Counted from the stretch's first letter, positions 1 to 64,000 are shown. The stretch: DNA of 64,000 bases from Penicillus capitatus (GCA_965649825.1 OZ287707.1:186001-250000); one strand, 5' to 3'. The notes: generated by a model from the sequence alone, not told the origin. Numbers and translations: made by a program.

Positions 1-300
1 GCCAAAAGTCTCGTCTCGCTTCCCCCTTTTATTGCTCTTGTTCGACAATCGGGTTTCACAAGTACCCAAGGTGGTTATGAGTTTTCTAACCATACTCTCT
101 AACAGTCGAGAACTTCAGGGCTTGTTCGACAACCATCGCCCTATTGTTATGAGAAAGTTGGCTAGGAGGCTAGCATCCGTCGTAGCTGATGGTCAGTGCG
201 CTGAGGTAGTTACCGTGGCATCGAACCGCTAACGACGGCCACGAACGACGGACTGGGCGCTACATAATCGACAGGATAATTCATCGTACTAGTTGGCAGT
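1..300 (-). pseudogene. Decayed, unidentified ORF-like sequence (TpA-rich relic), truncated by window start
   Basis: One minus-strand frame (MNYPVDYVAPSPSF...KPDCRTRAIKRG) is interrupted by six stops, all TAA/TAG. High TpA density. No family recognised. Confidence 0.25.
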
Positions 301-534
301 CTTTGTGAGTGACAAAAAACAATAAGGAACCAGCGATTTTTTTCGAAGAGTTGACTCATAAGGACATGCGAGGCGAATATTTGCACAAGTCCTGAAAAAG
401 TTCCTAACAGATGGCAGCTATGCCCTTCTGCTCATTTTCTGCCACTGCGTGCCAGTCTCGTCTTCAATCTCCTTCATTCAAAAGCCATTACAGCGATTAC
501 AGTATCTCACAGATTCTTGTTTAACTGCGCGAGC

Positions 535-2330
535 ATGTGTGCTCGTGCGTATCAACCTGCCAGACATACGACGAATGAAAAGTCTGGTGTCGTCCGAATG
601 CGTTCACGCTCGCTGAAGATATCGTTCATCACACGAGAAACGCGAATGCGTTGCACGGCTGATTTCGTTGATCGGCCAGAGCCACTGCATCCTAAGAGTC
701 GTAACAAAAAGAGAACTTCGCTGCGCGAGTTCAGGGTCACGTCTGGATTTGAGTCCCCTTCCTTCAATTTTCATTCATTGCAGGTTTCCAACTTGAAGGA
801 ACAGTTGAACGAAACGTCTGCAAAAGGCGAAGGAATCGAACAAGAAATGACGGAGACGCTCACGGACACTGCTCAAGAGCAAAACCAAATCCATGAGGCG
901 GATGGTATGCACCGTAATTTCACAAATCCGAAATCTGGTTGAAATAAGATGAAGTTCAGGAAGAGGTGCGAGATCGCAGAATCTGTACAAACTACCTGCT
1001 TCGCTGTGCCCTGGTAGTCAGCAGCATAGCTGGGTGAGCGGTCATTTTCCAGAAGACCTCGATCCAACCGACCCATCCGCCTTGCTGCACTGGCTTCAAG
1101 AGAATTCGACGCGACTGCAGATGATCTTCCTGGGAACGAGCAGTTGGTGTCCCACGGACACCCGCAACCTTCCAAGCCTCGCGCTTCGCACAACGGCAGA
1201 TGTCTGGCTGTTTGACACAGGCGAGAAGCAGTGTTGATGACCGTTCCATCTCAGAGTTGGTCCTTAGGGGAAGACACACAGCGACAATGCATGCGACATC
1301 CACTTCTACGGCCAGGCAAAGTCTCGCGCATTTTCCTGACTGGTCTGAGAGGCGATGCCATTTTTGGTCTTCCTGGCATGTTGTGCACCATTGCCACATC
1401 GCGTGATCAAATGGCTGCGCATACAGACCAGCCAGTTCATGTGTATGGTCCGCCGGGGACTGGAAAGTTTCTCGCGAGTCTGCTGGATTTGTCGGAGACG
1501 TTTCTGCGAATGCCTGTCATCATTCACGAGTTCTCCAGCAAACCTCCCTCGCGACGTTTAGAGCTATTGACAAGACGAGCAAAGCTCTGGAAGGTGGATA
1601 TCCCACCCGACCAACTAAACAAGGAAGGATTCTACGATGCAAAACTGGATTCCGTACTGCCTGTGAAGCGAAGACTTGCGAAGAAAGGCAGAAGGAGCAA
1701 CCTTCTGAACACGACAGATGCACGAGCTGGATTTCGGCCTTTTGATTTGCCTCCTCCCGGAGATGCTTCGCTGTAAAGCATAGTATCCATAATCCTTCTT
1801 CTTATGCTTTTTTGCTAGGCATCCAATCCCGGCACGAGCAATCCAATGGACGCTGATGATCAGCGAAGAATTTCTAGTGACTGTGTTTCAGGTAGATGAT
1901 GTGACAGAATCTCTTGGATATCGAATCAGCGAAGCCGACCGAACCGGAGTTTTCTGTGTTGATCGGGCGAAGGCTCTTGGCATCAACCCTGGAAAAGACT
2001 TCGGCGTCCTCAAAAACGGTGAGGCTGTCCTCCGGTATTCTGCACACTGCTGACAGATTGGCAGGTGGGTCCGTTAAGAACAGCAATGGAGAGTTAATCA
2101 CATCTGAGATGGTGCTGGGTCCTGATCGACCTGGACGAACACTTGCCGTCTTTGGAGAAATTTCCGATGTCGACAGATGTCGACCGGTTGCCACGGGCGC
2201 TCATTGCATCGTCCTTCCTGTTGGCAAGGACGCCATACGCCAGAATGGAATCACTCCATCAGAAGCCGTACAGTTCGCTACAGACTGCAGCGCACCAAAC
2301 CTCATTTTCGCACGACATCAGACAACGTAA
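535..2330 (+). CDS. Short-form tRNase Z (metallo-beta-lactamase fold)-like protein with N-terminal extension; catalytic ligands lost (multi-exon)
   Basis: RNase Z motifs in order: FLGTSSWCPTDTRN, WLFDTGE, KVSRIFLTGLRGDAIFGLPGML, VYGPPG, flexible arm ALGINPGKDFGVLKNGEAV...VLGPDRPGR. HxHxDH is replaced by TGLRGDA. Start could be 535 or 598. Confidence 0.85.
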
Positions 2331-2511
2331 CCCACGTTCTGATGTAGAGAGAGGGGATGTATGGATGGTTGCAGGGATCATGAGAGTATGACGTCCATCC
2401 CTTCGTGTCTGGCCGAGACGCGGGTGTCCGTGACATCTGCCTTCGATCTTTACACACATGTGTTTGCCAAACATTAGTACGGAGTGCAAAAAATAAAACA
2501 GATCATGAGTG

Positions 2512-3382
2512 TTAGTTTTTTGTTTTGTTCTTTGGTGCCAGAATCACAGAGAGGTTTCTGCCTTCCATGACGGGCTTTCTCTCCACCACAGCGTTATCGC
2601 CCAGATCATCCATAAATCTCTCCACCAGATCTTCGCCCCCCTCTATGTTCTCCATTTCGCGTGGTCGATATTGGACAATCAGTTTGACGTGATTTCCACG
2701 TCCGATCTCTTCCACGGCCTTGCGTAGGCGTACTTGGTAGTCGTGCGTATCGATAGAGGGACGCATCTTCAGTTCCTTTTGCTCGATTCTGCGTGCCACA
2801 CTCCATCAGATCGCAAAGCATTGCGCATTGCTTGCCTTGCTGCACGTTGTTTCTGGCGCGCGGCCTTTGAACGCTTTTCGAGCTCATACTTGTACTTTCC
2901 CCATTCCATCAATCTGCAGAGGGGCGGATCTGTTTTTTCATTCTGCAGCACAAGATCGACATCGCTTCGATCTGCCATCTTCAGAGCTTCCGATAAAGAA
3001 AAGACGCCCAGCATCTTTTTTTCGCCGTCCAACAGACGAACGGATGGAAATCTGCATCATACGTCGATGATGCTTAAGCAGAGGCCGAGGGTCTGTCACC
3101 TGATTTCTTCGTTAATCTGAATACCCATCTGTTCTCGAACAGAAGTGTAATCCTGATTCCGCCTTCCCGTCCGCCGTGCTGTTTTTTCTGTGGGAAAGGC
3201 AGGTCGCGAAGGACGAAGAGGACCTCGACATTCTACAACCTTTAAAATAAAAGAGATCGCGCGAAACGGGAGGGAGATCCTTAGCAAACCAGGTGCGGCG
3301 TGCGGATGGTGTTTTGCCGACAGGAGACCTGCAGACGCAGACGAGGGTGGTGGGAAACACGATTCAGTCCGCCCGAATACAT
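2512..3382 (-). CDS. infC: Organellar (probably plastid) translation initiation factor IF-3
   Basis: INEEIR, EALKMADRSDVDLVLQNEKTDPPLCRLMEWGKYKYELEKR, MRPSIDTHDYQVRLRKAVEEIGRGNHVK, PVMEGRNLSVILAP; N-terminal transit-like peptide. Confidence 0.92.
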
Positions 3383-3544
3383 CTCCGATAAATAAAGGAG
3401 CGATTAAGCTTAAATCACTACGCGCGCTCACAGAGTTTAACAGAAACAAAATAAATGGAATGATTGTTTTAAGCGATGACAGCCTGTGTGATTAGGCTAT
3501 TTTTCTTCCAGTTCGTGTCTGTTTCCATTTGTAAGCATGCCACC

Positions 3545-3943
3545 TTAGGTTGTTTTAGTAAAGAAGATTCTGTCTGGACAGAAGCGGTCGACCAGGGAGG
3601 ATCCCAGGGAGCGATGAAACATGGTCTTTGAAATCCACACGCTCTTTATGATGTTTCTCTTACACTGAAGGTACAGAAGAAAAAAGAAGAGAAAAAACAC
3701 CGAAGGAATGGGATAAATGAAACGCGCCCAATTCATCACCCTTCCAAAATTTTGATTGAAAACAGACACTACTGTGTAGAATGTGCTGCACAGAAGGATA
3801 CTAGGATCTCCCAACAAAACAATGAAACTTGTACATGTGACAGAGACTTGGTCGAGCGTGTCTAAGAATTGAGCCAGCACCTCCAAGCAAGAGGCTAGAA
3901 CGAAACATCCCAAAAGAAGAAATGCAAACTCATAATCTTGCAA
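3545..3943 (-). CDS. Hypothetical hydrophobic multi-pass membrane protein (5' end unresolved)
   Basis: 132-codon ORF with about 3 hydrophobic stretches. No in-frame ATG and no family recognised; it may be a by-product of T-rich composition. Confidence 0.3.
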   Translation of the reverse strand: MQDYEFAFLLLGCFVLASCLEVLAQFLDTLDQVSVTCTSFIVLLGDPSILLCSTFYTVVSVFNQNFGRVMNWARFIYPIPSVFFLFFFLLYLQCKRNIIKSVWISKTMFHRSLGSSLVDRFCPDRIFFTKTT

Positions 3944-4352
3944 ACTTTATGCTAAACTTTAGGAACGATCAGAACTTTGGGATGCATACTGCCGCAACAT
4001 CGCTTGAAGCGTGTTGACAATTTAGGAATGGATGCATTGGACGCTCCAGAAAATAAAAAAAAGAGATAAACAGAAATGATTCAGATGCTGATTGGTTGTT
4101 GGTTGGATCAATATGACTTGAATCCTTTCACCACAAAGACTACTGCAAAATCTAACATCAAATGTTTATTATTGGTGTGTCTGTAGAAGACTGCACAGTT
4201 AATGAGGATGTCAAATTCTTTTGAGCGACAGGTTAAGAAAAGGAGTGTCGATCACCCAAAAAAGAAAGAAAAACGTTTTCCCCAGCGCGTTTTTTTCCGC
4301 AGCGCTGTAGTCCACGATGTTTGCTTCCTCTAGCATCGACCTCTGCAACAAC

Positions 4353-6083
4353 TCAGTTGCCGGTCCCATCAAACATGTCATCGTCAGTTTCGTTGGTCTT
4401 TGTGTGTGTCATTGGAATAATGTCTGTCGAAACAGTGGAATACTCAGAATCGTTGCTTTCGGTAGTTGTGATACTGGACGTGTCAATCATCCACTTTTTG
4501 TCTCCACTCTTTCTTAATGCTTTCATGACTTCTTGCCTTACAGCCTCTTCAGGATGTCCTTGGATGCGACGCAGTTGTTCAAAGAGTTTCACGATTTTTG
4601 ACCAGTCTCCAGCTTTGCTGTAGTTCTCAATCAGTTCACAGTAGATCGATGGATTACCGGTCAATCCTTGTTCGTGCATGTCAGACAGAATTTTTTCCGC
4701 CAAATCAAAACGCTCGTTGCGTTCAACTGCAGAGAGGATGGAATTGAAGGAGCCTTGGTCTGGCAGCAAGTCTGCTTCCAGCATTTCTTCATAGAGATCC
4801 ATGGCCGTCTTCACAAGGCCACCTCTTTGACAAGCTGTTATGACGGTACTGTATGTAACTTCATTTGGCAGGCAGTCCGGGTTGGACACAGATGCTTTCT
4901 TCATTGCTCTAAAAATCTCGAGTGCTTTTTCCCATTCGCCGGAAGAACTGCAAGCGGCGATCAGTGCACTGTACGTGTAGGTATTTGGCTTGACTCCACG
5001 TACAGATTCCATGGCATCAAAAACTTCAATTGCTTTGTCACATTCGCGAAGGCGCCCACAGAGATTGATCAACGTCGTAAACGCTTGTGCTCGAGGAGCG
5101 AAGGTACACGTTTTCAAGGCTTCGGCAATTTCACCAGAACCTGCTTTCGCCTTGAAAATTGCGCTCTTCAATGTGTCCATATCCCATGGCGCACGTCCCC
5201 CCGCACGAGCTTCATGTTGCTGTTTTCTGTAACTGTCAGTGTCAGATATCTGCTGCGATGTCGCTGAGCGATCTACGGATGTCTTAGATGCGAGCCAGAC
5301 GTTCACACCGTGCTTCAATTCGTCGACAGTGCTTGCCTGATAGAGAATTGGAGGCAACACAGTCTGACCCTTGTGATAAGTGCGCAAGAACAGCACGATG
5401 TCTTGTGCACATCTCCAGTTCGCGGTCTTTTGACAGGAGGACAATGCTGCACGCAGGCTCCACTCGTCAATGGGCACACCAACGTGAATCATTTCTTGAA
5501 AGACTTCCAGGGCTTTGTCATAATAACCACCTTTTTCACAGGCAGAAATAATCGCGCAGAATGTCACTTTGTTGGGATGGCACTGGCTATCAGTTAAGGA
5601 CATGAGCTTCATCAATTCGTAGACTTCAATCGCCTTGAACCACTGTCGAGATGTACTACATGCCGCGATGAGGGCGCTGTACGTGTACGTGTTTGGTCGA
5701 ACATTCCCCAGGAAGTGCATAGCTTCGAAAATCTCTATCGCTTTCTGCCACTCACCAGAGTTTCCGCAGAGTTTGATCAGAGACGTGAAAGCTTGCTCGC
5801 GGGGACTGAAAACGCACGACTGGATAATTTCGCGGACCTGACCTGTACCGGCAACCGCAGCGCTGATTGCTTGCTTCAGCGAAGACATATCCCAACACTG
5901 CACTGTGCCAGGAATGTACGGACGACGCGCTGCTTCTGCATGCGGCGCCAATTGACATGCGGCCAATGCCCACTCTAACTCCTGCATGGCAGCAACGTTG
6001 CTGTTCGCGTTCTGTAGTGCGGCAAAATCAAACGGGTCCGCAACGTGGGAGTATGCGTTGTAGCTTTGGAAACTATCTTCCAT
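4353..6083 (-). CDS. Pentatricopeptide repeat (P-type PPR) protein, single long exon, internally duplicated
   Basis: Repeats such as PNTYTYSALIAACS, PNKVTFCAIISACEKGG, PNEVTYSTVITACQRGG; ATG (MEDSFQ) at 6083. Confidence 0.92.
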   Translation of the reverse strand: MEDSFQSYNAYSHVADPFDFAALQNANSNVAAMQELEWALAACQLAPHAEAARRPYIPGTVQCWDMSSLKQAISAAVAGTGQVREIIQSCVFSPREQAFTSLIKLCGNSGEWQKAIEIFEAMHFLGNVRPNTYTYSALIAACSTSRQWFKAIEVYELMKLMSLTDSQCHPNKVTFCAIISACEKGGYYDKALEVFQEMIHVGVPIDEWSLRAALSSCQKTANWRCAQDIVLFLRTYHKGQTVLPPILYQASTVDELKHGVNVWLASKTSVDRSATSQQISDTDSYRKQQHEARAGGRAPWDMDTLKSAIFKAKAGSGEIAEALKTCTFAPRAQAFTTLINLCGRLRECDKAIEVFDAMESVRGVKPNTYTYSALIAACSSSGEWEKALEIFRAMKKASVSNPDCLPNEVTYSTVITACQRGGLVKTAMDLYEEMLEADLLPDQGSFNSILSAVERNERFDLAEKILSDMHEQGLTGNPSIYCELIENYSKAGDWSKIVKLFEQLRRIQGHPEEAVRQEVMKALRKSGDKKWMIDTSSITTTESNDSEYSTVSTDIIPMTHTKTNETDDDMFDGTGN

Positions 6084-6299
6084 GAGAAACTTGCTTAGTA
6101 AAAGCAAAAAGGTTCCAAGACGTGAAAATGAAGTCAAAGAGACAAGGCGCGCGTGACACTGGTTCATCCATGCTGGCCTATCTCGCCTAAAATACGTCGG
6201 ACAGTACAAATGGCAGCTAATTTCGGCCAACACGAACGAAGGTGACGCGAGGATAACTAACCGTCTGATACAAAACAGCCAACCACGGTGTCACATAGC

Positions 6300-8703
6300 A
6301 TGAGCACCACTGCCTTACGAGGCACAAACTATGCTTTCTCGAGGACCACTGAGTGTCTCGCGCTTCTGACCACGGACGCAAAGTTACGTATCTTCGAAAC
6401 AGGTGCCGCGGGTCTCCCGGTTAGAAGCCCCTATTTTCGTCTTGCTCGCCACAGGATCGGGAAAATGCTTTCTGAATCTACAAAGCCGGCAGAATACCAT
6501 AGATCCACGCTTCTTAAGACATGAGACAAAGAATGCGATGGTGTGGGGTCCGTCCTTGAAGGTCAGCATTGCCTCGTCGCACTCGGAAATCGACGGAGGT
6601 TACGTGTAACAAGGCTGAGAGCGACGGATCGATGCTGCTGTTAGCCAGCAGATATGGAATCGAAGGTGTTGACGTCGAAAGGGGAGAAGTAAAATGGAGA
6701 CTGCAACATGAAAGGTGACATCTCTGAAGGTACCATGATGTCTGGGAAAAGAATCTGGGTTGCCTAGTGGTGTCTCGGCCTTGACGGTCGACATCCAATC
6801 GCAAGGCGTGTTCTTCTGTTCGATGCACGATCGCAGCGGCGGAAGATTGGATGTTTGGAATGGGACCATCGTGGAGACCTTCAAAATGGGAAAACACACA
6901 GGGCACCATCTTCTGGTGCTCAGAGGTCGTTTTCGCCACTGCCTCGATTTGCGGCAACGATCGTGGTCTGCAGGATTGGACAGAATAATGGTGGCCGGGG
7001 CCCAACTGCTTCTTTGGGATGCTGTTCGAAACAAGAAGATCGTGAGATATACTGGACATACAGTTTGTTCGCCATCTGCCTGGGGCCATTCATGATTGAG
7101 TCCCCGTGTTTGTAGACAGATGTTCGTGCATTGGTCGCCAGTCCAATGGGAGAGTACATATTGAGTGGCGCAGAAGATGAGCGCTGTGTCTCTGTATGGA
7201 AGGCTGAGAAAAAAGAGAGAAACGCAGTCTGTCTTCTCTCCATGGAGCATCCAGCCATTCATCTTGATACAGAGATGCTCTTCGGCAGTGAAGATGCCGA
7301 GACAGGGTTTGTCGCACTGGCCGTTTCGGAAACTGGTGTTGTCTATATTTGGCAATGCCGACATGACACCGACCATGCTCTTCGGTCCACTCTCTGGGCC
7401 AAAATTCAGGTCCAGTCCGGGTAACGTGCTCTTACAGCAGCATTTGTGTGACGCTGGATAGATAGGGATGAGATGTGCACAGCAGACAAGGTGCTTTCAG
7501 CCAAGTTGCGAAATCTTTCGGACGATATTTCGGTCGTCGTTGTTCATGGCAGTGCAGCACTGCCAGTCTTTGAGAAGGTTTTTCTGTCTGCGATCCAAGA
7601 CGCCCCTCTTCTGATTGAATTGCAAGCAACTGCATCGACTGTCCTTGCCCGCACTCCACTGCCATCGGCAGACGACGATGGGAAGAAGAAAAGAAAAAGA
7701 GACGTTGCTGTCATAGGAGCCGATAACAGCGGAGATCCCATTCAAATGATCCAATACTCCCAGCCAGCTGCCAAGTGCTCGACCGTACCGCCAGAGGCCA
7801 AAAGCACCGCCGCCTCGGCCAGAGGCCACGGTTGGCAATCAAGTGGTTAAGTCCCGAGACAGTTGGACTGCCTAGATAACAAAATGGAAGATATGACGTT
7901 GGGCGAGCGCTTGCAGCAGTTGGAAAAGAAGATGGATAAGATCGATGGGGAGGAGGAGGCCGATAAGAAATCCATGTCTCTTTCGGCCTCGTCAGCCGCT
8001 GTGTTGATCCATCAGATCAATCAGAGGTAGCCAGCCGCACAGTACGGGTCTCGTTTGAGGGTACAGATTGCAGTGGAGATATGGAACTGTACAATCGTGC
8101 TATGCGATTGCGTGCGGATATCCAAACGGCCACTGCTAAGCAGCTTTCTTCGCGTGATGCCGTTCAATTCCTTCATCGCTGTACCGAGCGACTTCGGCTG
8201 AGACCCAAAGATGCATATCCTGTCATTGGATGGATCCGAGCAATTCTCAAATTCCATGCTGCTTATCTCATGTCATCCCCCGACGCACAGAAAAGCATCT
8301 CCCATGTCTACCAGGTACACCATTGCCTTCCACGCTCAGTCCAAAGGACGGATCTGCCTCAGATGATCGAAACGAGATTAGCCATGTTTGACAGCTTAAT
8401 GTCATTGAGTGGGAGAATCGACCTGCTCTTGACTCAAGTGGAGCAGAAAGAGAAGACAAATGAACTGCCTCTGCAAGAGACGTTGCCTGAAGTACCGACC
8501 TCTACACGAGTTGGAAACGGAGCGAATGAGTGGCCGGTTGTCGCTTTCAGGTGACTGTTGAGATGGATCTTTCAGATGACGAAGCAGAGATCGAAGAACT
8601 GGAGTATGACGAAGGGGATGAGCTGACAAAACAGACAGAAGAAAGCGAAGAGGCGAACGCCTCCACAGAAGAAGCATCTATGACATCGGACGAGGATTTG
8701 TGA
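6300..8703 (+). CDS. WDR43: UTP5/WDR43, SSU processome t-UTP subunit (WD40 + Utp12 domain, acidic tail)
   Basis: N-terminal AFS..LALLTTDAKLRIFET, WD-like exons, C-terminal Utp12-like segment (VIGWIRAILKFHAAYLMS...IETRLAMFDSLMSLSGRIDLLLTQ), acidic C-terminus ending TGA 8701-8703. Confidence 0.85.
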
Positions 8704-9394
8704 AATTCTCCGCACACCATACGAGCGATCTTCCACACGAGATCGCAGAAGACACAGAAATAACGTTTACATGTTAAATGCTCACGAATCCTCAAACTTT
8801 CCACCCCAAAGAGCGCACCAACCATGCAGCAGAGCGAGCAGCACCAGCGTGTCGATGGAGACAGAAGAGAACAGCTATGACATGACGATCATGCTGTTGA
8901 CAGGCGTCTGTCTTCAGAAGGGAATGCGTGGGGAAGACTGTAACTTGGGTAGTCCCGCTTTCTTAGACACGTTGCGTCAGTCTTGGCATACGTTGATTGC
9001 TCAGATGGGTGCGATTTGTGATCACGCTTGTCTCGTGGACGACACCTTCTCCTCCACAACCCGCTCTGAAGGATAACGCACTTCCAATGAGCACAGAAAC
9101 ACAGCAACGAACAGCTAAACCGTGAAATAGACCACGATTTGTGACGCTTCGGCGCACGAGTTCCACAACCTTCGACAGACGGTCGATGGCAGGCAGGCGC
9201 GTCCTCTCTAGCCGCATGTACCGCCGCTGATCCGTGAGCGGATCCGAATCATTCGGTTACGGCGACGTTTAGACACCACCGAATCGATATCTTATAGCTC
9301 AGGGCAGCAGCAGGTTCACGTGGCATAACGTCATGTCTCGTCCGTGTCAACACGCGGTCTGCGCCACGTCGGCCGGTACTTCCTGTCTTTTTCC

Positions 9395-10349
9395 ATGTCC
9401 GAGGCTGAAGCAGGTCCTTCAACCCCGACGCCCATCGCCGCACCTTCTGCATGATCCTTCCCGCCGGCGCAGACGACAAGGACAAATGATAACGAGGAAC
9501 AGGCAGATGGACCGGACACAACAGGCTCCGGCGGAGTCGTGACGGCCGTCCTCACTGTTCTTCTGTCCTTGCCTGCGCTGGGTACCTCCCCTACTGCACG
9601 AACTGCCTCGCACGAGTGTCGACTGTTTTAGTGGGAAGCTGATGTTGGCCGCTCCTGTTGGCAGGTCTTGGCCTAGATGTGTGAGGATGGATTTCAGGTA
9701 GAGGCTGTTTGACATTTAGGCGTCATCAACGTCGCCGTGTCTTCGGGAGCGCGTCATCTTTCGCACACTTATGGAATGGCAGTGACTCTTGTCTTGTCGA
9801 CGAATTTGACACAGTACGTGTATTGGAAATCACGGACACGAAGGTGCCCCCTTCTCTTTCTTCCCTTTCTCTGCAGCTTCTCTACAGTGGTAGTCATTTG
9901 AATCGCTATGGTCCTACCTACCTGCTGCTCTTGTCCGTTCCGCTGACGACAGTTGATTATGTCCGGCATACGATTCTAGGTAAATCTATGCGCTGATGAA
10001 ATCGCTCTGAGAATGACGGGAATGGTGTGCCATCGTAGACAATCATTTACCCGCAGCAAAGCATCTGAGCATGTACAAGCGTGATTGCTCAACACAGTAT
10101 GGTCTGCCCGACTTCGAGTGTCTATCGGTGGTCGGATGGACGATCACCATCATCTGTACCTATACTGGATACATCTGTCTGATCGTGGGAATGCTGTGGG
10201 CCGTCGATATCAAACAGAAAATCGTTCGAGCGTACCGATCGATCCGCGAAGCCCAGCGGAGAGCCAAAGAGCGAAAACAAGCATCCAATGAAGAAACGGA
10301 GAATCAATCACTTCTGTCCGAAATCTCGGTATCTGACGACGTTTCGTAA
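9395..10349 (+). CDS. Small multi-pass membrane protein of unknown function (multi-exon; 5' end uncertain)
   Basis: Spliced reading GVINVAVSSGARHLSHTYGMAVTLVLSTNLTQYVYWKSRTR/SGSHLNRYGPTYLLLLSVPLTTVDYVRHTIL/...FECLSVVGWTITIICTYTGYICLIVGMLWAVDIK; clean GT-AG introns. Confidence 0.6.
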
Positions 10350-10627
10350 ACTGCCTGTCCATCAAGGGACGAGTTATGACGCATCACGTATTCCCTCCAT
10401 CGAATACGTGGCGCTGATGCCCACTCGTCTCTTGCCATTCATACCAGTGACGCTGTTCAAGAGTATATTTAAGTTTAGACGGAAATCGAATGGCGCGTGC
10501 GTGATTGAGTGTGATATATTCATTCATCATTTCTGCAAAGATGTGGATACCATCTCTTTGATGCCATGCCTTCCGACGTCCCGTCATCTTCCAGATTCCG
10601 CTACGACGCGATTGTGCCTCGAGCGAA

Positions 10628-12265
<1,638 letters not shown>

Positions 12266-12575
12266 AGATGAAACTGCATATGTAGCAATGCCTTCTTCTG
12301 TGTCATATCAAATCCGTTTAAGATGAGCCGACGTTACAAAGAATCGTGGCGGCCTCTCTTGGCAATGGTCCGCACACTTTTGCCCAAAACGACGCCAGTC
12401 ACGAAACAATTCTTGTGTAAGGAAGAAGGTATCACTCACGCTTCACCGCCATTTCGCTTTTATGGTCGGAATGAATCTCCCATAGCTCCAAAATTATTAT
12501 CGCTGATATCTGCCTCTCTAGGAATAGGTGGACAGCGCAGATGGCGCCGTCGCAGTAATGGAAGATCTTGAAGCT

Positions 12576-13270
12576 TTATGCAACAGACAGCTTCTTCTGT
12601 TTGGACTTGGTCGTGCTGTTGTAGTTCTTGGATCGCCTTGCTTTCTGTCTCTTCTTCTCACCATCCTGCAAACACCTCCTTCAACAGATCACACAAACAG
12701 GCAACGCCAGTACTTCATCATCAGAATCGCCAAGCTCTCGAATCTTGAACTGAGGCTCGGAAGGCAAACCACCACCTCCACCACCACCAGGACCACAGCC
12801 GCCTCCACCGCCGCCGCCTCCACCGCCGCCGCCTCCACCGCCGCCTCCGAAGTTGCCGTTGAAGAATCCACCGCCTCCCGAGCTCTCGAGATACATGTAG
12901 ATTCCGAGGAATCCGAGATTCAGGGCGACATTGCGTGCAATGTTGCCGCCCCATCCACCGCCACCTCCTCCTTCGTCTGGAGACTTGGGTGGGGTCATAG
13001 GTGGACCTGTCGTGCGTTTTTTCGTCGTGGTTGGACTGGTTTGCGACTCCCCAAAGATCCGAGTCCTGTTCAAACGCAGAGAGCGAAAGGGACGTGACGT
13101 CGTCCACTGTGCCTACAGCATCATCACCTCGTCCATTCACGGTCTTTCTGAGATGCACAAACCCGTGGGGCATGGCGCATCGACATACGCGTTTCATTCG
13201 CTGTACCACGCACAAGGCGTGAAGGCGGACTACACCATGTCGTGGCTTGCATGCCAATACTGAACGGCAT
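12576..13270 (-). CDS. Glycine-rich, probably plastid-targeted membrane protein (3' end uncertain)
   Basis: Transit-like MPFSIGMQATTWCSPPSRLVRG...RVCAS, intron 13109-13062 region, Gly tracts flanking the hydrophobic segment NVALNLGFLGIYMYL. Confidence 0.6.
12801..12845 (+). repeat. 15-bp tandem repeat (gcctccaccgccgcc)x3 encoding poly-Gly on the minus strand
   Basis: Three exact adjacent copies, directly visible. Confidence 0.9.
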
Positions 13271-13356
13271 GGATGTCAGACAGAAGAACGAAAACGCAAA
13301 ATGAGACACGTTCGTATCATTACGTGTCTCAGCGTTGGCGGCTTTCCAAACGCGAG

Positions 13357-14439
13357 ATGGCAACGACGAATCAGATCAGCAAAAAGAAGAAAGTGCGAAC
13401 GCGATGGTACTGTCAGAAGCCTCATTGAAATGCTCTCCTGTCTTAGTTCGTCGGCGATGGCGTCTTCTATGCCGAGCTGAACGAACTGCTGACCCGTGAA
13501 CTGGCGGTGGATGGCTACTCGGGAGTGGAAGTCCGCGTCACTCCTCTGAGAACTGAGATCATTATTCGCGCCACGCGAACGCAGAAGGTCCTCGGTAAGT
13601 GTGGTCCAGTTGAGAGTTCGTTCGTTCGGTGAGGAGAGTGATGATGATCATATGTCGCCCCAGTCTGATTTAGTTGATGATTTCATGACGGAATTGCGAC
13701 TGATGCGCCTCACACTTTTTGAATGTGTGATAGAGAAAGTGTGATGAGGGATCTTGATATCTAGGCGAAGGTGGTATGCGGATTCGAGAACTGACGTCTT
13801 TAGTACAGAAGAGATTTGGATTTGAGCCGTCAACAGTGGAACTCTTTGTGGAACGTGTGGATAAGCAGGAACGCGGACTCTGTGCCATGGCTCAGGCAGA
13901 ATCGCTGAGATACAAGCTCCTTGGAGGCTTGGCTGTACGCAGGTACGTACGCACGCGTTCGTTGCCGGCAGAGATGCTACGTCATGTTCAGGGCCTGTTA
14001 CGGCGTGCTGCGATTTGTCATGGAAAGCGGAGCCAAGGGATGCGAACTGATCGTGTCCGGAAAACTGAGAGCGCAGCGTGCGAAGGCCATGAAATTCCGT
14101 GATGGTTTTATGCTTTCCGCGGGCGATCCGACGCGTACCTACGTGGACACCGCTGTGCAACACGTTCTTTTGCGACAGGGGGTCTTGGGGATCAAAGTGT
14201 GATGTCACACTTTTCGTGTCCACTGTCTAACGCATGGCTGCGCATGGCAGGTGAAGATCATGAAGGATCATGATCCTTCTGGCAAATTGGGACCCGCTCG
14301 GCAATTGCCGGACATCGTCAAGATTCACGAACCCAAAGAAGAGGAAGTGTACATTCCTCCGCCCGAAATCGATCAACAGCCAAAGGAGTTTGAAGAAGGA
14401 GAAGTGGTGTACGGCGATCCGGCTCCTCCGGTCATGTAA
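13357..14439 (+). CDS. RPS3: 40S ribosomal protein S3 (uS3), 5 exons
   Basis: [25 protein letters not shown]...[12 protein letters not shown]...[53 protein letters not shown]. Confidence 0.98.
13629..13713 (+). ncRNA. Intronic box C/D snoRNA, U31/snR67-type guide for LSU P-loop Gm
   Basis: In the unusually long RPS3 intron 2. Terminal stem GTGAGG/CCTCAC; box C (G/A)TGATGA 13639-13647; D' CTGA 13665-13668; C' TTGATGA 13674-13680; D CTGA 13700-13703. Guide TGTCGCCCCAGT pairs with conserved LSU GCUGGGGCGGCA. Confidence 0.85.
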
Positions 14440-14614
14440 AGCATTCTCTCATTAACTGTCTCTCCCTTTCTCAGTCCCTTTGGAGCGAGAGAATTTACAG
14501 AATGCACGCTTCGTCAAAATAACCCGACAACAACGCCATAACCCAAGACTTGTGTGGGACACCAGTCAACAGGATCTTATTGCTCCCGTCACTAATAGAG
14601 TAAGACGCATGTTC

Positions 14615-16377
14615 TCATCTGAAATTCGAATGCATGGAGATATTGCACCCACGTGAGCGATTTAGAGGAGGAAAAACACTCCAAAATCTTAGGGTCTCGT
14701 CGCCAGCCCCTGTCACGATCGTTTGTCCATCTGGCGAGACAGCCAAGTACAGAACGCGAAAGGAATGGCCGATCAACGTCGAGAGCTTCGTCATCTCGGG
14801 ATACTTCCACACAACGACCTGATTCTGACTGTAGCCGTGTGTGCTCACAATCTCATTCACATTCCGAGACCACGACAGATTGCAGACTTGACTGCCGGTA
14901 TCGACGGCATTGAGACTCTGTCCATTTGTTGTATTCCAGAAACGAATATGACGATCCGCTGTGCCGCCGCCGGAAGCGAGCAGGCCGTGCTGATGGGGAG
15001 ACCAGGCGATGGCCTTGACAGCCGCCGTATGTTCCTTGAATTTCACAACGGGCGATTCGGCGGCGCGTAGTTCCCAGATCAATAGACAGTTGTCGTTACC
15101 ACCCGATGCCAATTGCCGATCGTCTCCTGACCACTAAATACACCCTAGAATCAGAAAGAATGAAATGGACCCTTCTCACTTTTAATCCACAGACTTCAGA
15201 TGTGTGTCCCGATAGTCGATGCACCGCAGTCTCTGTCCGAATATCGTGATGGAGAACGTATCGATCCCGTGAGCCAGTCGTAAGATGCGTCGTACTCCAT
15301 GCCATCGTCCCCACTCGGACTCTACACCCGTCAATCATCACAGAGGCCTTCTGCGGAGCGACGGTTACCGATGTCCCGTCAAAGAATGTGCTCTCTTCAG
15401 GGTCTGAACATCCCAGACTTGCACTTCGCCTTGAGACGTACCGACGGAGAGAAATGTCGAACGTTGAGAGAAGGCGACAGAACAGACCGTATCCACTGGA
15501 CTTAAATCACAAAGCTTTGTCACCTAGACGACGCCGATTTCTTCACGGACATGGACTGGCCATGATCGTGCCATACAGTGCTTGTATTGGCATTCCATAG
15601 ATAGACACAGGCGCCCAATCCCACTGCCAGAATGTTATTGGACGACCAGTCGACCAAATTGAGATAGAAGTCATCTTGCAGTGCCGGAGCATCGAGGACC
15701 TGATCCGAAGAAGACAGGACAACACAGACCACTGTCACACATCTGTCACATCCCTCGCGATGCGCCTGACCTTATACGGTGCCTTTGCAATTCTCCTTGG
15801 AGCTCGTCTTAATCGGTGCGCATCGAGATCGTCACTTCCCAGCGGTGCTAATGCATTGGGATCTTGTGATAGAGGTAGTGCGTGGAGTCCACTGCTCTGG
15901 TATCTAAAGATTTTCTGCTGCTGAAAGTTTGTCAATTGCTGAAGCTGCGTATGTTTGTCGAGAGAAATGGGGACCGACGGTTTGATCCCTAACACCACAG
16001 ACTGAAGCAGTAAGGCATAGCCTGGACTCGCCTCCTACACACACATGACCTCACCGTGCACTTTGAAACGGCACGAGACGTCGTTGTTGGCCGTATACGC
16101 CGTAATACGTTCTGCAGCGACATTGGCGTCCTGAACTGAGTATTCGAGCAAGGCTTGATGCTGTCGAGAAGCGAGTAGACGGTCACTGTGCACCGTTCGT
16201 CGACTTGGAAGCACGCCCTGCGACTGACCCACTCAACATCGTGAAGGATTCAGTCCATGTGTGTACCTTTCTATTCAGGTCCGGATCAAAAGGCGTTTCG
16301 TTTTCTTCCTTCGAGAGCGACCCCTCTGTCGACGTCTGTGGCGGAGGGGTGTGTAAGTTTTCGTATGAGGCCTCCAT
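14615..16377 (-). CDS. FZR1: APC/C activator, Cdh1/Fizzy-related (CCS52-like) WD40 protein
   Basis: [89 protein letters not shown]. Confidence 0.93.
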
Positions 16378-17044
16378 TTTCACAAGACTACCTAAAATGA
16401 CAGGGGGCGTTGACGACACGACGGCGGTTTGCGTTCGGGTCCGATTCGAGATGGGGACGTACTGAGAAATGAAATGCGCGATGCCGCGACGACCTCGACG
16501 CCCAGTGGGACGTGACGAGGAAGAGAAGGTGGAGAGGGTGTCGATGCGACGAGCCCAGTCACAGGCCGAAGACGAGACCGTGGAGATTTCTAGAGCGATG
16601 CCGAAAGCGAAGATTTCTTTAATGAACGAGCTTGATATCACGAAACGCGACGACTCGTTGCGATGCGCGCCCTTTTGATGGCTCGAAAAGCACGAAAACG
16701 ACTGAACCGCGATGAGATGTCACATCATTGGTGTATCAAAAGATAATGACGGGCTTCATACCTGATGCTCGGCACAAAGACAGCGATTCAAGAAGAGATG
16801 ACCTACACAACAGCATCATGCATGCTCGGCAGAAGCGCACGTGCGAGACGATGTGACAGTCCTACGACAGGGCGTCTGTTTTCAGGCGATTCTGTGGGGT
16901 GCTTGACTGGGTGCGCGTTCCCCTCTGCCGTCGTTGGATGCGATAGCGATTCTTAAGCGGCTGAGTGGAGGCAATGTACACGGTATGCGTTTTCCGAGGG
17001 ACGGAACGTGATGACGCGGACAGGGTAGGCGACGAATCGTCGAA

Positions 17045-18775
17045 ATGGCAACGATGTGTGGTGCGGCCATGCCATGCGTGTCCATCCAAGTAAACACCAA
17101 AACCCAGTCATCACTGCGAATCTCACGCATTTCTTCGACGAAAACGCACGGATCGATCGCAGAACGTCGTATCGAGACACGCGCGGCACTCCATCGCTTT
17201 GCACGGTCGAACGCATCGCCATCGGTGTCGACTTCCGCCGAACTTCGTTCTGCGCCGATGGAATCGACAGCTGTCCATGGCGAACATCCTATTCGAAATC
17301 ATTGTCATCTCAATGAAGTTCAGACAGAATGTATACGTGTTTAAGGGCGGAGACGAATTCGTCAACGTCATTGTTAACTTGTTTCCGCTAACTGCCAAGC
17401 AATCTTGACGCATTCCGTTGCGAACGGTTGCCAAAAGCCTCTTTGTACGCAGTCTGTCCAAGTGGAAGAGTGGCAGCCTATCGAGTCGGACAGAACACGA
17501 ATATTGACTCTTCATTGTCGACGGAATGCGAGAACGACGTATTGGATGTTTCAGAGCAATGCGCTCCATTTCGTTAAAGAGTTTTCTGCGTTTCAAAAAA
17601 ACGAGTCCACAAGAAGATATGGTGAGCCTCGTCGAGGTATGTCGGCATACGCTCTCTTCTGTCCATATGGAAATCTCGACCGTTTACAGAATAAGCCCAA
17701 GAGCTTCGTCGACGAGGGTACTTGGGCCTGTCTGCACTTCCACGCTATTCAATCCATCGTGCGTCACGCCAGTGAATCTTCCCCTAAAGAATTTCATAAA
17801 TTCCTCTCCACTGCCAGCTTACTGAACAAGCATTGGAAATCGGCCATCGATGACATTGTTCGCAAACTGGATGTGAAAAAGAACAGACAGCAGGGACTGG
17901 AATCACTCCTCAAGCGGTTCTCTCGAGTAACGACCCTTCGTCTGACATCCATCGACAGCGAAGCGCTCTCTCAGTTGCAAGATCACGAACAAGTGGAAGA
18001 TCTGGAGCTCTACGCCGTCGATTTTTCATCACATAAGACTGTCAAAGGATTAGCACGGCTTCGGTTTTTGAGGGGGATCAAGTTTCGTAACTCGCCGTCA
18101 TTGGACGATCGAACACTCAAAGCAGTTGCTTGTTGTTCGAATCTCACACATCTGGACTTGACTGGGTGTTCATTGATTACGGGCGACGGCGTCAAGATCT
18201 TAGGACAGTTGACGAACCTGGTGCATCTCTATCTCGGTGACTGTGCTGCTCTCAGTACTGAGGGTCTGCAGAGTCTGTCCTCCCTCTCCCGGCTGGAATG
18301 TCTCAATCTTAGTGGCGTCCAGAGTGTGGACAACTCTGTCATGCATGCTCTGTCGGCGTTACCCCGTCTGACGGATCTTGACGTTTTTATGTGTCCAAAT
18401 GTCACGGACATTGGATTATGGTACCTGGCAAAGAAAGTGTACCTCAAGAATCTCAATCTTTTCAGCTGCGATCGCATCACAGACGAAGGACTGAAAGCCA
18501 TTGCTCAGCAAACGGCATTGAGGAAGCTGAATCTGGGCTGGTGCTGTTTGATTACAGATTACGGAATACGCCTTCTTTCTGAATTGGAGCATTTGTGTGA
18601 GCTGCGTATGAGTTACGTGCCAATAACGTTCGATGGGTTGGTCCACTTGTCGAGATTATCATCCCTGACGCTCCTGGATGCCAGAGGATGCGAGAACAGC
18701 GTTACAGAATTGGGCAACGGCATCCATCGTCTCGTCAGTGCCTATCCTGCCGGACAGCTCACCGTTTTGTGTTGA
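17045..18775 (+). CDS. Leucine-rich repeat protein (F-box/LRR, FBXL14-like); 5' end uncertain
   Basis: 456-codon exon with about 10 cysteine-containing LRRs (LTHLDLTGCSLITGDGVKILGQL etc.) preceded by a degenerate F-box-like W..L...I...LLNKHWK; probable upstream exon from about 17045. Confidence 0.85.
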
Positions 18776-19132
18776 GGATATGTAGCATCTACGTATGGCG
18801 GCTCACTTCTCGATCATAGCTCTCTTCGATTTTGTGTGAAGACAAGACGATTCGCTTCACAACCAATCGCAAACTAGGCACTTGTCCATGTATCCTTTGT
18901 GTCTTCTAGTTGTGTATCCTAGCTGCGTCTGCATTTGATGGATGATGCACGTTTTTTCGCTGAAAGCATGACTCTGTGTGACAAGGCATCAGGATGGTGA
19001 CCATTATATGCGTGTGCTATTTAAGCTTTCATTCTCTCCATCCACCGTCCATCCATCGAACCAACAAACAAGAAGCATGATTCAATGTACGCACGAACAA
19101 ACTTATTAAGCGATCCACAGAAATGAGGGAGA

Positions 19133-19996
19133 TCATTCTTTCTTATCGCTCTCCGCTGGGGCCTCCTCCCCCTCGACCGTCGCTTTCTCCTCCATTTCTT
19201 TCGTCAGCTGATCCACGCCATCGTCATCCTTCTTCTCTTCTTCACTCTTCTCCTCCACTTCTGCCGTTTCATCTGGCGTCTGCGTTTCTGTCGCTGTCGG
19301 TTTGGGCGTCGTCAAGTATTGAGCATTCTCCTTCACGGCGTCCTCGTACTTGGAACGAAACTCCGCCGCCTCTGAAGGTGTGACAGAAACGTATAGCGAA
19401 AATCGAGTCGATGCGATCACACGTACTCTCGGCTGTTCCAAATCGAATACAGAGGCTCTCTTCTTTTGGCTTCTCTTCCGCAAAATCGATCGTCGAGAAG
19501 ACCAATGCCTTTTCGTTGCCGCCATGTTGCTGCAGCTTCGTATCTGGCATAACTGCACCGACAGTACGTTCTCACTCAGATCACGCATATCCAGGCGTAC
19601 TCAGGTGATTGGAACGCAGCTTAAACGTCTTGTCCTCGTGCATGATGAAGCGCTGCTTGTTTGTCGTCTTGTGTTTGAGGATCTTTGCCACGCCGAGGCC
19701 ACGTTCCTTCCAGGCGCCGTCGTCAAAACGATAGAGCTTACATTTGCTGCCATCAACGACAGACGTCGCATATGTGTGCGGATGATGATGTAGGTCACAC
19801 TTTTGCCACATGACTTCTTCATCGGCATCGCTCTTGACAGTCTCGACCTCTGTGAGCTTGACGACGGGTGTGAACTCCGGACTGTAGTCCTCCTCTCCCG
19901 TTGTCTCGACCTTTGACTCGGCCTCGGCGCCTTGTGGTGTTCCCTACGAGACCGTCTATCGATGCGAAACCGACTCAGGCATCGAACTTCGGCCAT
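19133..19996 (-). CDS. RANBP1: Ran-binding protein 1
   Basis: FTPVVKLTEVETV...EEV, CKLYRFDDGAWKERGLGVAKILKHK, KLRSNHL, LCIRFGTAE/KAAEFRSKYE, acidic tail. Confidence 0.95.
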
Positions 19997-20400
19997 GATA
20001 TCGTCGGGCGTCGTAGCAGCCGCGGGGAATAATTCTCAAAACGCGCGAATGAATGATGATGGGTTCTGACGATTGAAATGCCATTCGTCCTATTGATTCG
20101 ATTCCCGTCCTAAGCAACCCGGTCACATCGGAAAGCGTGTCTGCTACGCGTTTCATCTTTGACGGCGCATTTCGTGTCGAGAACGACATTTCCTCTTTCT
20201 TATCATTCTTTCTATTTTGTTTTCTACCAGGCTTTCTTGAACACAGACGAAGAGTCTTACGTCCGTCAAAGTCACATCAGGTGCAGGCTCGTGCAGATGG
20301 CGTTATGGCACTTCTCGTTACTCAGGGGACGCAACCACGCCATTAAGGGACAGCAAAGAGGGTGACCGAGAGTCGTCTACTACGGTGACACTTGCGAGGC

Positions 20401-22103
20401 ATGAGTGACGAAGAGACCTCCATCGAAGTCCTGCTTGCTTCGGAACAGAAAGCAAAATCGGTAAAGTACTGTCACATCAACGCATACTCTTATCTGCTGT
20501 CTTACTCTCCTCAGGCTAAAACTCGCACATGGTATCAGAGACTGGTCTACAGTACAAAGACCGTCCTTCTGGGGTCAAAACTGAATGTTCTGCTGTTTGC
20601 CGTCGTGTTTGCTTGTCTGTTCGATGCATTGGCGATGGAATCGCCGACCTTTGTCTTCAGTCTTATCGCCCTGGTGCCCTTGGCCGAGGTCAGCATCGAT
20701 GATCATATGTGCGAAGTGTGACATGTCACTCTTTTAGCGTTTGGGGTTTGTCACGGAAGAACTGGCGACGTACACCAACGACACACTCGGAGGTCTTCTC
20801 AACGCCACGTTTGGCAATGCGACAGAGCTCATTATCTGCGGTGATGCTTCGCCGGATGCAATCCATAAGTGTGACATGTGTGAGGTGTGGCCGTAGCTGT
20901 TTCGCTGCACAATGCTGGCAAACATAACGATCATTCCTATCTTCGCATCGTCCAGCTGTCGCTTCTGGGATCTGTGTTAGGCAACCTGCTGCTGGTGATG
21001 GGAACAGCTTTTCTCGTGGGCGGCCTCGCCCATCCCCGTCAGATCTTTAATCAAGAAGGAATGGGAGTAAACAGTGGCATGCTCATCATGGCAGTTGCCA
21101 GCATCCTATTGCCTTCCACCCTTTCAGAAACGGGAACAGAAGAGACAAAAGGCAGATCCGAATTGAACCTTTCACGATTCGAAAGCGTCGCCTTATTAAT
21201 ACTCTATGCACTGTATCTCATTTTTCAGTTGGTCACACATCGACATCTCTACGAAGAACAGAATGACGCAGGCCCAAGCAATGCCACGGAGCACCAGACT
21301 CCCAGCAATGGACAAGTCCGCGATCTCTCCACAAATGTCACATCACGTGTCAATCCCTTTTCTCTAGGCGCAGAAGAATCACCGGAGATCTTCGTTTGGC
21401 GGCTCGACCGAAGATGCTGACGGTTACCTTGGTCTCCCTTCTTCCACTCTCCATCGCATGCGCACATTCATCGAATACGATACCGAAGACGAGGAAGTGC
21501 GAACCGAGAGACATCGGCATCCAAAGACAGGTGCATTGGATGACAGGAAAGCGAAGAGAAGGAAGGAATGGGACTGTGGTTTGCCTTGTCATGGCTCGCC
21601 ATCATTACGATCCTTATTGCCTATCTTTCCGAACTGGTCGTCGATACCATCAAAGAAGCACATGACGCACTCGGAATTCCCTTGCCCTTTCTCTCCACCA
21701 TCATCCTCCCCATCGTCGGCAATGCTGCAGAACACGCCTCCGCTATTCTCTTTGCCTACAAGAACAGAATGGAGATCACTCTTGGCGTTGCTGTCGGTTG
21801 GTCACTCTTTTCGTCCATCCATCTGTTCAGCAAATGCTGTCTTATGTAGGGAGTGCCACACAAATTGCTGTTCTGGTCATTCCGGTCACTATCATTCTTT
21901 CATGGATTATGGGTCAGCCCCTTGATCTCGATTTCGAATGGTTTGAAGCCTTTACCCTTTTTCTCTGCACCATCATCGCAATTATCTCCGTTCACGATGG
22001 CACCACCAACTGGATCAAGGGTTTGTTGCTTATGATGACGTACACATTCGTTTCCGCTGCGTTTTGGGTACACGCCGATCGTGATTTGACAGAAGAAAAA
22101 TAA
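20401..22103 (+). CDS. CAX: Vacuolar cation/proton exchanger (CAX family)
   Basis: Alpha-1 [16 protein letters not shown] and alpha-2 [14 protein letters not shown] repeats; [14 protein letters not shown]; KGLLLMMTY. Confidence 0.95.
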
Positions 22104-22325
22104 ACACACGTGCTGATGACACCCACCACTGAACATTTCACTATACGCACGCATGTCTATCACTGCCCTTCGCAGATTGTTAATCGAATTTCCATTTGAT
22201 AAACAACCCCGTGAAAGGTTTGTCGGCTGAATTAAAAGGACGTTGAAAGTGTACACCGACCTCCGCCCTACGACGACCGCACACATGTTTTTCGAAATCC
22301 TCTTTTCTGCCTTATGTATGTAAGT

Positions 22326-23146
22326 TTACTTTTCGGCTCTTTCGGGTTTGTATGTCAGTTCACCTTTAACGATTCCTGGACTGAGTGCCGTTTCGAGTTT
22401 GACCTCCAATTGCTCATTTGGATCGACCGTATACACCAACACGGGGCCTTTCTTTTTCGAGTACTTGGCGGCGATGGTCTTCACATACGGCTTTCCAACT
22501 TTTGTTTTCCAATGAAAGGAGGCATCCTCGAGACCATTGGCTGTATCCACAGAGAGCGTGCATTCATGTTTCTTTCCAAATTTGAGTTTTTCTTCAACAG
22601 CCGCTACGCACGAACGAACATTTCTCGCTCCCAGAGACCAAACACGGAAGCATCTGTACCCACTCGACGACCCATGTCATACTTCAATTCGAGACAGTCT
22701 GTAACGTCGCCTCGCTTAATGACCTTCGTCTCCAATTCGAGTTCAGGACTCGGAATAACGCTCCAGTTGAATTCTGGAACGCGTTGCTTGACCTTGACCT
22801 CGAACCCTTCGAATTTATGCTCGTACTGACCATAGGCTGTCTAGAGGGGATAGATATGTGGGTCAGGGTCGAGAGGAAAGGACAGCACGTGCCTTCTTGA
22901 CGAAATCATAGCCCAGTTTCCATCTCTTTCCCACGAGGTCCGTCGTGACGAGGCCGCTTCCGCGTTGGTGTTTGGCCTTAAGCTACACCGAACGAACATA
23001 CCTGCCCTCCGTTTCAGATATCGCTGCTGCACTTTGAGTTTCTCAGGAAGGCGGAGATCAATGCCCGTGCTTATGTGCTCGAGCTTCGGGTCGAAATCCA
23101 TTCGACACGACTCGAGGCCCACATTCGGCTTCTCTTTCGTCATCAT
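22326..23146 (-). CDS. About 225-aa basic protein with alternating-hydrophobic strands; putative beta-barrel (plastid outer-envelope pore-like)
   Basis: Four exons join cleanly via GT-AG introns of about 50 nt into an open frame (MMTKEKPNVG...KLGYDFVKKAR...WSVIPSPELELETK...VKGELTYKPERAEK). The fold call is inference from amphipathic patterning. Confidence 0.55.
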
Positions 23147-23179
23147 GCACGAGCAAGATTCGACAGAGATGGTGTGCAA

Positions 23180-23733
23180 ATGAGTCGTCTGCAATCGATG
23201 ACGGCACGATCGACGGCGACGTCTTTCTCGCCCTTTAAGGCCGGACGATGCGATCGGCGTCGGCACCACGATCGACGGTGTGCAGCGACGAACCGCCTCG
23301 TCTTCTACACGAAACCCGATTGCCCTCTCTGCGAAAAACAACGAGTGTGTGGCCGTCGATGGGTTTCTTCGCTGAAGGTGGTGTGATGGTCAGCGTCAGA
23401 TTGAAGCGTGCATCGATCGAGCGCAGTTTGTGCCGTCGCCTTTGTCAGATCTCGAATGGAAGGTGCTGTGCTGAATGGTCTGCGAGCACAGAACGTTATC
23501 CTGTCCAACAGGTGATTGATGTGACAGCAGACGAAGAACTGTCCACGAAGTATACCGATCAAGTCCCGCTGCTGATTAAGATACCCAGTACCGGCGTGCA
23601 CGTACACACATGCACACATCGCCCCAATAAGCAACCCACCACTCTGTAGGAGGTCCTGCCGCGGATTTCACCGCGATCGACGACGGAGCGTTTTTGCAAG
23701 AACCTTGAGCAATGCTTCGAAGAGTCCCACTGA
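23180..23733 (+). CDS. Glutaredoxin-like (DUF836-type) protein with transit-like N-terminus
   Basis: LVFYTKPDCPLCEK (CxxC), IEACIDRAQFVPS, VIDVTADEELSTKYTDQVPLL, LPRISPR. Confidence 0.8.
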
Positions 23734-23824
23734 ACTGCCTTAAAAGGCATTTGCTGTCACATCATGGTTTTTGTACCGTCACTTGACGTTATTGCCGGTG
23801 CTGTCGATTGCCGGTCGCGTTCCG

Positions 23825-25088
23825 ATGTGGTCCGACGACAGTGACGACGCGAGCTCAGACGCTGCGAGTCTACTCGATGAGGAACTCGAGCAAACGATCA
23901 AAGCCAGCCTCGACCTTCCGCTGACACTCCCGACTCCGTGTCCCGTTTGCTCCTCCTGCAGCTTCGCCTCAAATCGTTTTCATCTCTTCTCCGACTTCAA
24001 AGCTCTTCGTCAACATGCATCCGGTAGGCGTCGACCGTCGCCGGCACCCATGACCGTTCTGTGCGATGCAGAGCGTGTGCGCGATCGATGCCCCGAGCAA
24101 CAGAAAGTTCGACACCTGCACGAGACGCTGCTGCAAAACGTCGATCAGGAGATTGAGGATGCAAAGGTGGCGCATGTGATGTCGGCAGACGTTGCTGCAA
24201 TGGTGTATCGGGAGAACGTGAGTACGGAGACGACACGGAAACTCGATGATATGCTGCTTCTCGATGAAAGTGTTCGAGAAGGCAAACGCGCCATCGAAGA
24301 CCTGCAAGAGAAGCGACAGAAAAAACAGCGACAGACGTATCGAAACGTCAATCGATTGCAGGAACTGAGGCACAGTATTCAGGCCTATCGGGAAAGTGCC
24401 GAACGCATCAGAGAAGAGTCCATGAAAGTGTGACCTTCATACATAAAGGCGGCGGAATGGTAAAGAGTGAGATGGTGCGCAGGAGATTGAGAAGTATGAT
24501 ACTGATCTAAGAGATCTGCGAGATTCTCAGACGCAGCAACTGGATATGCGACGTGTACAGATTGACAAGATTCAGAAAGAACTGGACGATTCGGCCAAGC
24601 AGCTGACACAAGAGAAGAGGGCAGATCTCCGACAGAAGCAGCAGAACATGATGAAGTCGGCCGAGACGATGCGACAAGAGAAGGAATCGGTGGAACAGCA
24701 GCTGAAGGAGCTGCAGATACAGAAGGCCAATGCACAACGCGATTGGGAAGAGGCCGGACGGCAGAGGGAGATATTCGATCGAGAGGTGCATAACGTAGAA
24801 CAGCAGATCAAAGAGAGCGTCAAATGGGAGGAGGAGGATCAAGTGGTGATCAAGCAGCTCTCGTTGCTGGGTCTCGATACCAAACGACTACCCATGTCCT
24901 GCACCAAATGCAAGAGGCCGTTTCAAAAGAAAGAAGACAAGGGGAAGGAGGGGACATGCGAACGGACAATTCTGGAACTCTGTGGCTGTGTGGACTACTG
25001 CCGAACTTGCGCAGAACACAGACGATTCAAATGCGAGAAGCACAATGTCCGTGCCGGCCATGCCATTCCTTTCAGAACCTTTGGTTAA
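23825..25088 (+). CDS. Long coiled-coil protein with C-terminal RING-like Cys/His cluster
   Basis: E/Q/K/R-rich heptads, then CTKC...ILELCGCVDYCRTC...CEKH. Confidence 0.7.
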
Positions 25089-26532
25089 GCATCGAGGCGC
25101 AGCACCGCGCCCAGCAGCTGGATATGAGCGATGAGGAAGAGACAGCTTGATAACCAGACTTGCAGAAAACAGGACCATCCCTGAAGATGGGCTGACAAGA
25201 CAGGAGATGCGAAAAACGGGTGTTACTTGAAATTCGAGCAGATACGCCCACCATAGCCAATGACCTTGAGCGAGGACCCAGAGAATGAAGGATATTGCGA
25301 ATGGTGTGATTTTGTAACGGGGTTGACGGGAGATCAGTAACGGCAGGAGACCGAAGTACCACACAAAGTACTGTGCTGTACAGACCTAGACAATCCGCCG
25401 TCAGTTCCGTAACGAAAGGAGCCATTCGCGGTTGCTTTGTTGAAGGCGACAAAGATGATGGTGGAGAGGGTGAAAGAGAGCAGCAGGTCCCTTCCTTGTT
25501 TGAAAGCGACAACCACTATCAAAACCAGCTGAACGATCGTTCCCCATTTTGCTGGATCCAACCAGCGCAGCACGGCTGGAAGTGACCCGGCATTGCCTGA
25601 ACACAGATGCCTTCGTGGATTTGCTTTAGTGGGGATGCTCACGGTTCCAATGCGTGAGGTAGATCGGATAGAAATGCCAAGAGAAATTGTGTCGCGGATC
25701 GAGACGCGTGAAGTGGTAGAGGACGGCGTTGTCGAGGTAGTCTTCTGGATAGATCGCATAGAACAGGACTCCCAATGTCACTAAGGAAATAAAAGCTCCG
25801 AAACCAAAATGCACGACCTCTCTGCACGTCACATCACGCCACTGTCTCTATCAAACAGCCATCGATATCAAAGACCCCTCGGTGCAGAAAGCACAGATGG
25901 TAAAGCAGACCTGCGATTCACTGCCTCTGCGCTGGGCGGAGCGATGGGTTAGATAAGAGAGAAGAGACGGTGCGTAGATCACAGGAAACAGCCGCCAGTG
26001 CACACAGAGTCCCCACAAGAGTCCTGCTGTTAGATATCGTCCATTCTCTATGGCCTTGATGAGCAGCAGGATTCCGAGAACGGTGATCGTGTCGCAGTTG
26101 CCCCGTGTCGAGATGGTAAAGGTAAAAGGATTGAATAGCCAAAGCTGCATAGCCATCAGAGATCCACTCGCATTTTTTCTGCTTTGTGGCCAGGACGGCA
26201 TCAAACGTGCCACCACGAGATCCGAGAGACAGAAGAGAAACTGCACAGCATTGTATGGAGGACGATGATGTGACAGCGAGTCATGCCTTGCCCCATTGTC
26301 TCGAGAAAAGGGCGTTGGGTATCAGAAGCCACGCAACGAGTGGCGAGTACCGATATGTCAATCGGTCATATGGAGACGCTCCTTGTTCAACAAAGGCGGC
26401 CGCATCGCTGTAGACATTGTAATCGACATCCGTGTACTTAACGTCCAAGTAACGATCTTGCCATACGCCATAGAGCAACAGAAAAATTCTCAGAAGTGCA
26501 GCGAGGCCGATGGTCCACCGAGATGCACGCAT
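25085..26532 (-). CDS. PIGM: GPI mannosyltransferase I
   Basis: YGVWQD...VKYTDVDYNVYSDAA...SPYDRLTYRYSPL, WLFNP..ISTRGN, YHFTRLDPRHNFS, FVAFNK/VCTAQYFVWY. Confidence 0.96.
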
Positions 26533-26569
26533 GGCTGATTCTGGCCGTTATGTCGTCAAGACTTGACAA

Positions 26570-27828
26570 ATGAGTTTGCAAGGATATGTCGGCAGCTCTC
26601 AGGATCAGACGCGCATTCGCCGACAGGAAAAACAGCGCGAAGAAGAAAAGAGGCAGATAGAGGAACTCAAGAGGGAGACCGAGGCGAAAAGCATCGCGGC
26701 AGGACTTCGACGTTTTGGCACAGGAACGGCAGAAGTCTCATCACGTCCATTTTTGGAGTCAGCAGAGGTCGCCTTTCTGCCCTAGGTGCTCGAAACGGCT
26801 TTCAAGAACGAAACGGTCGGTCTTGTCACGCGAGAAGAGTTTCTGAAGAAAAAGACAAACCTTGAAGAAAGGTACACTATATATGTTTGCCTGCTCTCAC
26901 GCATTTGTGGATGGATGGGTCAGATTCGAGGGACAGGAGAAGAAAGAGAAGAGAGGCGTCGAGTCAGCTAAGCGAAAACAGAAACGTCCAAAGCATCCGA
27001 TTCGGGCAGTGCTGTCGTTTGGTGATGAAGAGGAGGAGGCAGTGACCGAAGGGCCCGACAGCAAAGTGTCAAAAAAGAAAGAGAGTGACCGAAAGGAACG
27101 ACGTACGTCGAAGTATGGCAAGTGCCCGTCCGTCGAGACAGAATTCCTACCGGATGCGTACGTGCATCCCATCTCTTCTCATCTACAGAGGCGAATCTAC
27201 AGGGAACGCGATCGCCGGGAAAAGGAACTCAGAGAACAGCTGAAACGCGTAAGGCCACGTCTCCGTTGTCATACGATCGATATCGTGTTGAATAGGAATG
27301 GAAGGAGAGGCAGGAGGCGATAAAAGAGGAAGATCTCGAGCTGGTTTACAGCTACTGGGATGGAACCGGCCATCGGTAACTGTACCCTTATCGCATTCTG
27401 TCGCGAGATCTCGTGTCCAGCCGCACGCTGAAGGTAAAGAAAGGCGATACGATTGGAGACTTCTTGAGACAAGCACGAGATCAGCTGTCCAAAGATTTCA
27501 GAGAACTCCGACTGGCGTCGGTTGAGAATCTCCTCTACATCAAGGTCATTGAGCTCTCCGTTCCACGTGTATGCGAGAGGAGTTGCTGTCTGACTAGGAA
27601 GATCTCATGATTCCGCACAATCTCACTTTCTATGATCTGATGCTGTGCAGAATGAGAGGCTCACGTACTGCTCTGTTCGATTTCGGTATCGGAGACGATG
27701 TGCTGTCGCTGGACGGAACGGAGCGTTGGACGGCGAAAGTGGTCGAGCGGCATTGGTACGATCGAAACAAGCACATCTTTCCGGCGTCTCGATGGGAAGT
27801 CTATGATCCGGACAAGAACCAAGCATGA
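26570..27828 (+). CDS. XCT: XAP5 / FAM50 (XAP5 circadian timekeeper homolog)
   Basis: GYVGSSQDQTRIRRQEKQRE, ETVGLVTREEF, VETEFLPD, YSYWDGTGHR, VENLLYIK/EDLMIPH, VVERHWYDRNKHIFPASRWEVYDP. Confidence 0.95.
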
Positions 27829-28138
27829 TGATAGACCTGTTCATGGCTAATTGATCTGGCCATTAAAATTAGTGTTCGCACACTTGACGGTTCACGTATG
27901 CGACGCGATTGCCCAAACATATCGGTTTTCTCCTTCTAGAATACAACTGAACTTATGATGGATCGTCGCGGTGTTCATCAGGACACCCCCTTCCCAAAAT
28001 GCAGGTTGATGGTGACTAGATTTCTTCTTCAGTTACCCTCACGCACAAACACAAAGTATAGACACACACGTCCCTGTTTTCGACAAAAGGGCAAAAATGC
28101 AAACAATGGACGGATAGACGGACGACATCTGAGAGTTC

Positions 28139-29201
28139 TTATTTTCTCACAGTGAAAGATCTTCGTTTCCAGCTTTTGTGCAATGACTGTGGCGGCTCTC
28201 CACGTATCTCCCTCTCAGCCTCCTGTCCCAAACGATCGACCACCGACGATGACATCGATCCAACGGAATGAAAAGCCGCCGTCAAGATTTCGTCGGCGTC
28301 GAATGCCCGACGGAGTTTGCTGGTAAGTATTTTGGGCAAATTCACACTGTTAGACATACTGAGAACGGTATTCTGATTCCGTAGCAAGCTCACGAGAGCA
28401 ATACGATGCAGAACTTTGCTGCCTTCACAGAAAACGCAATCCCAAATCCGTGCCAGTGTCTCTGGAGGGAATGCCATAACGAAGAAAGAGGAGAACCATC
28501 CGTCACAGATGCTCTGTAACGATGCAAAGTTGTGGATGTGTTCTGCCAAAAGCGCATTCTTTTTCTGAAGCAACGCCGCCAAAACGTGTTCCTGAACACG
28601 ACACCAGAAGCCAAACTACAAAGAGATGTGTGAGAACAGAAATAAGAGTGAGATGGACTTTGTAAGAGGTTTTGTTGTTGAAGATTTTGTTGTCGAGAAG
28701 ACTTAAAAACAGCCAGAAGACATCTTCCTCGCGTTCGGGTCCCATCACGACCAACAGAAAGGCCACAACCGCCACCAGATGAAAGGAGGCGCCATCTGCG
28801 TCACTGTGCAGACGGTAAGCCGCAAAGATGCGCTGAACGATTGCGATTCCTTCGGGACCCAGATTTCGAACAAACATCCGATACGTTGTCGGGTCCAGAG
28901 GCTCGACGACATGTTCGCAGCAACCTCGCAGCTGCGCATAGTATTGCGTTGGGTGACTGTCTCTCACAGCCGCGGCTCCCGAAAGGACAAACCAGACGTC
29001 TGGACGCAGTTCCGGTGGTATACCCCTTCGGACCAGTTCTTTGACGCGTCGTCCTGCGAGACGGACCGGTCTTTGCGCGAGTACTCTTTTCCAAGCAGCG
29101 AGCTGAGCTGAGCTTCGCTGCAGACACCTTTCGCGTCCGCGCAGTTCATCGTCCGTCATACCGCTCAAGGCAAAGCCATACGTATCCAACGTCGCACACA
29201 T
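28139..29201 (-). CDS. TBC/Rab-GAP domain protein with degenerate catalytic fingers
   Basis: DTYGF, VKELVRRGIPPELRPDVWFVLSGA, EEDVFWLF, DGWFSSFFVMAFPPETLARIWDCVFCEGSKVLHRIAL. Confidence 0.85.
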
Positions 29202-29487
29202 TGTTGTCTGGCCGGAGCTCGAAGCCTTCACGCTGACCAGACTCTTCGGCGTTAACCATATAAACACAGTCTTTCGCAGGCAACAGAGTAGCGATGCAGG
29301 CAAGAAACAAATTTCGCGAAGGATAGATAGAAGAATCACAACGGCGATCGATGGCTCATGGCGTCATTAAATCCGATACGACCTGTCCTGACGTCATGCC
29401 AAATCTCCTATTCATAGATACCCCGATGTGAAATGTCTGCCTTGTCATTCACGAAAACGATCCTCTGCGAAACAGGCAGAATGGTAA

Positions 29488-30105
29488 ATGCATGGAGGCA
29501 CAATCTATTTCGGTCGATGGGAAGGTGCGTGCCGTGAGCGTGGTATATGGAAGCTATGCATACATGTGTCGATTTTGACGGATGGATTTATCGGTCGGTG
29601 CTGTGATGATGTATTTGAATACATCAGCAGTGTTGCGTGGCAGGCTCAAGATTTCAGAAAAGTATGTTCGTGGTTCTGTCTGATGTTGGACCATGAAACA
29701 TCTGGCGACATTTTCTACATGAAGGTCGGACTATTCGAAGTGGAGAGCAATGCGCTGAACATCTTTACGAGGCGGTTGCTCTTAGAGACGTTTTCTGAGG
29801 CCATGAACACAACCGAAATGCTCCGGCATGTCTGCATCGTTGACGATATCAAGTACGCGATGCATACATAGATGGAGCACCCTTATCCCGCCAAAACGTT
29901 TTCCCGTACTCCCAAGGAGATGTCTCTGTCGGATTTGGTTATTGCCTTGCTGTGCCTAGACCGCAGCATCCAGCATTTCCACGCAGTCTGTGAAACGGAG
30001 GGCGAGATCCTACCCAGCTCACAGCTCTTCAACTGCTACCCCGTAAACGGCCAAGGCAATGCGTTAAGCCATTCGCCGATTCCATCACCCCGTCCATTCC
30101 GCTGA
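29488..30105 (+). CDS. Possible hypothetical gene (structure unresolved)
   Basis: Two abutting in-frame ORFs with intron-like GT...AG segments; no family recognised. Confidence 0.25.
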
Positions 30106-30765
30106 GCATTTAGAATCCACGAGGGGACGCGGCTGAAGTGAAACCACCGCCTATCTGGGGTGTAGCGAATGGATGGTTGGCTGTTTCTCTTTTTGTCCTA
30201 TCTCTTTCGCGATGGAGCGATCTATTGAGAGGCAGATGTCAAGGAAGATAGCGGATAAGTAAGAAGTCTTTTGGAGGGTCATCGGGACGTGAGTGGCCCG
30301 GCATTCGGTATTCTCTATCCATTTATACGATTTGCCAACATTCAGTGAATTTGTGACCCAAAACAAAGCGTGTTACTTGGCAAACTTTCTCGTTCCGTTG
30401 CGCTACGTGTGTCGTTGGCGTTCGTTATTTTCGAGAAGCGCTACATCGTATTTCGGGTGAAGGCAGTACTGTTATCGATAGAAGTCTGTAAACGTCAGAA
30501 AGGGGTCTATTCGTGCCGTAGGGAAAGCTATGCGAAGTCAACTCAAGTCTTTACTCGGAGGCAATTCGCAGAACGGGGAAGAGTCTCGCGTGACCGAATC
30601 TACCGAGAACGACTCCTCGTTGCAGCACAGTGCAGTTTACGGCGGGACTGGGGCACGCGGTGGCGCTCAAGGAGCGAAATCGGCGGACGTCGGGTAAGAT
30701 GCGATGCTCAAAATGCATCGACCCGACAATACTTGGATGTGTGCGACAGACCTTCATCTGAAAAG

Positions 30766-32159
30766 ATGACCGCACAAGTTCCAAACAGCTACTGCTGCCC
30801 TATCTCTATGGAGATTATGGTCGAGCCTGTGATTGTGGCGACCGGGCATACGTATGACAAAGAGTGTATCCAGATGTGGCTTTCACAGGGAAATCGAACT
30901 TGTCCGGCGACAGGACAGAAGCTCAGACATCTGGAACTGGTGCCAAATTTTGCACTTAGAAATGCCATTCAAGTTTTCATCCCGCAACATCGGGGCGCTC
31001 TTTCAGGAAGAGCCTGCGTGCATTGTAGGAATGGGCGGCGCAAAACAATGTCAAATTGAGAGATCATGCCGATGTGGTCAATTGGCCCATCAGCTACCAC
31101 TACGATGGACCTCGAAACATTCTTCAAGTACCGAGGCATAGAGGGACAGAGATAGAACGGGAGTGACGGTGTGTAGGGCCACGAAGAAATTGTCTGGGCG
31201 GTCGAAGCCCACGGAAATAGGCTTTTCTCAGCCTCGGCTGACAAGACAATAAGAGTGTGGGATATCGATTCGCGCAGATGTGAACAGGTCCTTGAAGATC
31301 ATTCTCGCCCCGTTCTTTCTTTAGCAATCTGCAATAATAAACTCTTCTCTGGCTCCTATGATTACACAATCAAAGTATGGAGCTTAGACACACTCACAAA
31401 GATTAAGACCCTCGAAGGGCACACAGATGCCGTCCGTGCTCTGGCTGTTGCCGGACAAAGACTCTTCTCTGGATCTTACGATTCCACTGTGAGAGTCTGG
31501 AACGTTGTGACGATGGAGCCTATGCAGGTCACGCACTCTGTTCACAGATGTGTCCTTCTCTTACGGTATTGGTGAGCGTACAGGTCCTGAAGGGGCACAT
31601 CGGTCCTGTACGGACATTGGTGTATGCGGGTGGCATGATGTTCTCTGGATCCTATGATAAGACAGTTCGCGTGTGGAATGTGGATACACTGGACTGCAAG
31701 GCTACCCTATCTGGTCACGCAGGAGCAGTCCGTGCATTGGTGGCAAGTGCCAATCATGTTTTTTCGGGATCGGATGATCACACGATCAAAGTCTGGTCGA
31801 CGGAGACGCTTAGATGCGTTAAGAATCTTGAAGGTCATGAGGACAACGTCCGTGTGCTCACCGTTGGGAGCAAATACATGTTCTCGGGTTCTTGGGACAA
31901 AACAATCCGTGTATGGGATCTGGAAACGCTAGACTGTGTCAAGACACTAGAAGGCCACACCGAAGCTGTCTTAGCGCTAGCAGTGGGGAATAGACACTTG
32001 GTATCTGGATCGTACGATACCACTGTACGCTTCTGGGATTTAGAATCCTTCCGATGCGTCAAGAAATGTGAAGGGCATGATGATGCTGTGCGAGTATTGG
32101 CCGCTGCAGATGGCAAGGTCTTTTCTGGATCTTACGATGGAAGCATCGGAGTGTGGTAG
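30766..32159 (+). CDS. U-box + WD40 protein (putative E3 ubiquitin ligase)
   Basis: PNSYCCPISMEIMVEPVIVATGHTYDKECIQMWLSQGNRTCPATGQKL U-box followed by seven or more GH...SGSYD...WD repeats. Confidence 0.95.
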
Positions 32160-32647
32160 TTCCATTGATTTATTTTCCGTGTTGTCACATTGTGTATCGC
32201 CTCCAAGACTCTTGTTGAGGAGTTTAACCTTAAGATTTGATTTTACATGCTGGCAACTCAGTCATTCGTGCTTGGACACACACACATCTATCTCTTCACT
32301 TCTACTGTATCGTGCTTCATCACGACAGCTAAACAGGATCGATGGATGAATCATCATCGCCTTAGTCGTTTATCCATTTCCTATGGATCTGGCACGTCAC
32401 CGATTTGGTTGCTTGGTCATTGAAAGTGGGTGGTATGTTTTTGGCGAATAAAATACGATTGGCGCCGCGAATGGAATACAGTCATTAAAAGAGAGAGAAA
32501 CAGAGAGATTGATGCGACTCTCATTCTTTTGCCCTTGTCTATTGCACCCCATCAAAATACATGTGTTTATACAACCTCATTTGTTGGTGTAATAGATGCT
32601 CTTAAGTCGCAACCCCCAACGAACGAACCAACAAACGAAAGCGACCA

Positions 32648-34382
32648 ATGCTGCGGCTATTCAAAGAGAGGACGCACACACGAAGCTCTCTCTTGACACG
32701 ATCACTGACAATCGCGGCGCAAAAGATTCAGGAGTATGACGTCGTGATCGTTGGAGCGGGAATGGTGGGCGCCGCTTTGGCCTCTTCTTTAAGTACTGAC
32801 AATCGCCATCGCTGACGTTTCCTCCACAGCGTCACACTTAGGTGCACATCCGTTGACCTCTTCGCTCAATGTCGCCCTCCTGGACGCCAAAGTCCGTGTA
32901 CTGAATCAAGCAGCTGAAGGCTATTCCTTCGGTGTCGAATAGGAACCTCCAAAGAGGACGATGGCAGATACGCAGATCGATGTTCCAGAGATGCGTGTCA
33001 GCACTCTGATCCCGTCCACTGTGAGTCTACTCAAACGGTGTGGTGCCTGGGAGGAGCTCAAGCCACCGATCTCTGCTGCAGTTGAACAGATGCAGGTTGC
33101 ATGGATCGCATACACGACATATGTGAGAAACGCGTGTTTTGGAGGTATGGGATTACGATTCGGATGGATTCCTGCGATGGTCGTCGCGCCAAGTGGGACA
33201 CAGCAACATGGGATACGTCGTGGAAAACACACGGCTCCAATCCGCGCTCATCCGTACGCTCGGGAACAGCAGTTCCACCGAATGCCGATTTCCAGTCGAG
33301 ATCCAGTCCATCTCCTTTCCATCGATATCTTCGGAAAACGCTCTAGCAACGGTGCACCTCCACGGCGGAGATCAGCTGAAGACACGACTGGTGGTATTGC
33401 TTGGATTGGGCCAGTGCGTGCTCATCGTGTGTCTGTCTAGATTGTGGGCGCAGATGGCGCCGCTTCCAAAGTGCGGGAACTGGCAGGGGTCAAAACCAGT
33501 CGGAGAGATTATCATCAACGGGGCTTGGTGGCGACGGTCGAAGTATCGAGACCGAATTCGACAGCCTGGCAGAGATTTCTACCGACAGGCCCATTCGCAT
33601 TGCTCCCCGTTCGAAATGGCTACTTCAATATCGTGTGGTCTGTGACGGAAGAAGTCGCCAAAGCTGTCGAGTCTGCCAACGAACAGGCCGCCATACAAGC
33701 ATTCAACGAGGTCCGATCCCCAATCCCCGTTCGCGATCAACATCTCTCAGACAGGCCTTGCACGGAGGACACAGTCGCGAGGCTGCGGCCGAGGCGTCTT
33801 CTGATCTGGATGCATTTCGCCATCCGCCTCGAATCACGAAGATCGTAGGGGGTATGCCTAGATCTTTTCCTCTCCGAAGGCAATTGGCAGACAAGCAAGA
33901 AATGATCATTTCTGTTCTGAGCAATGGACGATATTTGAATGCACAGGTTTGTTGGATCGAGATGGGCATTGGTGGGAGACGCGTACCGCGTTGTGCATCC
34001 TTTGGCAGGTCAAGGGGTCAATCTTGGCTTTGGCGATGTCCTGCAACTACAGACGGCCCTGGAACGTGCTCTTCAATCTGGTCAAGATCTCGGAGATGTC
34101 TTCATGCTCAAAGTCTATTATCTTCCTGATCAGAGCCACTCGACAGTGGTGCCGTTCTAGGATCGGTATGCGAAGCAGAGGGGATTGGAGACATCTGTGA
34201 TGATGACCGCCTTGGATACGATCCGTGAACTGTTTGCCGTTCAGTCTCTGCCTTTTCCAGCTTTGAGAGGGATAGGCCTTGATACATTGAATGCCGCCAA
34301 ACCTGTCAAGAACGAAATCATGCTCTATGCCATGGGGCTCAAATCTGCTGCATCGCATTTAGGGCCCTTTTCTGGAGTATGA
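32648..34382 (+). CDS. COQ6: Ubiquinone biosynthesis FAD monooxygenase (UbiH/COQ6), mitochondrial
   Basis: YDVVIVGAGMVGAALA, RVSTL, MQVW D, GYVVEN, VGADGAASKVR, AWQRFLPTGP, LVGDAYRVVHPLAGQGVNLGFGDV. Confidence 0.93.
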
Positions 34383-34484
34383 AGCGGAAAACATTGATGT
34401 ATTCTCTCGAACAAGTGTATTCGCAGACAAAGAATTAAGCAAATCAATAGCCAGAGAGCATACGAGCAGTTTTTGAAGCAACAC

Positions 34485-35929
34485 TCATTTTCTGTACCAT
34501 AGGATTCCATCGCCTTCTTTGTCCGGAGCCACATACGCCGTATCTCTAAAATCAGCCCAGAGTGCCCTGAGCAAGTGTCTGTCATCGACTTTGTAGTAGG
34601 GACCCAGTACGGGTTTGATCGCCTCTGTTGCTTCCAGTGCATGATAGTGCGGAATCTGCACAAAGAATGTGGTCCGTCCATCTCGGATGAAGAAGGCTGA
34701 CCTGGGAGAAGAGATGATGAAGGACGTGGGTGTCCGTGATTCTGTGGAATATCACGTTCAGAAATCCAAAGTCCCGATCGATCGTCGAGAGCGCTCCTTT
34801 CAGCCAGATCCATTCCTTCTTGTTGTAGTGTGGGCACTTTGGATTGGAGTGATGCAGAAAAGTGATCGTCACTAACCAGACATGGACGATGAAGTAAGGA
34901 ATGATGTATGTCTTCAGGACGGTAGCGAATCCAAATTGCTGGCCAATGAGGAACAGACTACCGATGACGGCCATCAATCCCAAATCACTCAAAAAGACTT
35001 CGAATCTCTCTTTCGGCAAAAAGACAGGTGACCATGGGTTTAGATGATTGGCCCATCCTTCGTATTCGCGGCCACCGAAGTGCGTAAGAAGATAAAGTGG
35101 AAATCCAAAGACAAGTACCAATGCTAAAGAAATAGCACGGACGACACCTGAGCTCTTGAAAATGGAAGTCATCTCATTCTCTCCTGCAACTTTGTCCAAA
35201 GCGAGCGGAACAAAAGCCTGGAGACCACTTAGTAACGAGAAGTCAAGATGTGTGTCCTTACTTCGTCGTCTGTCACGTGTCCTGTGTTTGCGTGGTGTCT
35301 TTTGTGAGAGAACTTCCTGTATGAAGCTGTCAGCGTTGATGACGGGGTCTGCAGGTTTACCATGAGAAATAGGGAATGAGCAGAAAAGAATGCCCAAAGA
35401 AGCCAACAAGATCATTGAGCCATTGTCGCTCTGAAAACGCTCCGTGTCCGCATTCATGGGACACGATCCAAATACCCACGCCAAATGCGGACACCCAGAA
35501 CCAGTAGGCTGGCCATAGGATGCCATACTTCATTGCCGCAGCAACGGGCAAGGTGTCGATGTAGGTGCTCGCATAGACAAGAGCTGTAATAGCAATGATA
35601 TCGCGTGCCAGGTACGAGAATGAGCGCAGAGCTGATCGCTTGAAGCAATGAGGAGGTATGGCACGTCGGAGATCTGCCAGTGTAAAAGGCAAGTCCTCGT
35701 CAGGGTTTGGAAAACGACGTGGATACGTTCCGTTGGAGACTTGCTCCCCAGATTCCTTCGTATCCGGTCCTACGCTTACAAAAGCAGGTAACGGCTCGAC
35801 TTCTCTCTGTCTTCTGCGGATGCGCGATGTCGAGAAAACGTCGAATCTACGACCTGGCATGGGCGGATCTCCCGGCGTCAACACGGCGCGCCTTGATAAT
35901 GCGACAGGGCTCCCGAAAGAAAGAGGCAT
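34485..35929 (-). CDS. FAD2: Omega-6 / delta-12 fatty acid desaturase (FAD2 type) with long N-terminal extension
   Basis: PFTLADLRRAIPPHCF; His boxes HECGH, HKRHH, HVLHH; C-terminal GILWYRK stop. Confidence 0.92.
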
Positions 35930-36619
35930 CGCGCCGTTCAATCCCTCCCGGCCACAGATGGTCGACAACTGGACAAGATGAAGAAACGGGAAGCTTTGAA
36001 ATGCGAAAAATAGCAAACAGGGTTCTGGACTAAAAGCGTTGTCAGAGATGTCCCATCAACAGGCGAATAATGTCGACAATGCAAATGCAAATTGGCCAGG
36101 AGCATCGATTTAATCTCTTGACGTTCTAAAGCTACGTCGGTTCGGTCTTAAATAGAATATGAATCTATATGTTGGTTCTGTGGACAGCTGGCGGAGTCAC
36201 TAAGGTCACTGTGTGACTTTCTCTTTCCCGTCGGGCAAAAAGTTGTCAAGATTTCAAGCACCTGCTAATTGTATGGGTCGGGGAAGCTGTTTAATTTGTA
36301 TTCTGTGTTCACATCTGGCCGCGTCATTCTATAACAAGGTTTTTAATGTACAAATCTTGACGTTTAGACTGCTTGAACTGGTTCTGCTGTGACACTTCTT
36401 AAGGAATGTGGCGTTTGAGGAGCGATGATGTCAGGAAGTGACGTTTCAGTCAGACTCATTCTAGATTGAGTTATGTCGACAAACAACATTTCTGGTAATT
36501 GCAAACAATGTCCACTTGCTAGAAATTAACTAAGAGTCATCTAACTTCTAAATAAGGATTAAACTGCCGATCAGATGGAAAAGTCTCTGTCATCTTTGGT
36601 AAGAACTAACCTAAACACT

Positions 36620-37000
36620 CCTGACTAGCGACGCGAAGAGTGGGAGTTCTAAAGCGATTAGAATCAGAATTTCTAACACTGCAGAAATGAGATGATGATC
36701 CGTAAAATGGACTGACCAGATAACGGAGTCAATGTCGACAATCTTACCCTTGGATTGTAAGAGTTTGAGTCTTTACCGAACACGCATGATGTTCTCAGAC
36801 GCTTTAACGAACACGAGATCCAGGTCCACAAACGGAAGATTTAATTCTCTACTTCACTCATTCAATATCTCCGATTAGATTCTGGTCCCTCTCGGACGCT
36901 TAGCTTACACCTCGTACATCAAGGCTGGTGGGATGCTCTGTGCATGCCCGTCTCCACCAGGCTAGACCTTCAATGTAAGCTTGGACTTTTCAATGTTCTC
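36620..37000 (-). mobile_element. Possible decayed APE-type endonuclease (LINE-like relic)
   Basis: Fragments V*PGGDGHA (cf. GDFNA), VDLDLVFV (36806-36829) and FTDHHLISAVL (36677-36703; cf. SDH motif) in the correct order with stops. No RT seen. Confidence 0.35.
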
Positions 37001-38076
37001 TCCGCCGTCACCATGCATCTAGCTAGCAACTCATACAGATAGTCGAGGTCATCGTTTCTCGACTACTGAGATACTCAGGGGGACCTCGATGAACCGTTTA
37101 TTGGAGTTTCATTTACATCGCAGAACTGAATGTTGTTGTCAGCTTCCACCAGCATCCATCGAACAGAACGCAGGTGCGTTACAGAGTGAAGTAAACTAGT
37201 AACTGAAAAGGTACGACGACATTTTTCCGACATTTTAGGCCTCTACATGAGACTCGCGAAGTTGCCGAAGACCGCACAAGTCTGCTATTGATCTATTAGC
37301 GCCCGTGTCACACTCTCTGGTACAAAACGCCAATACTAGCTAACGACGCAGGATGTCGAAGTCGACAGTTCTCTTTCAACGACAGCCATAACGCAAGTGT
37401 TCCAAACGAAACTGAATATCCTGCGTGTATTCCGTGTCGGACGAAGATACCGTTATCCGTCGCCTGCAACAAAACTTTCAAGAGCAAAACGATGAACGCT
37501 GGCGTCTCTAGACGAAGCAACCGAGTCTCTTCTTTGGCACGTGTTGCGCAGTTCGTCTCTGCGACAAAAGACACAGAGGAACCGTGTTGCCAAGAAGTAA
37601 CGAAACATCATACGATATCATTCCTGTGAGCAGCGTTCCGTGTCGAAACCCAACGCAAAGACTCCCACTCCGCTTCGGAGGTCTCTCCTCGTTAAATGAC
37701 AATGCGTGACATACCGCAAATCCGTAGACAGAGTTGGCAGCAGCACATTAGCTTCGCGGCCAACTTCATAGCGAAACACGTCTCATTGACCCCTTCGTCT
37801 AACTTCCAGAGGGTGGGGTCGCGTTAAGCCAATCGTCTGCAGCGAAAGGAAAAAACGGATGCTAAGGACCTTCTCGCTTCCAAGGAACTCTGTAAAGAAG
37901 AGGAAGCTGACAATCGGCTGGATATATAGACACCGATTCCAAGTGGCTGCGCGGTGGTGCTTCATCCAGAGGTATAAAAGAGGGACGCTCTCAGCCAAAC
38001 CACAAGTTCCTTTCCGATTTCCGTCTCCTCGAAGCATCGAATTGAGAAACCGAAATTTCTAACGCCTGCTCTGAGA

Positions 38077-38868
38077 ATGTCGACCCCCTATACGGCTTGG
38101 ATTGTTCTCTTCTGCATCGTCTCCGTCGCGGAGATGGGTAAACCGTCATTCCCGTTCACGAATGAACTCGAGTGATATGCTGTGAACAGGATACGCAACG
38201 TCGCGCAGTAGTTTGGCCGTGACAGGCGTGAAGTCGACGCGTGCCTTGAAAGCCTTGAGTTGCAATCCGATGACGGCTTGTTCGTGGGCGAGAACAAACA
38301 GCGCCAAGTTCATAAACTACTTGCAGACAACCACAGATGACGTCTGCACGTGCACATGCCCCAGCAATCAAGATAGACTGGCCCATGACGCGGCAGAATC
38401 TTCCAGCTTTCAATCTGTTATTGCCCTGGAGAGACTGAAATTCAAAGGCTGTGATCTTGACATCAAGAATGGAAACATGAATACTCCACTGCACGATGCT
38501 TGCGAGCACTGTAATGTTCCTCAGGCCGCGGTAAGAAATACACTGTTTCTGTTTTTCCTCTCATTTCGAGATGTTACAGTATCTTGTGAACTCCGGCGCA
38601 GATTTCATGAGCTTGAACAACGACGGATGGTCTCCGTTGTGTCTCTGCGCTGCCAATTGCTCATCCAAGGCTGAGGATCTCGTTAAAAATATGATTAATA
38701 GAATGACCTCCGGAGGTAGCAAGACGTGTGTCATGTGCCAAAGCGGCAAGAGTGCTAGTGCCACGGCAAAGGACCCGAAAATCAAGGAGGTGAGTATATC
38801 TTCGTCGTTTGCGTTTGCCTTCATTCTTTTCCCTGAAACAGGTTATCGCTAAAGGCACCGGCTGCTGA
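38077..38868 (+). CDS. Secreted cysteine-rich ankyrin-repeat protein, type A (4 exons)
   Basis: Signal peptide MSTPYTAWIVLFCIVSVAEMG (intron 38138-38189), CTCTC motif, ankyrin NTPLHDACEH and GWSPLCLCAAN, ends GTGC-stop. Confidence 0.8.
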
Positions 38869-39634
38869 ACTGGGAAGCTTCATGCGGCTGCCTGCCACGA
38901 CTAGATTCCTTTCCTTTGTTGTTGGATGAACCGTTTGTCAACCATGCGTTCCTTCCCGTTGCATTCAGAAATTATTCTCTTCAAAAAACACTTGAACGAA
39001 TCGTGGTTAATGGATTCGAAGAATGTTCCACAAGGATGTATTGAGGCACGAACCGTGCATTGTTAAAAAACGATCCATGTATTGAGGCATGAACTAGCAA
39101 CTGTTCAAATGGAAGATAGTGGTTTAGCTGAACAGTTCAATCAGAAGCGAACGTCGCATCGCGATGTTCCATTGCTTCGCTGTTTGTCTCCGCTTGCTTT
39201 GCGGCATCGACCTCTGTGAACCATCCATCGCTCCAAAACCCGACGCTGTCGCCTACAAGCCGGAAAAACAGAGGATGGATGGACATCCACTAACACAGCC
39301 CGTGAATAGAGTGTCTGAAAAACATCACGCATGAATAGAGTAGCTGAACTGAATGAAAATAAATGGCGAAGACAAAACCTAACAGCCTTGTGAATTTGAT
39401 GCGGAACTTCCCACTTAAACGCAGGTATACGGATATGTCGATGCGAAATCCGCCCTGAAGATTCTAGACGTAGCCGCGGTATTCGCGCCTGGGCCAATAG
39501 TTTACGTACGTCATGTAGCGACAGTCTGCGTTGACGTACAAAAAGCAATTCCGCGACGGAGTCCACAACTTGGCGTTCTGGTCTTATCGAGTTTTCCGTA
39601 CTGGTCGACGTGCCATTTCAGCAACGACCTCCTG

Positions 39635-40426
39635 ATGTCTTCTGTGCGTACCATTGCTTTGGCTTTTTTCCTCGTCGTAGGAACGCGCTACGGTAAGTTA
39701 TTTTAATTCGAAGGCATCCATCAGGAGCCAGAGTGCTGTAGTCTCGGCGGGTGTCGTTCCATCTTCTATGCCCAACCCCGACAATCCCGATACCTGCCCG
39801 GCGAATCTCTGCAGAGCAGCTGTCGAACGAGACGAGGGAAAGATAAGAAGCGCCATTGAGATAGGGACGCCAAACATCTGCAACTGCACGTGCGACCCTG
39901 ACCCCGTGCCGGTCACCAACAAGACGCTCCTCCACGTGACGGCGTTATACGAAGAGTCCGTGGCCTGCGCCAATCTGTTGCTCGACACGCCGCCGAACTG
40001 TTCGGTCAATGTGCTGGACGCGAAGAAAAACACGCCGCTGCACGACGCCGCGGCATCGTGCCTTCCGCCCATGGCATACGTGCGACCTCCATCCGGCTTT
40101 CGATTTGCAGAATGGTGACTGTCGCGTTCAGGTCTTCATGGAGGCCGACGCCGAGGTCGAGCTCGAGAACGATGATGGATACACGCCAATGTGCGTGGCC
40201 GCGTCCACAGACGACCCAAACTGTGCCGGCGTTGTCATCCATTTGGTCGAATACGGGGCAGACATCTGCAAGAAATGTAATGGAACACTGCCTTACGATC
40301 TGGCAGCCAACAAGATCGTGAAAGACGTACGTCCATCTCTCTTACAACGCTGCTAGCATCTCTCCATGTTCACAGATCATCGAACAGAACAACGGCACGC
40401 TGGCAGAGGACGGAGGAATTTGCTAA
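39635..40426 (+). CDS. Secreted cysteine-rich ankyrin-repeat protein, type B copy 1 (4 exons)
   Basis: MSSVRTIALAFFLVVGTRYVSA signal peptide; ankyrin repeats KTLLHVTA, NTPLHDAA, GYTPMCVAA, LPYDLA; ends IIEQNNGTLAEDGGIC-stop; all introns GT-AG, about 50 nt. Confidence 0.85.
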
Positions 40427-41435
40427 AAGCTTAGCTCTGATGGAGCCTGCACAACACGGGTGAAGTGAGGAGGCTGGCATTTTATTGTTTTGCGCCGCTG
40501 ACCCAGCGGTCATCGTCTTTTCTTCTCTTCCACGTCTAGCTGGGATTGTGAATGGCAGCATCTACATCATTGTTTTGCGGTGGTGGATGTTCAATGCCGA
40601 TTGTCATTTGGCAAAAATCAAGTGATGTGACTCGAACGGAGAGGTGTGTTAGAACCACTGAGTTGCTCTCGCTGTCTCCGTCCAATCGATGCGGCTTTCG
40701 GTTCGCAGATCTAAACATCATGTCATCATCGTTCAGACATGAACGTAGACATTCGGTTTCTCACAATAAGTGATTGCATCACACACAGGTATGTGGCGTG
40801 TGTCGCCTCGGTTAGCCCCTTCAACGCTGGGATCGTCACGTCGCATGTGGCTATGTCTGATTTCCATGCCGTTAACGCATCACTCAACGAGAATCGTAGC
40901 AACGTGGGGTGATGCGCCCCAGTTGGCATGGCTGAGACGCCGGATAGCTGCCAGACGGTACACACATCTCTTTATGGCGTCTTGGACATAACTCTACATG
41001 GTTTACTTGGCCTCCATGTTGAGATCTAGGTAACAAAGTATCTGTTCTTCGGAGAGCTTCTTTGATCTCAAGCAAGCCTCCACCGAATGCTGCCCCCACT
41101 TTACTTACTAAATCGCAGAGGGTGGCTTTTTTGAGTGTTGAACACGAGGTTCGCTGTTCCACAGTTCATTATTCTGTCGACACTGTCTTGTGAACTTGAA
41201 GCAGAACTTCCCACTAAAACGAAGGTATACGGATAGGTCGATGCGAAATCCGCCCTGAATATTTCCCGAGAAAGCCACGGTATTCACGCCTGAGCCAGTC
41301 GTTTACGTGCGTCATGCAGCGACGGTCTGCGCTAACATACAAATAGCCATCTCGCAGCGGAGTCCTCAAGTTAAGGTTTTGGTCTTATCGAGTTTTCCAT
41401 ACTGGTCGACGTGCCATTTCAGCAACGACGAGCCG

Positions 41436-42226
41436 ATGTCTTCCGTGCGTATTCTCGCCTCTGTTTTCTTCCTCGTCGTGGGCGCGAGCTACGGTAAGTC
41501 TTTTTAATTCGAAGGCATCCACCAGGAGCCAGCGTGCTGCAGTCTCGGCGGGGTTTCGTCCATCTTCTATGCCCAACCCCGACAATCCCGATACCTGCCC
41601 GGCGAATCTCTGCAGAGCAGCTGTCGAACGTGACGAAGGAAAGATAAGAAGCGCCATTGAGAGCGGGACGCCAAACATCTGCAGCTGCACGTGCGACCCC
41701 GACCCCGTGCCGGTCACCAACAAGACGCTCCTCCACGTGACGGCGTTATACGAAGAGTCCGTGGCCTGTGCCAATCTGTTGCTCGACACGCCGCCGAACT
41801 GTTCGGTCAATGTGCTGGACGCGAAGAAAAACACGCCGCTGCACGACGGCGCGGCATCGTGCCTTCCGCCCATGGCATACGTGCGACCTCTATCCGGCTT
41901 TGCCTTACGCAACGAGGACTGTCGCGTTCAGGTCTTCATGGAGGCCGACGCCGAGGTCGAGCTCGAGAACGATGATGGATACACGCCAATGTGCGTGGCC
42001 GCGTCCACAGACGACCCAAACTGTGCCGGCGTTGTCATCCATTTGGTCGAATACGGGGCGGACATCTGCAAGAAGTGCAACGGAACGCTGCCATACGATC
42101 TGGCAGTCAACAAGATCGTGAAAGACGTACGTCCATCTCTCTTACAACGCTGCTAGCATCTCTCCATGTTCCCAGATCATCGAACAGAACAACGGCACGC
42201 TGTCAGAGGACGGAGGAATTTGCTAA
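41436..42226 (+). CDS. Secreted cysteine-rich ankyrin-repeat protein, type B copy 2
   Basis: Same exon structure and near-identical mature sequence to copy 1; signal peptide MSSVRILASVFFLVVGASYVSA. Confidence 0.85.
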
Positions 42227-42264
42227 ATGCTTAGCTCTGATGGAGCTTGCACATGGGAAATGAG

Positions 42265-42580
42265 GATTGCATTTTATTGTTTTTTTTCCTGCTCACGCAT
42301 CGGTCATTCATCGTCTTTTCGCTTCTACATCTGAGCTGGCATTGTAATGGTAGCATCTACATGTATGTCTTGCAGTGATGGATGTTCAACATCATCTGCC
42401 GAGAATCAAGTGCTTCTCTCCGATGGAACTTACACACGGGAACAAATGAGGATCGCATTCTATTATCTTTTGCGCTGCTCGCTCATCGGCCATCGTTTCT
42501 TCGCATCTACATCTGAGCTAGGACTGTGAAGGGCAGCATCTACATGATTGTTTTGCAGTGATGGACATTCTGATACCATC
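42265..42580 (+). repeat. About 190-bp imperfect tandem duplication in the 3' flank of ANK-B2 (also at about 49090-49410; single copy at about 40460-40600)
   Basis: The unit ...ttttattg/atcttttgc..gctca..catcgg..catcg..ttcttc..catct.agct...gcatctacatg..ttgcagtgatgga... occurs twice in succession. Confidence 0.7.
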
Positions 42581-43311
42581 ACGTGCCGAATCACATGCTG
42601 TAGCTCGAACGCCAACACATGTTAGACCCACATTTGCTTTCGCTCGTTGATCTTCGTTCGATGTGGCCTTCGGTTCGCGGATCCAATCCCCGCGTTATCA
42701 TCGTTCAGACATGAACCCGATCATCGAGTTTCGCAATAAGTCATTGCATGACACACAGGTATGTGGCGTGTGTCACATCGACTGTCCCCTTTTACGCTTG
42801 GATCGTCACATCGTTGCCGTCATGTCTGGTTTCCTTGCCACCGATGCATGATGCGAAGTGGAACACATCAATCAGAGTTTGCGAAGTCTGCACAATCATA
42901 GATTTCGGCCTTCTTGTCACCGTTGCACTGTCAGGTCATGCACAGCACGATCATCTAAGGAGTCTTCATCTGTCATGAATGTCCCTGCTGCGGCCTTGTC
43001 TCTTTAATCGAGTTCTGTGCAGAATTTTTTCAACGTGAATTGTGAGAATGGGCGAAACATGTCCAAGTGTAGAACTATTCGTACCAATCGTCCCTCCGCT
43101 CTTGAGCTCTTCAGCTGAATTTCGTCCACATTTCGCAGATACGCTCCAGTCACGTCAGTAGAGTACCGCGAGCTACACCTCAGTAAAGAACTAGTCTTGG
43201 ACTCCATCCGCTGTGTTAAAGAACCAAGAACTCCAATAGGGAATGGAAAGGAGATTTCTTCGCCCACGCCTCCGGTTGCCAAAGAGACACCATCTCAAAT
43301 GGACTCCTCGA

Positions 43312-43661
43312 ATGCCACCGGCTCCTTCTCCTTCTCCGACAGTTCCCAGTTCATCTGCAATGCCGTTTCCACCCGAGTTGTGCAGTATCGTTGCCCGCTG
43401 CGATCAATTCCTCAATAGAGTAGCCGTCTCGCACAATGTTACTGGAATTCGTGACTGTGATTATCCCGCGGCAAACGGGATGTCTCTCCTACAAAGTCGC
43501 TGTGGATTTCGCGGTCGAGAGTGTCGGCTCTCTGCTGTCTACTGCCACGTCCGAGCTTTGTTCTATCGTTGCAGGTCATCGAACAGAACAGTGGCAGACT
43601 TGTCGAGGACGGCGGAACCTGCTTGGCCAGAAATGATCTACTGTCTTTTCTTTCGGTCTGA
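43312..43661 (+). pseudogene. Divergent, internally deleted/frameshifted relic of the type-B ankyrin family
   Basis: ELCSIVARCD~NLCRAAVERD; then in another frame TGCLSYKVAVDFAVES~NGTLPYDLAANKIVKD; same last intron position; last exon VIEQNSGRLVEDGGTC~IIEQNNGTLAEDGGIC. Confidence 0.7.
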
Positions 43662-44699
43662 CTGCCATCGTAGAGGCACTCCAGTGCTCTGCGAAGCCTT
43701 GTTTCGCTGTGTGCATCGCAGCTCATCGAATTGTCTTTTCTTCAATACGCTTCAAACAAGCGTCTCGTCGACCTTTCCTTCTTGTCGCCACGGCACAGCA
43801 AGATCCAGCTTGGCAGCGATTCGTCGGTGTCGAACGAGTACCTAAACTCCGTGCCGGCGGACGATTTGTCCTCTCTGGCTGATTCTTCTGACTTCATGCG
43901 AGAGCCGCCCATTGGCAGTGGATTATCTTCTGTCTTCGATACCGCAACCCCCGTCCTTTTCCTCTGATTGTCGGCACACTGACACGAACTAGCACTCGGG
44001 ATGACATACAAAGTGGACTCGGGGAGGCGATCACGAGAATCGTGTTGTATCCGAGACAGCAGAAGGCTTGATGGACGACTACTGGGAGGTAGCTCCTGAA
44101 GGAAGGCTCGTCATGGCGTCAAACGTCATTGAGACGCGTCGTTATCGTCACTTCCGAGTGACAGCGACAAACGAAGTCCTCGGCTCGTTGGAAACAGAGG
44201 ACGTTGCGTGACCTTCTGTGACGACTGAATTCGAGTACGCTGACGCCGTTTTGGATGCGATTGACACGCGAAACGTCGCCATGCGCCACGATAGAAGATG
44301 CAAGTGCACGGCGTAAGTTCAACGTTCCACAGAATACTCACCGTTCGCTCTTTCCATCCACATCACCGATTGCGATCCTTTGTGCGTCCAATTGTGGTGA
44401 CGTCCTGCTGCGCGGTCCACTGCCTCCCCCTGTTGAGATCTCCCTTCTCCTGACGCGGGGTGCCTCATGCGACTTCTTCAGCTTGACTTTTCAGGCTTGT
44501 TAGAACTGCTGTCTGCGTCTGGTGACCACCGACTGCATCGGTGTCACACGATAGACGAGAGGGCCAACGATGAGAACATGTCGCTTACAACGCTGATGTC
44601 TGAACCGTCACGCGACTTCTGCCGTGAGCGTCGCCAAGATTGTTCCGCGGTCATGCTCCCGGGGTAGTCTAAACCGCCTTTTGTTGGACGTGTTAACGT

Positions 44700-45560
44700 G
44701 CCTTAGTCGTGTGTGGCGGCGGCAGAGTCTTGTACGCTTTTGCGCGGTCCTGAATGGCTGTAGGTGAAAATAACAGCGTGTAACGGAGTGGTCCGAATCC
44801 TCGGAAGAACTTAGTCGCCGAAAGGCTGTTCAATGTCAGGCTTGTTGTAGCGATGCTACTGTCCTTGATCGCATACACGCTTTTTGAACACAACTCCATC
44901 GTTCCATGTTTCGAAAGAGAAGCGAGGTACTCCGCTCAGGCAAAGAAGACGAGTGTAACGGTAGGTTGAAGTACGTCCATGGCTAATTGTTCAAGTTCTG
45001 CTTGAAGAGGGCGCACGCTTTTTAGAGAAGATCGACCACAAACCTGCAAAACCTTCACCTGTCCTGGTAAAGCACGAATGAAATCGAACGGTCCTTGAAC
45101 ATCTAGAAGAGAGTGTCGAAGTTCTCGTTCTATGTCCTATTTCGTTTTTGGTTTGACGTTTTTGTGTTCTCCCTCCTCGATCAATTTATTCCACTGTTCT
45201 TGAAAACATTAAGAGCCAAACTCCGAATGTCGTGCAATGCGTTGTGCTGTCTTTGCGATGATTGTAACGTTCACTTGTCGACGACGCGTTGTGTGACATT
45301 CTGTGGACTGTCGGAATTTTCTGCTATGTGTTATGGATTTGCTCACAAGTTCTTTGGTAGTTGTGTGGCGCGTATTGAATTTCCCACAGAGGTTTCGATG
45401 TCAATCTCCAATTGCTGTTACTTGGAAGGCTTTGGTTGTATGTAGTGTCGCGCGAATATCGCGTGTGCAGACGAACTTATGCAAATCAAAACGAAGGTCT
45501 GCAGATGGTCGTGTTCTGCTCAAAGACCTGGTTTTTATACCCCCCCCATTTCATGATTCA
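44700..45560 (-). mobile_element. Decayed Mutator-like (MULE) transposase
   Basis: Ordered fragments with stops/frameshifts: CTRDIRATLHTTKAFQVTAIGD*HRNLC, HTTTKELVSKSI, VNVTIIAKTAQRIARHSEFGS*CFQEQWNKL, NENFDTLF*MF, LAMDVLQPTVTLVFFA*AE. These resemble MULE CxWRIHAS..FQV..EHTC, EFGSFEESY, RFKRLFWAF and GMDANNQIFPLAFA. No TIRs found. Confidence 0.55.
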
Positions 45561-45779
45561 TGCTTCACGGCATGTTGACGTCACGACTGACGTCATGGGA
45601 CGTCACATCGGCTTGAACGTCTTCCCCTCCTTTACCTTCGTCTTCGTGACAGTAGTATGCATCTGTTAATTTAGACGATAGTGGCAACGCGCCTTCTGGT
45701 TCCGGCCAACAACCCCTTGTAACGTGGAATGTGTCGAACGTGAGGTGAACGGGCGTTTAAAGCAACAGCGAGTTCTAGA

Positions 45780-46490
45780 TTTCATCGGCTTTTTTTGTGG
45801 ACGAGGAGTCGTTTACGAAGGTCCTACGGGTAGAGGTAGGTCATTTTATCGGTTTAGGACAGCAACCGTGGCATTGAACCGCAGAGATTGTCTGCGTAAC
45901 GTCAGTTCACCTACCTACTCGACAGTTGCACCTGAAGCTACTAACCAATCCATCAAATATTTCTTCAAGATCCGCGGGTCGTACTTTTAGATGCTATTTG
46001 TTTATTCCTCGTAACCAAATCCTTCTAACGTGTGCTCCATGGGGTCTTCTTGCAACTCGCAGAATTCGTCAAAGCTCCATCGCTGGCTAACAATTCGATG
46101 AAAGTCGAGGTTCGGCAGTCAGCCAAGGAAGGCTTACGGAGAACGAAGCACAGTATGGCACGTGTTCGTGTGTACGGATCGCGATTTGACTGCGGAGGTG
46201 CCGAGCGACCTGCATTGCTGTGTATTCCAGACTACCTTGGACGAAAACACGGCCTTCGAATTGCGAAAGGAACAAAAAATCAGCTTTATGTGCGGACTCA
46301 CTCGGCCCCGCACCCTGCCGTAACGGAAAGGGGTGAGGGCCATCGTACGGTCCGCACGTTAAAACCTGAAGCGGATTAAAAGAACGGAGTTTTTCATACA
46401 ATGATTCTGCCCCTTTAATGCGAAACTTCATTTCGTTTGTGTCAGTGGACAGCTGTTCACCTTCATGCGGCCGACCAAGGAATTGCATAA
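45780..46490 (-). pseudogene. Decayed coding sequence of unknown type upstream of the MULE relic
   Basis: Coding-like frame QRWSFDEFCELQEDPMEHTLEGFGYEE*TNSI*KYDPRILKKYLMDWLVASGATVE*... with five TAA/TAG stops; an intron-like GTAAGC...TTAG segment of about 51 nt. Confidence 0.35.
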
Positions 46491-46949
46491 ATTCAAGACA
46501 GTATTGAATGAACAGTCTTTGTAGCTATAAGCCTTCGTCGTATTCGCGTGTGTTTGCTCATCGACAGCGCGACAATTTGTCCAATCAATTTGTTGGGCCA
46601 AATCAACGGTCTCGCAGAAGGTAAATTAGATAGAAAACAGATAGTTGCACGGGATGCGACTCTCGCATTTAGAACGATAGCAAAGCTGCCTTGTCATCTT
46701 AGATGCCGTCTCTGTAGAAACTGCGAGGCAGTCTTCGAGAATTGCAGTACAGATCTCTGCGCGGAGCTGTCAGTGAAGATCCGAGAAGTTCACAGTTAAG
46801 TCCTCGCCTAGCATTGCGGTAAACGTCACTCACGAAGCTCCTATCGATTCACACCTGGCTGTCAAATCTCGTCGCCAAAAGCGAAAAAGCTCCAGACGCA
46901 AGGCATCGTTTGACAAGCACAAGCTTTACTCCTGTCGCTAGACCGCTTG

Positions 46950-47530
46950 CCTTTGGATGCCAGACGTTCTCTGTCTGCTGCAAGAAGCTGTTCGCTGTCC
47001 TCTTCAATTTCGAATCTCACATCGCAATTCCCTATCGTTCTCTGCGATACCAACTCGAGAATTCTTCTGCACTTGTGACATGAGCCACTCTGCCCTCGAC
47101 AGGAGCAGTGCTGTTCACTTCGTAGATCCGTCCTGGCGCTTCTTTACTTTATTAAACGTACGGGATGGTTATTTCCGCATTGCAGTGGATTCTTACCACA
47201 GCCGTTTGTTCTGCTTTTCCGTTTGGTCGCCGTCTTCACATTGTTACCCTTCCTCAGAGATGATATCCAGTGCCGGCTTCTTCACCGACCGTGTTCGCCG
47301 CATATTGGGAAATGCACCTTCTGGATAGGCGTACTTTGACGACATTATTGTCGGTAGTCGAGATCGTAAACTAATGGCCGCATTTCGCGCACTTTCCTCT
47401 CTGTGTTGCAGGATGCCGGGATGCAAATAAATCCACGAAGATTCAGTTTTCTCGTCCATTTGTGCAGCACTTGTGTTTTCCTTCGCTCTTCGCCCTGAAA
47501 CAGGTTATCACAAAAGGCATCAGCTGCTGA
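46950..47530 (+). pseudogene. Relic of a type-A ankyrin gene; only the last intron end and last exon are clearly retained
   Basis: 47504-47530 GTTATCACAAAAGGCATCAGCTGCTGA (VITKGISC*) matches the type-A last exon VIAKGTGC* with the same acceptor ccctgaaacag. The upstream FFCTCD fragment is only weakly similar. Confidence 0.55.
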
Positions 47531-49805
47531 AATACGAAGCTCTAAGACGCTGCCTGTCACGACTAGATTCCTCCTTTGTTGCTGTTGGATGAAACATTTA
47601 TCAACCATGAGTTCCTTCCCGTTGCACTCATAAGCTATTCTTTTCAAAAAACGCTTGGACGAATCGTGGTTAATGGATTCGAAGAATGTTCTACAAGGAT
47701 GTATTGAGGCACGAACCGTGCATTGTTAAAAAACGATCCATGTATTGAGGCACGAACTAGCAACTGTTCAAATGGAAGATAGTGGTTTAGCTGAACAGTT
47801 CAATCAGAAGCGAACGTCGCATCGCGATGTTCCATTGCTTCGCTGTTTGTCTCCGCTCCCTTTGCGGCATCGACCTCTGTGAACCATCCATCGCTCCAAA
47901 ACCCGACGCTGTCTCTCACGAGTCGGAAGATACAGAGTGCCTGAACACCGTCGCGCATGAATAGGGTAGCTGAACTGAATGATATCAAAGGTAAAGACAA
48001 GACCTAACTGCCTTGTCAACTCGAAGACGAACTTCACGCTGAAACGTAGGTATACGGATAGGTCGATGCGAAATCCGACTGAAGATTTCCCGACGAAGCC
48101 GCGGCATTCAAGCCTGAGCTAGTCGTTTCCGTGACGTCATGCAGCGACGGTCTGCGCTAACATACAAATAGCCATCCCGCAACGGAGTCCGCGCGTTTGC
48201 GTTTAAGTCTTATCGAGTTTTCCATACTGGTCGACGTGCCATTTCAGCAGCGACGAGCCGATGTCTTCTGCGCGCATTCTCGCCTCTGTTTTCTTCCTCG
48301 TCGTGGGCGCGATCTACGGTAAGTTATTTTAATTCGAAGGCATCCACTAGGAGCCAGCGTGTTGTAGTTTCGGCGGGTGTCTTTCCATCTTCTATGCCCA
48401 ACCCCGACAATCCCGATACCTGCCCGGCGAATCTCTGCAGAGCAGCTGTCGAACGTGACGAGGGAAAGATAAGAAGCGCCATTGAGAGCGGGACGCCAAA
48501 CATCTGCAACTGCACGTGCGACCCTGACCCCGTGCCGGTCACCAACAAGACGCTCCTCCACGTGACGGCGTTATACGAAGAGTCCGTGGCCTGCGCCAAT
48601 CTGTTGCTCGACACGCCGCCGAACTGTTCGGTCAATGCGCTGGACGCGAAGAAAAACACGCCGCTGCACGACGCCGCGGCATCGTGCCTTCCGCCCATGG
48701 CATACGTGCGACCTCCATCCGGCTTTCGATTTGCAGAATGGTGACTGTCGCGTTCAGGTCTTCATGGAGGCCGACGCCGAGGTCGAACTCGAGAACGATG
48801 ATGGATACACGCCAATGTGCGTGGCCGCGTCCACAGACGATCCAAACTGTGCCGGCGTTGTCATCCATTTGGTCGAGTACGGGGCGGACATCTGCAAGAA
48901 GTGCAACGGAACACTGCCTTACGATCTGGCAGTCAACAAGATCGTGAAAGACGTACGTCCATCTCACTTACAACGCTGCCAGCATCTCTCCGTATTTGTA
49001 GATCATCGAACAGAACAACGGCACGCCGGCAGAGGACGGAGGAATTTGCTAAATGCTTAGCTCTGATGGAGCTTGCACATGGGAAATGAGGATTGCATTT
49101 TATTGTTTTTTTTTCCTGCTCACGCATCGGTCATTCATCGTCTTTTCGCTTCTACATCTGAGCTGGCATTGTAATGGTAGCATCTACATGATTGTCTTGC
49201 AGTGATGGATGTTCAACATCATCTGCCGAGAATCAAGTGCTTCTCTCCGATGGAACTTGCATAACGGGAAAACAAAGGGATTGTATTTTGTTGTTTTTTT
49301 CTGCTCACACATCGATCATTCATTATTCATCATCGCTTCTTCATCTTAGCTGGGACCGTGAAGGACAACATCTACGTGATTGTCTTGCAGTGGTGGATGT
49401 TCAATACCAATTGTCATTTGAAGAGAATCGAACGATGTAACTCGAAGCATGAGGCGTGTTAGAACCACATGTGCTTATGCTCGCCGCCGTCCAATCGATG
49501 CGGTCTTCGGTTCGCAGACCAATTCGCATATCACACTTCGCTCGAACACGAACGTGAGCATTCAGTCTCACGCAATAAGTCACTCAATGAGATGCAGGTA
49601 AGCGGCGTAAGTAGCGTCGGCTGTCCGCTTCGACTCCTTGATCGTTACATCGATGTCGCCATGTCTTATTTACGTCCTGCTGACGGATGATGCGCGATGG
49701 AAAATCTCAATGCGAGTTTCCGAAGTCTGAGTAATCAATCACAAATCTCAGTCTTCTTGTCACTGTTGCATTGTCAGTGCATTCACAGACAACAATCATT
49801 TGAAC
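47490..49805 (+). repeat. Segmental duplication of about 38830-40980 (type-A 3' end, spacer, type-B gene and flank)
   Basis: Long near-identical stretches, e.g. gaatcgtggttaatggattcgaagaatgtt...caatcagaagcgaacgtcgcatcgcgatgttccattgcttcgctg, at both about 39000-39250 and about 47660-47910. Confidence 0.9.
48261..49052 (+). CDS. Secreted cysteine-rich ankyrin-repeat protein, type B copy 3
   Basis: Same exon structure; signal peptide MSSARILASVFFLVVGAIYVSA; ends IIEQNNGTPAEDGGIC-stop. Confidence 0.85.
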
Positions 49806-49901
49806 AGTCTTTCTAAGTCAAGCACAACACCGCTCGTGTTTGTGAAGGTTTGAGTATCGAGATGGCCCATGCGTTTGGTTTTCTTGACGACACGTCGATA
49901 G

Positions 49902-50433
49902 ATGCAAGTAGCAATCGCGGCAGCAACGCTAGAGCTTCGGGCTGGCCGTTTGGATGACGTGCGTAACACGAGTACTGAACCAATTCGCGAACCGTCAAGG
50001 TGTCTTTTCGTCACGACTGTGACCGACATCGCTACATGGCAACCTCTAGTTCTCAGTTTATATCCTCTCAAGAACTTCGCAGACACCGCGGCTACGACGA
50101 TCGTGCTATCTATCTCGCTATCAAAGGCGTGGTATACGATGTATCATCTTCACGGCACCTCTATGGCCCCGGTACACACTCAAGCTTCTGTTCGGTTGAA
50201 CACCTCGTGTTGAAGGGGGTCCATATCACGTCTTTTCCGGAAAAGAATGCGCCAGAGCACTGGCCCTTTTCTCCGTCGCCGAGAAAGACTGCATTGGAGA
50301 CACACATCGGTTAGACGATGATCAATTGGAGGCATTGGAAGAATGGATCCAGAAGTTCAAACTCAAGTACCCAGTGGTGGGAAGAATCAACGATGGTTTC
50401 TTTCAGCGTGTATCGAGTTTTTTGTTCCAATAG
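49902..50433 (+). CDS. Cytochrome b5-like heme/steroid-binding protein (MAPR family); 5' end uncertain
   Basis: ISSQELRRHRGYDDRAIYLAIKGVVYDVSSSRHLYGP/GGPYHVFSGKECARALA...LEEWIQKFKLKYPVVGRI. Confidence 0.88.
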
Positions 50434-50506
50434 CACCGAACAGAATCGGAGATAACATACGTGACATGCTGTATCAAGGTGACAAGCAGAACGCAGGAAC
50501 CACTCT

Positions 50507-52352
50507 TTATCTTTTGACCCACTGAAAAGACTTTCTGGCCTTTGCGCGTCCAGGCTTCTTTCGTTCGACGATCCGTGGATCTCGTTTTAACAACCCTGAT
50601 TCTTTCAGGGATTCCTGATATTCGGTACTGTATGTCTTCAATGCTCGGGCGATGCCATGGCGGACTGCCTGAGATTGACCTGACCATCCTCCTCCCCCGA
50701 CCGTGACCGTAGCATCGAACTGTCCAAGTGTATCCGTTGCCAGGAAGGGACTGAGGACGTAACATCGCCCATCCATGTTCGGAAAATATTCTTGAAGGCT
50801 CTTGTTGTTGATGATGATCTGTCCAGTTCCTTTCCGCAGCACGACAGATGCGACGGAACATTTCCTCTTGCCGACTGCAAGGACATCTCTGTCAGCATCT
50901 ATCTCGGCCTCGTGGACGGGCTTATCCTCCTCGAGTGGCTGCTGTGTTTTTGGGAGTTGCCGCAAACCGACAGACCGATGCACTTCTTGTATCAGGTCCA
51001 GCAATTCTCCTTTCCCTGGGCGATGTTCGTAGACCTCTGAGAGATACTCCCACAAACTGAAGGTGTCGTTTTGGTTGAGTTCCTTTGGATAGAAGCCTTC
51101 ATCTGATGCCCCGCCTTTCTCTAATGTACAGCAAAATGCGCAGTCATGTCTGTACTTGTGTTCGAGGGATACCTAGGATGGATTGCGAGGGTACATTCGC
51201 CATCAACCCGTTTTCCTTTCTTTTCGGGGCATAGTTGTACTTTAGGACCCGAGTTTCTTCTTCGTCATCTGTCACCTCTGGGTCATAATAATTTACGTCT
51301 TCCTCAACTTCCAGGAGTCTCTGTGCTTTTTCGTCTCCCAAAGCATTCTGTCCAGTCCATTTCAAACAACAGATTGCCAAAGAGAGGCACACGACGTACT
51401 CTTGTGACGAGGTAGTGAACGAGAGCATCTCCCAAAACACCCTTGGCCCTCATGACCTCGAGCTCTTCGTATGTAAAACGCCCGTTTCCAACCAATTCGG
51501 CAAACTTTTCTGCTTCCTTATATGTTTCCAATACATCCGAAGCACAGGAATCCAGTATACTCTCCGCATCCTGTTCTCTGATAAGGTTCTCAGAAACAAG
51601 GAGCGACAAATCACTGGGGTGCAGATTTCCAGTCAGGACATAAGGGCCGAGTCGTGTCCACAAAAAATCTGACGAAGCCAACAGCCCTCTGATCCCTGAA
51701 ACGCCACATCGCGGTGGCGATCGAAAACAAACGTACAGTATTCTTGATGATCACTTGCAAAACTAAAAGGACGCTCAGGGGCTGGGGACGTCTTTTCTTG
51801 TATCTCCTTCGTGACGGCATCGGCCACATCTCTGGGGATCATTTCCTTTTCCACGAGGTATTCTATCTCTTCGAGGCCGAGGTCGCCGCTTTGAACGATA
51901 AGTGTCAGATCCTTCTGGCCAAGAAGATTGTTGCGCAGCAGTTCCATCACTTCGACGACACTCAATTGCGAGGTTCCTTGATGCAGCACGGTTCGGATGT
52001 GTTGCTGCGCTAGTGGACTTAGAACGCCTTGATCGACAAAAAACTGCAGATCTCGTTGCGTCATTTTCCTTTCCTGCACTCCCCTCAGCAACTCTGCTGT
52101 CGACAGTGTCCCAGTTCGGACAAGAGGAATGAGGGTTTGCAGCTGAGGGTCTTCGACGTCCCTCCTGCGGTCTGGAGCAGACGCGATCAATGACTCGATC
52201 TTACGCGTCGCCGTTTGCACCGTCGTTCGTCCTTCCAGATCCTCTTCACTTTCTGCCTCCGCTATTGCGGCAGATCCGAATCGCGGACGAGAAGTCAGAA
52301 GGAAGCTACGGATAACTGGCGCATAGCGGGCGGCCCTCAGTTGCAGCTGCAT
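50507..52352 (-). CDS. MRPS9: Mitochondrial ribosomal protein uS9m with very large N-terminal extension
   Basis: C-terminal S9 domain GKRKCSVASV...GGGWSGQSQAVRHGIARAL...RDPRIVERKKPGRAKARKSFQWVKR; presequence MQLQLRAARYAPVIRSFLLTSRPRF; upstream exons join in frame. Confidence 0.85.
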
Positions 52353-52579
52353 GATGATTTCGAAATCCCTCGAACTTCACACCCCCATCAATAATCCTCG
52401 TTACAAGGTCACATCTCCGTCTACCCCGTGGCACATTGTCATCTCTCCGTCAGAAGTTTATATTTCAGCCTCGAAGATTCGTTCAACCTCAGCGTTGTTG
52501 CATATTGACAGCCTCGTTGTATAACTCTTGGTGAATTCACTCGTCGACTACTTTTGCGTTCAGTCCTTGTATAAACATC

Positions 52580-54337
52580 ATGGACTTTGCATTATTCGCT
52601 TTACTTCGCAACAAGTTTCCGAATTTCGATACGCCCCACAAAGAACTGTCTTGTATGAAGCTCCCAGCGGCGAATAGGGAAACGACTTTCCTCGGTGAGA
52701 CTGTTTTGGGACATTGGACTGTTGACGAAGGGACTTGTGTGTAGAGACACTCGATGCGCAACGACTGTCTACGTATATCAAAGCAAAGGCTGCTGTGAGC
52801 AACGAGGAATACGATGGTGTGCGGCGCAGTCCTTCCGAAGCGTCTTTGATTTTCGAGTATGCGTCACCGTGGCAGCTTCAGCGGCTAACGGCCAGTTGTA
52901 CGCGTTTACCGCGGACGGGCACGCAACGGAGTGCCTTGAAAAGCAGTATACGACGCGGACTCATGCTGCTGCCTGGTAACGTATTACTGATGAAAGCGGC
53001 TCAGTCGAAGCGCAAGCATCAGATTGGCTTCGGCGTGAAATCGTCGGTCGGCCAGCGGCCGTACATGGAGGACAGCCACATCATGAAACCCTTCTTTTTT
53101 CGCTTTCCTATTTCTTTGGCGTGTGGCCAGCAATTGATTCCGGACTTTGTGAAGACAGAATTGGAGAAGGTGTCACGGAATGCCCCAGTCGAAGGCGGTT
53201 GCTCTTGGAATTCGTTCAAAAACGAAATCGCAAGCCCCAGAGACGGCGGCGTTCCTTGCGTTTTTGACGAGTTTGATTTATTTCTTATTTGTGATGGACA
53301 TGGCGGTGCTCAAGTGGCGCAATATTGTACAGCAAATTTCAAGAAAATCCTCAAGAAGCAGTTGAAGGCGTCTGTCGAAGAGCGGTACGTAGAACTGTTG
53401 CAGTCCGCTCAGACATCAAAGGGTGAAACGGAGGGCGTCATGTCTCACTCTTCCCAAGAGCTCCTGCCAGAACGCAGCGTCAAATCTGCCGCAAATATGG
53501 GCGAGACGCGAGCAGGGTTTTTGGATCGAGATAACCGAAGACTCAAGCTCTCCGAATCAGTGAGGATTCGAGGATCGGGCGAAATTGACATTCAAGAGAA
53601 CAATGACGGCGCCCAATCCGCCAATGGACTCCCCGGTGCTCAGTGTGGTCTTGACGTACACCATCTTCGTGATTGTCTCTCTCAAAGCTTTCAACAACTT
53701 GATGCCGAAGTCAAAGACCAGGAATTGGGAGATTTTGAAGGTTCCACTGCCTTGGCGGCCCTTGTCGGTAGCTGGCACATCTGCATTGCCAACTGTGGTA
53801 AGCACCTCGCTCTGCCGTCCGTCTGCATGCCCCGATGCTTGTCGTACAGGTGACTCTCGTGCTGTGCTTTCTCGCAATAGCGTCGCTGTGCGACTGACGA
53901 GAGATCATAAGCCACATATCGAAGAGGAACGGAGGAGAATTGAAGAACAAGGGGGGTTCGTAGTCAACGCGTACGGTTGCTCCCGTGTCAATGGTTTCCT
54001 CGCAATGTCTCGGGCCATTGGAGATCATCTAATCCCAGCTGTCATTGCCCAGCCCGATGTGGCTGTCTTGCATAGACATCCAACGGATGAGTTCTTAATC
54101 TGCGCAACAGATGGTCTGTGGGATGTCATGACAGACGAGGAAGCTTGTGACATGACAAGGAAATGCCTGGCACGTGCCGAAGCAAAAGGAGCTAGAAAAC
54201 TATCCACCAGAGTCGCTGCCAATGTCTTGCTGAAAGCCGCTTTAGATAAAGGAAGCACAGATAACATCACCATTGCCGTTGTCGACCTCAGGACACCACC
54301 CCATGATGCCAAAACGGTATCCAGAGAGGCCAAGTGA
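52580..54337 (+). CDS. Protein phosphatase 2C (PPM family)
   Basis: SVGQRPYMEDSH, ICDGHGG, GSTAL, IANCG/DSRAVL, LTRDHKP, LAMSRAIGD, ATDGLWDV, GSTDNITIAVVDL. Confidence 0.96.
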
Positions 54338-54923
54338 AAGTGGATTGTATCATTTGATGTGACATTTCAAAAAAAAAATCGTGTTACATGACAGTTCATT
54401 TTGTGTACATGGTGACCGACTTCATCTCGCTTATTCAAATGACAACCTGCATGAGATGCCTAGTTGAGAAGACGCTTTTGTGGGACGTCCAAAACGCAAT
54501 GTGCAACACCATCATTTGTCTCATTTCTCTAAATATGACGATCATTTGACGGATGGCTTACTGTGTGAGATGCATCAATATCGCATAGATTTTCCACCCC
54601 TCTCGATCAAAGCGCCACTCCGACAGTGAAAATCTGGAACGTGCGAGTGACAAAGAAAACAAGACGCAAGGCTCATAAAGAATATCTCACGAAACCGGAC
54701 TGTTCACTGTAGTGTCTATCTCTATTTTGCGTTGCCCATCTCCATGACTTCATGTTTGTATAGAAAGAAAGAACGCACGCTGAGTACCGGCGCGATCTCA
54801 TCTCTAAGTTTCTACACGCATCGGTACATTGCTCTTTGTATGACATCCGTTAGGGATTCTTCTGATCTAGCATCCCAGATAGAATACATGCTGTTTGTCA
54901 CTTGGTTCGTGCGCCGTCCGACA

Positions 54924-55534
54924 ATGGATGTAATCTCATGTGCACGTTTAGCATTTCTCGTGCATCGTCGTGTTTCGACGGTGAGGTGTCACGCCGCCGC
55001 AGCCGCCACTCGACGCAGTACATACACGCATTCTCAGATGACTGACAGGCATCTTGTGTTTAAGATATCATGACGTGAAACAGAGAAATCGATACCAAAG
55101 ACGCTTCCTTCTGACGTCGCTCTCTTCTCTCTTCGTCTGCTTCGTCCGTTTCCTCGCTGACTGCCGACGAGATATCTATTGTCGCAGATCTCTTCGATCG
55201 CGATCGCCCGTGCCCAGGAAGAAGGAACAGAAGAGACATCTCCCCTCATTCAAGGCACGTCGTTCCTGTTGGATCTCTTCGGCTGTTTTGACTCTTCGAT
55301 AAAGAGATGTTGAGAAAAACGAAAGAGAACAGAGAACAACGAGAAAAGGAAGTCCTCGAGGACTACAACAGAAAAAACTTCAAAGTAAAACGAAGACGAC
55401 TGTTGAAGGACTTCTCTCAAATCGCCGCCACTTGTCTGTCTGTACAGGACTATTTCTCCGTTTCACTGGACTCCGGCGAGTTGAGTGCCGAAACCAAAGA
55501 GAAGATCAAAAAGTGGCTGGATGCGAACAAGTAA
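54924..55534 (+). CDS. PsaN-like thylakoid lumen protein (TAT signal)
   Basis: Transit peptide, RR-F-L twin-arginine motif, ARA cleavage site, SPLIQEMLRKTKENREQREKEVLEDYNRKNFK/DYF...ELSAETKEKIKKWLDANK. Confidence 0.75.
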
Positions 55535-55655
55535 CAGGCAGGTCGTTTAATCAGCAGCGCATTGATAAACTACTGGCACAGTTTGCATACAGTAATGTAC
55601 ATGGCTTTGCAACATGACAAACAGAAGGAGAGAAATGGGCAAAGACTTGACATCA

Positions 55656-56730
55656 TCATCCAGATCTGCCACTGTTGAACTTTTTCTTCAACGCTCTGGA
55701 AAACTCCGTTTCGTATCGTAAGGGCGCCTCCGTTGACGACTCTGTCTTCACCTGCTCGCATTTTTGACGTCTTTTGTCAGAGGTCGTCATCACATACCTT
55801 AAGCCTGTTTGTCCATCCCCTTGCCCAGTCTTTCAGTGGGCGTAGTCGTTCTTGAAAGGTAAGGCCCATCGGCGACAATGACTTCTTCATCAGCATCTTG
55901 ACGTCTTCCATTCCTCGGACATCATACTTCAGGCAGACATAACTCCCGAGCGATACGACTAGAACTCCGCCAACGAGAGATCCATACACCAATCCACGCA
56001 TGGCTACCTGGAATGCATCGATGCCCAGGCCTGGGAGACGAGAGACGGGCCATCTCATACCATGAATTGTCGACGGGCTGCTTCGGCAGCTTCCGGCGAG
56101 AGAGATCGTGCCCTTGATCGCGATAGACCTGTCGCGTCATCGCGGGTCAAGTCTCATGGCATGGATCTTTGAAGCACCTTGGCTAAGACTGGCATATCTG
56201 TTTGGCTGAAGCCTCATTTGCGTTCCGATACCGGAGCCAACAAATCCGGAAATACCCAGCTGACTTCTCCATCGCCGAAATTCAGCTTCGGTCAGCGGCG
56301 GCAGCTTCGCTTTGGCACGCCTGATCCAATCTCGACACCCCAAATACCACAGATCGAACGATTTCACTTTTCATATTCCTGCATCAGTGCTGCCCGTGGG
56401 ACATTTATTCGCGCTCCTTGCTGCAGAATCTCTCCCAAAACCTGCATGCCTTCATGCATCCCAATGGAAAATGGAGTAAACCGTTCACGACTTCGTAGCT
56501 TTGTAGACTCTGCTTCAGAGAGACATGACGGGGAGGTGAACGGTTACCAGTGTCGTCGGAAATAACTCCGCGTTGTTTGAGATATTCAACGTATCTTTGT
56601 AAGTCTGCCTCCTGAAAAGACAGGGATGGACTGTTTCGCAGGCGGAGTGAAGAAGCCAACGGCTTGCCTGTTCTTTCTTAAAAAATGCGCCCTCGCGTGC
56701 CAAAGCAAATCCGCCAAGGATACTCGCCAT
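55656..56730 (-). CDS. Hypothetical membrane protein (about 260 aa, 7 exons)
   Basis: Exons join in frame via six introns of about 50 nt (first is GC-AG): MASILGGFALAREGAFFKKEQ...LSPEAAEAARRQFMVAMRGLVYGSLVGGVLVVSLGSYVCL...; no family recognised with confidence. Confidence 0.65.
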
Positions 56731-56758
56731 CAGCTGTCACTTCATCTAACAGCGGGGC

Positions 56759-57953
56759 ATGAAAATAACGGCAACAAGCGCACGGTCTTGGGCGCCTTGC
56801 TCTGTGGGATCCTGGCACGTCTCAGCCCTCTTCAGAAGTCACTTTCATGCACTGCCTCTAGCACGGCATCCTATCCGATGGCCAATGACCCCTCCTTACC
56901 ACAACGGATCTTCCAGTGGCCCTTGGACGCATGAGATGAAGCTTCGCAGCCTCACTTCTCAAGATGCTGAAGAGACGACGTGCAATGCGTCGATCCCTGA
57001 GTCGTCTGGAGAAGCTCTTGTGCTCAGAGAAGCGCCGCACGAGGGACCCATCGCTCGCGACGATCTGGAAGGCATGGCGCCTAGGATGTCACATCAGGCG
57101 CAATCCTTCAGGCGTTGGTTCAAAATCTTCCTCCTTCTGAGTGCCAGCCTGGTGCTGGTGAGCTTGCCGTCTCAACCTGCTTTTGCTAGTGCTGCAGCAG
57201 AGGGTTCTGGTTTCTCCATTGCTCAGGCGCTTAAGGGTAATGCTCCCAATCATGACACCACGGTTCCATTCATGTCGTACGGTCTGTGTGATTCCCACAG
57301 GCTTTGCCGATTTTATTCTGCATCTGGATGTCCACCTGAGCTCCATCATTTCTAAGCATGGCACCATGACGTATGCCCTCCTCTTTGGAATCGTATTCTG
57401 TGAGACAGGACTGGTATTGACGCCCTTCCTTCCAGGAGATTCCCTTCTCTTTGTCGCCGGCGCTCTGGCTGGTCTCGGAAAACTGAACATGTCTCTGGTC
57501 TGCACCATCTTCATCGTCGCCGCCATTGTAGGCGATGCAGTAAACTATGCCGTGGGTGCATGGTTAGGGCAGAAAGCTGTGAATGCCAAAATCATATCCA
57601 AATCCAATATCGACAAGACGGAGCAGTTTTTCAAGGCCTATGGCGGAAAGACCATTGTTCTGGCACGTTTCGTTCCAATCGTGCGCACTTTTGCTCCCTT
57701 TGTTGCAGGAATGAGTCAGATGAACTATCAGCGATTTGCCACATTCAATGTCGGCGGCGCTTTGCTATGGACGTGTCTTTTCTGCGGAACGGGTTACTTC
57801 TTTGGCAACCTGCCTTTCGTGGAAAAGAACTTCTCTCTTGTGGTCTTGGCCATTGTGGCCATCTCTGTCCTCCCTATTGTCTACGAAATCATGGCTGCCA
57901 AAAATCACCAGACAAACACAGACGCAACGAGTTCTCCATCAGCACAAACGTAA
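56759..57953 (+). CDS. dedA: DedA / SNARE-associated family membrane protein, bacterial type, with plastid-like transit peptide
   Basis: [75 protein letters not shown]. Confidence 0.93.
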
Positions 57954-58077
57954 AAACAGAAAACGCACGATGTCATGTAAACCCAACTCCACGAATCAAA
58001 GCGAGATTTTGGACATCTGTGTCTGTCACGATTTGTGTCCGTGAGTGCGTGAGTGCGTGTCCAAAAGGGCATCCATC

Positions 58078-58625
58078 TTACAACGAATAGTACCATCGAG
58101 AGAGATCTGTCAGTGCTGCATTGAGACTAAAGAGCATTAAGGATGTGACGGCCACAATCGTGATCACCAATAACGTCTGCAGAACGGCCTGCCATTGCAT
58201 CCTGTAGCATCTGGTGTCGATCTGTGATATTTACCTTTCCCAAAGGAGGCCAATCGATCAAGGACGCTTCTTCCACGACGCCCTTAGAACACCAAAACGG
58301 ACTGAGCTACTTGTCGAATGCATTCCATATCGACCTCCCAGAAACCCATGGCTGGCGTCGAGGAGCTACTCTCTTTCAAAGCCTGGAGCCTTTGGACCAT
58401 TTCTTCCTCCGTTTCCTCCGAACCACACGTCAGACGCCCGCCAACACGTTTGGCGGAATGGCTAAGTACTGGCGCTTTCTTCTCCGTGTCATTTTTCTGA
58501 GCAAAGAGCCTGCGATGGACTCTCAACGCGGTTCGTATGTTTGTCCTCGGTGCCGTTCCCGGTCTGCTGCGGATCGTCTGTCGACTGGTGCTGAAAGGAA
58601 GAGTGTATGCCAAATGGCCGATCAT
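58078..58625 (-). CDS. SECE1: Plastid preprotein translocase subunit SecE
   Basis: Transit peptide, then spliced GFWE/GVVEEASLIDWPPLGK/AVLQTLLVITIVAVTSLMLFSLNAALTDLS (SecE signature E...I.WP + TM). Confidence 0.85.
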
Positions 58626-58925
58626 TGCGAAGGCGATGCTCAGTCGATCGTAACCGATGAAGGTCGGGATCCATCCAAGAGGATCAACGTCTGGAGTGGT
58701 CGCTCTTCCTACATCCCTCGTTTTTCCTGTCCATAAAAGCGTTCTCTCACCTTCCATATCTCACTGCGCATCCTTAGATTCTGGCAGCACCTCTGATGTT
58801 TGTCCATTGTGCATTTGACTCGGCGTCTTCCGTCGGGGGACGCATTTTTCAATATCTGAGGCATAGACTGTAGGTGGTATGGGGGTCAGAATAGGAGACA
58901 TGAGCTCCGAGACGTCGAAGTGGCA

Positions 58926-60047
58926 ATGATGCGTCGGCATCTGTCTGTGGACACCCCGCTGAAGAGAGTGAATGCGCGCGGAGTGAATCTCGACTTAGAC
59001 ACGGATCCAAAGGATCTTTACGAAGCCTCTTGGCTACACGAGCTGTTTTCCTGCGACAACAGTGTCCCGTTCCATGCAACGTCATCCAACGCCGAAGTCT
59101 TAAACGAGAGGGCGATGATGGAGGATCAACGACTGCCTTTCTTTCACTTGGCCACGGACGAGCCACCGGCAGTGCTGGAATCCTGTCGCTCTCCAGCAAA
59201 TCGCTCAATGAATAGCCGGTCAGGGTCTTTGGCTTCTGCTCAACAGTCTTGTGCTCTGAGCAAACCGTTGCTCAAATCGAGTCTTCTGGATGATGCCGAG
59301 AGTCTCTCGGTCGATCCATGTATGAAGGCTCTGCGATGCTTTATCTCTAAGTCGATGCCCTTTCTTAATAGATGCTGCACCATGGATGCCACGCTTCCTA
59401 TCAGCGACGCCCATATCAGCACCGACATTTCCTTCACGTTTCCCGTTAGCTCGTGAGGGCAGTGGACGGACAGTATCGCGTCACGAGATGTTGTAGATGT
59501 CTCGAATCTGCGTCGGAAGCGAAAGGGAGGACCAAACGGTCGTTCCGATGAAGAACTGCGGCAGCTGGATCCCGTCCAAGTCAAGAGAATCCTCTCCAAC
59601 AGAGCCGTAAGGCAAAAGACCCATCGAACATGTCAGCCGTGTGTCTCTCCAGAGTGCCGCTCGTTCGAAGGATCGACGAAAGCGATACGTCGAAAACCTC
59701 AAGGAGCAGTCCAACACTCTTGCGCAGCAAAACGCCCATCTCAAATCAGAGATCCGGCAACTTGAATGCATCCTGCAAAAAGAAGAGAAAGAGATCAAGT
59801 ACATGCATTTGACAGTAAGCTCACTCTTTCTCGATCTTCTCACTCTTTTTTCCAGACTCGAGCGGATCAAAGAGATCTGTCGAGGTCGATGGCTCACGAT
59901 GAAAAATGCGATAGGCCACGCTTCGGCAGAACACACGCCGCAGGCATATCGCGAGATGTCGTTTCTCGATCGTCGATGCCGTTCTCTGTGCCACCTCTGT
60001 CTCGCGTCATCTCCAGCACCGTCATTGCTGTAGACATCAGAACGTGA
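58926..60047 (+). CDS. bZIP transcription factor (group I / VIP1-like basic region); last exon uncertain
   Basis: LDPVQVKRILSNRA/SAARSKDRRKRYVENLKEQSNTLAQQNAHLKSEIRQLE. Confidence 0.85.
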
Positions 60048-60099
60048 ATTGCTTAAATGTCATTTCGCCGAATCGCGCGTTAAGTTTCTGTTCGCGGCG

Positions 60100-62388
60100 A
60101 TGTTATCCGACAAAATCTCGGATTTTCTGCGGTGCGCCGTAGAGAAAGGATATCCTGAGGATCACGTCGACGAGTGCTTCGATTCTTTTATCGCCTTTTA
60201 CTTTGACGGCGATGTCAACGCGTTCGAAAAGGACATTGATCATAACGGGCCGAAATATTACCGCTTTATGGAGCACAACCACGATCCTAGATTGACGCCA
60301 AGACGGGTCACACCAGCAAAGACCGATACCCGACGTCGAGCATCGCCTTCCCTGCGCGACGCCGAATCTGCGTCTCTTGCGCTGTAGTGACGAAAATGGC
60401 CAATGGCAACAGCAGCTACGACAGCATCTTCCTCGACGAGAGCGAAAAGGCGGACGCACTAGACGCTCTCTTCTCGCCGACGCCATCCGGTTCTTCGCCA
60501 ACTCTGTCGCCAACGCATCACGAGCGTGCTGTTCTGCAGAGGACCTATCCAAGGGGCAACCGCATCGGATCCGAGGTCTGTCCATACCGTCGTCCACCGA
60601 GCGGCTTCTCTATGGCGTGATCGCGTAGAGAATGCCATGAGGGTAGCGACGGTCGAGGAGGAAGAGATGAACGATTTAAAGTTTGCTTTGTGGATGGTCT
60701 TTGGCATTCGGAGTTTCAGATGGAGACAAGAGGAGATCGTGAATTCGGTGCTCGCTGGACACGACACCTTTGTCCTCATGCCAACTGGCGGCGGCAAGAG
60801 TCTCTGCTACCAGGTGAGCACTGTCGTTAACAGGATATGGCTGGACACCATGAAGTTTGCATGTAGTTGCCTGCTGTCCTCTCGCAGGGATTGACGGTTG
60901 TCGTCTCTCCTTTGCTCTCCCTCGTTCAAGACCAAGTGCGTACATTGCTGATGCTCCCGAGCGGCGGCGTGCCAACCACCTACATCAACTCACACCAGAC
61001 AGAGATCGAAAAGAAGAATGTCTACAGGCGCCAAAGCTTGTGGCAGAGAACGGGATGTGACTGATGGATGGCTCTGTTTAGGGAGATAGGAAATGAGGAG
61101 GTCACGTGCAAGTTACTCTATGTCACGCCCGAGCAGCTGACGCTCAATACGACACTGATCAGAATCCTTCAGCGACAGCAGAAAATGCAGAACTTCAGCA
61201 GGATGGTGATCGACGAGGTCGTGGAAGACGGAATGCATATCGGCAACGATCGAAGGATTCTATGCAGGCACACTGTGTGAGCATGTGGGGGCATGATTTT
61301 CGTCCGGCATACGCTGAACTGGGCAACGCAAAAGTGTGACATATCTGATCACACAAATCTCATTATGGCTTGTGTTTTCGGAAGTCTGAAAATTTCCCGG
61401 GTCTGCAAACAGTTGCTCTTACGGCTACGGCAAACGTGAAAGTGAAGAATGATATCATCCAGTGTTTAGATATGCGCTCATCGATACGAGAGTTCCAAGT
61501 AGACAGCCACTCTTCTGTTGGGATCCTCTCGATGACGAGCTCAGATGAGCTTCTACAGAGAGAACCTAAAGTTCGTGGTGATCGAGAAAGGATCTTTCAG
61601 CAAAGGGATCGCCATGCTGGAGAAGTACATCAAGAGCAAGCAGAGAGGAGCATCCGGCATCGTCTATTGCCTCTCGAAGAAAGAGTGCGAAGATGTGACA
61701 CAGTCTGTTCAGAAATGCATCGAGAAGGATATGGATGTGCGATTGCTCTTGTTTAGGTTGCTCAACGGCTCAAAGATTCGTGCAGCACACTATCACGCAG
61801 GGATGAATGCGACCGAGAGGGAAACGGTGCAGAATGCTTGGATGAAAGGCTGTGTAGACGTGGTGGCGGCGACGATCGCTTTCGGCATGGGCATTGATCA
61901 TCCCCGTGTGCGTTTTGTCGTCCACTTTGTCCTGCCCAAGAGTCTAGAGAACTACTATCAAGAGGCAGGGCGTGCCGGGAGAGATGGACTGCGCTCGGAG
62001 TGCATTCTCTTCTACTCAGGCAAAGATGTCGGCCGTCTGAAGTTACTCATAAGAAGAAACAATCCAGATTACAAAAAGGGTAAAGAACAGCCTTTCGTCT
62101 CTGGTCTCACTCTCTCACTCTCTAGGATATGAACTCGTCAATCAGGTGAGAGACTATTGCACCAACGATAAGGATTGTCGTCATAGTTTGCTGTTGAAGT
62201 ATTTGGATGAAGAAATGGATCCCCCCACATGTGTCAGCAATTGTCATGTCTGTTGCAAAGTGCATCAAGGAATGTCAATAAAGGATCAGTGTCCTTGGTC
62301 TATTGTCACAGAGACAGAGATTGCATCAGCCAAAAGACAGGCCCAGAGTCTGAGCACATCTGGCATTGAAGAGGGATCCTCTTATTGA
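60100..62388 (+). CDS. RecQ-family DNA helicase (helicase core + RecQ Zn-binding domain; no winged-helix/HRDC seen)
   Basis: VLMPTGGGKSLCYQ/LPA, LLYVTPE, VIDE/AHCVSMWGHDFRP, ALTATA, SGIVYCLS, ATIAFGMGID, YYQEAGRAGRDG, CRHSLLLKYL..CVSNCHVC. Confidence 0.95.
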
Positions 62389-62928
62389 CGTCTTTCGTCA
62401 AGTCGTCAGAAAATCAAACAGACAATGTATTGGTAGGACCACAAGGAATAACACGGAATTATTTCATGCATATTTGTTTCCTTGAGTGTCAGCGAGATTG
62501 GTTGGCAGCACTCAGGAGATGTCAAGAGTCATCAAAAACTGCCTTTCTAATAAGCTTCCCTCTTCTCTTAAAGGCTCACATCACATTCTCTTTTCGATTG
62601 ACCCATGGCGGATGCAGCGTGCGCCGTTTAGGCGCCCTTTACAGCAAGATGATGTGAATACAGATAGATGGAAAGTGTTTGAGGTCCATGACAGAGATTA
62701 AGTGGAATTGAAAACCAACAAAAACTATGCGGACCAATCGTCAGTCAATCGTGGTTATGTATGTGCCTTCGAACAAAACTACCTTGCTCTCATCCGTTGC
62801 ACAGGAATCACTTCGCTCCGTACAAAACCGGGAATAATCTTGAGGACTGTTATGGTGGTGGTTGAGGAGGAGGAGGAGGCGATGGCAAACATGACGCATC
62901 TGCAATCATGTGCTCGCGACTGCCCTAT

Positions 62929-63940
62929 CTACTGCAACGACACGGGATCTAGATTCATCGATTGCGGTGCTGTTGCTGACGTCGTATCTAAAGACGGGTT
63001 GACGCTTTCCGAAACGGGCCCCGATTGAAGGCCATTATTTTTGGGCGCTGTTCTTCTTCCATGGTGACTCGGCCATCGATCAATGCCATTTCTCCGACAG
63101 GCTCTCTTCAGCGTTGTTGGACAGATACCTAAAGTTGCTGCTGCTTGCTTCAATCCCACGCCAAAATGCTTCTGAAGATCTTGGTACGTCAAGTGTTTTC
63201 CGCTTCCCATCTTCTGACGTCTTTTCTTTCGAAATTTGTTAGACGTCAATGTATGCAGAAGCTCTTCGAGTCTTTCCTTGTCCAATAGTTGATCGTTCTC
63301 CTCTAGCGGAGGAGGAGGTGGCATCGCGTGGAACATGCTGCCTGGATTCATTTGGGCCATTCCGATCAGTCCTGGCACATTCCTTTCTTCCAAATCTACC
63401 ATAGAGCCCAGCGATTCCGCAGGATCACGAAACATTGCCTCTGCAGTGTGCTGCAAAAGGGGCGTGTGCTTGGTCGACGTCACACTTGTCGCCAGAGCGG
63501 ACGTGTGTCCAGGGAACAGGTGTGATTGCTGTAGTCCTACGGCATCTGCACCCAAGAACGCATGGGGGACATCCACAAGGTCCTGCGCCTCGCGTGAGCA
63601 CATGTTGAACACTGGGGACATCTTCTCCCTTTCATCTAACACGTACATTACCCCCAATCACACATTCTCACTCTTTTCTCTCTATGCTCTACCTGGAGCA
63701 GCGAGTCGACTAGGATCGTTTAAGGAAGCTAGAGTATTTGCGCCATTCATCAAATGCGGCTGTGTGACGGCGGCCATTGACATGGGATGCGTGACTTCTG
63801 TTAAGGGATGTGCACTCGCGGGGCTCGGAAAGTACTCATAGCCAACATCGAACGTGTGAAGATCGTTATCAGCTGGCCATTGCTTCAAACCTTCTTCGAT
63901 CTGATCCACATCGACATCGGACGTACAAAGACTCACCGAC
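62929..63940 (-). CDS. RWP-RK domain transcription factor (5' part lies beyond the window)
   Basis: LTYQDLQKHFGVGLKQAAATLGICPTTLKRACRRNGIDRWP; upstream exon begins at an acceptor at about 63940. Confidence 0.9.
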
Positions 63941-64000
63941 TACAGTTCAGAAAAAGGCATCTTCAGATGCAGTGGTGATGTGACAAGTGTGATGTCACAC

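Follow-up and report, generated by a model that had tools for sequence, protein, structure and literature searches.

Tandem genes for cysteine-rich ankyrin-repeat proteins predicted to enter the secretory pathway in a probable green alga

Four intact genes (A1, B1, B2 and B3) and the remnant of a fifth (psiC) lie on one strand between positions 38077 and 49052 of the window, the 64,000-nucleotide stretch of DNA that was analysed. They probably represent a lineage-restricted multigene family whose small ankyrin-repeat products pass into the secretory pathway, with predicted export to the cell surface or wall. The family as found comprises 11 intact members and two broken copies, falls into four types (A-D), and comes from two metagenome assemblies that correspond to two related organisms. 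The ankyrin fold, normally intracellular, appears to be used outside cells here, as suggested by export signals, 12 fixed cysteines and one stalked subtype.

Gene structures and coding constraint

Gene A1, of type A, occupies 38077-38868 on the plus strand (exons 38077-38137, 38190-38530, 38580-38789 and 38842-38868) and encodes 212 aa ending in GTGC. The three type-B genes, also on the plus strand, each encode 213 aa ending in GGIC: B1 at 39635-40426 (exons 39635-39692, 39742-40079, 40132-40326 and 40376-40426), B2 at 41436-42226 (exons 41436-41493, 41543-41880, 41932-42126 and 42176-42226) and B3 at 48261-49052 (exons 48261-48318, 48368-48705, 48758-48952 and 49002-49052). All four are thus built of four exons and three introns, with a hydrophobic N-terminus alone on exon 1 followed by a DARPin-sized ankyrin domain. 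The 12 introns are all of the GT-AG type and 49-52 nt long, and intron 1 is in phase 1 in every gene; the tandem family with a short first intron that had been predicted from starts at 38077, 39635, 41436 and 48261 is borne out by these models. Introns of about 50 nt are normal for this genome, since the unrelated housekeeping gene PP2C in the same window also has a GT-AG intron of 52 nt (53798-53849). Intron 2 of B2 (51 nt) keeps the reading frame and contains no stop codon, and the ORF track accordingly displays a single long ORF at 41569-42156. The gene structure and conserved splice sites are common to the 11 intact members.

The remnant psiC is a degenerate type-C copy at approximately 43243-43622 (plus strand), delimited by blastn, tblastn and three-frame translation. 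It keeps a Pro-rich stretch, the domain start "PPELCSIVARCDQF...NVTGI" and, in another frame, the tail "VIEQNSGRLVEDGGTC", while its ankyrin repeats are mostly deleted and its stop codon is gone. In blastn it shares 73-78% identity with positions 579-710 and 1087-1922 of L002, the locus of the type-C gene C1.

As judged from dN/dS, A1 and B1-B3 are under purifying selection. The ratio is 0.15-0.24 among B1-B3 (0.21-0.24 for B1 against B2 and B3) and 0.13-0.24 over the B-type pairs, with the exception of the within-array pair B6o/B7o (0.38); it reaches 0.45 between A1 and A2o, its type-A counterpart in the second assembly. Among B1-B3, exons 2-4 are 97% identical, whereas the introns are 88-90% identical, and exon 1 diverges faster than the introns. 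Indels in exons are without exception in frame, and intron length differences are non-multiples of three. Splice sites, intron positions and the 12 cysteines have been kept between the two organisms at a dS of about 0.6-0.9.

Hydrophobic N-termini and host

The separate first exon of 55-61 nt would encode a cleavable signal peptide. Signal peptides were called from hydropathy and rule-of-thumb features, and by these heuristics the features fit the hydrophobic signal peptide originally proposed for exon 1. In A1 the exon encodes MSTPYTAWIVLFCIVSVAEM, with a putative SVA/E cleavage site (S-V-A at residue 18), while type B has a small-residue (-3,-1) site, V-[ST]-A, at residue 22 (VSA/G or VTA/G). 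The best 10-residue Kyte-Doolittle means of the N-termini are 2.7-3.5, the uncharged core spans about 11-14 residues, and no second hydrophobic segment is found in the remainder of the proteins (maximum 19-residue hydropathy ≤1.25). Of 1130 further open stretches of 20 codons that begin with ATG in the window, only 11 (1%) are as hydrophobic, and all N-termini scored lie above the 99th percentile of this background. Signal-peptide-like first exons occur in 10 of the 11 intact members, the eleventh being cut by a contig end, and hence in all ten with a visible 5′ end, across types A, B, C and D; the first exons of the four types have little in common beyond the initial MS. Between A1 and A2o, 18 of 21 signal-peptide residues are identical, compared with 63% over the whole protein. 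Translation from the internal "MPNP" start had been a concern, but this Met is absent from B4, B5, B6o and B7o, and the exon-1 ATG is therefore the sole start upstream of the domain in these members.

A few genes place the host, probably, among ulvophycean-like green algae that have a primary plastid. The nearest named relative of its FAD2 is that of Caulerpa lentillifera (62-65%), and gene content points to a photosynthetic green alga. A chloroplast-type ferredoxin-nitrite reductase from this genome has a short Ser/Arg-rich N-terminus without a hydrophobic signal. Because the plastid would be primary and the transit peptide of this plastid protein is non-hydrophobic, the hydrophobic signal of the ankyrin proteins is best read as directing them to the ER, not the plastid.

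Ankyrin fold, cysteines and the type-C stalk

Both Ank_2 and Ank exceed their Pfam gathering cut-offs (27.3 and 21.1 bits, respectively) in A1 (35.3 and 30.1 bits) and in B2 (37.9 and 27.6 bits). The AlphaFold2 model of B2 has a mean pLDDT of 79.8 and five helix pairs; blocks within residues ~41-180 are mostly at pLDDT 88-97, with a dip to 68 at the CxCxC loop (71-80). The top Foldseek matches of this model are all ankyrin or DARPin structures (E ~1e-7), the best PDB entries being DARPins (2xeh, 4j8y and 5hry; TM 0.83-0.88, rmsd ~2-4 Å). The mature protein of about 190 aa would accordingly resemble an N3C DARPin in size, in fold and in its solenoid of five helix pairs, and the ankyrin-repeat identity first assigned to types A and B holds. 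N3C DARPins are cysteine-free and fold without disulfides, whereas the present family is cysteine-rich.

A recount returned the predicted numbers of cysteines, 13 in B1-B3 and 14 in mature A1 (15 with the one in the signal peptide). An alignment of types A, B and C, with a 26%-identical pair among its members, shows 12 cysteine columns without variation; type D and the second organism retain them too, the one departure being a C-to-F change in B7o. In two repeats a cysteine stands in place of the TPLH histidine, and cysteines lie in three finger loops and two helix turns. The predicted CxCxC motif and C-terminal Cys are both present, as are the type-B sequons NCT, NKT, NCS and NGT, of which NKT and NGT are conserved; CxCxC had been placed before the first repeat, but the structure model puts it in the loop that follows a cryptic pair of helices at the N-terminus. 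The 12 invariant cysteines, most of which lie in finger loops (CxCxC, one single Cys, CxxC) or in the turns between helices and one of which is close to the C-terminus, may form intramolecular disulfides, and possibly one intermolecular disulfide, once in the oxidising ER lumen. The total differs in parity among members (12, 13 or 14), and since it is odd (13) in several, not every cysteine can pair within its chain. CxCxC and CxxC could also serve as metal ligands instead of forming disulfides. The protein would be N-glycosylated and exported; at the cell surface or in the wall, its ankyrin groove might bind a ligand.

The proteins of types A, B and D would consist of a soluble head, and type C would carry the same head on a long stalk. 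In type C, the ankyrin domain is preceded by hundreds of residues of Pro/Ser/Val/Thr tandem repeats with NVT/NAT sequons. In C1, a 63-nt repeat encoding SPNVTVSPMPAPNVTVPSPSI is present in 6.9 copies that share the reading frame of the domain; Pro makes up 27% of the first 200 aa, and Ser and Val 18% each. C2o (L006, second assembly) has the N-terminus MSASGVFTLLFLLIFTAG, a signal peptide by the same features, and then SPN[VA]TAP-type repeats over more than 270 aa. The full architecture is a composite of these two genes, as a contig end deprives C1 of exon 1 and the sequenced locus of C2o stops before the domain. APPPP, APPPS and PSPS motifs occur in both, and the dominant unit is SPNVT. Chimeric hydroxyproline-rich glycoproteins of green algae, such as volvocine pherophorins and agglutinins, combine a Pro-rich rod with globular Cys-containing heads. 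Type C resembles them in its signal peptide, its long Pro/Ser-rich repeat stalk with many N-x-T sequons, and its compact, cysteine-rich terminal domain. It differs in that its head is formed by an ankyrin solenoid in place of a pherophorin domain or another domain known from wall proteins, and in having SPN[VA]T repeats with N-glycosylation sequons where classical members have Ser-Pro3-5 blocks. Read from sequence, this stalk is the feature that speaks most strongly for a location at the surface or in the wall. Together with the signal-peptide-like first exons of all four types, it favours the extracellular or luminal family that was originally proposed.

Distribution, known systems and alternative readings

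Among 5.8 billion proteins, the family turned up in two ENA metagenome assemblies alone, and no member was seen in JGI metagenomes, in agreement with the lineage-specific family foreseen. A profile search of the 5.8 billion proteins retrieved members from one ENA assembly only, after which scores dropped from 100 to 60 bits (generic ankyrin), and only unnamed multi-repeat ankyrin proteins and fragments of the same family were listed in the exhaustive search.

Signal-peptide ankyrin proteins have been described as classes of effectors of Phytophthora sojae (PMC11139960) and of the plasmodiophorids Plasmodiophora brassicae and Spongospora subterranea, PbANK1 among them (PMC12503489, PMC4471660, PMC7317818). 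To call the present family an undescribed system was thus an overstatement as regards secreted ankyrin proteins in general, while its 12-cysteine, sequon and stalk features are distinct. These effectors have exactly this layout, a signal peptide at the N-terminus and then a few ankyrin repeats, and lineage-specific growth by duplication and presumed protein binding beyond the producing cell are further likenesses. The proteins of the window might likewise leave the cell to bind proteins of a host, symbiont, grazer or competitor, which would suit the tandem duplication, the pseudogenes, the diversified types, the faster evolution of type A than of type B (omega 0.45) and the rapid divergence of exon 1 in B1-B3. 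Such a role is unlikely, however, in what looks like a photosynthetic green alga and no known parasite. Selection is purifying overall, the conserved cysteines and N-x-T sequons fit proteins that stay extracellular better than ones that reach a reducing host cytosol, and the stalk of type C points to proteins fixed to the surface of the producer itself. The oomycete and plasmodiophorid ankyrin effectors are not known to have a conserved-cysteine framework and are proposed to act inside host cells, whereas the present family has 12 cysteines that do not vary, N-x-T sequons and, in one subtype, a stalk. Sequence kinship with those families exists only at the level of the generic repeat, and identity with them was rejected when profile scores fell to ≤60 bits.

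The evidence for entry into the secretory pathway would serve equally for proteins that reside within the endomembrane system (ER, Golgi, vacuole or a vesicle store for wound plugs) and act there as chaperone-like factors or as binders in the lumen. Proteins of the wound response, lectins for instance, are stored by siphonous green algae, and the BPL-1/Bryohealin genes of Bryopsis are, like the present family, a lineage-specific and heavily duplicated set of binding proteins, although they have an F-type lectin fold, a known sugar ligand and a role in wound aggregation (bioRxiv 10.1101/2023.11.22.568388). Endomembrane residence is nevertheless improbable: the C-termini (GGIC, GTGC and MSCG) carry no K/HDEL or other recognisable retention signal, and a Pro-rich glycosylated stalk, as predicted for type C, is typical of wall and surface proteins. 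Across the family proteins, neither an ER-retention nor a wall-anchoring motif was identified, so that some probability falls to a luminal or vacuolar location.

Ankyrin repeats are overwhelmingly cytosolic, and CxCxC and CxxC look like metal-binding or palmitoylation motifs. The hydrophobic stretch could then be a membrane anchor or organelle-targeting sequence on a cytosolic ankyrin protein with zinc-bound or acylated cysteines, but this is very unlikely: hydrophobic cores of about 11-14 residues followed by small-residue cleavage motifs are short for a transmembrane anchor, the plastid protein of this genome has a non-hydrophobic transit peptide, and the N-x-T-rich Pro/Ser repeats that in type C separate signal and domain by more than 200 residues would make little sense in the cytosol. 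Diatom dAnk1-3, which lend this reading some support and function in silica morphogenesis at the cytosolic face of the silica deposition vesicle, are also small lineage-specific algal ankyrin proteins linked to cell-wall formation, but they lack targeting sequences (PMC9894196) and are unrelated to the present family in sequence and topology. Membership of the dAnk group was rejected on the signal-peptide-like N-termini and on the host, which is not a diatom.

That the array is a functionless annotation artefact or a decaying set of pseudogenes, as the broken copies psiC, psiB6 (TGA stop) and psiB7 (TAA stop and truncation) might suggest, is highly implausible and, for the intact copies, effectively refuted by dN/dS well below 1, by the intact reading frames of 11 members and by the conservation of splice sites, intron positions and 12 cysteines over the divergence between the two organisms.

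Duplicated units and flanking genes

The type-B genes lie within larger duplicated units on the plus strand, at 38809-40870 (B1, matching the B3 and B2 units), 41182-42966 (B2, matching 48007-49811 at 86% identity) and 47471-49811 (B3, matching the B1 unit). Identity is 87% between 38809-40594 of the B1 unit and 47471-49216 of the B3 unit, and 89% between 39387-40594 of the B1 unit and 41187-42389 of the B2 unit; B1 and B2 stand in tandem, 1.8 kb from start to start. The surroundings had been described as a TE-rich accessory island, a description that the analysis did not support: no transposon domains were detected in 10 ORFs tested within and around the array, and the repeated DNA that the array has in common with ~75 kb of other loci of the same genome consists of the gene units only. 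The array is flanked by a FAD2-type desaturase gene (34.6-36.0 kb) on one side, and by a Ribosomal_S9-family gene (Pfam; 50.5-51.1 kb) and then PP2C on the other.

Gene models and genomic setting of the array

Four intact genes for cysteine-rich ankyrin-repeat proteins are found on the forward strand of the Penicillus capitatus window, as modelled by reading the DNA and placing splice sites: A1 (38077-38868; product of 212 aa), B1 (39635-40426; 213 aa), B2 (41436-42226; 213 aa) and B3 (48261-49052; 213 aa), the letters denoting types of the family. These models confirm the core observation of the original prediction, a gene family at 38077-49052, which is visible in the ORF track of the window as fragments only. 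Each gene comprises four exons separated by three GT-AG introns of 49-52 nt apiece; intron 1 is in phase 1 in all four genes, and the positions of introns 2 and 3 are common to types A, B and C. In type B, GTTCAG was adopted as the acceptor of intron 2, which is then 49-53 nt long in B1-B5. A 31/36-nt version ending in TTTGCAG/AACGAG keeps the frame, yet was rejected because the GTTCAG acceptor restores the family-wide intron length and spaces the next repeat by 15 residues, exactly as in type A. The 52-nt GT-AG intron (53798-53849) of an unrelated PP2C gene in the window indicates that a length of about 50 nt is usual for introns in this genome. Intron 2 of B2 (41881-41931) is 51 nt long, in frame and free of stop codons, and its sequence near the acceptor is unlike those of B1 and B3. 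B2, and only this copy, could yield an isoform that retains the intron and gains 17 residues.

The family members are real genes rather than chance ORFs. Pairwise dN/dS between B copies is 0.15-0.24, and exons 2-4 share 97% identity among B1-B3 and 83-87% with the related copies B4 and B5, versus 88-90% and 63-73%, respectively, for the introns. Intron lengths differ between copies by 1-2 bases, while all exon length differences are multiples of three.

The start-to-start spacing is 1.56 kb from A1 to B1 and 1.80 kb from B1 to B2, with B3 located 6.8 kb further on, and the duplicated units carrying the B genes are 86-89% identical. The array had been placed in a TE-rich accessory island, a setting that is not borne out: ordinary genes flank it on both sides, Pfam detected no transposon domain in 10 ORFs, and no dispersed repeats are common to the window and the other loci except the gene units and their flanks. 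Between B2 and B3 lies psiC (~43243-43622), a degenerate type-C remnant whose repeats are internally deleted and whose stop codon is lost, which shows that the array formerly included a stalked copy. Starting from the final codons and stop of B2 and of B3, a unit of ~190 nt has a tandem duplicate directly downstream (42225-42599 and 49051-49404), the copies sharing 75-77% identity. An Rfam scan of the window returned no hits.

Relatives in two metagenome assemblies

Protein searches recovered relatives as exon-sized, unannotated fragments, exclusively on contigs of two ENA metagenome assemblies. In a profile search, the family extends down to 100 bits and is followed by generic ankyrin proteins from 60 bits. 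An exhaustive search of representative sequences matched 11,117 proteins at E ≤ 0.001; the best 150 of these, which reach down to about 87 bits so that any divergent single-domain relative with a lower score would fall outside, are mostly multi-repeat ankyrin proteins. Among JGI metagenome contigs, the family patterns gave 345 matches, none of which was confirmed.

In assembly ERZ25074695, contig ctg327768_20x is 100% identical to window positions 38635-56057. The same assembly contains B4 (L001, 9599-10382), B5 (L002, 4431-5217), C1 (L002, 1-1250, cut at the contig end) and two broken copies, namely psiB6 on L004, in which TGA replaces the glycine codon of DEGK, and psiB7 on L005, with a TAA codon and truncations. 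Contig ctg327768_20x_l spans 23 kb at 20x coverage, while coverage is 21x, 28x and 39x at further loci from this organism, which suggests that haplotypes of a diploid or heterozygous eukaryote were assembled separately. On the minus strand of L002, at least three cytochrome P450 genes (2564-3751, 9612-10763 and 15082 to the end) are interleaved with C1 and B5. The L002 spacer is partly homologous to window positions 43464-44278 and 46819-47083, so the L002 and window arrays are paralogous segments. Adjoining psiB6 on the minus strand of L004 is a HEAT/TPR-like ORF of 999 aa (3381-8602), beside a weak NACHT hit.

The second organism is represented in ERZ26696514 by L006, a locus on a 4.08-Mb contig at 180x coverage. 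Its array is comparable to that of the window and comprises D1o (4984-5760), which defines a fourth type, B6o (7506-8296), A2o (11333-12137), B7o (12775-13556) and C2o (15264 to the locus end). Synonymous divergence between the two organisms is ~0.56-0.9.

The window and related loci also encode PPR, RWP-RK, U-box, mTERF and PP2C proteins, a FAD2-type desaturase and a chloroplast-type ferredoxin-nitrite reductase; the PPR, and a WD40-like ORF after the U-box, were assigned by reading ORF translations. Among named desaturases, two from Caulerpa lentillifera come closest (62-65% identity), ahead of those of land plants (~45%). The N-terminus of the nitrite reductase is short, Ser/Arg-rich and without a hydrophobic signal, as would be expected of a primary plastid. 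GC content is ~50%, which falls inside the 40-52% reported for genomes of Bryopsidales (bioRxiv 10.1101/2023.11.22.568388). Taken together, these features point with moderate confidence to a green alga that may be close to the siphonous ulvophytes.

Predicted signal peptide, cysteine framework and stalk

Each of the ten members in which the 5′-end is visible starts with a short n-region followed by an uncharged core of ~11-14 residues, with a best 10-residue hydropathy of 2.7-3.5. Next comes a -3/-1 site with small residues, which reads V-[ST]-A in type B (residue 22) and S-V-A in type A (residue 18); signal peptides were called heuristically from these two properties. That hydropathy is equalled by only 1% of the other open 20-codon stretches that start with ATG in the window, and all four types, whose first exons have little in common beyond an initial MS, reach it. 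Hydropathy revealed no second hydrophobic segment elsewhere in the family proteins. The concern that translation might instead start at an internal MPNP is answered by B4, B5, B6o and B7o, which have no methionine there. Between A1 and A2o, 18 of 21 residues of the signal region are identical, while the whole proteins share only 63%. Exon 1 of B1-B3 (39635-39692, 41436-41493 and 48261-48318) has an invariant length of 58 nt and 80% identity, compared with 88-90% for the introns and 97% for the other exons; these small counts suggest that the signal peptide of B1-B3 may be evolving rapidly under a length constraint.

Pfam Ank_2 and Ank are detected above their gathering thresholds. The AlphaFold2 model of B2, built on an alignment of the B2 query and database fragments, has a mean pLDDT of 79.8 and contains five helix pairs; in ten-residue blocks from ~41 to 180, pLDDT is mostly 88-97, falling to 68 at the CxCxC loop (71-80). 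In the PDB, its top matches are ankyrin structures, N3C DARPins among them, with TM scores of up to 0.88.

The originally reported cysteine counts, CxCxC motif, terminal cysteine and sequons were reproduced in the spliced A1 and B1-B3 products. An alignment of types A, B and C that includes one 26%-identical pair shows twelve invariant cysteine columns, and these are kept in type D and in the second organism, the exception being B7o, with CQKF instead of CxxC. B7o also has a new CC pair just past the predicted signal-peptide cleavage site, a loss and gain that could represent compensatory re-pairing. In the B2 model, C38 lies ahead of the first helix, C43 and C153 occupy the TPLH histidine position of helix pairs 1 and 4, and C126 and C163 are found in the helix-helix turns of pairs 3 and 4. 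Three finger loops carry C66, C68 and C70 (after helix pair 1), C106 (after pair 2) and C178 and C181 (after pair 4), and C213 closes a low-confidence tail. From these modelled positions, disulfides may staple neighbouring finger loops and turns. Several members have an odd total number of cysteines, owing to extra non-conserved ones. Types B and C both keep the tail motif ED-G-G-x-C, which an NGT/NRT sequon precedes in type B only, C1 having NGGK at that place. A cysteine had been proposed as the last residue of every intact member: a near-terminal cysteine is indeed kept, but one residue comes after it in A2o (MSCG*) and seven in D1o.

Type C, the most telling part of the context, differs in its N-terminal portion, an architecture compiled from two genes that are both truncated where the available sequence stops. 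In C1, a 63-nt repeat encoding SPNVTVSPMPAPNVTVPSPSI is present in 6.9 copies ahead of the ankyrin domain and shares its open frame. Pro makes up 27% of C1 residues 1-200, Ser and Val 18% each and Thr 10%, and this stretch contains most of the 18 N-x-S/T sequons of the whole protein. C2o begins with MSASGVFTLLFLLIFTAG and continues with SPN[VA]TAP-type repeats over more than 270 residues. With its predicted signal peptide, its long stalk rich in Pro/Ser and sequons, and its globular end rich in cysteines, type C matches a surface or wall-glycoprotein architecture, with which a cytosolic location would be hard to reconcile.

Probable extracellular or luminal location and comparison with known ankyrin proteins

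Ankyrin repeats are textbook intracellular, disulfide-free modules. The best-supported explanation for the present family is nevertheless that its members are extracellular or luminal, which we consider probable. Secreted effectors aimed at another organism have precedents among signal-peptide ankyrin proteins: these make up the largest structural cluster of the secretomes of Plasmodiophora and Spongospora, and one of them, PbANK1, binds host MPK3 (PMC12503489; also PMC4471660, PMC7317818), and those of Phytophthora sojae have been proposed as a new effector class (PMC11139960). However, the available portions of these papers report no conserved-cysteine framework for the oomycete and plasmodiophorid families, which are proposed to act in the host cytoplasm, and the profile search found no specific similarity between them and the algal family. 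An effector role is accordingly quite unlikely, and the family is grouped with secreted ankyrin proteins but outside every named effector family. Residence in the endomembrane lumen would likewise involve a signal peptide and an oxidising compartment; it appears improbable, the stalk of type C being of surface or wall type. The diatom proteins dAnk1-3 were dropped as a model because they are cytosolic and lack targeting signals (PMC9894196). A bipartite plastid-targeting signal, as in a complex-plastid alga, was rejected because a green alga is the nearest relative with a name and the transit peptide of the nitrite reductase is a plain one, and green-algal gene content together with this primary-plastid-type enzyme makes any plastid-targeting reading of the family's signal peptide unlikely.

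Within the extracellular or luminal reading, the proteins might, more tentatively, be natural disulfide-stapled "extracellular DARPins", in which a cytosolic ankyrin solenoid has become a secreted recognition module, with types A, B and D as free heads and type C on a wall-anchored glycoprotein stalk. The near-C-terminal cysteine of the ED-G-G-x-C tail, behind an N-glycan site, would then join oligomers or cross-link to the wall covalently, and example roles in a giant-celled alga could be wound-plug aggregation, gamete adhesion or microbe recognition. Literature and database searches did not find the combination of a 12-Cys DARPin-sized solenoid, conserved sequons, a stalked subtype and a green-algal host. 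If correct, the ankyrin fold would be adaptable to an oxidising extracellular milieu through signal peptides, a fixed 12-cysteine framework and a stalk subtype, and DARPin-like binders stabilised by disulfides would have a natural template in the family. The wall and matrix glycoproteins of green algae would gain a head domain of a new kind, in a lineage close to the siphonous ulvophytes, where little is known of wall, wound and adhesion proteins. Prokaryote-style gene calling on metagenome contigs has split every family member into unannotated fragments; with the signal peptide on a 58-nt exon, such families are invisible in current protein catalogues.

A further gene on the plus strand of L001 (~4400-7830), ~2 kb upstream of B4, encodes a trypsin-like domain (Pfam Trypsin, 38 bits) apparently fused to at least six ordinary ankyrin repeats. 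The His (WVLTAAHC) and Asp (DIAMLQL) are kept, while the active-site Ser is replaced (GDIGGP). With the signal-peptide-like exon upstream of it, MTWILLLIFAIAS, this gene would give the same genome another, unrelated ankyrin architecture of secretory type.
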